A stretch of DNA of 46,010 nt, filler included, from Jimgerdemannia flammicorona (lineage: Eukaryota), in assembly GCA_003990765.1 (NCBI GenBank). It is 2 parts of 2 records of this genome, joined end to end, with 100 filler letters (N's around TTAATTAATTAA, not from the genome) between each part and the next. Parts side by side here need not be neighbours in the genome. Positions count along the whole stretch, not along the records: positions 23,061 to 46,010 come from RBNJ01001179.1; 1 more part is not named here. One strand, 5' to 3'. The position numbers and the translations under genes are program-made. Of this stretch, positions 1 through 46,010 are shown one piece after another. How positions within the stretch are numbered: the first letter of the stretch is position 1; the number at the start of each line of letters is the position of its first letter. The notes below the pieces were generated by a model. That model made no database searches, was not told the DNA's origin, and worked only from the letters and a program-made list of their open reading frames with translations.

Positions 1-280
1 ACACCGAGACAACACCTTGTTGGTGACGGCAAAAGGAAGAAGGCGCCGCACCAAAACGGGTACACCCCAGACGCAGCTGAAGGCACCAGAATCCGCGAAA
101 AAGTGGAGGAAGCACCGATCTGACACCGATAAATGGGCAACTCATCACCATTGCCCTCCTCCCACCATGCCCCTGCAGGCACAGCAAACCAACCCGAGGT
201 AGAGGGGGTAATAATAGGGGAAAGGGGACTCGGAAGGTCGCCTACCAAACCTTGTGACCGGTAAGGTAGCGGAGAAAGGA
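1..280 (-). repeat. Repeat X, CpG-intact copy (5' end; runs off the window)
   Basis: Reverse complement aligns with 42564-42843; both copies stop at the same boundary (TCCTTTCTCC). Confidence 0.85.
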
Positions 281-282
281 GC

Positions 283-1530
283 TGTAAGTTCAAGTGTCTG
301 TACAAATAGTTATACAAGTTTAGGATATCAGTAGAATTTTGGTGATATAGAAAAAAAAATATCAGAAGAATTCTGAGTTATATAAAATCAGAATGCCAGA
401 AGAATAACAGTTACATAGGAAAAGGATGCTGATAGAATTTGATGTTACTAAGAACTTAAAGTAGAAAGTTCAGAACTATAAAGGCTTCATCTTTATCACT
501 ATTATTAAGGCCAGAGGTTGAAGACAGGATATCTTTAAAGGAGATGAGGTCTGTAAATGTTTTATCTATCTCATTACATATATCACACAGGATGATACAT
601 ATCATCACTGATGATATCATTACATTCAATAGTAGTGGGGGCTCTCCAATCTATGATATTCTCTTCCACAAAATAAAGAACAAATGTGGGGTCCTAGAGA
701 GGTCTAATCTGAATACTGGGGCCTTGGAATGCTGAGATCAATCTCTGTATAAATTGATCTGGGTTGTTCTGGAGGATGAGATACCAGAAGTCCTCTACTT
801 CATTACTATTGAGGGTGATAATAGACTGAGCCTCTGTGGCCACTATGGCCTCCAGTATATTAGTATAATAAGCTGACAGTTTCTTGAAGTCTGATATTCT
901 AATATATTCCAAGTTGGGGATCAATCATGATATATACCAGAAGATCTAATAAATCTTCTTTGCTATTCTTATTTTATATATCTATAGAGGTGACATCTTG
1001 AATCTTCTGGAGACTGGTCTGAGGGAATTTCTGGCAGAGGAGGTTTCTTATTTCATACTCCTACCATATCTAGAGATATTTGGTAGTAATGGTGATCCTT
1101 GTTTCTATTTCACAGTAATAGAGAATATAATGATAGAGGTCATCAGTACTCAGGTTGAGGCTAGGAGTCCTTCTTGTGCAGGTCCCCATGGCTCTTCTGA
1201 TGTCTTAAAATATTCTTTCTTAGACTGAGAGGCCTTAGTGATTCCTGGACCTTGAGGTTTGGCAAGCAGTAAGTATTTTGTTTATAGTAAGTCTTTGGAA
1301 CTATTTCTGTAAGCTTTGTTTGAATTGCTGCTATTATGGTTTCTTGATTCTTCTTTTATATTTCTTGAGATATCTGTCTTATAGTTATAATAACTTATGG
1401 TTGGTTATCATTGCTCATCTTGTAGCCTAGATAAGTCATACCATATGATCTTCTTATACTCCAATCTGGTGACTTATAAAGAAAGGCTGTCTTCTATACT
1501 AATATCATCATTCTGAGGTCACTATTATAA
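283..1530 (-). mobile_element. Degenerate LTR-retrotransposon relic, probably a long LTR containing an accessory ORF
   Basis: Terminus TGTAAG at 283, like the element D LTR; internal degenerate ORF homologous to the accessory family. Right boundary uncertain, no TSD found. Confidence 0.5.
580..1340 (-). pseudogene. Accessory-family ORF relic (HTH-like core)
   Basis: Manual translation: DIRRAMG..PSLNLSTDDLYHYILYY..EYEIRNLLCQ..SLQKIQDVTSID/KIRIAKKIY*IF..LIPNLEYIRISDFKKLS..FWYLILQNNPDQF. One frameshift near 980; stops compatible with C>T. Confidence 0.7.
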
Positions 1531-1956
1531 TATTTATTTAAAAAGAGTTTTTTTATTATTTTTTTAAAAGATAAAATAAATAATATTTTAAAAAATAAAT
1601 TATATAAAATTATAGTGAAATATTAAAAGAATAACTAAAATAAGTTTTAAATATATATCTCAATTTATTATCTATCTATTAAATAAAGAATATTTATAAA
1701 TAATTTCATTCCAAAACTGAACTAATAAATTTATTTTTTAGATTTTTTTTTAAAGATAAAATAAAAATTTAAAAATAATAAATTTGATATTTTTAAATAT
1801 CTCTAATATAAAACTATAATATATTATAATATAAAATATATTTATAAAGAGTATTTTTATTTAAATAATTAAAATATAAAATTTAATAAAACATTAGTTC
1901 AGTTTTGCAATATACTATATATAGCTAGTAAACTTATATAAATATCTCTAATATCT

Positions 1957-2380
1957 TATAATATAGTAGATATATAACTGTATATATATGGCAGATTCTA
2001 ACTTTCATATAAAGAAGAAAAGAATATATAAAGAAGACTTGTTTTTTTTTAATTGAACTGACTGAGGTTTATTCACTCTAAAATACTGAGTTATTATTAC
2101 AGATTGGTATACTAATTTTACTACTAAATATAAGACTAAGTAATAAGTCATTTTATGTAAAATTTCAAGTAGAATTTCATCTATATCTTAGATAGAATCT
2201 CATATAAAATCCTATCTAAAATTTGTAAAAGTAACAATAGTTTCACTGATAATATTCTAGATATAATATTCATAGTAAAGGTAATTTCTATACTATAATA
2301 AATTAGAAAATCAGATTTAGATATCATGATCAAATATCTATTCCCCTAATTCTTATTTCTATTTCATATTATATATTATA
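1957..2380 (-). mobile_element. Old AT-eroded solo LTR related to element B
   Basis: Starts TATAATATAGTAGAT (cf. TGTAATATAGCAGAT), shares GAGGTTTATTCACTC..ATACTGAGTTATT and GATCAA..TCTATTCCC with the B LTR; flanked by ATCT at 1953-1956 and 2381-2384 (4-bp TSD). Confidence 0.7.
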
Positions 2381-2857
2381 ATCTAGAGTAAAAAAATCTT
2401 AAATTAAAATAGTTCAAAGTAAAGACAAAGGAATTAGTAAGCTGTAGAGAGACATACTTCAAGCTCATCTACTCTTATATACTACTAAGAACTCTGAAGA
2501 GTCAAAGAAGATTAAATATTTAAGATAAAGAAATCTATTATACTTCTCAGATTAAATAGCTACTATATTATAATATTTATATTTTTTACTATTAGACTTG
2601 ATTAATATATATTTTGTAAAAGAAAAATGATCAATCTAATTATAAACTTCTTTTATTCAAAATTTAAAAAAAAAACCCCCTTTTTCTTTGATAAAAATTT
2701 CTTTAAAACTCTTATTTGTCATATTATAAAAATATATCAAACAAATTCACAAATAGAAAACAGTTGAAAAGAAAACAAAAAATTCAAAATGGCAAAATGG
2801 CATTGTTCATGATGTAATTAGCAGCGACCCTGTGCCAATATATGTATCTCCCTCTGC

Positions 2858-3556
2858 CTAGATATTCAAGATTTCCCATATATCATTCCGATCGATACAA
2901 TTGGGCGCCTCCAGCAACAATACCTCGCAATACTGTTTGGCGAGGTCGCCCTCTTGTTTGTTGTCTTTGAGCAGAGAGAACGGAGGGTCCGTCTCGTTGG
3001 GCTTCTTGCGTACATGGATGGACTCGATCGTTGTATTATGCGACGCGAGGTAGTGCTCGTCGGTGATCCTGTGGCGCAGCTTGAAGCGGTCCTTCGTGGT
3101 CAAGTATGACTTGGCGTTGAGGTCGATGTTGGCACCAGTATCGCTGGAGTCATCGTCACAAGGTAGTATCATCCACTCGTTCTTTTCGTTCGGCGACCCG
3201 GTCGTGAAGCAGCGGAGAGAGACCTCGCGCGCCGTCTTGGTCACGGGCGCGTCCTGTGTATGGCTACCGTGCAGGTAGAGCTTGTTGCTCGCGCCCTTCG
3301 CATACACCGGCTGGATGAAGACTATGTCGCCGAAGCGGATGTACGGGCCCTGGTCATCGCTGGACGGCGATTTGACGAACGTCCATACCAAGCTTTCGTT
3401 ATAGGCGGGATTCCCGAGGGGACATGTTGTTACAACAATACCGGTGTAGCCCTTCTGCGAACCATAGTAGAACTTCTTCCAACCCAAATATTTGTGGGTG
3501 CTGGCGTTCCGGAGGATCAGGCTCGAGCTAGTGGTTACCAGATCCATGCCGAGAGT
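2858..3556 (-). CDS. Host protein with MIR (beta-trefoil) repeats, 3' exon
   Basis: MIR-like motifs IRFGDIVFIQP..KLYLHGSH..APVT..REVS..NEW and DRFKLRHRITDEHYLASH; CpG-rich, stop-free frame. Probable intron 3557-3618 (GTACAG..CTGAC..CCGCAG). True 5' end not established. Confidence 0.75.
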   Translation of the reverse strand, partial: TLGMDLVTTSSSLILRNASTHKYLGWKKFYYGSQKGYTGIVVTTCPLGNPAYNESLVWTFVKSPSSDDQGPYIRFGDIVFIQPVYAKGASNKLYLHGSHTQDAPVTKTAREVSLRCFTTGSPNEKNEWMILPCDDDSSDTGANIDLNAKSYLTTKDRFKLRHRITDEHYLASHNTTIESIHVRKKPNETDPPFSLLKDNKQEGDLAKQYCEVLLLEAPNCIDRNDIWEILNI

Positions 3557-4009
3557 CTGCGGAGGGTAGATTGGAGATGACTGCTTTTTTTTTATCTGCG
3601 TCAGATGTTTGACTGTACCCAGCCACTTCATACTGAATGGCAAATCATTTTTTGTTCCAGTACCACAGTCTGGTTCATAAGCCAAACAAGTTGAAGGTTT
3701 TCTGAGAACAACAATAGCAAGTAATTATTTTTAAGCCCACTTCCAAATAAATTATTCAAGAGATTGCTAATTTATATCTTTAAAATATTATATTATATTT
3801 TTATTACTAAATAATTATATTTATATTTAAAATATTTTTATATAGATTTTATTTAATATTATTTAAAAAACAAATTAATATTCTAAATCAATTTATTAAA
3901 AAAAACATTTAAATAAAATAAATATAATTAGAGATATAATTAAAAATATTATAAAATTACAATTTAAAAAATTCTTAAAAAATAAAATAATAAAAATATA
4001 AGGTTTTAT

Positions 4010-4058
4010 TATAATAGTTCTAGTTTATTTAAAAGAAAGTAGTTAAATTTAAAGATTC
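4010..4058 (-). mobile_element. Older A-family LTR fragment (target of element A; continues at 22811-22842)
   Basis: TATAATAGTTCTAGTTTATTTAAAAGAAAGTAGTTAAATTTAAAGATTC joined to TGATAAGTTTGAAGTAGTTTGAAGAGATATTAA matches the first ~80 bp of the A LTR. Confidence 0.75.
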
Positions 4059-4336
4059 TGTAATAGTTCTAGTTTCTTTAAGAGGAAGCAGCTAAATCTG
4101 AAAGTTCTGATTAGTCTAAAGTAGTTTAAAGAGATACTTAAAGGTTTAAGTGTTCTTAAAGGATTTCTGAGAGAAAATATTCTGAGCTTTATTCAGACAG
4201 AGAACAAGAATATTTATACATGATCTGAAAGAAAGATCCAGAAGGATCTTGGAAAGAAAGAGAAATACCAAGAAATAGGTTTTTGGCAAAGCTGACTAAT
4301 ACTATTCTACAATATTCTAAAAGGTTCTATGACTAG

Positions 4337-4812
4337 TGTAACATAGCGGATGCTTACTCTTGAAAGTATGTCAGATTTCTGTATCTTGAAAACTTGACTG
4401 TTCTGACTCTCGCAGAGTCTCTTGAAGTGGCAGGGGAGGGTGGGTGAGTTTGAAGTGTATCTGCCCGCAGGCTTACTAGTTCCTTTACTATCTCTTTACT
4501 TTGAACTCTTTCAATATGAGGTTTATTCACTCAAAGATACTGAGTTATTTATACAAGTTTGCTAGCTATGCGAAGGTGGCTAAGTAATAAATGAGTCATT
4601 TGGACTTTGTCAAAACATTTGGACAATGTCTAAATGCTATACTAAATCGAGGTATTCGATTTGGATAATGTCCAAAATTTAGACAATGTCTAAGAATTTA
4701 GACAATGTTGAAATCGAGGACTGCTAACTATAATGCTATACTACTTTGGGAATGGGTGCGATCAAGTGTCTATTCCCTATTTCCTTCTTTCAAATCTGGC
4801 TGTACCGTCACA
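4337..4812 (-). repeat. 3' LTR of element B
   Basis: TGTAAC..GTCACA, near-identical to 10589-11064. Confidence 0.95.
4545..4712 (-). promoter_or_regulatory. B LTR promoter: TATA box, ATGAGTCAT site and five palindromic boxes
   Basis: TATAAATA on minus at ~4545-4553; ATGAGTCAT at 4591-4599; TT(G/A)GAC-AAT-GTC(C/T)AA-type boxes at 4600, 4619, 4661, 4679 and 4698; also present in the 5' LTR. Confidence 0.6.
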
Positions 4813-4849
4813 ACTTCCTCCTGAATGGATGGTCTCGTCCCTGAGGCAT

Positions 4850-5311
4850 CTATTCAAACTCCCAGGCTTCAACTGTCTGTATGGTCTTGTACTGTGCGAT
4901 TTGCTGCATGACTGTTTCCCAATGATGTCTTCTTACTTTCTCAAAGTCGGTAGGGGTTACTTCTCTCAGGTAGTCTATTGCTGCTTCATCTTCTCGGAAT
5001 AACTTGTGGATCCTTTTGGCAATAGTGATCTGTGAGTGGGAGAGTTGACACTCTGCAATCCAGTCCTCCTTGGTCTTTGCTGGATCCTGATTGAGCACCT
5101 GTCCAAGCTTGAAGTACTCTTGGAATTCTGTGCAGTACTGATAGGCTCTAAAGTGTGAGATCCAAGAGAGATGAGTCTGCACAATACTCTGAATATCCTC
5201 ATAGTATAGCTCTATGGTCGGAGGCTCGGTGGTGTGCCATTGTCTTTCGATGGCTCTTTGGGCAGCACTAGTGATCTTGAGTGCCATCACAGTACTTTTG
5301 TTACTGGCCAT
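4850..5311 (-). CDS. Element B ORF3: intact 153-aa accessory protein, putative HTH-like
   Basis: Open ORF between the integrase end and the PPT; its ATG (5311) overlaps the last codons of pol (stop 5301-5303); TATAAAAG at 5390-5397; motif YFKLGQVL..KEDWIAECQLSHSQITIAKRIHKLF..AIDYL. Confidence 0.8.
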   Translation of the reverse strand: MASNKSTVMALKITSAAQRAIERQWHTTEPPTIELYYEDIQSIVQTHLSWISHFRAYQYCTEFQEYFKLGQVLNQDPAKTKEDWIAECQLSHSQITIAKRIHKLFREDEAAIDYLREVTPTDFEKVRRHHWETVMQQIAQYKTIQTVEAWEFE

Positions 5312-6493
5312 GATATTTCTTGAGTTGGTTTCGGTGAATGGTGGTGGGGATTATTGTGCCTGAGGGTTTTCATAGCCAAAAGGTGGTCCCTTTTATATCT
5401 TGCACAAGGTAAGGTCCTTCCCACTTGGGCTCCAGTTTTCATGACCATGAAGCTTCAACCATATTCCAATACACCAGGACTTTGTCTCCTATCTTGATGA
5501 TCTCTAAGGATTTGTGGGTCTTTTCCGCATTCCTCTATTGTAGTGTCTGCGCCTTCGTTATGTAATCCTCAGCCTTCTTCCTGATTTGGTGTAGTCTCCG
5601 TATTTCCATGTCCACATATTTCTATACAGCATCTCCATTAGATAACAAGGTTCCCTGAGAACATTCTTCTCCGAACAGCATTTCTCGAGGGGTAAAGTGG
5701 GTGCTTTGTGATCGGATATCCCGGAGAGCAGATAATGCTATTGGCAGATAGTGATCCCAGTTCTCATAGTTATCACAGATCTTGGCGATAACATTCTTGA
5801 GGGTTTTGTTGGTTCTTTATACTTATCCGTTTCCTTGAGGGTGATAGGCTGTGGTCTGAATGTGCTGGATCTTGTACTTCTTGTAGAGAACTTCGAAGAA
5901 CTGGTTCACGAATTCGGTTCCTCTATCTGTAGTTACTTGTGTTGGGGTCTTGAACCAGCAGATGATTTCCTTGTGGAAGAAATCGGCGATTGACTGTGCA
6001 TTGGCTTCCTTGAGAGGTCCTGCTTCTATCCACTTTATAAAAAGGTCTATGATGACAATGATGTATCGGTTGCCAGTCAAAGTCAAGAGTAGGGGGCTGA
6101 TTACATCCATTGCAATGTGGGCGAATGGTACTGGTTCTATGTGTACTGATCCTGGGGCTTGATTCATTGGTCTTGTTTCTGTTTCTGGCATTTGTCACAG
6201 GTCTTGATGAATTGTCTGATATCTTCCTCCATCCCTGGCCACCATATTGTTCTCCTTGCCTTGTCATATGTATTCGTTCCTCCTAGATGGCCAAGTTCGT
6301 GTACTGATTTCATTACTTGCTCCTTCTTGTATTCTGGTATGACCAGTAGTTTTCCTTTCTTCAGTATTTCTCCGTCAGTTTCGAATTGTTTCCATGTTCT
6401 ATTAATAATCATTTGTGTCCATTCTTCCAGATGTTGGAGCATCTTTTGCTGTCCCAGGTATGTGATAATTCTGTAGTAGAGCTCCTTATTCAT
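5301..6493 (-). pseudogene. Element B integrase (HHCC, rve core, GPY/F; no chromodomain)
   Basis: HELGHLGG..CDKC, IAMD, TDRGTEF, TTAYHPQGNG, KWEGPYLV; frameshifts and stops. Confidence 0.9.
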
Positions 6494-6519
6494 GATTTAT
6501 TTGTTGGTTGGAGGTGGTT

Positions 6520-7900
6520 GGAGGTGTCTGTGAGAGAGCATCTGCATTGGAATTTGTTCTTCCAGGGCGGTGCATGATGGTTACATCATAGGCTTGTAAC
6601 TTCATTATCTATCTGGCATAGATTCCCTTAGGTTGTCCGGTTGTCAGTAGTCAGGTGAGAGCTGAGTGGTCTGTCTGGATGGTGAAGTGTCTTCCAGCCA
6701 GATAGTAGTGGAACTTTTCCATAGCCCAGATGACTGCAAGGTATTCCAACTTGTAGAACTCATATTCTTTTTCAGCCCCTCGAGTTCTGCGACTAAGATA
6801 TGCAATAATATACTCTTTTTTGTCTTCTTTTTGAGCCAGGACTGCTCCTAGTCCCTGTGCGCTTGCATCCATCTGAAGGATAAATTCTTGGGTCCAATTG
6901 GATCATCTGAGGATGGGTGCCTGAGTTAGTCTGACCTTGAGTTCATCAAATGCTTTTTGTTGTCTGCCAGTCCACTGGAACTTGGTATCCTTCTTGTTGA
7001 GTTCGTAGATTGGGCCTGCGATGTTGGAGAATCCTCTAATGAATCTGCAATAGTAGGAGGCAAGTCCCATGAAGGCTTGGGCTTCTGTGACAGTAGTGGG
7101 CCTTGGGTATGCTGCTACTGCTTGTATTTTGAGGGGGTCCGTGTGTGTTCCATCTCGATTGATGATATGGCCAAGATAGGAGATCTCGATTTCTGCAAAC
7201 TTGCACTTCTTGGGTTTGATATAAAGGCCATGTTGTCTTAGTCTCTCTATTATCTGCTATATGTGCTGCAGATGTTCCTTGGCTGTCTTGCTGTAGATGA
7301 TTACATCATCAACATAGACCATCATCTATCTTCCCATGTCATAGCAGAAGATTTTGTTCATTATTCGCTGAAAGCTTGCTGGTGCATTGCACATTCTAAA
7401 TGGCATTCATAGGTAGATGTAGGTTCCGTCTGGGGTGATGAAGGCTGACTTTTCACTTGCCACTTCTGTGAGTCCGATTTGGTGGAATCCTGAGTATAAG
7501 TCCAAGGTGCTGTAGTACTGTGCTTTGTCTCCCAGTATTATAAGGATGTCACTGATGAGCAGCAGTGGTTGGCGATCCTTCTTAGTGACTGCATTGAGCT
7601 TTCTGTAGTCAACACAGAGCCTTGAGGCAAATTCTCCAGGTTTGCTTCCTTTTTTTGGGGCTAGTACAACTGGTGAACACCAGGGGCTGCTGGCTTCTTT
7701 GATGATACCGGCTTCTTCCATCTGCTTGATTTCTTCTCTGAGCCATTCTCTGTAGGCTGGCAGGACAGGTCTTGCCTTCTGGTAAATTGGTTCGGTGTCT
7801 TCAGTATCTACCTCATGATAGTAGTGTGGAGTCTTTCCCTTGATATCCTTGAAATCCATGGCAAGGACATCCTTGAATTTGTGGAGTATTTCCTTGAGTT
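6520..7900 (-). pseudogene. Element B reverse transcriptase and RNase H
   Basis: SSPWCSPVVLAPKK, RLCVDYRKLN, LDLYSGFHQI, YVDD (~7305-7316), DASAQGLGAVLAQ, QTDHSAL. Confidence 0.92.
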
Positions 7901-7999
7901 CTTCCTTGAGTGGGAATTTGTCTCCAATGGTGTAACTGTGCTTGCTCATGTTTTCCTCCTTCTTATGCTTGAGTTCAGTGATCTTGGTGCTGGTGAATA

Positions 8000-8425
8000 C
8001 TTCTCTTCCTGTGGATCCGAATCCTTTCTTTCCTCTTTTCATTTCTTCCAGATTCTTGACTTCTATGATCTTTGGCTGTATGATTGGGAAGATCAACATC
8101 TGTGCCAATCGGTCCTTCTTCTTGACTGGGAATGGAATTGTAGGGTTGTGGTTCCTAGCAATGAGTAGAATTTCTCCAGTATAGTCTGAATCAATGACTC
8201 CTCCTTCAATTGTGATTTTGCTTCTAGCCAGGCTACTTCTTGTCTTGAGAATCCTGACATGATCCTTTGGGATGGTCATCTCTAGTCCAGTTGCGAGTAG
8301 GGTGGTTGTCTGGGGTTCAAGTACAGTTTCTTCTACTGTAGCGATGTCCATTCCGGCTGCATTTTCTGACTTGTATTCTGGCAAGACTGCATCAGGGTAG
8401 ATCTTTCGAATCTTGACCTTGATTT
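8000..8425 (-). CDS. Element B dUTPase domain (between PR and RT)
   Basis: All five trimeric dUTPase motifs: AAGMDI, RSSLA, GVIDSDYTG, RLAQM, RGKKGFGSTG; in frame with RT. Confidence 0.92.
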
Positions 8426-8555
8426 CTTCTTCATCATCACTGTCCTCTAGGAGGGCTGGTGGTTCATCATCTTCCTCTTTCTCTTCTTCCCTGATCTGTT
8501 TTTCGAGAGCTTTCTGGCTTCTTTCCTGGTAGATCTTCCTGGTTCTGATGGTGCA

Positions 8556-9320
8556 CTAGTAGCAATCGTTGACATGCTCCATACAGTACATCTTGATTCC
8601 ATGAGGACAGACTCCTTGTGGGGCATAGCCTTCAGTGATCTTCTTGCACCATTCTTCTTCACTCATCCATCCAACTTTCTTCTTCTTTGGGGTAGTCACC
8701 ATATAAGCTTCCTCTTGCTCGCTCTCTTCTTCCTCCATATCGGGCAGGACTCCTTTGTTGACATTGATGGGAATTCGTATCTTCTGTCCCCGGTAGGTGA
8801 TTTGCATCTTCTGGGCATTGAGATTGATTACCGCCTTGGCTTTGTGAAGCCATTGATTGCCAATGAGGATGTCATAGTTGGTGGCATTGGTTACAATTAC
8901 ATCTACTGGGATTGTTGCTCCTCCGATCTTGATAGGAACATCTTGGATCTTTTCCAGAGGTGTGGCTCTTGTGCCATCGGCTGTGACGAATACTAGCTTG
9001 GTTGCTTTTTCCACATCCCAACCTAGGTGGTCTGCTGCTTTCTTACTGAGAAGACATCCTCTTACTCCTGTATCAATGATGGCCTCAAAGACTCGATCCT
9101 CAATTTGGTATGTTGCATAAGCAGAGGTTTTGCGATTGTCCTCACTTTCTTCTCCTGAGTCCTCTTGAACATTATTGGCCTCGGTTATCTTCCATCCTTG
9201 TTCCTTGGTTGTTTTGGCAAGTCTAAACCTCATTTGCTGTCTGAATGTTGGGATTTCTGCGAGCTGACCAAAGGTTGCATTGACCTTTTGTTGACTGAGA
9301 TCCTTGAAGATATCATGAAG
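8556..9320 (-). pseudogene. Element B aspartic protease region
   Basis: AIIDTG catalytic motif and YDILIGNQWL. Confidence 0.88.
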
Positions 9321-9616
9321 GTCTTGGTCTTGCGAAGCTTCTTTTCTTTTTCTTCTTCACTGGCTGGAGTGGTTCCTCAGATGATATCTTGAACTGCTTG
9401 CTCCAGCTTGATATCTTGGTCCATCTCTTCAGCTTGGCTTTCTGTGTCAGTTTCCATCTGCTTTTCCACTGGGTTCTTCTTGGGTCTTCCTGGTGGTCTC
9501 TTATAGGGTTCTTTGTGAACATCCTTCTTGGTGGTCTGAGCAGGATAGGCCTCCCATTCTTCTTCGTCAGATTCTCCGATTTCTTCAAAGGTGATTGTAT
9601 TGGCCTGCTCCTTATT

Positions 9617-10474
9617 TCATGTGGTATTGCTTGATTGAGCCTTGCGTTTGGTTTCACTCATACATTCATAGGAGTAGTGGCCTTCTTCTCCACAGCTGTA
9701 GCAGGTACCTTTCTTCTTGTCTGAGGTGGTGGCAAACTTCTGAACAGGGCGGCGATCTCTTCCTCGGATTTCCTTTACCACATCTCTCAGGTGGGCAGTC
9801 ATTTCAGCAAACCTTTTGGCAAGTTCCTCCATAGGATCACTGTTCTTTTGCTGCTCGGTAGCTTTTGGCTGAGGTGTGTTTCGATTGATCATTATGGTGG
9901 GGATCACACTGGTTGCCTTGGGTGCCTTGATTCTGACTCCTGTAACTCTCTCCATTGTATGGTCTTGTGGGTGTCTGGCTATCCAGTATCGCTGAGCATA
10001 GGTGACCCTTTGTGGCAGATCCAGAATCACTAGTGATGAGCAGATGGCCATGGCTATTTCTGGATGGACTCCTTTCATGAAGGTTGCTTCAGCTACTTGA
10101 TCTTGGGTAGCAGCAGCATAATCTGCAAGGATTATCTGATATCGAATTCTGGTATAGAATGTGTTTGGATCCTCATGCATTCCTTGGTATGTTGTGTTGA
10201 GCTGATCTTTCAGGGCTTGCTTAATCTCATCTGTGTAATATGTGTTTCGGAGCCAGGTCTTCTGTGCTGTCAGTACAGCATCAGCATCATTTTCTGCATG
10301 GGTTGCGACTGTGAATGCTGCTCTGGCAGGGCCTCGTAGGCTGAAGGGTATGAGGGCTACTTGCTGTACTGCTGTCAGAGTCCTTACAGTGGCATACTGC
10401 TCGAAATCGTCAATGAAGGTGATGATTGATTCATCTGAGGTATATCTATGGAATACTGGCGGTCTCATATCCAT
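9617..10474 (-). CDS. Element B Gag (capsid plus CCHC knuckle)
   Basis: Retrotransposon Gag-like QGMHEDPNTFY..FMKGV; CYSCGEEGHYSYEC. The frame probably continued past the TGA at 9617. Confidence 0.88.
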   Translation of the reverse strand: MDMRPPVFHRYTSDESIITFIDDFEQYATVRTLTAVQQVALIPFSLRGPARAAFTVATHAENDADAVLTAQKTWLRNTYYTDEIKQALKDQLNTTYQGMHEDPNTFYTRIRYQIILADYAAATQDQVAEATFMKGVHPEIAMAICSSLVILDLPQRVTYAQRYWIARHPQDHTMERVTGVRIKAPKATSVIPTIMINRNTPQPKATEQQKNSDPMEELAKRFAEMTAHLRDVVKEIRGRDRRPVQKFATTSDKKKGTCYSCGEEGHYSYECMSETKRKAQSSNTT

Positions 10475-10588
10475 CTTGTCTGGGTATTGGGGCTCGGTTT
10501 GTATGGTTGTTCGGGTAGTGGTGGTTGTTCGTTATTCAGCTTGAAAGTGAGGGATTCATCTTGAATCACCAGCCAATGGGCACCAAGT

Positions 10589-11064
10589 TGTAATATAGCA
10601 GATGCTTACTCTTGAAAGTATATCAGATTTCTGTATCTTAAAAACTTGACTGTTCTGACTCTCGCAGAGTCTCTTGAAGTGGCAGGGGAGGGTGAGTGAG
10701 TTCAAAGTGTATCTGCCTGCAGGCTTACTAGTTCCTTTGCTATCTCTTTGCTTTGAACTATTTCGATCTGAGGTTTATTCACTCGAAGATACTGGGTTAT
10801 TTATACAAGTTTGCTAGCTATGCGAAGGTGGCTAAGTAATAAATGAGTCATTTGGACTTTGTTGAAACATTTGGACAATGTCTAAATGCTATACTAAATC
10901 AGGGTATTCGATTTGGATAATGTCCAAAATTTAGACAATGTCTAAGAATTTAGACAATGTTGAAATCGAGGACTGCTAACTATAATGCTATACTACTTTG
11001 GGAATGGGTGCGATCAAGTGTCTATTCCCTATTTCCTTCTTCCAAATCTGGCTGTACCGTCACA
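10589..11064 (-). repeat. 5' LTR of element B
   Basis: Direct repeat of 4337-4812, followed on minus by the PBS. Confidence 0.95.
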
Positions 11065-11569
11065 CTAGCTAAGATAAGGTACTTGGTACCAAGGAAAGAC
11101 AAAAATGTTCTAGTAGTGTCTGGGTGCCAAGAGAAGGTTTCTAAGCAAGTAGAAGGTGACAGAATATAGTAGAATGTTCAAGAAAAGACAAGAAAAGACT
11201 AACTAAAAGACACAAAAATATACTAAGACTAAATATGATAGTGAAATTGTTATATCCCTCTCTCCTTAAGAATCAATGTCCTCATTGAGTTCTTAGGTAA
11301 TACAAGACTAGATATACTTAACCAAAATTTCTCAAACTTGAATCGGCATATTGGCAGGGATTGGCCATCCTTATATAGAACAGAGAGCCTATTACCAAAC
11401 TAACCAACTGGGAGGAATTCGAACCCAGCTAGTAGCTTTATTTTGATGGACTTCTTGTTCATTAAATATTCTGCTGGTTCCAGGGTTCCAAAGTAAACTT
11501 CTGATGCATAAGACACTGGTCATTGCCATAGGTCATCAACAATCTAAGAAAGTCACTACAGAGATTAGG

Positions 11570-13688
11570 TAATGTGTTTTGTCTTGAAGTCTTGAACTAG
11601 ATCTTGAGAGTTCTTGAGATTGACCAGTAGTTCTCAGATAGCATTATATTCAGGATAACTCATCCACTTGACTAGGTATTCAGGATGACAGTAGCAGATT
11701 CATTTTTCAAGGATTTTCTCAGCTTCATACTCAATATGGTCTTCAATAATTACAGGGGTAGAGGGTTTAGGAATTTGACCAGAGTAGGATGGTGACTGGT
11801 TCCAGGTCTTGAGGTATGACACATGAAAGACTGGGTGCACTCTTATGGTTTCAGGTAGCTTGAGGCAGTAGAAGGATGCAGAGACTTGTTCAGTAATCTC
11901 AAAAGGTCTAATATACTTAGGTTGGAACTTGTTCAAAGAGTAGTTGACTTGAGATTATATCTTGAGGTTCTTGGTAGATAGTAGGACTTGATCTTCAACA
12001 GTATAAGTGATATCATGGTATTTCTTGTCAACATACTTGGCTTGATACTATTGAGCCTTCTGAAGATTCACAGTAGTAATCTTGAGTAGTTTGTCCATTT
12101 TGTCTATAAGGTTCTTGGTAGTTAGGACTTGTATTTGACTGGTTTTCTTAAAAGGGAATAGACTTGCAGGAGTCTTGAGATCTTGACTATAGAGTAACTG
12201 GAAAGGAGAAAGACCAGTAGATGATTGGATGGTATTGTTGTATATAAACTCTGCATAAGTTAGGTAGATGTCCCAATTATCTTGCTTAAGAAACATAGTT
12301 TCTAAGTATTTGTTTTAGAGTTCTGTTCATGTGCTCAGTTTGTCTATTAGTTTGTAGATAGACATAACTAATTGGGTTCCTAGAATCTTGAAGAGGGTTT
12401 GCCAGAAGTGACTGGTGAACTTGGGGTCACAATCACTAACAATTACTCATGGTAGATCATAGTGACAGAAGATAGACTTGAAGAAGATTCTTGTAATCTT
12501 GGGTGCAGTAGTATTGATAGTAGTTGGTTCAGCAACCATAGTTTTGGTTAGGCAGTCAACAAATACAACAATAGCATTGGTACCAGATTGAGTTTGTGAT
12601 AGTTAAGTTACAAAGTCCATGGTGACTTACTTGAACTTCTTGATAGAAATTAGCAGTGATTGTAGCAAACTAGCAGATACTTGGTTGGTAGACTTATTGC
12701 ACTGACATAGATTACAGCTGGTAATATAGTTCTTGATTTCCTTGACTATGTTTGACTAATAATAGTGGTGTTGAATATTCTTAACAGTCTTCTCAATTCC
12801 CAGATGACTGGTAAGAGGAGAGTCATGATGTTCTTACAAAACCTTGTAGTGTAGATTTATGTTTTCAAGTAGATAGACTTGATCTTGATGATAGATCAGA
12901 TTGTTCTCAATAGTATATGTATCCTTGAGTTCATTCGAGAAAACTCTAGTGGTAACTATGTCTTCTTTGTAAGCTTGTCTGATTTGGTCTAAGAATTCTG
13001 ATGTCAAGGTGACTTATATGATTGTAGCAAGGTCTGAGTGTCTTAATAAGGCATCTGGTACTACAAGTGTCTTGTTAGGCTTGTAGATGATCATCGGGTT
13101 GAAGGTTTGAAGCTTGAGGCTCCACTTGGCTTATAGATGTGATAGAGTAGATTGGGTGTTGATATACTTGAGAGATTGATGATCAGTAATGACATCAAAC
13201 TCAATACCTTCTAGATAGTATTGCCAGTGGTCTAGTGCATATATTATTACTAGTAGTTTCTTCTCATAAGTAGCTAGCTTTTGTTTAGCTGGGACCAGCT
13301 TGTGGGACTCAAAAGCAATAGGACAATGTCCTTTATCATCATCTTATGACAGGACTGCTCTAATGGCAAAATTCAATATATTAGTAGTGACTATAAATTT
13401 TAGGCCTTGATCTGCATTATGCAGAACTGGAGTATGGGTCAGGCAGTTCTTAAGTTCTTAAAAGGCTTATTGACAGAAGAGATCTCAGGTATAGGGTACA
13501 TAGTGGTCTGAGTGCAGGGCTTTCCTCATAAGGTTAGTCAGTGGCTTAGCAATACCAGAGAAGTTTCTGACAAAGTAGTGGTAATAGCCAGCTAAACCAA
13601 GAAAAGATCAAAGTTCTGTAAGGTTTAATAAAATGGGCTATTCTTCAATTGCTTCTATCTTGTATAGGTCTACTTGAATTACTTATAT
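11570..13688 (-). pseudogene. Element A RT C-terminus, RNase H, integrase and chromodomain
   Basis: SDCDPKFTSHFW, YNNTIQSSTGLSPF, PKYIRPFEI, VHPVFHVSYLK, EYEAEKIL..EYLVKW; many stops. Confidence 0.9.
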
Positions 13689-13786
13689 AGAGACAATGTG
13701 GCCAGACCTCTTTCTGGTACCATTCAGGTTACATGACCTTTGGAAGACACTTTCAACATCGTTCTTGGTGAAAAGAGACTAATAAC

Positions 13787-15812
13787 ATGGCAATCAACAG
13801 GCAACCTGAGGTGCGTACTGGGCAGGGTGGTCCAAGTGCTTTCGACTGGCAGCAGGTGGGGAGGGGTCCAGGCCTGGGGGGGGGTATGAGGGGCTTGCTG
13901 GTGAGTGGACATGGAAGGGGTAGAGGAGGTGGTGGAGGATCAGGATCTGGGAGGGCAAGCTTCGTGGAGATGGTAAAGAGGAGACAGCAGACGTCAGGGC
14001 TGGAGGGCTGGTTGAGGAAGGGCAAGGAGACTGAGAAGGTGGCAGTGCAGGGGGGAGTGGCCCTTGGAAGGGGGGGCAGTGGAGCTGGAGGAGTAGTGGT
14101 TAGGGGGGGGTGTGACTGCTGATGGTGATGGGACTGTTGATCTGGAAAAAAATCCAGATGTGACGGCTGATGGCGAGGCTGAGCGGCTGAGGCTTAGAAG
14201 ACAAGGGGACTTGGCAGATGGTATAATGGGTCTGGCAGTGGCCCCATTACTCAAAAAATCGATCTCAGCTTTCGCAGTCACACTATGCTTCTGGGGCCTA
14301 GCAGTGATGGTGAAAATGGTACTGGGGCTCATCACTAAGCAGGTGGCAGGAGCTGTGTCTGTGAAGTTTTTGAAGGGACTAGAAGGAGTGGAGGTGGGTT
14401 TTGAGGAGGTGGCACTGCTGGAGGAGGTGCTGAAGGTTGGATTGGTAGTTGGGGAGGTGTGTATTCCAATAGCGCAGTGTCTGAAGTGGGACCCCAGGGT
14501 GGTCCAACTGCTGGTAAAAGGTGTGCCGATGGTGACAGCGATGGAGACAAGGAAGAGAGTTGAGGATTTCATGGCAGAATATAGCGAGGTGGTGGATATT
14601 GGGTTCAGGGTCTGGAAAGGGACCTCACTCAGAACTGGTGACATAGATGTGAGGATTCAGCTGGCTGGAAAAGAAGCCACTGGGAAGGCCAGAGACTGGC
14701 CTTCGGTGATAGTCTGGAGAGCGATCCTGTGTAAGGTGACAAAGGTGAAAGGAAGTGAGGAGAAGGAGGAGAATTTATTAGAAGTACTTGAAGAGCTGGG
14801 TGGTGCTGTAGAGAGGTGAGTGAAGGCTTGGGAGGCTTTTGTGGAGTCGACACACTTGGAGGTGGTGGATGGAAAGCGGATTTGAGTGACCAAGGAGTAG
14901 TGGGAAAGGGCTCAGGGGTGTAAGAGACAGAAAGAGCTGCTGGCCAAGCTGGATAGCAGACCACTGGGGGAGGCAAGCAAGGTGAAGGGTGCAGGGGGAG
15001 CTGAAGCAAGTGTCTGGGCCAGCAAGGGGGAGGGGAAGGACAGGATGGAGGCGGGGGAGGACAAGGAGAAGACTAGGAAGGACCCATATGCTGATGGTAT
15101 GCTGGAGGTTTGGGAGGAGGACTGGGGGGGCTCCCCTACCCCTACCCCTCTCATCAGGCATAGCCCGGCTTCCTGGAATAGAGTGGTAGAAGATGTGCCA
15201 ATGCGAGGGGCCCAGAGGGTGCAATTTGGAGTTCTGGAGGTGGCATATGGGAGACAGGTAGTGGCAGCTGGCAAGGAGGAACTGGTGGATGTCCCGGAGG
15301 TATGAGATGAGTCTACAAGTACTGGAGCTGACACCACAATGTTGGATGGAGGGAGGCTGGTGACTCCAGGGGGGAAAGAAGTGGGGAACTTGCTTTGGAT
15401 ATGCCAGATGATGAATAACCTGGTGGTGGAAAAGTTGGGGGAGGTGGACTTGTGAGTGATAAGTGATGAATATTGGGCAGGGATACTGCAGAGGGATGGC
15501 GTAATGAAAGTATTGAAGGTGGAAATTCTTACAGTATACCTGGAGGAGGAAGGGTATGAGGTGGATAAGGAGAGGGAGGCTGAGATGGCAGTTGTTGCTG
15601 GAGAGAGGGCTGAATACTGCTGGAACAGGCATCATGGACTACAGCTCTGGCAGAAGGTATGCATTGAATACTGAGAGGAGTTTGAGGAGAAGGCAGATGA
15701 AGAGATGAATGAACTGCTGGCTGGATTGGAGGCTCAGAGGGCAGAAGAGGAGGAGGTGGCTGCAGAACATAATCTGGACAAGGCGTAGGAGGAGATGAGC
15801 ATGGAGCAGTAG
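13787..15812 (+). pseudogene. LINE C ORF1 (Gly-rich N-terminus, RRM-like middle, acidic C-terminus)
   Basis: VVQLLVKGVP..EYSEVVDIGFRVW..TGDIDVRI resembles the RRM of Tx1/L1 ORF1; frameshift at the poly-G near 14105; homologous to ORF1 of E and F. Confidence 0.75.
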
Positions 15813-15845
15813 AGACTGATTGACAACAAAACATATTTCATCATT

Positions 15846-18800
15846 ATGAACAGTACAACCAACATTTTCTCTTTAAACATGAATGGGTTATGGGGTGCTT
15901 CTCGATGTAGGAACATTTTTACTTAGATGAAGGGATTGAAGGCCAATCTCTTCCTCTTGCAGGATGTCCGGTGTGAAGATGACTCTGATAGGATAGAATG
16001 GACAAAGGAATGGGGAGGTGTAGCAATTTGGAAGGGCAAGGTTGGAATTTTGGTTAGGAAAGGCAGAGGGGAGATACAGAATATGAGGAGCTGGGGGGAG
16101 AGACTGGTCTAGGGAGAGTAGATTCAGGCAGACTGGGGGCCAGTTATGGTTGGCTCCTGCTACTGCCCTGCGGTACGGGGTGAGAGAGTAGATTGGGTGA
16201 GAGGCTTACAGAAGAGTGGATTACTTGCAGAGGCTGGGGTGGATATGCTTGGAGGAGATTTCAATATGGTTTGGGACTTACTGTTGGATAGAACAGATGG
16301 AGGACGAGGTGCTGAGAGCAGGAGTGGAGGTCTGGTGGCTTGGGAGAAAGTAAAAAGACTAAGTGCACTAGTAGATGCTAGAAGAGAGTACTGGGGGAAT
16401 AGGAGGGTTTATACACATTGGGTAGGGGGTCTGGGGACTAGAATCGACTGGATTTTGATGGCCAGCTGCTGGGGCCTAGATGTTTGGAAGTTGCTGGAGG
16501 TGGAATGGTGTCCATAGTCGGATTACTGGGGGCTTTTGGGACAGGGGTGCTTTGGGGGAAGTGGGGATGGGCCTGGACATTGGTGCCTCAATTTCTCTTT
16601 GTTAGATGACAAGACCCAGTAGGATGAGTGGGCTAAAGACATTCAGCTGAGGGTAGAGAACTGGAGGCAGGAAGGGGCCTCAGTTGGGACTTGGTAGATG
16701 AGGATGAAGGAAATGGCCAAGATTTATTGGAGGGAGGCTGGTAAGGAGGCAGGGAAGCAGCAAAAGCAAAGAGTGTATTGGGCCTCCGCTAGATTGACAA
16801 GGCTCCTGGAGGAGTGGGCAAGGCTGACAATGTTGGAGGGAGAAGCAGATTGGCGATTAATGATGGCGAAAATGGAGGTTGGGGAACTTCAACAGGTGCT
16901 GCGGGAGGAGGAAGAGGCAAGGGTATAGAGCTTGGCAGCGCATCTTTGCTGGCAGGATCTGGAGGAAGGAGAGAGGCCTTCCAAGCTTCTTACAAGGGCC
17001 CTTAGGGTGAGACGGGTACAGTAATGGTGGGAAGGAGTATTGGACTCTGACAGGGTACTGGTGCATGGTGTACAGGATATTCTTGGATCGCTGAAGGAGA
17101 GATAGAGTGGATTGTGGAGTGAGGAGGAGGGTGGGGCAGATGCCGATATAATTGAACAAATATTGGAAGATTGGCACCCACCACAAGTTGAAGGGCTAGG
17201 GGATCTGGTGATGCCTGTATAAGAGGATGAGATTCACCAGGTTCTTGCTGCGACAATGCCAGATATGGCACCTGGGGAGGATGGTCTGCCCTGGGACTTT
17301 TGGAAGCGAATGGTTGGAGTCCCAGGGGTAATGAGAGAGATGACAGTATTGTGCGACCTTATTCTACAGACAGAGAGGTGGGTGGGGGAGCAGGACCTTG
17401 GGCTGGTGACACTGCTTTACAAAAACAAAGGAAGGTGGGAGGATTGGAAGAACTGGCAGCCAATAATGTTGCTAGATATGGACAGGAAGTTGGTAACTAA
17501 GGTGGTGGTGGCAAGACTACAGAAGGTGGCCCAGCAAGTCATGGGTGTTGAGCAGAGGGGATTTGTGGGTGGTTGGCTCATCAGGGATGGTACTGCCTAG
17601 GTACATGGCATTATCGAAGGGGCAAGAGCCTGTGGACTGGATGGGCAGCTAGTTTTCTTGGACCAGGAGAAGGCATATGACCAAGTGTGAAGAGTCTGGC
17701 TGGTGAAAGTTTTGGATAGAATGGGGGTTCTGCATCAATTCTGGTCAGCAATGGTCAGCCTACTGGAAGGGAGTAGGGCTGCCCTCATATGTAATGGACA
17801 TAGAGGGGTAGTGTTCCCGTTGGATAGAGGGGTGCCCCAGGGGGACCCATTGTCCCCCATTTTGTATACTCTTTCCCTGGAACCCCTTATGGATAGAATT
17901 AGACAGCAGATAGAGGGGCTCTCTGTCTTTGGCATAGGATGGAAAGTTGGGGCCTTTTCTGATGACATGGTAGTTGGTTTGAGTTCAATTGCTGATGTTG
18001 AGGAGCTCAAGAAGACTGTAGAGTAGTATGAGGAGTACTCTGGAGCTAAGTTGAATTGGCATAAGTGTGAAACAATGGTGCTAGGCAATGGCCTGGTGGG
18101 AGGGGAAGTTATAGGAATAATTGTCCCCACCAGTGAAGCAGTGCAGTACTTAGGTATCTACTTGTCAGTCTATGGGTCAGTTCTGCCCAGGCTTTGGTGA
18201 GAGCAGAGGATTGGAATCTGGGAGGAGGTCTTGCAGAGTTGGGGGGGAAGACATTTTTCTCTGGCAGGGAGGATCTTGATTTTGAATGTCTACTGGCTGC
18301 CAAAGTTGTGGTACCTGGTGTATCATCTGGACTTCCCAGCCTGGGTGGTGAAGAGATTGATAAAGTTGGTGAAGAGATGGATTTGGGCTGGCAGGCAGAG
18401 TCAGATTAGTTGGGAGACCTTGTCCCTACCAGTGGCAAGAGGCGGTCTTGGGCTGGTTGACTTTCCAAAATAGTTATACTGCTTGCGAGCATGGTGGCTG
18501 AAGAGAGCAGTGGAGCTGAGAGGAGGTGGATGGGTTCCTCTGCTACAGAAGATTTGGGAGAGGGGGGCATCGCCAAGGGGCTCAACTGGTAATCTCCTCT
18601 CCTTAGTTGGGCTTCAGAACACTGGACAACTACGATATAAAGGATTTTGGTGGGGGATTGCAGAAGGGGTGCACTGCATTGGTATTCACTGGCAGGGGAA
18701 TGAAGGGGAGGAGGATTGGGACCTGGCAATGTAGAGATGAGATCGTATACTGCTGGATGGCACTCCTTTAATTAAGTTCGACATTGGGGATGGAATGGAA

Positions 18801-19502
18801 TGCCAAAGGGGACCAAGTCAGGATCTGTGGCCTAGTGGTTGGCAAGGAGTTGGAATTGGTGAGGAGTGGAACTGGCATGGTGTGTAGACCTGGAGTACTA
18901 CAGTGAGAACATAGCTGCCGCCAAAATACTGTGTGGTCTGGTGGTGCATGCTGCAGAGGAATATTATGCTCAACTTTCACTCGGGGCACCTTGTAGTAGG
19001 GGGTTGCTTCGACTGTGAGGAGTGTCATAATGTAGGGCAGGTGGGGGGTTATGTACAGACACCAGAACATTGGCTAGGAGAGTGTGAGGTGTTGGGGGAT
19101 TTTTGGCAGACAATTGGGGATCGCTTGGGGGTATGGGGTAGGGGTGATGAAGTATGGGGGAGGTGGGAGGACTTGAGAGATAGATTGGTAGGGGGGATAG
19201 GGAAGGAGTGGCTTACTTTGGGTTGGGCTTTAGCTATTTGGGTAGGGCTGGCCAGTCATTGACTATTTGTTTTTGAGGATAGGAGGAGACAGAATTTGGA
19301 GGACTGGTTGCTGTGGTGGCATAGGCTTATGGAAGACACCTTAACAGGCTGGTGGCTGGGTTGGGGGATGTGGGGTGGTCGGAAGCACCATTTAGTGGAG
19401 AAAATCTGTGAGCAAAGTGGGGGGAGAGTTGGGGTAGTTGGTGAAAGAGTGATTTTCATTCGTGAGGAGGTAGGGAGGGGCCCCCCTGTGGGGATTGGAT
19501 AG
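15846..19502 (+). pseudogene. LINE C ORF2 (APE endonuclease, RT, C-terminal Cys/His motif)
   Basis: FSLNMNGL, LLQD, LGGDFN, RIDWI; APGEDGL, GVPQGDPLSP, FSDD; CFDCEEC..TPEHWLGEC. Confidence 0.92.
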
Positions 19503-19613
19503 TGGGTAGGAATGATGTATATTTATTCATAGACTGGTAATAAAGGTGGAGTCCAAGTGACTATAAAAAACAAAAAAAAAAAAAAAAAAAAAAAAAAAGA
19601 GACAATGTGGCCA

Positions 19614-20830
19614 AGGTATTTGACTTGTTCCTTGAAGAATTCACACTTCTTGAGCTTAGCATAAAGCTTGTGTTTTCGCAGGATCTCTAGAACTATTTGA
19701 ATGTATTTGAGGTGTTCTTCTTTAGTTGCACTAAAGATCAGGATGTCATCAAGATATATCAACAGGAAAATAAATAATTGGTTCTTGAATATCTTATTCA
19801 TCAGAGTCTAAAATGTGGTGGGTGCATTGGTGAGACTAAATGCTAAGACCAGGAATTCATAGAGTCCAAAGAAGGTCATGAACACAGTCTTGGGAATGTC
19901 TTCTGGCTTGATTCAGATCTGGTGGTATTCTGATATAAGGTCTAACTTAGTGAAGTACTTGGCATTCTTGAGAGCATCAAAGATTTGATCAATCAAGAGT
20001 AATGAGTAGCAGTTCTTGACAGTGAGTTTGTTGAGTATACAATAGTCTATGTATATTTACAGGGTATCATTCTTCTTCTTGATGAATAAGACTGGTGAGC
20101 CATAAGGAGATTTGCTTGGCTAGATGGCTCCTCATGCAAGTAGTTCTTCTAGTTCCTTCTTAACTACTTCAATTTCAAGTAGCAAAATGTGGTATATATG
20201 TTTCTTGAGTAGTACAGCTCCTGGGCTCAGTTCAATTTCATGATCAACTTCTTGTATAGGTGGTAGACCAGGTAGCTTGTCTGGAAAGACATCCTTAAAT
20301 TCCTCTAGCAATAGCTTGATGCTTTTATTGACTGATAGTCTCTTGTCTTGTTTCTTGGGATGGATCATTACAACAAAGATATGTATTGCCTTCTTAAGTA
20401 CTTTCTTGTACTGTATAGCTGACAGTATTGCAATCTGGGTCTTGCTCATAGTCTTGTCTGTCTTGATCATAATGTTGGCTCCATCTTGAAGTAAGGTAAC
20501 TTCATTCTTATATCAATCAATGTCTGAGTTGTGTTTCATAAGTCAGGGTTTTTCTAAGATCAGATTATGATCTCCTAGTAGTGCAACTTCAAAGTCTACT
20601 CATTTCCAATATTTTTGGATCTTGATGGGCAGTTTGGTGGCAATTGACTCAATGGAGTGCAGAGTACCATCTGCAGTGACTATACTATTGTTCTTGGGTA
20701 CAGACTTAGTAAGGATCTTGAGGCTTTCAATGAGATTCTAGTTGATGAAGTTCCCTGCAGCTCCACTATCTATGAGTACTTGAACTTCTTTTTCTTTGAC
20801 TAGGCCTTTGAAAATGAGCATAGCTTGAGC
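19614..20830 (-). pseudogene. Element A protease and RT N-terminus
   Basis: VLIDSGAAGNFIN, FKDVFPDKLPGLPP, IYLDDILIFS. Confidence 0.9.
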
Positions 20831-20849
20831 TCGATTTTCACTAAGACTT

Positions 20850-21275
20850 GCTGCTTGATCAGTGCTGCCAAAACTCTTTTGATCTCATTTGGTTTCAGAG
20901 AGTTCTTAGACTTCTGTAATCTTGAGTTGACTGGCTTTTTTCAGAATCATTTGTACAACTTGGTCTCCTTCTTTAACTGTGTAGTTTTGATCCTTCTAGT
21001 TGATAAGCAAGACTTGAACTTGTCCTCAAAAGTCTGGGTCAATGATACCAGTACCTACATCCAAATGATGTTTGATACTGAGTTCTGATCGCAGTGCAAT
21101 TCTAGCATAATATCCTTTAGGGCATTGAACTGCAATTTCAGTAGACACCAGAGTGCAGCCCTTGACTAGAATAGTGACTTGTTTAACTGAGTGTAGGTCA
21201 AGACCAATGGCTCCTTCTATTTGATATTGAGGGACCTGGGCCTTTGGATAAAGCTTCTTGATTTTGAGCTTAAGT
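20850..21275 (-). pseudogene. Element A dUTPase (between Gag and PR)
   Basis: GAIGLDL, RIALRSELS, GIIDPDF*G, GDQVVQMI, KSFGSTD. Confidence 0.88.
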
Positions 21276-21339
21276 TGACTAGTGGTGGGATTGATGGGTA
21301 TATCCTTGGACAACACAGTGACTGGTCTTGAGGGTTCAC

Positions 21340-22290
21340 TAGTCTTCCTAGAATATTTGGTTATAATGTATCCTGTTTGATGACAGAAGAAATAGGCTCC
21401 AGATTTCTTCAGGCAGTCCTTTTCTTCAGAGGTGAGCTTGGTGTTCTTTTTGTTCATAATATCTAAGTCCATTGGTACTGGACCAACTGTCCTTAGTTGG
21501 TTTCTGTGGCAGTTCTCAAAGTAGTTCTTCTTGTGACATTCTGGTTCAAAGCAGTTGCCAAAAGTGATAATATCAAATTTATTGGTGATTCTCATGGCTT
21601 TATCAAGAGTTTTGGGCTCTTCTAGCTTAACCTTGACTCATGTATTTCCCTTCAGACCTTGGACATAGTAGTCTATCTTTTCATCCTCAGATACTACTGG
21701 TAACTCAAGTAGAATTGATAAGAATTGTGCATTATAGTTTTGTACAGACTTGAGTTGCTTGATGTTTGCTAGCTTGTCTCTAGCTAGTTTGGTGGTATTA
21801 GCAGGCTGGAACCACTTATGAAGGGCTCTCTTGAAAGCTTCCCAATCTCTGATTTGTGTATATGAGGGTACAGATGTAACCATGATATAGTTGTGCTACC
21901 AGATAGCTGCATTTCCTCAAAGGAGTGTGGTAGCAAATTGGACTTATATATCATCTTTCATTCTTGTGAGCTTGAAGTATTGGTCCAACTGAAAGGTCCA
22001 TGCATCTGTAGATAGTCCTCCTCAATGGCCATTGAAGATATCTGACTTGAGTGGCTTAAAACTGACTGGCACTATGGCAGAATGTGATGTATCTGCTGTA
22101 TATATTTTCTGCTGTTCTAGTTGTGCTTGCAGTTCTTGAATTTGGTGGGCTATGACATTGATCATATCTTCTATGTTAAGCTGTGATCTACCTACTTCTT
22201 CTGTAGCAGAGGGGTCTGGCTGGTAGACTGTTTCTTCATGGCTTATTTCAAATTCATATGTATGACTAGTTGTGACTGGTTTCCGAATTC
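21340..22290 (-). pseudogene. Element A Gag
   Basis: WEAFKRAL..ARDKLANIKQLKSVQNY..YVQGL, GPVPMDLD and a degenerate knuckle. Confidence 0.85.
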
Positions 22291-22340
22291 ATATGAGGTT
22301 TTTTAATTAGGTAAGATATAATGACACTGATGCTATCAAG

Positions 22341-22805
22341 TGTAACAGTTCTAGTTTCTTTAAGAGAAAGTAACTAAATCTGGAAGTTCTGGTTGACCTA
22401 AAGTAGCTCAAAGAGATACCTAAAGGTTCAAGTGTTCTCAAAGGATTTCTAGAAGAAAATATTCTGAGCTTTATTCAGGTAGAGAATAAGGATATTTATA
22501 CATGATCTAAAAGAAAGATCTGGAAGGATCTTAGAAAGAAAGAGAAATACCAAGAAATAGGTTCTCAGCAAAGCTGACTAATACTATTCGACAATGTTCT
22601 AAAAGGTTCATAACTAGCTAAGACAAAGTACTTGGTGCTAAGGAAAGATAAGAATGTTCTAGTAGTATCTGGGTGCTGAGAGAAGGTTTCTAAACAAGTA
22701 GAAGGTAATGGAACATAGTAGAATGTTTAAGAAAAGATAAGAAAAGACTAACTAAAAGACACAAAAATGTACTAAGACTAAATATATGATAGTGAAATTG
22801 TTACA
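22341..22805 (-). repeat. 5' LTR of element A (465 bp)
   Basis: TGTAAC..GTTACA; colinear with 4059-4336 + 11065-11254. Confidence 0.93.
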
Positions 22806-22960
22806 GATTCTGATAAGTTTGAAGTAGTTTGAAGAGATATTAATTTTTTTTTTAAAACTTTATTTAAATAAATAAAAAATATATATTTCTTACTCTATAA
22901 TATAGTCAAATTTGGCAAATAGATAATAAATCATTATATTATAATAACTTTAAAAAAAAT

Positions 22961-23060
22961 NNNNNNNNNNNNNNNNNNNNNNNNNNNNNNNNNNNNNNNN
23001 NNNNTTAATTAATTAANNNNNNNNNNNNNNNNNNNNNNNNNNNNNNNNNNNNNNNNNNNN
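22961..23060. other. Assembly gap with TTAATTAATTAA spacer
   Basis: N runs flanking a palindromic linker with stops in all frames. Confidence 0.95.
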
Positions 23061-24283
23061 TAAAGTCCCTTGGACTGACCTTTATTACTGATGTCTATAA
23101 TTCTAACAATACAATGTCACCCCCAACCTCAACCAATGCCCCGTGGACCCAACCCTCTCCCCTCCACCTCTCTCTGCCCAAGTACTACCAAATTACCCAT
23201 CACCCAAATCCTCTCCCCACTCTTCTGGAAGATACACTGCACCAAACCCCGGCGATTCCCCCCACCCAGCCCCCACCCTCGCCACCAGCTATTCAAAATG
23301 TCTAATAGTAACCATTCCCAATGTGCCACCTTATCCACAACCCCAACCCACTGTCTCTCCTCAAAGACATGAACTCAATGCCCAGCCAACCCAACCCACA
23401 TGGCCAAAGCCCAACTAAGGGTCAGCCATTCATCCCCAACCCCACCCACCAGTCACTGGCAGAGCTCTCCCCATCTCCCCCCTTTCCCTCTCTCCAAGGC
23501 ACACAGCCCTACCTGGTCCATAATATACCTCCAAAACTCCTCCAAAACCTCACACTCACTAAGCCAATGTTCAGGCATTTGTACCACCCCTTCCTCCTGA
23601 CCAACATTGAAACAATCCTCATACTCGAATACTCTACCATCCACTAAGTGCCCAGACCAATAGTTCAATATCACATTCTACCATAGGACATACCACTATA
23701 TCACTCAGAACTTGGGAGGCAGCCACTGCCTCACTCATTTGCTCCAAAGCCAGAATCCATTCCAATCCCACTCCTCACCAATTCCAACCCTCTGCCAGGC
23801 TTCGGGCCACAGGTCTCCACCCAGGCCCCGCAGACACTCCAAACCCTCACCAAGCTGAAAATTCTCCACTGGAACACCACCCAGTAGAAGCCTGTCCCAA
23901 TGCCACATCTGTAGTTCCCAATCCTCCTCAGCTTCATCACCTCACCAACAAAGTCTAATTTTCTTAGTACCATCCACCACCCCCTACTAGAAGCTGGTAA
24001 ACCACATCCTCCTGCTCCTATCCATAGCCACCATTGTGAGCAGGTCACCAGAGTCACTACGAAGGGAATACCAAACCTCCCACAATCTCTACATAAGTGG
24101 CACCCACTCCTGACCTCTAAGCTCACTCACTCTTCACAACCACCAAGCTCTCAAACATTGAAGCCACTTAGTAAAGTCAACTAAGCCTAGCCCACCTCTT
24201 TCCAAGAGCAGTGTGAGCACCTCCCAACTCACCTGACTTTGCCGCTTCCCCTAGATCTATGACCTCACCATCTTCAACAGCCC

Positions 24284-26347
24284 TGTAAGAGGGTTGCTTT
24301 TTAGGGTAACCATTATGTAGTTCTGGAAGGGTTTTCTGGAAGTTCTGGATATTCTGGAAGACTGTTTTCTTATGGTCAAGATCAATTTCATATAGAGTAT
24401 GTCCTCTATGCTTATTGATTTCAAGATCGAGTTGACGTCTCAACCAAAGTCCTTTTTTGGACTAGTTCTGGATGTTCAGGATTTTCTATATTTCAGGAAG
24501 TTTAAGAAACTAAGACCAGCTTAGTTGAATTGGCATATCACTGCAAACAATACCCAATTAGGAAATTTCATGACGGGGTTAGGAGTGGGACCTAACAGAG
24601 AGTGGATTTACTTAAGAGTAGTTTGTGGGTTATTAAATAAGTTTATTCGCTATTCATAATATTGCTATACTAGGAGTATTTGTATAAAGGGATATTGTGG
24701 GGAAGTGCTCAGGAGTTGTGTTTGAATTGTTCAGGTCTGAGATTCTGAGGTCTGGGAGAGGGGGTATTTATACTAGTGAGGGCTATCTGGGCTATGCTGA
24801 ATATGGATGTAGTACTAAGTGCCTTGCTGAGTTGGAATATAGTCACATAGTACAAGTGTAATCTGATATGTCAAGAGATTGTCTGACTGCTGAGTCAGTT
24901 CACAGTTACGTCATATAAGGCTAATCTAACTATACTATGACTGCTAAGTTATTTATAGGTTTAGACACTGTCTGGGTAGTCTTCAATGACATCACCATTG
25001 ATGATATCATCTCTGATGAAGTAGTCATCTAGGAAAAATAGTTCACGGATTACTTCTCCTTGTTCGCTGAGGTAATAATACATTGGAACTTCATCACTAT
25101 CCCACAGGATAGCATCATCTGTCTCATATGCTGGATAAGGTATTGGTGGGCAAAAGAGTGGTGCATTGTCTTTGCTTTTATCAGATTCGCTGTCTACATA
25201 CCTTCTGTAGGTTACAGCACTATGAGTCATGGGATTGTAGTATGCTGGTGGCTGTGGTTCATATTGCTCATACTCGGGTGGTGGGGTGGTTGGTTCGATC
25301 TCGAGGGTTGTCTGAAGGTACAGGTTGTGTTCTCTGGTTTCTTCATTGTAGTTGAAGTAATCGGGGGTAAATACGGATTGGTATTCATGCTAGTGATCAT
25401 TGTCCCAGTAAGTCTCATAGGTAGTTATGAACTACTGTAAGTTCATTAGCAAAGTTGGCGGTGTGATCAGGGTTGGTAGAGATCCTTGGCTTGAGGTCAT
25501 GTCAGTATCAGAGGGATCATTGTCTTCTGCTTCATCTTCATCAAACCGGATTATATCGTAGATGTCCTTCATAGTATATCCAACTTGGAGCATTTGTAAG
25601 ATATGATCATTGGGGTGTGGGAAGGTTCTGTCTGTGGTTTCAATATATTCAAGATACTTGTAGTTGAGTTCTTGTATCATGTCATCGATTTGGCCATAGG
25701 ATAGGGTAGCAACCATTTCAGCTGTAGTAACTTGGAGGTAGGGAATAATACTGCTATATTCATAAAAGAGTTCTCGGTGTTTGCGGGTGATGAGCTTCTG
25801 GTGTTGAGACATCTGGGTAATGTCTATATTGTGGTGATGTTTGACCATGTCTTCCAGGAGGCAGCTGATCTGGTAGTAGCTTGAGATTTATCCGATTCAG
25901 TGAGCCTCGCTAAGCATGTTCAGAGCATTCCATCGGGCTTCCACAAAGTAGAGGGGTGCTAGGCTATGGATATTCATGAGGGGCAGAGGGAGTGTGGCTT
26001 GGTTGACAATGGCATTCCAAATGTCAGCGTGGATATGGGTGTAGATCTTGGTAGTCATGTTTGTGTGTTTTGGAAGTTGTGGTTGTTGTTTGTTTTGGTT
26101 CTCTGTTTTGATGCATCTCAATGCTCGGTATATATATATTTGGTCCTGATTGGTAAGATTCTGTTTGTGTGAATCTTATGTTCTGTGACTTTGTATTGAC
26201 TCAGCTTTGTATGCTGTGACTTCAGTTTGACTCAACTTTGTGATCAAACAGATGATTTCCAGATTTGTTCAGGGGTCGCGTGTGATTTCAGTGGCTTGTT
26301 CAGAGGGTGACGTGTAATTTCGGTGGCTTAGAGGTTGTGTGCTTACA
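24284..26347 (-). repeat. 3' LTR of element D
   Basis: TGTAAG..CTTACA; colinear with 32715-34778 at offset 8431. Confidence 0.95.
24961..26058 (-). pseudogene. LTR-encoded ~365-aa accessory protein, copy 1
   Basis: Track ORFs 25897-26121, 25432-25848 and 24961-25230 share one frame; stops are C>T/G>A-type and several are sense codons in the other LTR; TATA at ~26129-26140. Confidence 0.8.
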
Positions 26348-26774
26348 ACTCTCCCCTTCTTAGCTTTTGACATCCTCGTCAGAGCCTTCTAATTTTGTTC
26401 TAGTATTATTATACCATTTGGGAGGTCAAAAGTTTGGTAAGGTCCATTTTTCTCAGAAAGTAGCATGCTTATAGTACAGTTGCCTAATGTATTGGATTCA
26501 CACGTTAACGGGTTGTGTATTCAATACCATGCGCCGGAAGTGATTCTGACATCATTCACTGCTGAAGAATTTCCTCTAAGGAATCTTCTTAAATGTCTAT
26601 GCCTTGTTTCCCACCAGTGGTATAGAGAGAATAGGCTTACTTTCAGTTTTGCTATTTTTCCAGAGGGTCGGTATTCTTGTCTTGTTTTGCTGAGTTCTTG
26701 ATTTGGTTTATGATAATTATAATGTTTGGGAGGTATAATATATAGTATGTATAGATAGGTATAGAGTATTGGTT

Positions 26775-28200
26775 TTAGTTGTTCAAGGAATTGTATTCCT
26801 GAACTAAGTCAGTAGCATTCTGGAGGTTGGTCTTGGGTTCCCATATTGCATCATGGATTGGATAATCTTTCCATTTAACAAGATACTCAGGGTGGTTCTT
26901 GTGGCCACATTTGTTGAGGATTTGTTCAACTTCATACTCTTCTTGGTCATTAATAATGACAGGTGCAGGTGGTTTCATGGTTCGGTTAGGGAATAGTTCA
27001 TCATCATTCTCATTATATCGCTTGAGATATTGGACATTAAAGACTGGGTGAATCTTAATGGTATCTGGTAGCACTAATTTGTAGGAGGTTGGAGAGACTT
27101 GTGCAATGACTTCGAATGGTCCAATGAACTTGCTGTTCAGCTTTGTAGATGGTCTGTGCTTGAGGTTGTCAACTTGGTATCCTTGGATGTCTAGTAGAAC
27201 CTTTTCTCCAATATCAAAGGTTTCTTCTCAGCAGTGTTGGTTAATGTACTGTGACTGTTGTTTTTGAGCTCGTGATAAGTTCTCGATGGCAATCTGGCTT
27301 AGATTGTGCATTCAGAGTAAGAATTCTTCAACAGCTTCAACTGTAGAGGGTTCTTCAGTAGCTTGGATGAGTGTCAAAGGGGTGTTTGGGTTCTGTCCAG
27401 TATTGGCAAAGAATGGGGTCATTTCCAGGGAGGCTTGCTTACTGTTGTTATAAGCAAACTCAACTGTGGTCAGGTGTTCATGCCAATCATCTTGTCTGTA
27501 GGAAACATAGTTCCTTAGCATTTGTTCTAGAGTTCGGTTCATTCTTTCGGTTTGGCCATCAGTTTCTGGGTAAAAGACTGTGGATAGTACAAGCTTTGTT
27601 CCAAGGTGTGCATGGAGGGCTTTCCAAAAATGGCTGGTGAATTTCAGGTCTCGGTCACTAACAATGATCTTAGGAAGACCATGATAGCAGAAGATGTTAT
27701 CAAATAAGAGTGTGGCTATATCTGGTACTGTTACAGTAGTGGTAGTAGACACAAAGTGGGCTTATTTGCTGAGGTAATCCACAAAGACAACAATTGCATC
27801 TTTCCCGTTCTTGGTTCGGGGTAGCTGTACAATGAAGTCCATAGAGATTTGTTCCCAATTAGCAGATAGCACTGGGATAGGGTGGAGTAGACCAGGTTTT
27901 GCTAGTGTTGAGGACTTGTTCCATTGGCAGGCATCACAGGAAGTGATGTAGGTCTTAAGCTGATCTGCTATGCAGGGCCAATAGAAGTTTCAGGAGATAA
28001 CTTCATAGCATTTATCAAATCCTAAATGTTCAGCTGTAGGGGCATCATGATATTTGAATAGGATAGTTTTTCGGAGGTCTCGGTTGTTTGGAATATACAA
28101 TCTGTCCTTGTAGTAGATAGCATTGTCCTTGAGTTGGTATTGATTGTACTGGGTATGTTTGTCAGCATCATCACTGTTCAGGACTTCACAGAGTACTTGA
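26775..28200 (-). pseudogene. Element D integrase and chromodomain
   Basis: HDAPTAEHLG, SDRDLKFTSHFW, TDGQTERMN, EEYEVEQIL..EYLVKWKDYPIHDAIWEP. Confidence 0.93.
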
Positions 28201-30230
28201 GCTTCTTTATCATCAGCGCATACTGTGATAATTTGTTCCATGATGGAGTTTGTAACTAAGGTGAGAGTTTGGATAACTTCTTCAATAGGTGGTCTGGAGA
28301 TTGCATCAGCAACAATATTTTCCTTGCTAGGGCGGTATTGGATTTCATAATCAAAGTTGGTGAGGACTTTCATCCATCTGGCTTGCTTTCGAGAAAGGGT
28401 AGCCTGAGTCTTGATGTTGACTAATGACTTGTGGTCAGTCAATACAGTAAAGTGTGCTCCTTCTAGATATGGTCACCATTTGATCAGAGTATCTACAATG
28501 GCTAGCATTTCCTTCTCATGAATTGTATAGTTAATTTCAGTATCATTGAACTTGTGGGAATGATAGGCCACAGGGTGTCCTTCTTGTATGAGTACTGCTC
28601 CAAGAGCTAGGTTAGAGGCATCAGTAGTAACTTCATATGGTAGGGCAGGATTTGCCGCTTGAAGTACTGGAGTGGTTATCAGGGCATCTTTCAGTACTTG
28701 AAAGGTGGTATCTTATTCAGGTCTCCAAGTTACAAGATTGTTGAAGTCTTTCTCTTGTTTTATGGTCCAGGGTTGTTCTTGTTTCTTACTGTACTTGGTC
28801 ATTTGAGTGAAGGTGGTAGTGATTTTAGCAAAGTTGGCAACAAATTGCCTGTAATAGTTTGCTAATCCCAAGAATGACTGGAGGTCTTTCAGCTTCTTGG
28901 GTCTGGGCCAATCTTTGATTGTAGAGATTTTGCTGGGGTCCACTTTGATTCTATTTGGGGTGACAATGTGTCCAAGAAATTGAATTTCTTTCAGGAGAAA
29001 TTTGCACTTGCTGAGTTTTGCAAAGAGTCAGTTTTCTCGGAGTTTCAGTAGTACTAGTTCAAGGTGTTCAAGATGTTCCTCCAGGATTTTGCTGAAGACT
29101 AGGATGTCATCAATATAGACAATAACAAATTTGTCCAGGTATGGGTGCAGGATAGTATTCATCAAGGTCTGGAAGGTTGCAGGAGCATTAGTTAGGCCAA
29201 AGGACATAACGAGGAACTCGAAGTATCCATAGTGAGTTCGGAAGGCTGTCTTGTAGATGTCTTCTTCTTTCATGGCAATTTGCCAGTAACCATTTCGCAG
29301 ATCAAAAGAGCTCATGAATTGTGGGTTAGTGAGCCTATCGAATATTTCATCGATTCTTGGTAGTGGGCAACAGTTTTTGATGGTTTGTTCATTGAGGTCA
29401 TGATAATCAATGTACATTTGCAGGTCTCCTCCTTTCTTGACAACAAAGAGGACTGGTGTACCATAGGGTGATACACTGGGTCTGATGAATTCTTGTTCTA
29501 GGAGTTCATTGATTTCCTTCTTGAGTGCATCAATTTCTCTCAGAGACATGTGGTAGATTGACTTGAAGGCTGGCTTGGCATCTGGGATGGTCTTGATGGC
29601 ATGGTCTACTGCTTGTTTAGGAGGTAGGCCTTTTGGAAGCTTCTTTGGGAATATGTCTCGAAATTTCTGGAGTAGTGGTCTGATATGGCTGTCAACTTTG
29701 GAAAAGTCTTCTTCAGAGTTCTCAGGTTCTCCTTTGGATGGATGGATGGAGATGGTGAAGAGAGGGTATTTCTTGGCCAATTTCTTAAGTTGTAACTTGT
29801 TGATATGAGTAATCTTTGGTCCAGAGTCACTAGAGTTAAGTGGGTCCTTTTCACCTTGCAGTTTGAAGTTGTGGTGTCCTTTCTTGATGGTCAGAGAATG
29901 GTTTACCCAATTGATCATAGGGTTCTCTTATTTTAACCATGGAGTCCCAAGGATGATTTCATTGTCAGGAAGTGGTATGATTTGGAGGGTAATATGTACT
30001 CGGTAGTCGCTGATTCGGAAGGGTAGATTGCAGACTTCTTTGCTAATAACATGTGAGATTCCATCAGCTGTAGCAACTGCTTGAGTTTATTGTACTGGAG
30101 AGGTAAAGACCTTAAGTCTGTTGGCTGTTTCTTTATTGATGAAGTTGCCTGAGACACCACTGTCTATCATAATCTTGACAGGTGCTCAGTTGATAAAAGC
30201 TTTAAGTGTAAGCAGTTTGTCTGATCCAAT
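28200..30230 (-). pseudogene. Element D protease, RT and RNase H
   Basis: [50 protein letters not shown]. Confidence 0.93.
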
Positions 30231-30279
30231 AGTAGTGATTTCAGTTGTAGGGGCTTTCCTTCTGTTGTTTCTTCTTGTT

Positions 30280-30690
30280 TGATGAGCTAAATCCTTTGAA
30301 TCCTCAGATGGTGGGCAGTAGTTCAGGGACTTCCTTGACTGTCAGGGTTGACTTGATTTTTTCAAATAGGATCTGGGCTATGTAGAAACCTATGGGGATC
30401 TTGAAGGGTATCCAACTATGGTTTCAGATGAGGACAATAATTTCACCTATATAATCTTCATCAATAACTCTTCCTTCTACTGAGAGTCCTTTCAATGCTA
30501 GGCTGCTATGACAGTATATTCTTCCAACATGTCCTTCAGGAATTTGGATACTGATTTCTGTATAGACTTGTTTGACTTCTCAGTTGGAAACTGTAGCTTC
30601 TTCGGCTGCATACAGGTCATATCCAGCTGCTTTTTGACTTCCTTTGATTGGGGCCTTAGCAGTTTGTCTTAACTTGACAAAGTCTAGTAT
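30280..30690 (-). pseudogene. Element D dUTPase (between Gag knuckle and PR)
   Basis: Manual translation: KAAGYDLYA, GRIYCHSSLA, RVIDEDYIG, IAQI, *GFKGFSSS. Confidence 0.88.
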
Positions 30691-30699
30691 TCTGGTGGT

Positions 30700-32680
30700 C
30701 AGGTTGTTGAGGTGGTGCAGAGTGGTAACCATTGCTCATGTGGCTGTTCGGGGTTTTCGGTTGGGGCAGGCACTGGCCATATGTCCTGTCTTTCGGCAAT
30801 AGAAGCATGCTCTGCTTCTTCAAAGTTCATTCCTTTCGCCTTCAGTAAGTTTCTTGAAGGTACTTGGCTAGGTGGGTTCATGATTTCTGGGTGTCCAAGA
30901 GGTAGATATGGAGGGAGCTCAGGATGCTTCATGCTTGGGTTCTTCTTTCTTGGTCCAAGTCTTTTCCTTGCTATTGAATTGTCTTTGGGGCAGAATTGGT
31001 CCAGCTGTTAGGATTCGCTTGACCATGGTCTTGATTCTTACCAGGCACTATTGTTGGTAATCACAACCAACTGGGTGGCCTTGTTCTTGGATTTTTCTAG
31101 TAAGCCATTCAGGCAGTGCATCAAATAAATAGTCTGCTCTTGTACCATTTCGTGCTTCATCATTGGCAATGTATCCTAGGCCAACAGTGTTCAGGAGTGA
31201 CTCAAGTTTTGTACAGAAGGTTTCGAATTCTTCTTTACCATGTACATCAAATTTGAGGTTGTGGAGTTTTACTCGAGATTCAGCAATCATGGTTTCACTG
31301 TAGTATTGAGCAATCATGAGTTGTTTGAGTCCAGGGGCTGCAGGATGGGCTCCATATCCTGGGGCATTGTTTGCTGCATTCTGAGCAACTACTGCAGGTC
31401 GGGTAACCTATGTGAGGGGTTTTTCAGGAAGGGTTCACCACCATTCTTTGGCAGGTCCTTGGAAGAATGTAACAACTTGGCGGACATAGGCTGTAGTGGT
31501 AGCAAAGAGTTGTTCCAGAGTGTAGTCTTGATTGTTTATCAGAACATGGTCAGCAACTCACTCATTGGTCCATTGATTGGCTTCAAAGTTGGTGTCAACT
31601 ACACTAATAAAGCTTTGGACTTCTTGTGCAGTACCATTGAAGGTAGGTAGGCTCAGATTTTTGGTAGGTCAGGTCTGTTCCACTAAGGCAGTAATGGTTG
31701 CTGCCATTATTGCTACCTGGGCTGTGAGGTCTAAAATCTGTTGGTTCACCATATTGTTTACTGGAGGCAGTTGGAATACTGGTAGTGGTGTTACTGGTAC
31801 TACTTGAGGTACTGGTGCAGAGTGTGATGGGGTTCTTTGAGTCTGTGTAAGTTGCTGGAGTAGTAGTTGTGGATCTGGAGTAAGGGCTTGATAGATAACT
31901 GTTTGTTACTGTGTAGGTGTATTTAGTCCTGATGGAGGTACTTCTTCTTCAGTGGTATATCCAGAATCGAATTCACTGAGATACTCCTCCTCTTCTTCGG
32001 TTTGGTCCCTGTATAATTGGGTTTGCTCAGCATCAAAGTAGATGGAATCAGTTATATATCTGATTTCAGATAGACTTAATTCAAAGTCGAGTTCAGGTTC
32101 AGTGTTGGTTTCAGATTCAGGTAGGGCTGTAGCAGGACCTGCTTCAGGTTTGGGGTCAGGTAGTTGATGAAGGGTTTCTCTTACTTCTTCTTTAAGAATA
32201 TGGCGGGCCTTGCTGTTCTGGAATTGGTAGTATAATGCAGTCTTGGTCCTGGTATGGTGAAAGTCAGTAGAGTTGAGCCACTTGGCTATAGAGGCTTGGG
32301 CTTCATGAGGAACTAAGGCTAGAAAGACTGCTACTGGTTATCCTAGGTTGCTTGGGTTTGTAGAGCTGATAAAACTCTTATTGAGAAGAGTAAAAAAGGC
32401 TTCTATAAGACCTTCTTCATCTTGACTTACTGGGTGTAGTGTAAGGAGTTCAGTGAATAGGTGTTTGCCTATTTGCTGATTTAATTGGAGTACTTCTTTT
32501 TTTGAATAAAGTTTGTCCTACTTGTTGCAGGTGTGGAGATCAAATTGTCCTTGTATGTCAGATTCAATTCTCTCCAGATTGTCAGATGGTTCAGGATAAA
32601 TTCCAGTTCAGAGGTTGGGCTTTATACTAACTTGTAGGAATTCACAGAAGGGTTTGTAGCAGGGTGAGGAAACATCTTGA
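30700..32680 (-). pseudogene. Element D Gag with long N-terminal extension
   Basis: CFYCRKTGHMASAC knuckle at ~30765-30810; capsid-like LPTFNG at ~31640; the same frame extends upstream to ~32620. Confidence 0.8.
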
Positions 32681-32714
32681 AGTGGAATTGGATTGTAAAC
32701 CGCTGCTACCAAGT

Positions 32715-34778
32715 TTTAAGAGGGTTGCTTTTTAGGGTAACTGTTACATAGTTCTGGAAGGGTTTTCTGGAAGTTCTGGATATTCTGGAAGACTGTTTTC
32801 TTATAGTCAAGATCAATTTTATATAGAGTACATCCTCTACACTTATTGATTTCAAGATTGGATTGATGTCTCAACCAAAGTCCTTTTTTAGACTAGTTCT
32901 AGATGTTCAGGATTTTTCGTATTTCAGGAAGTTCAAGAAACTAAGACCAGCTTAGTTGAATTGGTGTATTGCTGCAGACAATACCCAATTAGGAAATTTC
33001 ATGATGGGGTTAGGAGTGGGACCTAACAGGGAGCAGATTTACTTAAGAGTGGTTTGTGGGTTATTAAATAGGTTTATTCGCTATTCATAATATTGCTATA
33101 CTAGGAGTATTTGTATGAAGGGATATTGTGGGGAAGTGCTCAGGAGTTGTGTTTGAATTGTTCAGGTCTGAGATTCTGAGGTCTGGGGGAGGGGGTATTT
33201 ATACTAGTGAGGGCTATCTGGGCTATGCTGAATATGGATGTAGCACTAAGTGCCTTGCTGAGTCAGAATGCAGTCATATAGTACAAGTGTGATCTGACAT
33301 GTCAAGAGATCGTCTGACTGCTGAGTCAGTTCACAGTCATGTCGTACAAGGCTAATCTAACTATACTATGACTGCTAAGTTATTTATAGGTTTAGATACT
33401 GTCTGGGTAGTCTTCGATGACATCACCATCAATGACATTATCTCTGATGAAGTAGTCATCTAGGAAAAGTGATTCACGAATTACTTCTCCTTATTCGCTG
33501 AGGTAATAATATATTGGAACTTCATCACTGTTCCACAGGATAGCATCATCTGTCTCATATGCTGGATAAGGTGTTGGTGGGCGAAGGAGTGGTACATTGT
33601 CTTCACTTTTGTCAGATTCACTGTCTGCATACCTTCTGTAGGTTATAGCACTATGAGTTGTGGGATTGTAGTATGCTGGTGGCTGTAGTTCATGTCACTC
33701 GTACTCAGATGGTAGGGTAGTTGGTTCGATCTCGAGGGTTGTCTGAAGGTACAGGTTGTGTTCTCTGGTTTCTTCATTGTAGTTGAAGTAATCGGGGGTG
33801 AATGCAGGTTGGTATTTATACCAGTGATCATTGTCCCAGTAAGTCTCATAGGTAGTTATGAACTACTGTAAGTTCATTGGCAAAGTTGGTAGTATTATCA
33901 GGGTTGGTAGAGATCCTTGGCTTGAGGTCATGTCAGTGTCAGAGGGATCATTGTCTTCTGCTTCATCTTCATTGAACTGGATTATATCGTAGATGTCCTT
34001 CATAGCATATCTGACTTGGGGCATTTGCAGGATATAATTGTTGGGGTGTGGGAAGGTTCTGTCTGTGGTTTCAATGTATTCAAGATACTTGTGGTTGAGT
34101 TCTTGTATCATGTTGTCGATTTGGCTGTAAGACAGGGTAGTAACCATTTCGGCTATAGTAACTCAGAGGCGGGGAATAACACTGCTATACTCATAGAAGA
34201 GTTCTCGGTATTTGCAGGCAATGAGCTTCTGGTGTTGAGACATCTGGGTAATATCTGTATCATGGTGGTGTTCAACCATGTCTTCCAGGAGGCGGCCGAT
34301 CTGGTAGTAGCTTGAGATTTGTCCGATTTAGTGGGCCTCGCTAAGCATGTTCAGAGCATTCCATCAGGCTTCTACAAAGTAGAGGAGTGCTAGGCTATGG
34401 ATATTTATGAGGGGTAGAGGGGGTGTGGCTCAGTTGACAATGGCATTCCAAATGTCAGCATGGATATGGATGTAGATCTCAGTGGTCATGTTTGTGTGTT
34501 TTAGAAGTTGTAGTTGTTGTTTGTTTTGGTTCTCTGTTTTGATATGTCTTGGTGCTCAGTATATATATATTTGGTCCTGATTGGTAAGATTCCATTTGTA
34601 TGAATCTTGTATTCTGTGACTTTGTATTGACTCAGCTTTGTGTACTGTGACTTCGGTTTGACTCAGCTTCATGATCGAGCAGGTGATTTCCAGATTTGTT
34701 CAGGGGTCACGTGTGATTTCAGTGGCTTGTTCAGAGAGTGACATGTAATTTCAATGGCTTGGAGGTTGTGTGCTTACA
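32715..34778 (-). repeat. 5' LTR of element D
   Basis: Direct repeat of 24284-26347; terminal TG mutated to TT; PBS adjacent. Confidence 0.95.
33392..34489 (-). pseudogene. LTR-encoded ~365-aa accessory protein, copy 2
   Basis: Same ATG and stop positions as copy 1 at offset 8431, with a partly different set of mutational stops. Confidence 0.8.
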
Positions 34779-37700
34779 AGCCCCTTGACCACCTAGGTTG
34801 GGAAATCCAAATGATATCCCACATACTATAGCTTTGGTATCCAATACACATTCAGCACCATCACCCTTCTGGCTAAGGACATATGCCGACCACTCCATCA
34901 CAGTAGAACATTTCCTCACTCCAGAAGTTGATGGTCCCACCATGCATGGGGAAGAAGAGATCTGAACACTAAGAAGTAGATCTCCAAATAACATACTGAT
35001 TCACTAGCCAGTACCACTGTCCCAATTATATCGCCACTAACAATTCTAGTACCCAGCACCAGAGTCTCACATTTGTGCCAGTTTAGTTTAGCACCAGAAC
35101 CCCTCTCATACTATTCCACAGACCTCTGTAACTCCCCCACATCCATCAAGGAGCCCAGCCTGACCACTATATCATCAGCAAAGACCCCCACCTTCCAATT
35201 AATCTCTAAAATGTTCAAATCCCCAATCTGATGCCAAATTCTATCTAGTAGAGGCTCCAAGGAGAGGGCATACAATATGGGCAACAAGGGGTCCCCTTGT
35301 GGTACCCCACATCTCAGGAGAAAGGTCATCCCCCTGTAGCCATTGATGACCAATGCTGTCTGACTGTCCTCCAAGAGACTGATCAATGATCCTTAGAACC
35401 CTGGGGGGATACCAATCCATTTCAGTACTCCCTCTAGCCAGATCCTCCACACTCTATCATATACCTTCTCTTGATCCAGAAATACCAATTGGCCATCCAC
35501 CCCTATTGCCCGGGCACCTTCAATCACTCTATATACCCAAGCTGTCCCATCACAAATCAACTGGCCACCAACAAACCCACACTGCTCTACACTAAGCACC
35601 TGCTGAGCAATTCCTTGCAGCCTCATCACTAAGATCTTTGTCACCAGTTTGCAGTCCATGTCGAGAAGCATGATTGGCTGCTAGTTCTTTCAGTCTTCTT
35701 GCCTCCTCTTATTCTTGTAGAGCAAGGAGACTAGCCCTAGGCACTGTCCCCCAATCCAAGCACCAGACTGAAGGACCCCATCATACATAGCAGTCATTTC
35801 CTTTAGCACCTTGCCCACCCCAGCCATCTTCTGCCAAAAATCCCAGGGAAGTCCATCCTCTCCTGGAGCTATCCCCTTACTCATTAAGGCCACAACCTTG
35901 CAAATTTCCTCTCCACTCACCGGGTCCCCCAAAGTCCCTAGGCCCATCGCAGGGTTCGGGTACCAATCTCCCAGCTGCCTTTCAATGTCTAAAGCATCCA
36001 CTCCTCCATCCTCCTTACTCCATAGATTCTCCCAACTAGTTCTTAATAAGCTCAGAATCACCAGAGTCCCCACCACTAGCTTGCCATTCACATCCAGAAC
36101 TCCCTCTCACCACTGCTTCATTTGTTATACTTATAACAACTGCAACAAAAACCTAGTAGGCCTCTCTCCCTCCTCAAGCCCCTGCCACTGCAGTTGGGCC
36201 ACTATTCCCTGCAGCTTCACCTCCTCCTCTCTTTATAACACTCCTTTAAGCTCCTCCACCTCCTTCTGGATTCTCACAATATGCCAATCAGTCACCTCCC
36301 CATCTTCCAGCATACCTGCCTATCTCTCCATGAGTGCTGCCAGATGCCATGAGATCCACAGCACCCTCTGCCTTTGCTGGGCACACCTTTCTTTCCCTGC
36401 TTCCCTCCAATATATCTGAGCATTCACCTTCAGTCTCCTCCAGTGGTCCCCAATCCCAAGGCCCTGTTCCTGCCACCTTCTGATATTCCCAACAACCTCT
36501 GCTTCCCAACCCTCCCACAAAACCCTATCCTCCAATAAGGAAGAATTTAGCTGCCAATGTCCAGGTCTATCCTTACTTCCCCCAAACCTCTTCCCTCCAA
36601 GCAGCCCCCAGTGATCAGACCATGGGCACTAAACTACTTCCAGTGCTAACCAGACATCTGCTCCCCAATACTCTGCTGTCAAAACCCAGTCAATCCTGGA
36701 GCCCAGCCCTGCTGCCCAGTGGGTGTACACCCACTGATTGGCCCAAAAATGTCTTCCTGAGTCTACTAAAGAACTCAACCTCTCTGTCTTCAGCCAGTCA
36801 CCCAACCCACCACTTTCACCCCACATGCCTCTCCCTCCATCTGTTCTATCCATCTCCTTATCCCATACCATGTTAAATCACCCCCCATACAGTTCAGCCC
36901 AACCTCTCCCAATATACCAGCCTCTTTCAACCTGCGAATCCAGTCCACCCTCTCCCCTCTCTCAGCTGGGCAGTAATAAGACCCAACCATCAATGAGCCC
37001 CAACCAGGCCTCTTTCATATTCCCTACACCACCCAAGACCCCCAATGTCCAATGCTCTCAATGTCCCCCATCCCTTTCTGAATGAGAATACCCACTTTCC
37101 CCCTCCATACTACTGCCCCCCCCCCATTCCTTAGTCCAATCCTGCAAATCCACATCTGCCTCATAATGAACATCCTGTAACAAGAAGAGGTCCACATCCA
37201 GTCCCTTAAGCCATCCAAATATATACTTCCTCCTAGCTATCCCCTGTAACCCATTAACGTTCAAAGAGAATATCCTAGTTATACTGTTCATATTGAAAGA
37301 ATGTTGCAATAGAGACCCTAGCCTAGAATTCTATGCTCATCTCATCCCCAGCCAGATCTAAGTGCTGTTCAGCTTCCAAGTCACCCTCTGCATTAGCCTG
37401 AGTATCCAGTGCCTCCAAGATTTCCTGACATTCCACCCCATCCACTACCTCTATCTCCAACCAGTAATCTAAGCAGAATGCGCATCACTTCTCCAGTCCC
37501 TTTCTCGAGTTCCACAAGAATAGTGCCCTGTTACTCACAATCCTCCTAAGTTCCTCCTCTCTCTGATCATCGACTTAATATTCAACCAACTCCAGGAGAA
37601 CAGTCAGGATCTCATTCCTCATCTTCCTCAGTACCTCCTCCCCCTATAGGATCTCCTCCCAATGCCTCTCTTCCATCACCCTGAAATCCTCACCCCCCAG

Positions 37701-39289
37701 CTCTTCAGTTCCAGGGTCTTCCACATCCACTTCTCCTCATCCACCACCTCCACCACACCCTGAGCGATTTGTCCCCCATCTACCTCGGGGTCCACCAGTG
37801 TACTCCTCCTAACTGACTCATCCCACTCCTCATCTAGTACATCCAGCAGCTCCTCCTCTCCCTCCACTTCATACAGGACACTATACTGGGGGTACACACC
37901 TTTGCTCATATCCACATCTACCACCATATTGCCTTCTCTCTCCTCCTCTACTCCCATCTGAGTCCCACTCCAGGCCCTTTCCCCCCCCTCAGCCCAGGTG
38001 CTCTTCTGCAATCCCACAACCCCCTCCCCTAAGCTTCCACTAGCCCTACTCCCACCCAACCTTGCCAGCAGCTCCTTCTGGATTTTTCTCCCCTGCATCT
38101 TCTCCTAGGCCCCCTTCTCTATCCAGACCCTCTTCCCATCCACCTCTCCCACCACCATCCTGGCCTCAAACTCCTTCTATGCCAATCTCCTCCTTGCAAC
38201 CACCCCTTCCAGATCCTCCAGAGCCTCCAACAGGTCTTCCTCCTCTTCCTGGATTCCCTTCACCCTCGTGACCTTGTACTCCACTAGTCTCCACCTCAGT
38301 ATTGCTGGCCAGTCCCTCGACTTCCCCATACTCTCCCTTCCAGCCAGCCTCACCCTAACATCGACATCACCAGTCCAAAGCTCCATACCCTCCCAGACCT
38401 TGAACCCAACATCTACAATCTCTCCATACTCTCTGATCACCTCCACAACCAACTCCCTGGTCCTCTCCTTCGATACCATAGGGAGATCCAACACTGTCAA
38501 CTGCACCACTCGGGGATCCCAGTGCATACACCTGGCCATAGGGACTACAACCCTGCCAACTGTCACCCCCTTCTCCAAGGCCACCAGCAAGGCATCTTTC
38601 TCCTCAAACCCCACCTCGACCTCTTCCTTCCTCTTCAAAAACTTCACTGATGCTGCCTCCTTTGCCTCCTATGCTACCAGCCCCAAAATTATCCTTACCA
38701 TCACCGCCAAGCCCCAGAAACACATTGTGACCACGAATTCCGACCTCGACTTCTTGAGTAATGGGGCCAACACCATGCCCATCACTCCATCTGCCAGGTC
38801 CCCGGGCCTCGTGCCCACACCCTGTCCTGAATTATCAACTGCTGTCACATCTGGATTTTTTGCCAGATTCCCAGTCACAGCCCCATCACCAGTCACATCT
38901 CCAGCCCCTACTCCTGCTCCTCCCCTACCATCAGAAACTCTCTTGGGTACACCTCCCTGTCTCCTAGCAGTAGCTGTCGATGCCTTCCCTAGGCCCAGCC
39001 AACCATCTAGATCTGAGACCATCTTCTCCATTCTGACCTTATCAGCAAAGATCAACCTCTCCCCTCCTCTCTGTCTCAGACTGTCCCTCTCTCCACCACC
39101 AGGACCTCAGCTAGCCATTGAAGCCCCCAGCATCCCCAAACCATCTCCCCTCCTCCCCAGTCACCCCCCTGGCCAGTACGCTCACCAGTTCGATTATTGC
39201 CATCTATGTCGATAGTCATCAGATACCAAAAACATAGTAAAAAGTATTGTCTGAGTCTTGTATCACCTGAATGTTACTGGTGAAAGATG

Positions 39290-40523
39290 TTGTCTACCTC
39301 CTACATTCTTGGGACCTCTCCCACAGCCCTTTATCAATATAGACCTACTTCCCATCAACAATCTCCAGGTGGGTTGACTCTACAAATACCTTCCAAGCCT
39401 TCACTCTCTGTTCTACCACACCACTCAACTCCTTCAGTATCTCTAACAAGTCCTCTTCCTCCTCCTCACTCTCCTTCACCCTTGTCACCTTACATATGAA
39501 AACTCTCCACACTATTACTGAAGGCCAGTTCTGAGCCTTTCTAGTAGTCTCTCTTCTAGCCAACTGAATCCAGATATCAACATCTCCTATCCAGAAGAAG
39601 ATTTCTTCCCACACCCTGAATTCTATATTAACTACCTCCCCATATCCAGTCATAACTTTCTCTACTCTCCTTCTCATCTCTACTGTGGTTACCATAGGAA
39701 CTTCTTTTACCAGGAGCTGCACCACTCTGGGATCTCACCTCAGACAGTATGCCATCAGTATATATACCTCCCCAACTGTCAACCCAGCCTTCAACATATC
39801 CTCCAATAGCCCAGTCTCCTCAAAGCCCACCTCCACCCCTTCTAGGCCCCTCAGGAACTTAATAGATACTGCACCATCTATCTGCTTTGTGATCAGCCCC
39901 AGGACTATCTTTGTTATCACTGCTAAGTCCTGGAAGCACAAAGTGACTACAAACTCTGAAATTAACTTCTTGAGTAATAGGGCCACTGCTAGTTCCATTA
40001 CACTATCAGCCAGGTCACTAAGCCTCATGTCCTTCCTACAACTCAGTCCACCATCAGTAGTCCCATCTAAATTTTTTTCCAGATCACCCATCATACTCTC
40101 ATCAGCAATCACTCCCTTAGCCACTATACTGCCAGCCCCCCTACTCTGGCCACCCAGTGAGGCTCCCCCTGGCTACTGCTGCTCTACATTCTTTACTGTC
40201 TCCTTGCTCCTCCTCAGTCAGTCCTCCAGTCTAGTCACTGGCTGTCTTCCCTTCACCTTATCTATGAAGCTCACCCTCCTGATCTCCTGCCCTCTAATAC
40301 TGCTCTCTCTTCTTCTTTGTCTGCCTGCCAGCAAGCCTCTTATGCTTCTCCCCAAGCCCAGATCCCTCCTCACATACTGCCAATTGAACACACTTGGGCC
40401 ACCCTACCCTGTATACACCTCAGAACACTCATTACTCACTATGTTACTAGTATCATTTCTCCAAAAACTATATTATGAATATTGTCAGAAAGTTGTATAA
40501 CCTGAATATTACCAGAGAAAGAT
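39290..40523 (-). mobile_element. LINE F: 5' UTR and first part of ORF1 of a LINE C-family copy, interrupted by LINE E
   Basis: ORF1 fragments closely match C (DLEKNLDG, DLADSVMEL, VQLLVKEVPMV); 5' motif ATCTTTCTCTGGTAATATTCAGG. Confidence 0.88.
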
Positions 40524-40582
40524 AAGAATGGCCAGTCCTTGTAAATATACTAACCAGACAAAAAAAAAAGAGGACTAAGATC

Positions 40583-41842
40583 TGTTAACTCTATATAACT
40601 ATAACTATAAGTAGTGATATCTTTAAAATCAGGATTTTCTCATATAACTAGTATATGTCCTAATTACAGTAACACATCATATATTCTACTAGGAAGTGTG
40701 ATCAAATTAGAGTCATACTAGACAGGTGAATAAGTATAAATACCTAAGACAAGAATATACTGTAACCCTTATCTCTCTCTCTTCTCTCTAAAGAAAAGAC
40801 AAGATAAGAATATCTGCTATCTGCCACTAAACTGTCCATTATAGCCAGCCCCTCTCAAGCCAGGTTGACTGCTTCTTTGGACACATCCAGGTTGCCCTCT
40901 AAGGAAGAAACCACCACTCTGAGGCCCTTAACCTCTCCAGCCAGGACCTAGGATATTATGTCCTCAACTACTATAAAGTTATTGAAAGGGCCTATCTTGC
41001 TACTAGCTGTCTAGAAATCTAGTATAAATATAAAATCAGCCATCAACTTCTTCAATGTGCAAATGGCCTATCCACTGATCAAGTCTCAGACTGGACTAAC
41101 TTAGATAGGCATGAGCAAAGACTAGCTAAGAAGGTCTATCAAATCATGCACCATGCACTTTTTGCAATATCCAATCTCAACTATATATAACTAAAGAACT
41201 TTCAGAACCTCTCCTTTTCGGAGGTTGATGAGCTGGGTCCAAGAAGCCAACTTCTAGATTACTCTCAAGTCTACTGACTGTGAACCCTACTGGAGCTCTC
41301 TCCTGAATAACAACCCAGACCAATGGCTCTAAGATCTCTCTGACCTCTTTAAAGGACCACTCATTTAAATGGATATCCTTAGACATAAGAATCAAGAACT
41401 CAACTTGGATAGTTCTAATTATATTAGATAGAGAACCCTTACTCTAATGTATATACCAGTGCAAGAACTATTTGCAGACCTTATTGACTTCTTCATCCTA
41501 AATATCAAGCCATCAGCAACCACCCTTCTAGTCACTGAAGAAGAAGACAATAATACTGAGAAAGATTCTCCACCTTTCTCTCTCCTGGTTCTCAATTTCT
41601 GAATTAACAAGAATGTTGATTTCTAAGGAAGAAAGGATGTAATAGAGTGAACAGATGAGACATGACATATAAATGAGTGAACAGATGAGACACAACATGT
41701 GATGATGAAAGATTATATGATCTGACAATGATGTTATCAATGATTGAGTATGATATATGATATTTCAAATGATAAATATAACAAATGATATAAATAATAT
41801 GAAAAATGATATCTAGCTTATTCTTAGCAATCAGTGCTGCAG
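40583..41842 (+). mobile_element. LTR relic carrying an accessory-family ORF
   Basis: TGTTA start, TATAAATA at ~40735, then a degenerate ORF; same layout as the D LTR; truncated by the D-family LTR at 41843. Confidence 0.55.
40810..41625 (+). pseudogene. Accessory-family ORF relic (HTH-like core)
   Basis: ALNLSSQDLGYYVLNYY..YKISHQLLQ..STDQVSDWTNLDRHEQRLAKKVYQIM..AISNLNYI*LKNFQNLSFSEVDEL, then YWSSLLNNNPDQW after a frameshift; presumed ATG now ATA. Confidence 0.72.
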
Positions 41843-42560
41843 TATAAGAGGGTTACTTGTTAGAGTAACCATTACATAGTTCTGAAAGGGTTTTCTGGAT
41901 GTTCTGGAAGATTATTTTCTTAAGGTCAAGATTAATTTCATATAGAGTATGTCCTCTACACTTATTGATTTTAAGATCAAGTTGATGTCTCAATCAAAGT
42001 TCTTTTTCAAACTAGTTCTGGATGTTCAGGATTTTCTATATTTCAGGAAGTTTAAGAAACTAAGACCAGCTTAGTTGAATTGGTATATTACTATAGACAA
42101 TATCTGATTAAGAAATTTCATGATAGAGTTAGGAGTAAGACCTAATAGGGAGTGGATTTACTTAAGAGTAGTTTGTGGGTTATTAAATAAGTTTATTCAC
42201 TATTTATGATATTGCTATACTAGGAGTAGTTGTATAAGGATATTGAGGAAATATTCAGAAGTTGTGTTTGAAATATTCTATATATTCAAGTCTGAGATTC
42301 TGAGGTTTAGAGGAGGGGGTATTTATACTAATAGAAGGCTATCTGGACTATACTAAATATGGATATAGTACTTAGTGCCTTACTGAGTCAGAATGTAGTC
42401 ATATAGTATAAGTGTGATCTGATATGTCAAGAGATCATCTGACTGCTGAGTCAGTTCACAGTTATATCATACAATGCTAATCTAACTATACTAATAACTG
42501 CTGAGCTATCTATAGATTTAGATACTATCTGGATAGTCTTCAATGACATCACTATTGATA
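41843..42560 (-). mobile_element. Truncated older copy of the element D LTR
   Basis: Aligns to ~24284-25000 with many more transitions. Confidence 0.92.
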
Positions 42561-42563
42561 TCT

Positions 42564-43754
42564 TCCTTTCTCCACTACCTTATCGGTCACAGGGTTTGGT
42601 AGGCAATCTTCCGAGTCCCCTTTCCCCTATTATTACCCCCCTACCTCAGGTTGGTTTGCTGTGCCTGCATGGACATGGTGGGAGGAGAGCAATGGTGATG
42701 AGTTGCTCCTTTATCAGTATCAGATCAGTGTCTTCTCTACTTTTTTGTAGTTTCTGGTATCTTTGGCTGTATCTGGAGTGTATCCATTTTAGTATGGTGC
42801 CTTCTTCCTTTTGCTATTGCCAATAAGGTACTGTCTTGGTGTGTCTCAGGCTACATAGGGAGTCAGCCAACCTTGGGCATCAAGTGCTCAGTATAGGTTA
42901 CCTGCAGGTTTTTGGAGTCTGTGGTGGGGCCCTCTGGCTTTAGTGAGCTTCCCAGCAAGCACAGTTCTGGCATAGATGACTGTTTTTCAGGTGTTATCGG
43001 GATGGAAGGAGAGATGGCCATCACAGATAGGAGGATGGGTGATAATGGTGAACCAGTGAAGTGCCAGGCTGGGGGCAGTCATTGGGGCTGGGGCAGACAA
43101 TATTTTAGTGGGGCCTTTCGATTGGCTAGTAGGGGGTGGAGTGGTGCAGGGGCCAGCATCCTAGCTGTACCCAACTGGAACCAGGAGCTGATGTGACAAT
43201 ACGATCAAGGCCTGCAGGCTTGGGGAGTGGGACCTTCCTCATTTAGCAGTACCCAACTGGAACTGGGAGCTGATACAGCAATGTGATCAAGGCCTGCAGG
43301 CTCAGAGAGTAGGAGTGGGGTCTTTTCTGGCCCTAGCCCATGTGTAAGTCCTTTGTGGAAAGTTCTGTATGTAAGTCTTTTACTCACCTGCTTTGAATCC
43401 ACTTTGCTCTCTGTTGGTTAGTTGGGGGGTTTTTTCTTTACCTCAGGCTTTCTTTTGGGATTCAGGGGGCTATTTTTTATTCAGTCCCAGTGCTGCTAGA
43501 TCTGACACATAGGTGTGCTCTCATGTATAAATGATGATCTAGCTCTGGTGAGCAGACAAGTCTGGTCTATATCATGAGGGTCAATATAGCCAGTGTTTAA
43601 CAGACATAGCTGGAGTGGTGGGACTACTGGACAATTTAGTAGCCTAGGTTAATGAGGGAATATTGTTTGGTGGGTAGTAGGGGAGGGTTTTGGCCTATAT
43701 AGTCTAGGTTCCCTTCCAATAAAAATCTGTGGGACTATGAGTCCATTAAAAAAA

Positions 43755-43772
<18 letters not shown>
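42564..43772 (+). mobile_element. Repeat X: ~1.2-kb polyadenylated, probably non-autonomous retroposon
   Basis: Second copy at 1-280; internal ~82-bp tandem duplication at 43165-43325; AATAAA at 43718, hairpin 43732-43744, poly(A) 43748-43772. No TSD seen. Confidence 0.6.
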
Positions 43773-43803
<31 letters not shown>

Positions 43804-43846
43804 AAAAAGTCCTAAGAATTGATCAATATATATATATATATATATA
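43773..43846. repeat. (TA)n microsatellites
   Basis: Two TA runs directly visible. Confidence 0.9.
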
Positions 43847-45224
43847 CTCTATTTATCTATATTACTACTATATTATCTATATTATTTTGTAAACTTCAAA
43901 ATCCCTTTTTACAGCTAAATCAGTCTACCTCAGTAACAAGAATTGTTTTTATAATAAAGAGAAAACCAACCTTCTTGTCCAACTTTGTTTCTTCAAAAGA
44001 TGAATAAAACATTGTGCGGGACGTCAGTGCGGCCACATTCCCCGCTCGCTCCTCGAGCTGCTCGGCGAAAGTCACCTGCCCCTCGCAACTACATTGTGGC
44101 AACCATCATTCGACATTTGTGCCTAATTCACAAACATAAATGAAGCGATCTGTCGCCCAGAAAAGTCGGATTTGTGTGTGGCGGCCGCACTTGACGCGTC
44201 CAAATTTCTACGCTTTCGCGGCATTCCTACGTAGTTTAGTTAGCAAAGGAGCAGAGAAAATGTATAAATATGAGAATTATCTCAGTGAATTCGGAAAAAG
44301 AACGCGTGCAACCATAGCCAAGATCGAAACAACAGCTTCATTTTCAAACGCCCTGCGACGCTTAACGAATTCACTAGAAAATTGAGTACCCAAAAGTTTC
44401 TGGCGTTGGGCGTTAGCCTGTCTTAGGTGGGGTTTGTTTCACACTGAGGCGTTAGCCTGCCTTGGGCGTTGGTTTGTTTCAGGGGCTAGAACGTCACAAA
44501 CTAACGTTGCATTTCGCTCTACGCTCTACGAACGTATTTCGCTCTACGAACGCATTTTGAAGTCCCCTCCATTTCTCTCATCATTTAATATATAATTATC
44601 TAAATTATTTAACGGGTTCCCTCCCCGTATTCTATGACTACCAACCATTGTCTCCACCCCTACCATCGAATCCTTGCGCATGATGCATGAATGTGTCAGT
44701 CACGGGTGTACCCATACACTGAAACGCATGAATGGCGCATGGGGAACCAATCACTCTCTACCAACCGTCATCCCCATATCCCATCATTATCGTATTTATT
44801 CATTCCCTTCTCTTTTCATTTCTATTAACAATTTACTATCGTCGCTATCTAAAAGTTGAGTATAATGTCCGATATGGTTTGCTCACAAGAAAGCTTACTT
44901 ATTTCGAAAGACGAACTTCCCTTCGGGGGTACCTCGGCCTAAATGTCCGTAGATGATGCCTTGGCCTACAGCTTGTAGATACGGCGTAGGTTCGGATGCT
45001 GGAGTACCAGATCCCACCCAAGATAAGTCCAAGGAGAGTGCCATGGCGAGGACCGTTACTCCCGTGATAGGTGGGCACTATAAACATATAACGCTGGGTG
45101 GCACGGGAGACAGGCAGCAAGATATCAACGGTCCATGGCGGAAGTAGATTTTCTTTCCCAACATATTATGTGAGTAGGCTGGCACACAAACCCCACCCTA
45201 GTACCGCTGCATTTGTTTCCTGCT

Positions 45225-45289
45225 AACAGCCGGTCTGGGCAGCCCTAGCCCACTGATGAGGCCCTTTGGCTAGGGCCGAAACCGATGTT
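45225..45289 (+). ncRNA. Type III hammerhead ribozyme
   Basis: GUC cleavage triplet 45233-45235; stem I TGGGC/GCCCA; core CTGATGA 45253-45259; stem II GGCCCT/AGGGCC; GAAA 45278-45281; stem III CGGT/ACCG extended by AACA/TGTT. Confidence 0.92.
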
Positions 45290-46010
45290 CTTGCCATTCG
45301 TAAATGAGCATAGTTTCCGTTGTCGCCAGGCACACGTTTTGGAATTGACGCGTCACGCGTCCCAATATGTATATATATAAATAGGATAGGCTGTCGAAAT
45401 AATGAAGTCCAGATTTGAACTTTGGAATTCAGGTAAAGTGCGTCGACGCTTCACTTAAGAGTTTACTAGCGAATCCGACTTTTTCAGACACTCGACCGCT
45501 CATCACACTCGGTCCGAAGACATGACCGCGTCCGAAGAATACCATAGGATGAGATAAGATGGCCTCTAAGTATATATATACAAGAAATCGCGCATATCGC
45601 ACATAAAAAACCGCCGCCATAGTACATAATATAGTTTTCCGACTCTCTACACCTCCTGTCACCACTGTCTCATCAATGCTACCAAATATTCTAACCATTA
45701 TAAAATATCTGAAGTAAGCTCTTTAATTATTATAAAGGATTTAAAATATCTAAAGTAAGCTCTCAGCTACAAAGATATATATATATATATATTTTATAGT
45801 ATAATATTTTCTTTATCCCTTTGACTGTTTTGCACCTATATTTAGAGGCAAGATTTTAAAAGTTTATAACTTTTAAAATCATAATAGTTTTTAAAAAAAA
45901 ATTTACCAATAATTTTTTATATAATAATTCTACCTTTGGTAAAAATTTTACAAAAAAATTTTTTTTTTTTTTTAAACAAATTGAGATATATTTTTAACAG
46001 AAAAACAATG

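Follow-up and report, generated by a model that had tools for sequence, protein, structure and literature searches.

A small accessory gene family last in line in two lineages of Ty3/gypsy elements in Jimgerdemannia flammicorona DNA

Between the end of pol and the 3' LTR of a degraded Ty3/gypsy element in the Jimgerdemannia flammicorona assembly GCA_003990765.1 lies an intact frame of 153 codons, here called ORF3, which raises the question of whether it is a gene of the element or a frame left open by chance and, if it is a gene, what its product may do. The window, by which we mean the whole stretch of DNA analysed, is 46,010 nucleotides long and joins parts of two records (positions 1 to 22,960 from RBNJ01001178.1) with 100 filler letters between them; it is a nest of retroelements (Table 1). 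A sequence-only reading of the window had proposed that four different LTR elements (B, D and two relics) encode one protein core, and the peptides that it quoted are all present where it placed them. The analysis below indicates that ORF3 very probably belongs to a real accessory gene family under selection; what the protein does can be said much less firmly.

Element B is structurally complete, and ORF3 lies exactly between its pol stop and its polypurine tract, on the coding strand. The ATG (5311-5309) is 8 nt ahead of the pol stop in another frame, so that the two genes overlap, while the TAG stop codon (4852-4850) is separated from the polypurine tract by 30 nt. The two LTRs are 95.8% identical, gag has a CCHC knuckle and the integrase end of B-type pol is without a chromodomain. 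At least 11 in-frame stops among 1448 aligned gag-pol codons mark this copy as dead. It was inserted within the 3' LTR of element C, which it split, as seen from flanks (4059-4336 and 11064-11252) that jointly match 22341-22803; the interior of C is split by a LINE-like element. The B family is multi-copy in contigs from public runs (DNA-type only, runs X1-X4, mostly labelled soil metagenome), one of which (X1) yielded 1769 diverged pieces. The differences between these pieces and the window copy are mostly transitions, and at many sites the window copy has A/T where all aligned contigs have G/C, the pattern expected from C-to-T decay. An inverted piece of about 200 bp at 2386-2581 is ~70% identical to part of the B LTR.

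The counterpart of ORF3 in element D is found in both LTRs. In each, the frame opens with a Met (26058 and 34489) 290 nt into the LTR, and it lies ~700 nt from the pol stop with the polypurine tract between them. Because that tract is upstream of the gene, the gene falls within U3 and would be duplicated, one copy per LTR, at each retrotransposition. Both frames are interrupted in the window, as is the D internal region (several stops); an intact N-terminal relative exists in P0020, a database protein of 128 aa that is ended by the edge of its 1180-bp contig and that has Arg or Gln at sites read as TGA or TAA in the window copies. The integrase end of D (26778-27227, minus strand) matches PF00385 (E=8.6e-15) and SH3_Tf2-1 (E=4.3e-18), and this C-terminal chromodomain assigns D to the chromoviruses by sequence. 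The target site duplications of 4 bp (CTAG) in B and 5 bp (AGCCC) in D, and the chromodomain in D where B-type pol has none, are as the sequence-only reading had described them; the contrast that it drew between the two hosts was nonetheless overstated, as both have the order protease-dUTPase-RT and their RTs are 32-34% identical. The position of the dUTPase, the presence of a chromovirus, decay by transitions and the soil-metagenome labels of the matching contigs are compatible with a fungal host.

The two relics are collinear with each other, at ~50% DNA identity, and share an extra C-terminal motif, W..L..NNPDQ[FW]...L...F.GP.I, that the B protein does not have; the NNPDQW part of relic 2 is in a different frame from the core. 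We found no remnant of pol beside either relic in the window, and self-blastn of the window returned no repeat (LTR) partner for either of them. The proposal of one core in four LTR elements is thus borne out for the core, which is common to B, D and both relics, and not for the status of the relics as LTR elements. Directly beyond relic 2 there is a 715-bp fragment of the D LTR (41845-42559, 3' end only), and behind this fragment a 280-bp segment (42564-42842) that is 84% identical, in inverted orientation, to positions 1-280 of the window. The latter lie downstream of relic 1 at a distance similar to that of the matching segment from relic 2.

Element C is closer to D than B is, with 47% identity to D in RT and 43% in the chromodomain. 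No member of the ORF3 family was found in it, only ~330 nt lying between the chromodomain and the short LTR. The two non-LTR retrotransposon copies in the window are diverged (64-70% identical) and show extreme strand asymmetry: their GC skew ranges as high as +0.50 and as low as -0.57, and their frames are rich in tryptophan and glycine. A further open frame (2861-3724), with repeated L-R-N/H ... Y-L motifs in AT-rich surroundings (24-26% GC nearby), may be a host gene or a gene of another element.

Table 1. Coordinates of the elements, ORF3 family members and other features of the window.
Feature	Position	Strand	Remarks
Element B, Ty3/gypsy	11064-4337	-	LTR pair, TSD (target site duplication), polypurine tract
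B 3' LTR	4337..4812	-	476 bp, TG..CA ends
B 5' LTR	10589..11064	-	476 bp
B TSD	4333-4336 and 11065-11068		CTAG, 4-bp
B gag and pol	5304..10474	-	order: gag, protease, dUTPase, RT, RNase H, integrase
B pol stop TAA	5301..5303	-	integrase C-terminal end, ...KKYHGQ then stop
B ORF3	4850..5311	-	153 codons and stop, intact
B polypurine tract	4813..4822	-	AGGAGGAAGT on minus strand, adjoins 3' LTR
Element C	4059-22803	-	D-like chromovirus, carries dUTPase
D 3' LTR	24284..26347	-	2064 bp, TG..CA ends
D 5' LTR	32715..34778	-	2064 bp
D TSD	24279-24283 and 34779-34783		AGCCC, 5-bp
D polypurine tract	26349-26361	-	borders 3' LTR
D internal region	26775..32714	-	gag, dUTPase, RT, RNase H, integrase, SH3_Tf2-1, chromodomain
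D-type family member in 3' LTR U3	25432..26058	-	208 codons and stop; in-frame stops at codons 54 and 57
D-type family member in 5' LTR	33863..34489	-	208 codons and stop; four in-frame stops
Relic 1	720..1192	-	two frames, 1192-977 and 975-720; 1-base break at 976; 4 stops
Relic 2	40846..41400	+	core 40894-41241; 3 stops
Relic C-terminal motif, relic 1	720-800	-	
Relic C-terminal motif, relic 2	~41290-41400	+	
Non-LTR retrotransposon copy	13700-19600	+	Exo_endo_phos and RT matches
Non-LTR retrotransposon copy	35000-40516	-	Exo_endo_phos and RT matches
Open frame	2861-3724	-	288 codons, no Pfam match

Whether these frames are related to one another had to be decided at the protein level. As the sequence-only reading had observed, there is no obvious DNA similarity among the four, neither by self-blastn (E<=1e-10) nor by word-7 blastn. 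Pairwise protein comparisons were by themselves not convincing: single-sequence tblastn of B against D over the window gave weak matches (E 0.19-0.47), and the hhalign P values were 0.039 for B and D, 0.17 for B and relic 2 and 0.01 for D and relic 2. Profiles were decisive. To read through the broken frames, X was substituted for every stop and a single X bridged the frame break in relic 1; MAFFT then aligned D (3 rows) and both relics over ~115 columns with one 3-residue gap. An HMM built from these rows, searched against the six frames of the window as 612 overlapping 300-aa chunks, matched the chunk with B ORF3 at E=2.9e-7 (26 bits, profile positions 6-129), and the best unrelated chunk had E>=1.5. 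The four full-length B-family proteins scored 27.0, 21.6, 16.9 and 14.8 bits with this HMM; none of 3000 shuffles of ORF3 reached these real scores (best 9.6 bits), and the reversed sequence scored 3.3.

Reciprocal searches gave a consistent picture. Outside B, the B-only profile had its best matches in relic 1 (E 0.029), D copy 2 (0.093), relic 2 (0.96) and D copy 1 (3.2), with its core matches in a common register over profile positions 64-138. The best match of the D-only profile outside D was B ORF3 (E 0.012), and the relic-only profile matched D copy 2 (E 7.4e-4) and B ORF3 (5.7e-3); for each of the three sub-profiles the top match outside its own group always fell in another of the three. 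A combined alignment (A3) has few short gaps across a shared region of ~120 residues. Taken together, the profile, shuffle and reciprocal results make the four-way family real, and we take B ORF3, the D frame and both relics to be homologous on this sequence evidence. A tblastn match of the B-type protein P0001 at 19005-19151 (E 0.069) lies in a LINE-like element and is unrelated, and a 776-aa repeat protein (P0013, E 3.8e-4) was rejected as spurious since its score came from five repeats of a low-identity match; another contig, L002, encodes a bacterial oxidoreductase and was a chance word match. Searches of large protein collections returned B-type and D-type sequences only (9, 4, 1 and 11 matches) and no further lineage, and viral contigs scanned with alignments A2 and A1 gave no match; the known carriers are two element lineages and the two relics.

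Selection on ORF3 can be read from a relative of B. L001, a metagenome contig of 6479 bp, contains a gag-pol ORF of 1258 aa and, apart from it, integrase ORFs; its ORF3, likewise 153 codons long, overlaps the end of pol as in B and is followed by the same polypurine tract. Between the window copy of B and L001, ORF3 has a pN of 0.201 and a pS of 0.809; the corresponding values are 0.173 and 0.746 for gag, 0.153 and 0.687 for protease and 0.165 and 0.690 for dUTPase-RT, and in the integrase pieces pN is 0.065-0.090 and pS 0.50-0.53. The pS of ORF3 indicates that synonymous sites are saturated between these two elements, and, since its pN/pS is like those of gag and protease-RT, ORF3 is about equally constrained. 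In this comparison of two sequences the substitution pattern shows purifying selection on ORF3 between element lineages. Within the D LTR pair, where 181 of the 183 differences are transitions, the NG86 pN/pS of the ORF frame is 0.30, and control frames and the remaining LTR sequence give 0.51-0.68; this ratio is not used here as evidence, as it is based on few changes (27 synonymous, 31 non-synonymous) and the spread over codon positions (24/14/27) is not significant. Nor does the intactness of ORF3 in the dead B copy carry weight, as the probability of finding no stop in 153 codons at the stop density of pol is ~0.31.

The window protein shares 62-80% identity with twelve B-type sequences. 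Full-length frames of 153 aa are present in four of these twelve distinct sequences (P0001, P0003, P0015 and P0019), and the other eight rows of the B-type alignment (A1) are shorter, from contigs of 515-870 bp. Thirty columns of this alignment are invariant and cluster in residues 42-109. The earlier interpretation of an accessory family therefore holds to this extent, that one selected family, and not a chance frame, occupies the 3' end of at least two Ty3/gypsy lineages.

The protein itself resembles nothing in the collections searched. Against Pfam, PHROGs and NCBIfam, 11 members searched at E<=10 gave only scattered single-member matches with E>=0.01; no helix-turn-helix family matched any of the 11 at E<=0.01, and a profile search of PDB sequences had a best E of 0.3. 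None of these four collections held an already described retrotransposon family, or any other family, that matched ORF3. The sequence-only reading had likened the central segment to DUF3102 (PF11300) and DUF1016_N, helical domains of bacteria and phages. By eye there is a loose similarity, in a Y-x-x-G-x-x-L followed by a short helix, a turn and a long helix with a basic patch, but hmmscan matched neither domain to any of the 11 members even at E<=10. The conserved core motif of the family is Y-x-[IL]-G-x-x-L ... Q-[LM]-S-x-x-Q-x-x-[IL]-A-[KR]-[KR]-x-x-x-[LI]-[FM]. It is followed by an acidic and aromatic C-terminal stretch (...VEAWEFE in B, ...RFDEDEAEDND in D and ...EVEDFWYL in relic 1), the counterpart of which in relic 2 is aromatic and hardly acidic.

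AlphaFold2 gave a mean pLDDT of 57.9 with the B alignment only and of 64.6 with the combined B/D/relic alignment A3, in which residues 61-110 reach 79-87. The model is all-helical (helices at 3-27, 37-75, 81-88, 92-116, 120-125 and 128-151) and, at modest overall confidence, predicts a three-helix core. Foldseek searches of the PDB with both models, together with VIA wide, returned nothing over noise. In the ESM Atlas, the B and D queries had four feature families in common at 0.88-0.93 (Closter_coat, Translat_reg, DUF6192 and a cluster bearing HTH_3), and the D query alone found a cluster at 0.89 in which 58% of members carry DUF3102; the rows are mixed (0.86-0.94) and, by the tool's own calibration, are leads only. 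The pI lies between 4.6 and 6.8 in eight of nine sequences (8.76 in one B protein) and between 5.0 and 5.9 for the cores, an acidic-to-neutral range that is atypical of DNA-binding proteins and makes DNA binding slightly less likely. To read the protein as a helix-turn-helix, a DUF3102 domain or a transactivator is a lead only. The family as modelled would comprise small (~150-210 aa), soluble, all-helical proteins of dUTPase-bearing Ty3/gypsy elements.

In both B and D the gene is always in the last coding position and on the coding strand. The order of pol, ORF and promoter/R/U5 appears unchanged between the two, and it would be only the plus-strand primer site that has moved. Element C, which is closer to D and is without the gene, indicates that the gene is dispensable for at least some lineages; given that C is nearer to D, either the gene was lost in C or B and D gained it separately. 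We infer from this arrangement that the ORF3 protein may serve its element in trans, as a regulator or an adaptor. The conserved three-helix core would bind nucleic acid or a host factor, and the acidic and aromatic C-terminal stretch would be an effector or recruitment tail. A message distinct from the full-length gag-pol transcript would be the source of the protein, by way of a promoter that is internal or in U3, or of reinitiation where the pol stop overlaps ORF3. As there is no family match and no significant fold match, this mechanism is drawn from pattern and position, and we judge the statement as a whole, of a selected accessory gene together with a regulatory or adaptor product acting in trans, to have somewhat less than an even chance of being right.

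One specific form of this proposal takes retroviruses as its model. Retroviral genes that lie in or overlap the U3 of the 3' LTR include MMTV sag, lentiviral nef and foamy-virus tas/bel, and Tas binds DNA as a transactivator and has an acidic activation region at its C-terminus. Like these, the D frame is a small accessory gene downstream of pol which, lying in U3, is doubled in both LTRs; unlike them, it shows no sequence or fold relation that we could find, and the retroviral genes belong to vertebrate hosts and are expressed by splicing. By analogy, the family could encode a trans-acting regulator sited before the polypurine tract or in U3, in a Tas-like circuit of non-retroviral, probably fungal, Ty3/gypsy elements, which we consider improbable.

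The same features would also be compatible with a cofactor of the particle or of integration. On this alternative, which we regard as rather unlikely, ORF3 would be a helical adaptor on the element's own Gag, integrase or cDNA complex that aids assembly, nuclear entry or target choice and not transcription, in a role comparable to that of retroviral virion-associated accessory proteins. A small, soluble, helical and acidic protein suits protein-protein contacts better than DNA binding, ORF3 adjoins the integrase end of pol with a stop/start overlap in B, and its constraint resembles that of gag. Set against this, no similarity to Gag, capsid or integrase-binding families was found, expression in D looks uncoupled from pol by the ~700 nt and the polypurine tract that separate it from the gene, and element C does without it.

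A second alternative, by analogy with plant VANC proteins and lentiviral adaptors, is that the protein counters host defence: it would sequester a host protein, or divert it, and in this way block silencing through RNAi, DNA methylation or RIP-like mutation. The heavy transition mutation in the D LTRs and the A/T bias of the window B copy would fit such pressure, the C-terminal motifs, acidic and aromatic, could serve for docking, and the gene, like many accessory antagonists, is confined to some lineages and dispensable. However, nothing ties the family to any silencing pathway, no homology to known suppressors was found and the copies that carry the gene are as mutated as element C, which does not; we consider a defence role distinctly unlikely.

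It is very improbable that ORF3 is instead a C-terminal extension of Pol made by frameshifting and not a free protein. Its frame does overlap the end of pol, by 8-41 nt in B and L001, but in both an in-frame stop 13 codons before the ATG leaves a window of only ~40 nt for the shift, the D frame lies past the polypurine tract, in the LTR and ~700 nt from the pol stop, and the intact family members all start with Met. That the frame is a non-functional hitch-hiker, open by chance or through constraint on RNA or DNA, is scarcely credible, for although its intactness in a dead copy is not significant, pN is four times below pS between lineages with saturated synonymous sites, protein motifs are kept where the DNA is unalignable, and full-length frames occur in independent contigs.

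The regulatory or adaptor reading that we favour concerns a kind of gene with precedents, and the premise of the sequence-only reading that fungal Ty3/gypsy elements encode only gag and pol has published exceptions, in the 'add. ORF' of PMC2864245 and in brtn as described in PMC8365987. Novikova et al. (2010, PMC2864245) depict an 'add. ORF', of unknown function, in chromoviruses of fungi, which are likewise Ty3/gypsy elements and in some cases have their dUTPase placed between protease and RT. In the fungus Botrytis cinerea, Boty-like Gypsy elements also carry an additional gene whose function is unknown, brtn (Zhao et al. 2011, cited in PMC8365987), but it is antisense, whereas the family described here is on the coding strand after pol. 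In bdelloid rotifers, LTR retrotransposons have ORF3 genes common to diverse lineages (Rodriguez, Kenefick and Arkhipova 2017, PMC5408684). The two systems are alike in having an extra ORF downstream of pol in dUTPase-bearing Ty3/gypsy-like elements and the same type of ORF in unrelated or divergent lineages, which implies modular gain or exchange. The rotifer genes differ in encoding env-like glycoproteins, GDSL esterases and DEDDy exonucleases with recognisable homologues, and the window family in being a small helical protein, with no homologue detected, that in one lineage lies inside U3. We found no description of the ORF3 family in the open-access full-text literature; extra ORFs in LTR elements are a known kind of gene, while this family and its placement in U3 appear, from that search, to be undescribed.

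To our knowledge, few extra genes of LTR retrotransposons are known outside animals and plants, and almost none is understood. Such genes are the raw material for retroviral accessory and regulatory genes. The present case offers one selected family in two positions, before the polypurine tract and inside U3, that are topologically equivalent but mechanistically different, and as read here it shows that a shift of the plus-strand primer site is able to place a formerly internal gene in the LTR and thereby duplicate it. If the Tas-like circuit is true, the U3 form would make every LTR a self-contained protein-coding unit, including solo LTRs (as the relics may be), and an LTR-borne gene could provide the factor in trans to related elements. 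If the protein is a dispensable adaptor only, it is still a new protein family and useful for element annotation; should it act on its own LTR as a regulator or disable silencing, it would offer a direct handle on how elements persist under heavy mutational defence.

Follow-up and report, generated by a model that had tools for sequence, protein, structure and literature searches.

The retrotransposon family represented by element D of Jimgerdemannia flammicorona probably carries a real accessory gene that lies wholly within the U3 region of its 2-kb LTR, and that would have its own promoter and encode a protein serving the element. The evidence supports the underlying frame as real coding sequence that is open in the family. 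In element D itself both copies of the gene are pseudogenes. The DNA analysed here (the window) is a stretch of 46,010 nucleotides from assembly GCA_003990765.1, made up of two parts joined by 100 filler letters, and all positions count along this stretch. The positions of the features are summarized in Table 1.

The reading frame within the LTRs of element D

Element D is a Ty3/gypsy chromovirus that is complete in structure and decayed in sequence. Pfam identifies, in order along the minus strand, RVT_1, RT_RNaseH, Integrase_H2C2, SH3_Tf2-1 and Chromo, and a tblastn search with P0020 as query places dUTPase-PR-RT at 29088-30495. The pol order is PR-RT-RH-IN with a C-terminal chromodomain. 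The paired LTRs are 91% identical and are flanked on either side by the same 5 bp, and both a primer binding site (PBS) and a polypurine tract (PPT) are in place.

Table 1. Features of element D and of the related LTR E, with positions in the window.
Feature	Position	Strand	Remarks
Element D	24284..34778	-	Order: LTR, PBS, gag, dUTPase, PR, RT, RNase H, IN, chromodomain, PPT, LTR
TSD GGGCT, upstream copy	34779..34783	.	Direct reading
TSD GGGCT, downstream copy	24279..24283	.	Direct reading
5' LTR of D	32715..34778	-	2064 bp; begins TG, ends AA in place of CA
3' LTR of D	24284..26347	-	2064 bp; TG..CA
PBS TGGTAGCAGCGG	32700..32711	-	3 nt past the 5' LTR
PPT AAGAAGGGGAGAG	26349..26361	-	One base ahead of the 3' LTR
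LTR-borne gene, 3'-LTR copy	24961..26058	-	365 codons and TAA (24961-24963); stops at codons 54, 57, 209, 223
LTR-borne gene, 5'-LTR copy	33392..34489	-	365 codons and TAA (33392-33394); stops at codons 20, 42, 54, 109, 209, 265, 333
Tandem duplication	26265..26329	-	32 nt x 2.1; upstream of TATATATATA
Tandem duplication	26183..26241	-	31 nt x 1.9; TGAGTCA in each unit; upstream of TATATATATA
TATATATATA run	26129..26138	-	70-80 nt upstream of ATG; candidate promoter of LTR gene; twin 34560-34569
Third TATAAATA	24950..24957	-	Directly past the stop codon; twin 33381-33388; not conserved in E
TATAAATA	24765..24772	-	Downstream of gene; twin 33196-33203
AATAAA	24642..24647	-	Sole one on LTR sense strand; conserved in E; twin 33073-33078
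Partial related LTR E	41845..42559	-	Matches just the last ~715 bp of D LTR

On the sense strand of each LTR there is one collinear frame of 365 codons, as the initial annotation had reported from the ATG codons at 26058 and 34489. It occupies bases 290-1387 of the 2064 in both LTRs. The gene is therefore wholly inside the LTR, as had been claimed, starting 289 nt after its first base, and upstream of the ATG each copy has an in-frame stop, one at LTR base 170 and the other at base 221. The frame is interrupted by four internal stops in the 3' LTR and seven in the 5' LTR, compared with 10-35 per copy in the remaining five frames. Two stops are common to both copies, against 7-27 in the other frames. 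These lie at codon 209 (25432-25434), which is TAG in both, and codon 54, where TGA in one copy faces TAA in the other; both had been noticed previously. In 5000 shuffled sequences the number of stops averaged 18.6 and never fell below 6, so that none had as few as four. The 3'-LTR copy has a three-base periodicity (chi2 = 69.6, p = 5e-13), and the part of the LTR behind the frame has none (p = 0.58-0.64). Codon counts correlate with those of the element's own pol with r = 0.75, as against 0.19 and 0.19 for the two shifted frames, and the position-specific base use resembles that of pol. A crude sliding scan of coding potential did not separate the strands.

The two LTRs align without gaps over 2063 columns, with 182 differences comprising 181 transitions and a single transversion. 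The transitions fall in CpG (85), CpA (66), CpC (17) and CpT (13) contexts. The near-exclusive occurrence of transitions and the lack of any indel indicate that decay of a cytosine-deamination type broke the copies after insertion. Following integration, C-to-T and G-to-A changes alone, mostly at CpG and CpA, would have created the four and seven stops with no indel. Classical RIP was considered and not adopted, the indices being 0.49-1.09 for TpA/ApT and 1.07-1.69 for (CpA+TpG)/(ApC+GpT). Substitutions between the copies are distributed 42:24:41 over the three codon positions, and the ratio of synonymous to nonsynonymous codons is 35:61 (25:66 and 21:68 in the shifted frames). The codon-position bias that had been proposed as a check is thus slight, and gives no clear sign of selection. 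Since both copies were decaying after insertion, a weak signal of selection is expected, and the result has no bearing on the function of the gene in the family. For the wider family, recurrent indels were collected from contigs of four public runs (3295, 474, 440 and 318 pieces); the 12 listed of 14 all fall outside 24961-26058.

The related LTR E retains the 17 codons at the end of the gene, together with TATAAATA, AATAAA and U5, and abuts the polypurine tract of the internal region of a different element. As E otherwise lacks the gene, an LTR can evidently do without it.

Open homologues and the predicted protein

We searched 1.84 billion representative proteins exhaustively using phmmer, which gave three matches at E = 0.001 or better. 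P0004 is a fully open environmental sequence of 128 aa that corresponds to residues 1-128 (E = 1.6e-61) and shares the start methionine. It is identical to the D copies at 96 of 104 residues, counted where both copies agree. P0003, also environmental and fully open, has 247 aa and corresponds to residues 115-365 (E = 3.6e-96); it shares the C-terminus, and 156 of 251 residues (62%) are identical to the frame with two gaps of two residues. Together these two independently called proteins span the whole length of the frame. Both come from contigs of about 1 kb and are known here as proteins alone, and databases of called ORFs are biased toward open copies. All nine stop positions have a sense codon in another sequence, including the two shared stops. 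The D copies differ from each other at 23 N-terminal sites; P0004 matches one copy at nine of these, the other at ten and neither at four, which fits independent decay of each copy. The earlier proposal that the ancestral frame was open is thus borne out by the periodicity, the pol-like codons, and two open homologues with sense codons at every stop that they cover. The remaining match, P0005, is a tandem-repeat protein aligned over 39 residues (E = 3.7e-4), and was treated as spurious.

Protein searches at near and shorter lengths found no relatives beyond P0003 and P0004. DNA of relatives was not found in metagenome contigs (A2, P0004), viral contigs (A2, P0003, P0020) or genome contigs (A2, P0003). 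No known family was found by Pfam, PDB profile search or the ESM Atlas. In the latter P0003 had no usable match, and P0004 had only unnamed or unrelated clusters at <=0.93 with a recognition score below the bar. The initial annotation had described the protein as having a family core. We found no such family in Pfam, and a tblastn search against the window returned just the two copies plus the 17-codon remnant at 42521-42571.

The protein is a 365-residue orphan, predicted to be helical in its N-terminal half (about residues 1-170) and disordered in its conserved tail. Model confidence is low, with pLDDT = 0.39 for the Atlas model of P0003, and, using AlphaFold2, 30.5 for the full-length protein and 51.3 for P0004, too low for a meaningful fold search. 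The tail (residues 171-365) contains 22% D/E, 15% aromatic residues (F/W/Y) and 10% proline with a pI of 4.05, in agreement with its previous description as acidic, aromatic and proline-rich. In composition and disorder it resembles an acidic activation domain, although composition alone is weak evidence. The protein contains no basic run, NLS-like stretch or recognisable DNA-binding part, so that a classical transcription factor is not favoured. It also has no membrane segment, there being no hydrophobic 19-mer above KD 1.28. Nef is an adaptor, and by analogy the short acidic, aromatic and proline motifs of the tail suggest a Nef-like adaptor.

Candidate control sequences and possible routes of expression

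The two TATA sites previously placed on the minus strand are both there, TATATATATA before the gene and TATAAATA after it. Other copies of the family mostly have a different base at position 26136, which still leaves a TATATA core. The two tandem duplications (26183..26329) before the upstream TATA look enhancer-like, and give it promoter-like surroundings. The downstream TATAAATA is probably the canonical LTR promoter. There is a TGACTCA at 24891-24897, about 120 nt upstream of it, the TATAAATA is conserved in LTR E, and an unrelated LTR at 4546-4598 also has the pattern of TGASTCA followed by TATAAATA. We take TGASTCA to be an AP-1/Gcn4-type word. It is not enriched in the window, with 16 occurrences against 10.5 expected, and 16 were reached in 6 of 100 shuffles. 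The third TATAAATA was absent from the initial annotation. The AATAAA is probably the poly(A) signal that marks the end of R.

If the gene lies inside U3, reverse transcription writes it into both LTRs of each new insertion. In active elements the tandem repeats and the TATA run at the 5' end of the LTR would form a promoter for the gene itself, and the transcript would stop at the single AATAAA of the LTR to give an mRNA of ~1.5 kb. Genomic RNA would be driven by the downstream TATAAATA. The protein may act as an adaptor or activator that aids the element via short motifs of its acidic-aromatic tail.

A real gene might be expressed without a promoter of its own, if transcription from the canonical promoter of the 5' LTR gave an RNA that is spliced to a subgenomic form. 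The protein would in that case be translated from the 3'-LTR copy, and the upstream TATA would be incidental. MMTV sag is expressed in this way, from a spliced subgenomic RNA made by the 5' LTR promoter and using the copy in the 3' LTR. U3 is present once in the genomic RNA, at its 3' end, so that retroviruses classically use a spliced message. There are several CAG sites between the LTR start and the ATG that might be used, and the window, being AT-rich, has plenty of TATA-like words (107 matches, many within (TA)n runs). However, the sequence before the ATG is A/C-rich and not pyrimidine-rich, the run contigs (a poor test of splicing) contain no supported joint ending near the ATG, and the tandem repeats and TATA run directly upstream have the look of a promoter. 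We consider expression by splicing unlikely. The gene might instead lie in R, with the upstream TATA as sole promoter and an R region of ~1.5 kb, such that short RNAs lead to the protein and read-through provides the genomic RNA. This is consistent with the 245 nt ahead of the upstream TATA, a stretch that holds the two tandem repeats and would pass in length and appearance for a normal U3, and with the position of the lone AATAAA behind the gene. Yet a 365-codon 5'-proximal frame would be expected to keep gag from being translated from the genomic RNA, and the second TATA sequence with its TGACTCA is kept in LTR E, in a pattern that recurs in the unrelated LTR. We know of no element with a 1.5-kb R region, and find this arrangement quite improbable.

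The frame could also be a passenger with no role for the element, having been part of a host or foreign gene before its capture into U3; passages of the review PMC7264820 describe the transduction of host fragments by LTR retrotransposons, and LTR E manages without the gene. But the 1.84 billion representatives include no host-type homologue, the relatives being from two short environmental contigs only, and codon usage is like that of the pol of the element. Moreover, in a relative as distant as P0003 the frame has no stop and its gaps are all in frame, and the start codon is kept in P0004, making a passenger very improbable. The idea that there is no gene, and that one frame of an A/C-rich LTR has few stops by chance, might draw on the stops in both copies, two of them at shared positions, and on the failure to find a family or fold. 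It is practically refuted by the shuffles, none of which had so few stops, by the strong periodicity and pol-like codon usage, and by the open homologues that were called independently and span the whole length. An accessory gene within U3 with its own promoter is the reading that we prefer.

Relation to known systems and significance

A gene placed within the LTR is otherwise known mainly from a few retroviruses, and the position of the D gene is sag-like. Like MMTV sag, it is a sense-strand frame of about 320-365 codons wholly within a long LTR and carried by both LTRs. Sag is a type II membrane glycoprotein, whereas the D protein lacks a hydrophobic segment (maximum KD 1.28), and the host element is a Ty3/gypsy chromovirus with dUTPase and chromodomain, not a retrovirus. 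There is no sign of common descent, with no Pfam family, PDB match or hydrophobic 19-mer. According to passages of PMC2664473, the MMTV LTR of 1300 nt contains the sag ORF, other orthoretroviruses rarely have such long ORFs in their LTRs, and nef extends into about half of U3. The D gene shares with HIV/SIV nef and foamy-virus bel/bet the coding of an accessory protein at the 3' end of the element, overlapping U3. Those genes begin upstream of the LTR and run into it, in contrast to the D gene which begins inside, and there is no sequence similarity to nef or bel/bet by phmmer against the 1.84 billion representatives or by Pfam.

The aORFs of plant LTR retrotransposons are likewise extra conserved genes of unassigned function in an element family. 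The passages of PMC7264820 that treat them assign them to the internal region, in most cases to the part between pol and the 3' LTR, and the text of that review uses neither 'in the LTR' nor 'within the LTR'. The D gene is different in being inside the LTR: the frame with the chromodomain comes to an end near 26778, the last frame on the pol strand stops near 26524, and the gene starts beyond the PPT, once the LTR has begun. The chromoviruses discussed in PMC2864245 share the same backbone, with a chromodomain integrase and a dUTPase domain in the polyprotein. In its text passages the dUTPase of fungal chromoviruses is found at varying positions and a gene in the LTR is not described, and a figure legend names an 'add. 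ORF'. Those relatives of the D RT that carry a name are all from green plants and green algae, whereas PMC2864245 describes dUTPase chromoviruses from fungi. Literature phrase matches for an ORF in an LTR referred to retroviruses (MMTV, foamy virus, HIV) or were in the gag-pol sense, with no retrotransposon case.

LTRs are usually regarded as non-coding control regions, and annotation pipelines mask them before gene calling, so that genes of this kind would be missed systematically. This fits the finding of just two relatives among the 1.84 billion representative proteins. A conserved LTR gene, if true, would extend an arrangement seen in sag, and for part of nef, to the Ty3/gypsy elements, which are much older and far commoner. 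Its dose per insertion would be doubled, and a potentially expressed gene would be left in each solo LTR. More tentatively, the chromovirus LTR might be a complete cassette of promoter, gene and terminator for an orphan acidic adaptor or activator that serves the element, present twice per element and once per solo LTR. If so, it would be the first LTR gene of the sag kind in an element other than a retrovirus, and solo LTRs may remain genetically active once the body of the element has gone. The protein might, for example, boost transcription of the element or blunt host silencing. The LTR gene would be a concrete candidate for a factor that an element encodes to manipulate its host.

The terminal repeats of element D and their decay

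Element D is a Ty3/gypsy chromovirus, complete although interrupted by many stop codons, and the 2064-bp repeats at its ends are its LTRs. Self-comparison of the window gives a direct repeat of 2063 bp (24286-26348 versus 32717-34779) with 91.2% identity, whose edges were refined by direct reading. The LTR at 32715-34778 has a terminal AA in place of CA. The five bases GGGCT flank both LTRs. In the internal region the Pfam domains are ordered, on the minus strand, as reverse transcriptase, RNase H, integrase zinc domain, Tf2-type SH3 domain and chromodomain. The protein P0020 is an intact polyprotein relative of D, 93% identical. The coordinates are summarized in the table.

Features of element D and its LTR
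Feature	Position	Strand	Remark
LTRs of D, TG..CA, 2064 bp	24284-26347 and 32715-34778		edges read directly
Polypurine tract	26349-26361	minus	one base ahead of 3' LTR
TGGTAGCAGCGG	32700-32711	minus	three bases past 5' LTR
dUTPase remnant and protease	29088-30495		placed via P0020
32-nt unit, 2.1 copies	26265-26329		upstream of LTR gene
31-nt unit, 1.9 copies, TGAGTCA in each	26183-26241		upstream of LTR gene
TATATATATA	26129-26138		70-80 nt ahead of ATG
TATAAATA, first	24950-24957		immediately 3' of stop codon
TGACTCA	24891-24897		downstream of LTR gene
TATAAATA, second	24765-24772		downstream of LTR gene
AATAAA, sole one on sense strand of LTR	24642-24647		downstream of LTR gene

The closest reverse transcriptase relative of D has 93% identity. 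Among the best 120 matches, the named relatives, which share 39-67% identity, are without exception green plants, streptophyte algae or a green alga. In the available text of PMC2864245, dUTPase-bearing chromoviruses are on record in fungi. The D family is frequent in soil metagenome runs, and contigs of four public runs (3295, 474, 440 and 318 pieces placed on the LTR) show it to be large and diverged.

At least three nested dUTPase-bearing gypsy families are present in the window. In D the dUTPase lies ahead of the protease, where P0020 is 92% identical; an outer element has the same arrangement at 19688-21064 (minus strand; P0020 36% identical). A second, better preserved Ty3/gypsy element (4337-11064, minus strand) has 476-bp LTRs that are 95.8% identical and a dUTPase between protease and reverse transcriptase (Pfam E 8.5e-27). 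It sits in the LTR of the outer element, the halves of which (4059-4336 and 11064-11252) match 22341-22803. Two G+C-rich stretches (~0.50), 13806-20000 and 36000-40423, show GC skew that is very strong and of opposite sign (+0.46 and -0.54) and are inverted relatives, 13806-14876 being 72% identical to 40423-39348; their long frames at 38109-39212, 39568-40497 and 14781-15638 have no Pfam match. The 44-N runs at 22961-23004 and 23017-23060 lie inside the filler joining the two records.

The two D LTRs align without gaps; of the 182 differences between them, 181 are transitions and one is a transversion. The changes are almost exclusively C/T and G/A, with 85 in CpG context, 66 in CpA, 17 in CpC and 13 in CpT; 54 of the 85 CpG changes constitute 27 dinucleotides that are CA in one copy versus TG in the other. 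The LTRs have therefore decayed by a process of the cytosine-deamination type, methylation-driven or RIP-like. Classical RIP was rejected on its indices. The LTRs at 4337-4812 and 10589-11064 differ by 18 transitions and two transversions; so extreme a bias in both pairs indicates that cytosine deamination has acted strongly on this genome. The observed/expected CpG ratio is 0.01-0.30 in the transposon-filled part and ~1.15 at 2001-4000 and 44001-46000. Such decay creates stop codons without frameshifts, and it makes the 8.8% divergence of the LTRs useless as a clock, so that LTR dating is unreliable.

A coding frame in both LTRs

The initial annotation had described a collinear reading frame in both D LTRs, and reading both copies proved this accurate, including the stops it listed. 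From the ATG at 26058 and 34489 runs a 365-codon frame that ends in TAA. It is interrupted at codons 54, 57, 209 and 223 in the 3' LTR, and at codons 20, 42, 54, 109, 209, 265 and 333 in the 5' LTR, codons 54 and 209 being common to both. The remaining five frames have 10 to 35 stops per copy. Two stops are shared between the copies in the frame, versus 7 to 27 in the other frames, and four or fewer stops occurred in none of 5000 shuffled sequences (mean 18.6, minimum 6).

The frame is a gene on three independent lines of evidence: its composition, its open relatives, and the indels of the wider family. Three-base periodicity is strong (chi2 69.6, p 5e-13), and is absent from the 677 LTR bases behind the frame (p 0.58-0.64). 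Base use by codon position is almost that of the pol pieces of D, and codon counts correlate with D pol with r = 0.75 in frame, but only 0.19 in each of the two shifted frames.

Searched exhaustively with phmmer, a set of 1.84 billion representative proteins gave three hits, one of which, a repeat protein with E 3.7e-4, was discarded. P0004 (128 residues, from a 1180-bp metagenome contig) aligns with residues 1-128, begins Met-Thr-Thr as does the frame in the window, and has the same residue as the LTR copies at 96 of the 104 positions on which these two agree. P0003 (247 residues, from a 998-bp contig) aligns with residues 115-365 and has a matching C-terminus; 156 of 251 residues are identical, and there are two gaps, each two residues long. 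Both are fully open, although they were compared as proteins and ORF databases are biased toward open copies. At all nine stop positions, both shared ones included, P0003, P0004 or the sister LTR has a sense codon. Where the LTR copies differ, at 23 N-terminal sites, P0004 matches one copy nine times, the other ten times and neither four times, as predicted by independent decay of two copies.

Twelve of 14 recurrent indels in the wider family were listed, and all 12 lie outside the frame. This gives the gene modest support, as the 12 form about five clusters. A high-depth contig of 9601 nt from another organism (run X5) matches only the 128 bases 25232-25359, where the tail of the LTR gene is best conserved, with 20 letters differing; it may carry the gene in a more distantly related form, perhaps within another abundant element.

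Codon-position bias had been proposed as a check. Between the two LTR copies there is little sign of selection, as expected of dead copies, with changes at the three positions of 42:24:41 and synonymous to nonsynonymous codons of 35:61 in frame versus 25:66 and 21:68 in shifted frames. This does not count against a gene, because the comparison between LTRs is blind to selection on the active lineage. The proposal that the ancestral frame was open is borne out by the periodicity, the pol-like codons and the sense codons of the open relatives. Overall, that the frame is coding and stands open in the family is well supported, and we consider it very probable.

Candidate promoters and possible exchange of the LTR

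The ATG of the gene is at base 290 of the LTR and its stop codon ends at base 1387. TATA sites had been noted before and after the ORF, and both are present, as TATATATATA and the second TATAAATA. The latter is probably the canonical LTR promoter, given that it is conserved in E, a partial D-related LTR at 41845-42559 (minus strand), and that an unrelated 476-bp LTR (4337-4812) has TGAGTCA ~40 nt upstream of TATAAATA. Over the window as a whole, the motif TGASTCA shows no enrichment. With this promoter R would extend over ~24740-24620 and the gene would lie in U3. The 5' end of the LTR would provide a second promoter, specific to the LTR gene; the A/C-rich leader from TATATATATA to the ATG contains no in-frame ATG.

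E shares with the D LTR only the final ~715 bp, a stretch that takes in 17 codons from the end of the gene together with the second TATAAATA, AATAAA and U5. Since a stub of the frame persists, E looks like a derivative that has lost the gene cassette. The shared part directly abuts a polypurine tract that belongs to the internal region of a different family. This internal-region end (42564-42842) recurs at 1-282, 85% identical, before a different LTR, which begins at 283 with TGTAAGTT; beyond 42564-42842 lies the truncated D-like LTR, at 42559. One internal-region end with two LTRs indicates that families have recombined or exchanged LTRs. A 288-codon open frame at 2861-3724 (minus strand), in AT-rich surroundings of normal CpG content, has no Pfam match; it is perhaps an exon of the host, or else belongs to the LTR beginning at 283.

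The protein and its parallels

The protein was said to have a family core, for which we find no support. Pfam has no family for it (top match GrpE, E 0.023), a profile search of the PDB gave no relative, and the Atlas no usable look-alike. Model confidence is low, with pLDDT 30.5 over the full length and 51.3 over residues 1-128; these models agree in placing five or six helices within residues 1-141, and predict little structure beyond. For P0003 the Atlas model reaches pLDDT 0.39. In residues 171-365 (pI 4.05), D/E account for 22%, aromatic residues for 15% and proline for 10%, and the tail of P0003 is likewise acidic, aromatic and proline-rich. The protein has neither a hydrophobic segment nor a basic run. 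Our best guess, a tentative one, is an adaptor or co-activator whose disordered tail would act by means of short motifs.

In its location the gene most resembles sag, the superantigen gene of MMTV. According to the available text of PMC2664473, the MMTV LTR contains sag and nef extends into U3, orthoretroviruses otherwise being without comparable LTR ORFs. The D gene is inside the LTR, whereas the extra ORFs of plant LTR retrotransposons are in the internal region in the accessible part of PMC7264820, where the wording 'in the LTR' is nowhere used. Phrase matching in the literature for an ORF in an LTR returned only retrovirus papers or other meanings. The D gene has a sag-like position within a Ty3/gypsy element and would encode an orphan protein unrelated to sag. 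A promoter of its own for the LTR gene, a role of solo LTRs as expression cassettes and an activation domain in the tail are each plausible.

Follow-up and report, generated by a model that had tools for sequence, protein, structure and literature searches.

A monomeric type III hammerhead motif in an apparently young copy of a non-coding repeat family, possibly of the plant retrozyme kind

We asked whether the hammerhead-like sequence near the 3' end of a 46,010-nucleotide stretch of DNA (the window, meaning the whole stretch that was analysed) is an intact ribozyme motif, and what kind of element carries it. An Infernal search with the Rfam models, proposed as a check in the first-pass annotation, found a plus-strand Hammerhead_3 match of 39.1 bits that spans the full model (1-54 of 54). 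Its E value was 3e-7 on 301 nt, 2.1e-6 on 43900-46010 and 4.6e-5 over the whole window (both strands, 4227 Rfam families), where it was the sole match at E ≤ 1. The score is below the Rfam gathering score for this family (48.5 bits), and a default scan at gathering gives no match. We found that four type III hammerheads from environmental sequence, each with the canonical core, score 26-42 bits, likewise below gathering. Hence, the gathering threshold is conservative for this class. By arithmetic, dividing by the 4227 families and rescaling to 1 Gb, 39.1 bits still corresponds to E ~2e-4 for Hammerhead_3 alone.

The ribozyme core is complete (CUGAUGA, GAAA, GUC and the A15.1-U16.1 pair), and the layout is that of type III, in which loops close stems I and II and stem III is left open. 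At minimum free energy (MFE) the 65-mer folds into the three-stem hammerhead (-24.4 kcal/mol), with pair probabilities of 0.48-0.93 for stem III. This fold energy is unremarkable (z = -1.3; 22 of 200 shuffles were equally stable), and Infernal flagged two positions of outer stem III as non-canonical. The claim of an intact type III hammerhead with all core nucleotides and three stems was therefore confirmed by the sequence, by Infernal and by the MFE fold (Table 1). From the alignment, plus-strand transcripts are predicted to cut themselves between C45235 and U45236.

Table 1. Features of the hammerhead locus, in positions of the window
Feature	Position	Strand	Basis
CpG-intact non-coding island between AT-rich simple repeats	44000-45650		CpG observed/expected, ORF scan
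Candidate insertion unit with TG...CA ends; CATAAA 6-bp repeat at 44135-44140 and 45602-45607	44141-45601		weak
Block A, recurring; many diverged copies in X1 and X2; 3' third holds the ribozyme	44855-45367		contig depth
Sub-block at 95-99% identity in runs X4 (44943-45152) and X24 (44924-45133)	44924-45152		one contig per run
Type III hammerhead ribozyme motif	45228-45287	+	Rfam Hammerhead_3, full model
Ribozyme with extended stem III	45225-45289	+	MFE structure of 65-mer
Outer stem III, AACA/UGUU, 4 bp	45225-45228 / 45286-45289	+	beyond 2x1 internal loop
Stem III, 4 bp adjoining core	45231-45234 / 45281-45284	+	then 2x1 internal loop
Cleavage-site triplet GUC	45233-45235	+	sequence, alignment
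Predicted self-cleavage site, after C17 (C45235) and before U45236	45235-45236	+	alignment to Hammerhead_3 consensus
Stem I, UGGGC/GCCCA, 5 bp	45236-45240 / 45248-45252	+	
Loop 1, AGCCCUA	45241-45247	+	sequence
Competing helix, 9 bp, perfect: 45242-45250 (GCCCUAGCC) / 45268-45276 (GGCUAGGGC)	45242-45276	+	excludes stems I and II
Core CUGAUGA	45253-45259	+	
Stem II, GGCCCU/AGGGCC, 6 bp	45260-45265 / 45272-45277	+	
Loop 2, UUGGCU	45266-45271	+	sequence
Core GAAA	45278-45281	+	
Putative promoter-like stretch, CCAAT-like and TATA-like, 75 nt 3' of ribozyme	45362-45383	+	sequence only
Block B, recurring, holds a short variable tandem repeat	45482-45595		depth 71-326, joints, loose ends

Fast hammerhead cleavage at low Mg2+ needs a tertiary contact between loop I and loop II, and the locus had been described as having complementary kissing loops. 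We found that AGCC of loop 1 (45241-45244) can indeed pair with GGCU of loop 2 (45268-45271) over 4 bp. A Watson-Crick run of at least 4 arises by chance in 4% of random loop pairs of equal lengths and in 8.6% of shuffled pairs, and the match is weak evidence for kissing loops. In addition, a perfect 9-bp helix, which the first-pass annotation lacks, competes with stems I and II in another register that takes up parts of both, with pair probabilities in the isolated 65-mer of 0.29-0.57 versus 0.31-0.43 for the two stems; the best structure that contains it has -23.1 kcal/mol versus -24.4 kcal/mol for the hammerhead fold. The 4-bp match of the kissing-loop claim stands as a complementarity. The competing helix is predicted to form about as often as stems I and II. 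If it forms, this helix could lower ribozyme activity or could serve as a conformational switch.

Pattern scans for the ribozyme gave seven matches in viral_contigs and four in metagenome_contigs, all of them unlike the locus outside the ribozyme. Among these 11 loci (L001-L011), likeness was confined to the ribozyme itself (79-87% over 52-54 nt in three), with unrelated flanks. The four metagenome hammerheads were selected solely for sharing stem I and the core, and an equivalent 4-nt loop-loop run was present in all three that were correctly parsed (the fourth was mis-parsed); the run was found in none of the seven hammerheads from viral contigs. As a separate observation, the closely related type III hammerheads of metagenome contigs L008 (1266-1322, minus strand) and L011 (2997-3053, minus strand) keep their loop-loop pairing through a C-to-U change (AGCG/CGCU versus AGUG/CGCU). 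With block A itself as the query, a 24-mer had no match in viral_contigs, and a 20-mer had three matches in genome_contigs that extend over 20-22 bases only and were taken as chance.

Retention of CpGs at the ribozyme, also noted in the first pass, was borne out. The CpG observed/expected ratio is 1.21 and 1.05 in the two 1-kb bins of 44001-46000, versus 0.00-0.40 in 42 of the other 44 full bins; the remaining two bins have 0.60 (2001-3000) and 1.35 (3001-4000). The CpG-intact island is flanked by poly(A)/(TA)n at 43747-43850 and by AT-rich simple sequence from about 45650. It holds no ORF longer than 89 aa under the standard code and no convincing ORF under code 4, and apart from the hammerhead no Rfam match in 43900-46010 was better than E 3. 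A coding reading of the 64-aa plus-strand ORF at 44953-45147 was rejected, as it has no third-position bias (its 12 listed variants fall 5/4/3 at codon positions 3/2/1). A mitochondrial or mitovirus-like origin was likewise rejected, given no convincing code 4 ORF and no organellar RNA family.

The two halves of the island differ in predicted RNA structure. For 44850-45600 we obtained fold z-scores of -2.9 on the plus strand and -3.0 on the minus strand, with none of 20 dinucleotide shuffles as stable on either strand; the left half (44100-44850) has no excess stability (z = -0.27). The structured part is also the part shared with another organism (organism A, below). Within the window the island matches itself alone, with no second copy elsewhere.

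Boundaries of a possible insert were sought around the island and around block A. The unit at 44141-45601 has 0.18 chance matches expected, and 18 of 200 control placements also match; its right end coincides with the end of organism A coverage at about 45595, and its left 700 bases are nearly uncovered there. Around block A we found three candidates with TG..CA ends and a duplication, by estimate about the number expected by chance. The CCAAT-like and TATA-like stretch 3' of the ribozyme might act as a promoter, judging from its motifs, and a similar short motif pair occurs at 44194-44210 and 44260-44273. Just outside the island, 43700-43850 carries an AATAAA signal, then a 25-nt poly(A), then (TA)n, a pattern resembling the 3' terminus of a retroposed sequence that adjoins the island.

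The first-pass annotation had placed the ribozyme in unique DNA. We aligned assembled contigs from four public runs to 44000-45700 (1701 bases): two runs of organism A (X1 and X2, taken as RNA by guess only), a soil DNA run (X4) and a soil metatranscriptome (X24). No public run contains more than 14% of the sampled island words. In organism A, the contigs that align, at 85-100% identity, number 31 in X1 and 30 in X2; by identity band (99% and above, 95-99%, 90-95%, below 90%) there are 7, 9, 11 and 4 in X1 and 4, 10, 14 and 2 in X2. They concentrate on blocks A and B (44855-45367 and 45482-45595); summed contig depth in block A is 52-227 in the bins of 44855-45310 and 16-31 in 45311-45367. Coverage by the runs is absent from most of 44000-44680 and from 45368-45424, and we draw no conclusion from these gaps.

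These contigs are also rearranged. Seven distinct skip joints and one strand-switch joint are listed for organism A; one contig joins the last paired base of stem III (45284) straight to 45480 in block B, and another skip joint deletes 45163-45472, ribozyme included. Sequence unlike the locus continues beyond the alignment in 67% (X1) and 42% (X2) of the aligned contigs. Among the joints listed for the X1 and X2 contigs there is no back-joint that would suggest circular or tandem RNA, and for none of the four runs is a position listed at which molecules start or stop. An origin from organellar DNA was rejected on the many diverged copies within one run.

Within the ribozyme, variants are listed at two positions: C45231U leaves a G-U pair in place, and C45245U is a change in loop 1. 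In another copy, which is more diverged, a G-U pair preserves stem I and loop 1 is longer. Nine variant positions are listed for the 45 bases directly 3' of the ribozyme, in a table that leaves out eight further rows; that fewer variants are listed within the ribozyme than beside it is a hint of constraint. Of the 16 listed C>T and G>A differences, eight fall at CpG, and only 19% of Cs are in CpG. The relatives look like methylation-decayed versions of the sequence. Since CpG sites account for eight of these 16 listed differences, as in the decay of methylated repeats, the CpG-intact copy in the window looks comparatively young or unmethylated.

With about 30 contigs per run at 85-100% identity, internal deletions and CpG-type decay, the ribozyme-bearing block belongs to a multi-copy, mosaic repeat family, its multi-copy state being seen in organism A. 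Hence, the locus is not unique DNA: the earlier statement holds within the window, where there is no second copy, but about 750 bases around the ribozyme are multi-copy in organism A. Between the two origins first put forward, domestication of the ribozyme and an element that is young and so far unrecognised, the diverged copies in organism A and the CpG decay favour the second, and we found no support for domestication.

We judge it somewhat better than an even bet that the locus is a genomic type III hammerhead in monomeric form, of the kind found in plant retrozymes or their solo LTRs, in a young copy of a non-coding repeat family. A plus-strand transcript crossing 45228-45287 would then cut itself, leaving a 2',3'-cyclic phosphate on the upstream product and a 5'-OH on the downstream product. 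In full elements, two ribozymes would release a unit-length RNA that would be circularised and copied into DNA by a gypsy reverse transcriptase. Such release would need family members with two ribozymes, or tandem or circular templates; in the single-ribozyme copy found here, cleavage would only truncate a read-through transcript. Transcription, cleavage activity, a plant host and a life cycle of the retrozyme type are what we infer here.

Plant LTR retrozymes are recognised by two direct 300-400-bp LTRs with a hammerhead in each and cleavage sites 600-1000 nt apart. We found no second hammerhead with the Rfam models within 1 kb or elsewhere in the window, which ends 775 nt 3' of the cleavage site, in AT-rich simple sequence. 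Inside the island there is no LTR-like direct repeat (local alignment score of 20 versus a shuffle mean of 20.1), and no polypurine tract by LTRs was found for the insert. The tRNA-Met primer motif (12 nt) has three matches with at most two mismatches in the window, where 4.5 are expected, and none in 43900-46010. A solo LTR would be without a primer-binding site and a polypurine tract. The recurring block of ~490-510 bp exceeds the reported length of retrozyme LTRs (300-400 bp). It is non-coding, multi-copy and heterogeneous, as retrozymes are, with copy number and heterogeneity seen in the organism A runs. We therefore regard the insert as no more than a candidate retrozyme-type element.

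In the sections of the retrozyme survey by Cervera, Urbina and de la Pena (2016, PMC4918200) drawn on here, plant genomic hammerheads are mostly type III and most often isolated in 300-400-bp repeats read as solo LTRs. Retrozymes themselves are described there as LTR elements without coding capacity; they have a polypurine tract, a primer site for tRNA-Met and duplications of 4 bp, are mobilised by Ty3-gypsy elements and spread through circular RNA (PMC4918200). The retrozyme LTR promoter lies upstream of the ribozyme, according to part of a further paper (PMC9695139). Like the plant elements described in PMC4918200, the locus has a type III motif in a non-coding, heterogeneous, multi-copy repeat; as with their solo LTRs, the motif is monomeric, gypsy elements occur in the same genome and the surrounding RNA is predicted to fold stably. 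Unlike the retrozymes of that account (PMC4918200), the insert is without a second ribozyme, an LTR pair, a tRNA-Met site, a polypurine tract and a convincing 4-bp duplication. A further difference from plant retrozymes is that the resident gypsy element of the window is without the tRNA-Met motif at its primer site.

Other known systems resemble the locus in single respects. Penelope-like elements and metazoan retrozymes carry type I hammerheads, often minimal or dimeric, in 150-300 bp tandem repeats or in the terminal repeats of Penelope-like elements. As in those elements and in the metazoan non-LTR retrozymes, the hammerhead here is borne by a repeat family; unlike them, it is a monomeric type III motif outside any tandem array. 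No Penelope-type protein was found among the 13 window ORFs scanned, whose retroelement proteins are Ty3/gypsy only. The tie of eukaryotic hammerheads to Penelope-like elements or retrozymes, on which the first reading drew, is right in outline but misses isolated solo-LTR motifs, the commonest plant form in the sections of PMC4918200 drawn on here. Hammerheads of interspersed repeats also occur in a fungus and several animals, as one part of the survey by Perreault et al. (2011, PMC3088659) has it. Like the type III hammerheads with a loop I-loop II pseudoknot in that survey (PMC3088659), the motif allows four Watson-Crick loop pairs, and three environmental hammerheads with the same stem I (L008-L010) show the equivalent run; those pseudoknot hammerheads are mostly bacterial or phage, unlike the eukaryotic locus of the window.

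The window is eukaryotic, and no tRNAs were found in it. A Pfam family was assigned to seven of the 13 ORFs scanned, and the Ty3/gypsy domains among them are protease, dUTPase, reverse transcriptase (RT), zinc knuckle and integrase zinc-binding. One largely intact Ty3/gypsy element lies at 4337-11064 on the minus strand, with a dUTPase domain between protease and RT; its 476-bp LTRs (4337-4812 and 10589-11064) are 95.8% identical, with TG..CA ends and a CTAG duplication, and the tRNA-Met motif is absent from its primer-binding site. A search with the gag ORF matched two unnamed proteins. The RT ORF at 29028-29918 has thousands of relatives; among the best 120, every organism-named match is a plant, at 38-59% identity, including Tanacetum, Helianthus, Theobroma, Iris, Centaurea, Cucumis and Pinus taeda (by EukProt tag). 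This one RT search points, though not with certainty, to a plant or other green-lineage host that is not close to a sequenced angiosperm. Even the best plant RT matches do not exceed 59% identity, and most have 45-58%, so a eudicot host is improbable.

Other parts of the window have features of their own. The minus-strand ORF at 2858-3685 (275 aa) sits in the only other CpG-intact stretch (3001-4000); it has no homologue among 264 scored candidates and no Pfam family, a language model gave a weak hint to MIR or CFAP161-like domains, and it is possibly a host gene exon; these searches identified no host gene. Two blocks of ~50% GC have extreme and opposite GC skew (+0.42 to +0.46 in 14001-20000, -0.51 to -0.54 in 36001-40000). 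Parts of them, 14208-14876 and 39348-40016, are partly inverted copies (73% complementary), and their ORFs have no Pfam family except a weak DUF4238 match in ORF 39685-40500, below the curated cut-off. A repeat of ~700 bp or more occurs in three copies (24286-25002, 32717-33433 and 41836-42559; 76-100% identity), spaced 8431 and ~9120 bases apart; the copies probably represent either LTRs or one large tandem unit. Two stretches of 44 N each lie at 22961-23004 and 23017-23060.

Four other accounts of the locus were weighed against a retrozyme or solo-LTR origin. The one with most to be said for it, though we still hold it unlikely, is that the motif is an inactive relic or a chance look-alike whose active fold is blocked by the alternative helix or by the imperfect stem III. 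Its score is below gathering, its fold energy is unexceptional (z = -1.3), the 9-bp helix reaches a pair probability of 0.57 versus 0.41-0.43 for stems I and II, and a loop-loop match of only 4 bp has a 4-9% chance expectation; against it, all core nucleotides are intact at E 4.6e-5 over the window and all families, the two listed family variants within the motif are structure-neutral, and the four canonical environmental type III hammerheads also fall below gathering, at 26-42 bits. We give somewhat less credence to a domesticated, single-locus host ribozyme that processes a host non-coding RNA or an mRNA end. Processing of host RNA has been proposed for two type III hammerheads of Arabidopsis and for the intronic hammerheads of amniotes. 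The unmethylated CpG island would here be a transcription unit of its own, with the TATA-like box at 44260-44273 and with a 3' end formed by the ribozyme ~940 nt downstream. CpG ratios of 1.05-1.21 mark unmethylated non-repeat DNA in this window, where the other island has the gene-like ORF 2858-3685, and no second copy lies within the window; however, the ribozyme block has many diverged and rearranged copies in organism A with CpG-type decay, no gene is nearby (no ORF of the island exceeds 89 aa under the standard code), and the upstream half of the island, the would-be promoter, is nearly absent from the related contigs and has no excess fold stability. The Arabidopsis precedent, a monomeric, transcribed and self-cleaving type III hammerhead in the portion of PMC7761336 drawn on here, also speaks for a host ribozyme. 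The likeness to those loci extends to a DNA-encoded canonical motif in intergenic non-coding DNA, but they are described in that portion (PMC7761336) as low-copy, with transcription and cleavage shown, whereas the block here is multi-copy in a related organism and its ribozyme is known from sequence.

No more probable than domestication is a so far undescribed family, neither retrozyme LTR nor relic, of structured non-coding elements with one ribozyme each that lack both an LTR pair and a tRNA-Met primer site. Its host would be a non-angiosperm or no plant at all, and its 9-bp helix would switch between cleaving and non-cleaving states. Two forms of such a family are possible, an endogenised viroid-like RNA or an unmethylated non-coding RNA gene family whose 3' end would be made by the hammerhead. 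The least probable account, to which we assign only a small chance, makes the locus a retroviroid-like insertion: an exogenous circular RNA, viroid-like or satellite, would have been copied into DNA, and the locus would belong to no LTR-based retrotransposon family. Nearly all hammerheads of infectious circular RNAs have the type III architecture according to the relevant part of PMC13725137, the conserved part of the locus (~750 nt) is non-coding and more stable than shuffles on both strands, deletion variants are abundant in the organism A contigs, and no LTR, primer-binding site or convincing duplication was found. Such RNAs are recognised by ribozymes in both polarities, but no minus-strand Rfam ribozyme was found at E ≤ 10 in 43900-46010; nor was a circular or head-to-tail joint found in the contigs, and the many CpG-decayed copies point to a long stay as methylated genomic DNA.

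As a retrozyme or solo-LTR copy, the locus is an ordinary example of a known association and brings no new mechanism; it would carry greater weight if the family proved to be wholly without LTR architecture or the host not to be a plant. If the ribozyme is active, the locus adds a genomic type III hammerhead together with its carrier repeat, from a host with gypsy elements that have only distant relatives among sequenced seed plants. In the sections of PMC4918200 drawn on here, most known retrozymes come from eudicots, and monocots, ferns and algae contribute isolated cases. A census of the family in this lineage could date the association of ribozyme and retroelement. The same census could also tell whether single-ribozyme copies serve a function of their own.
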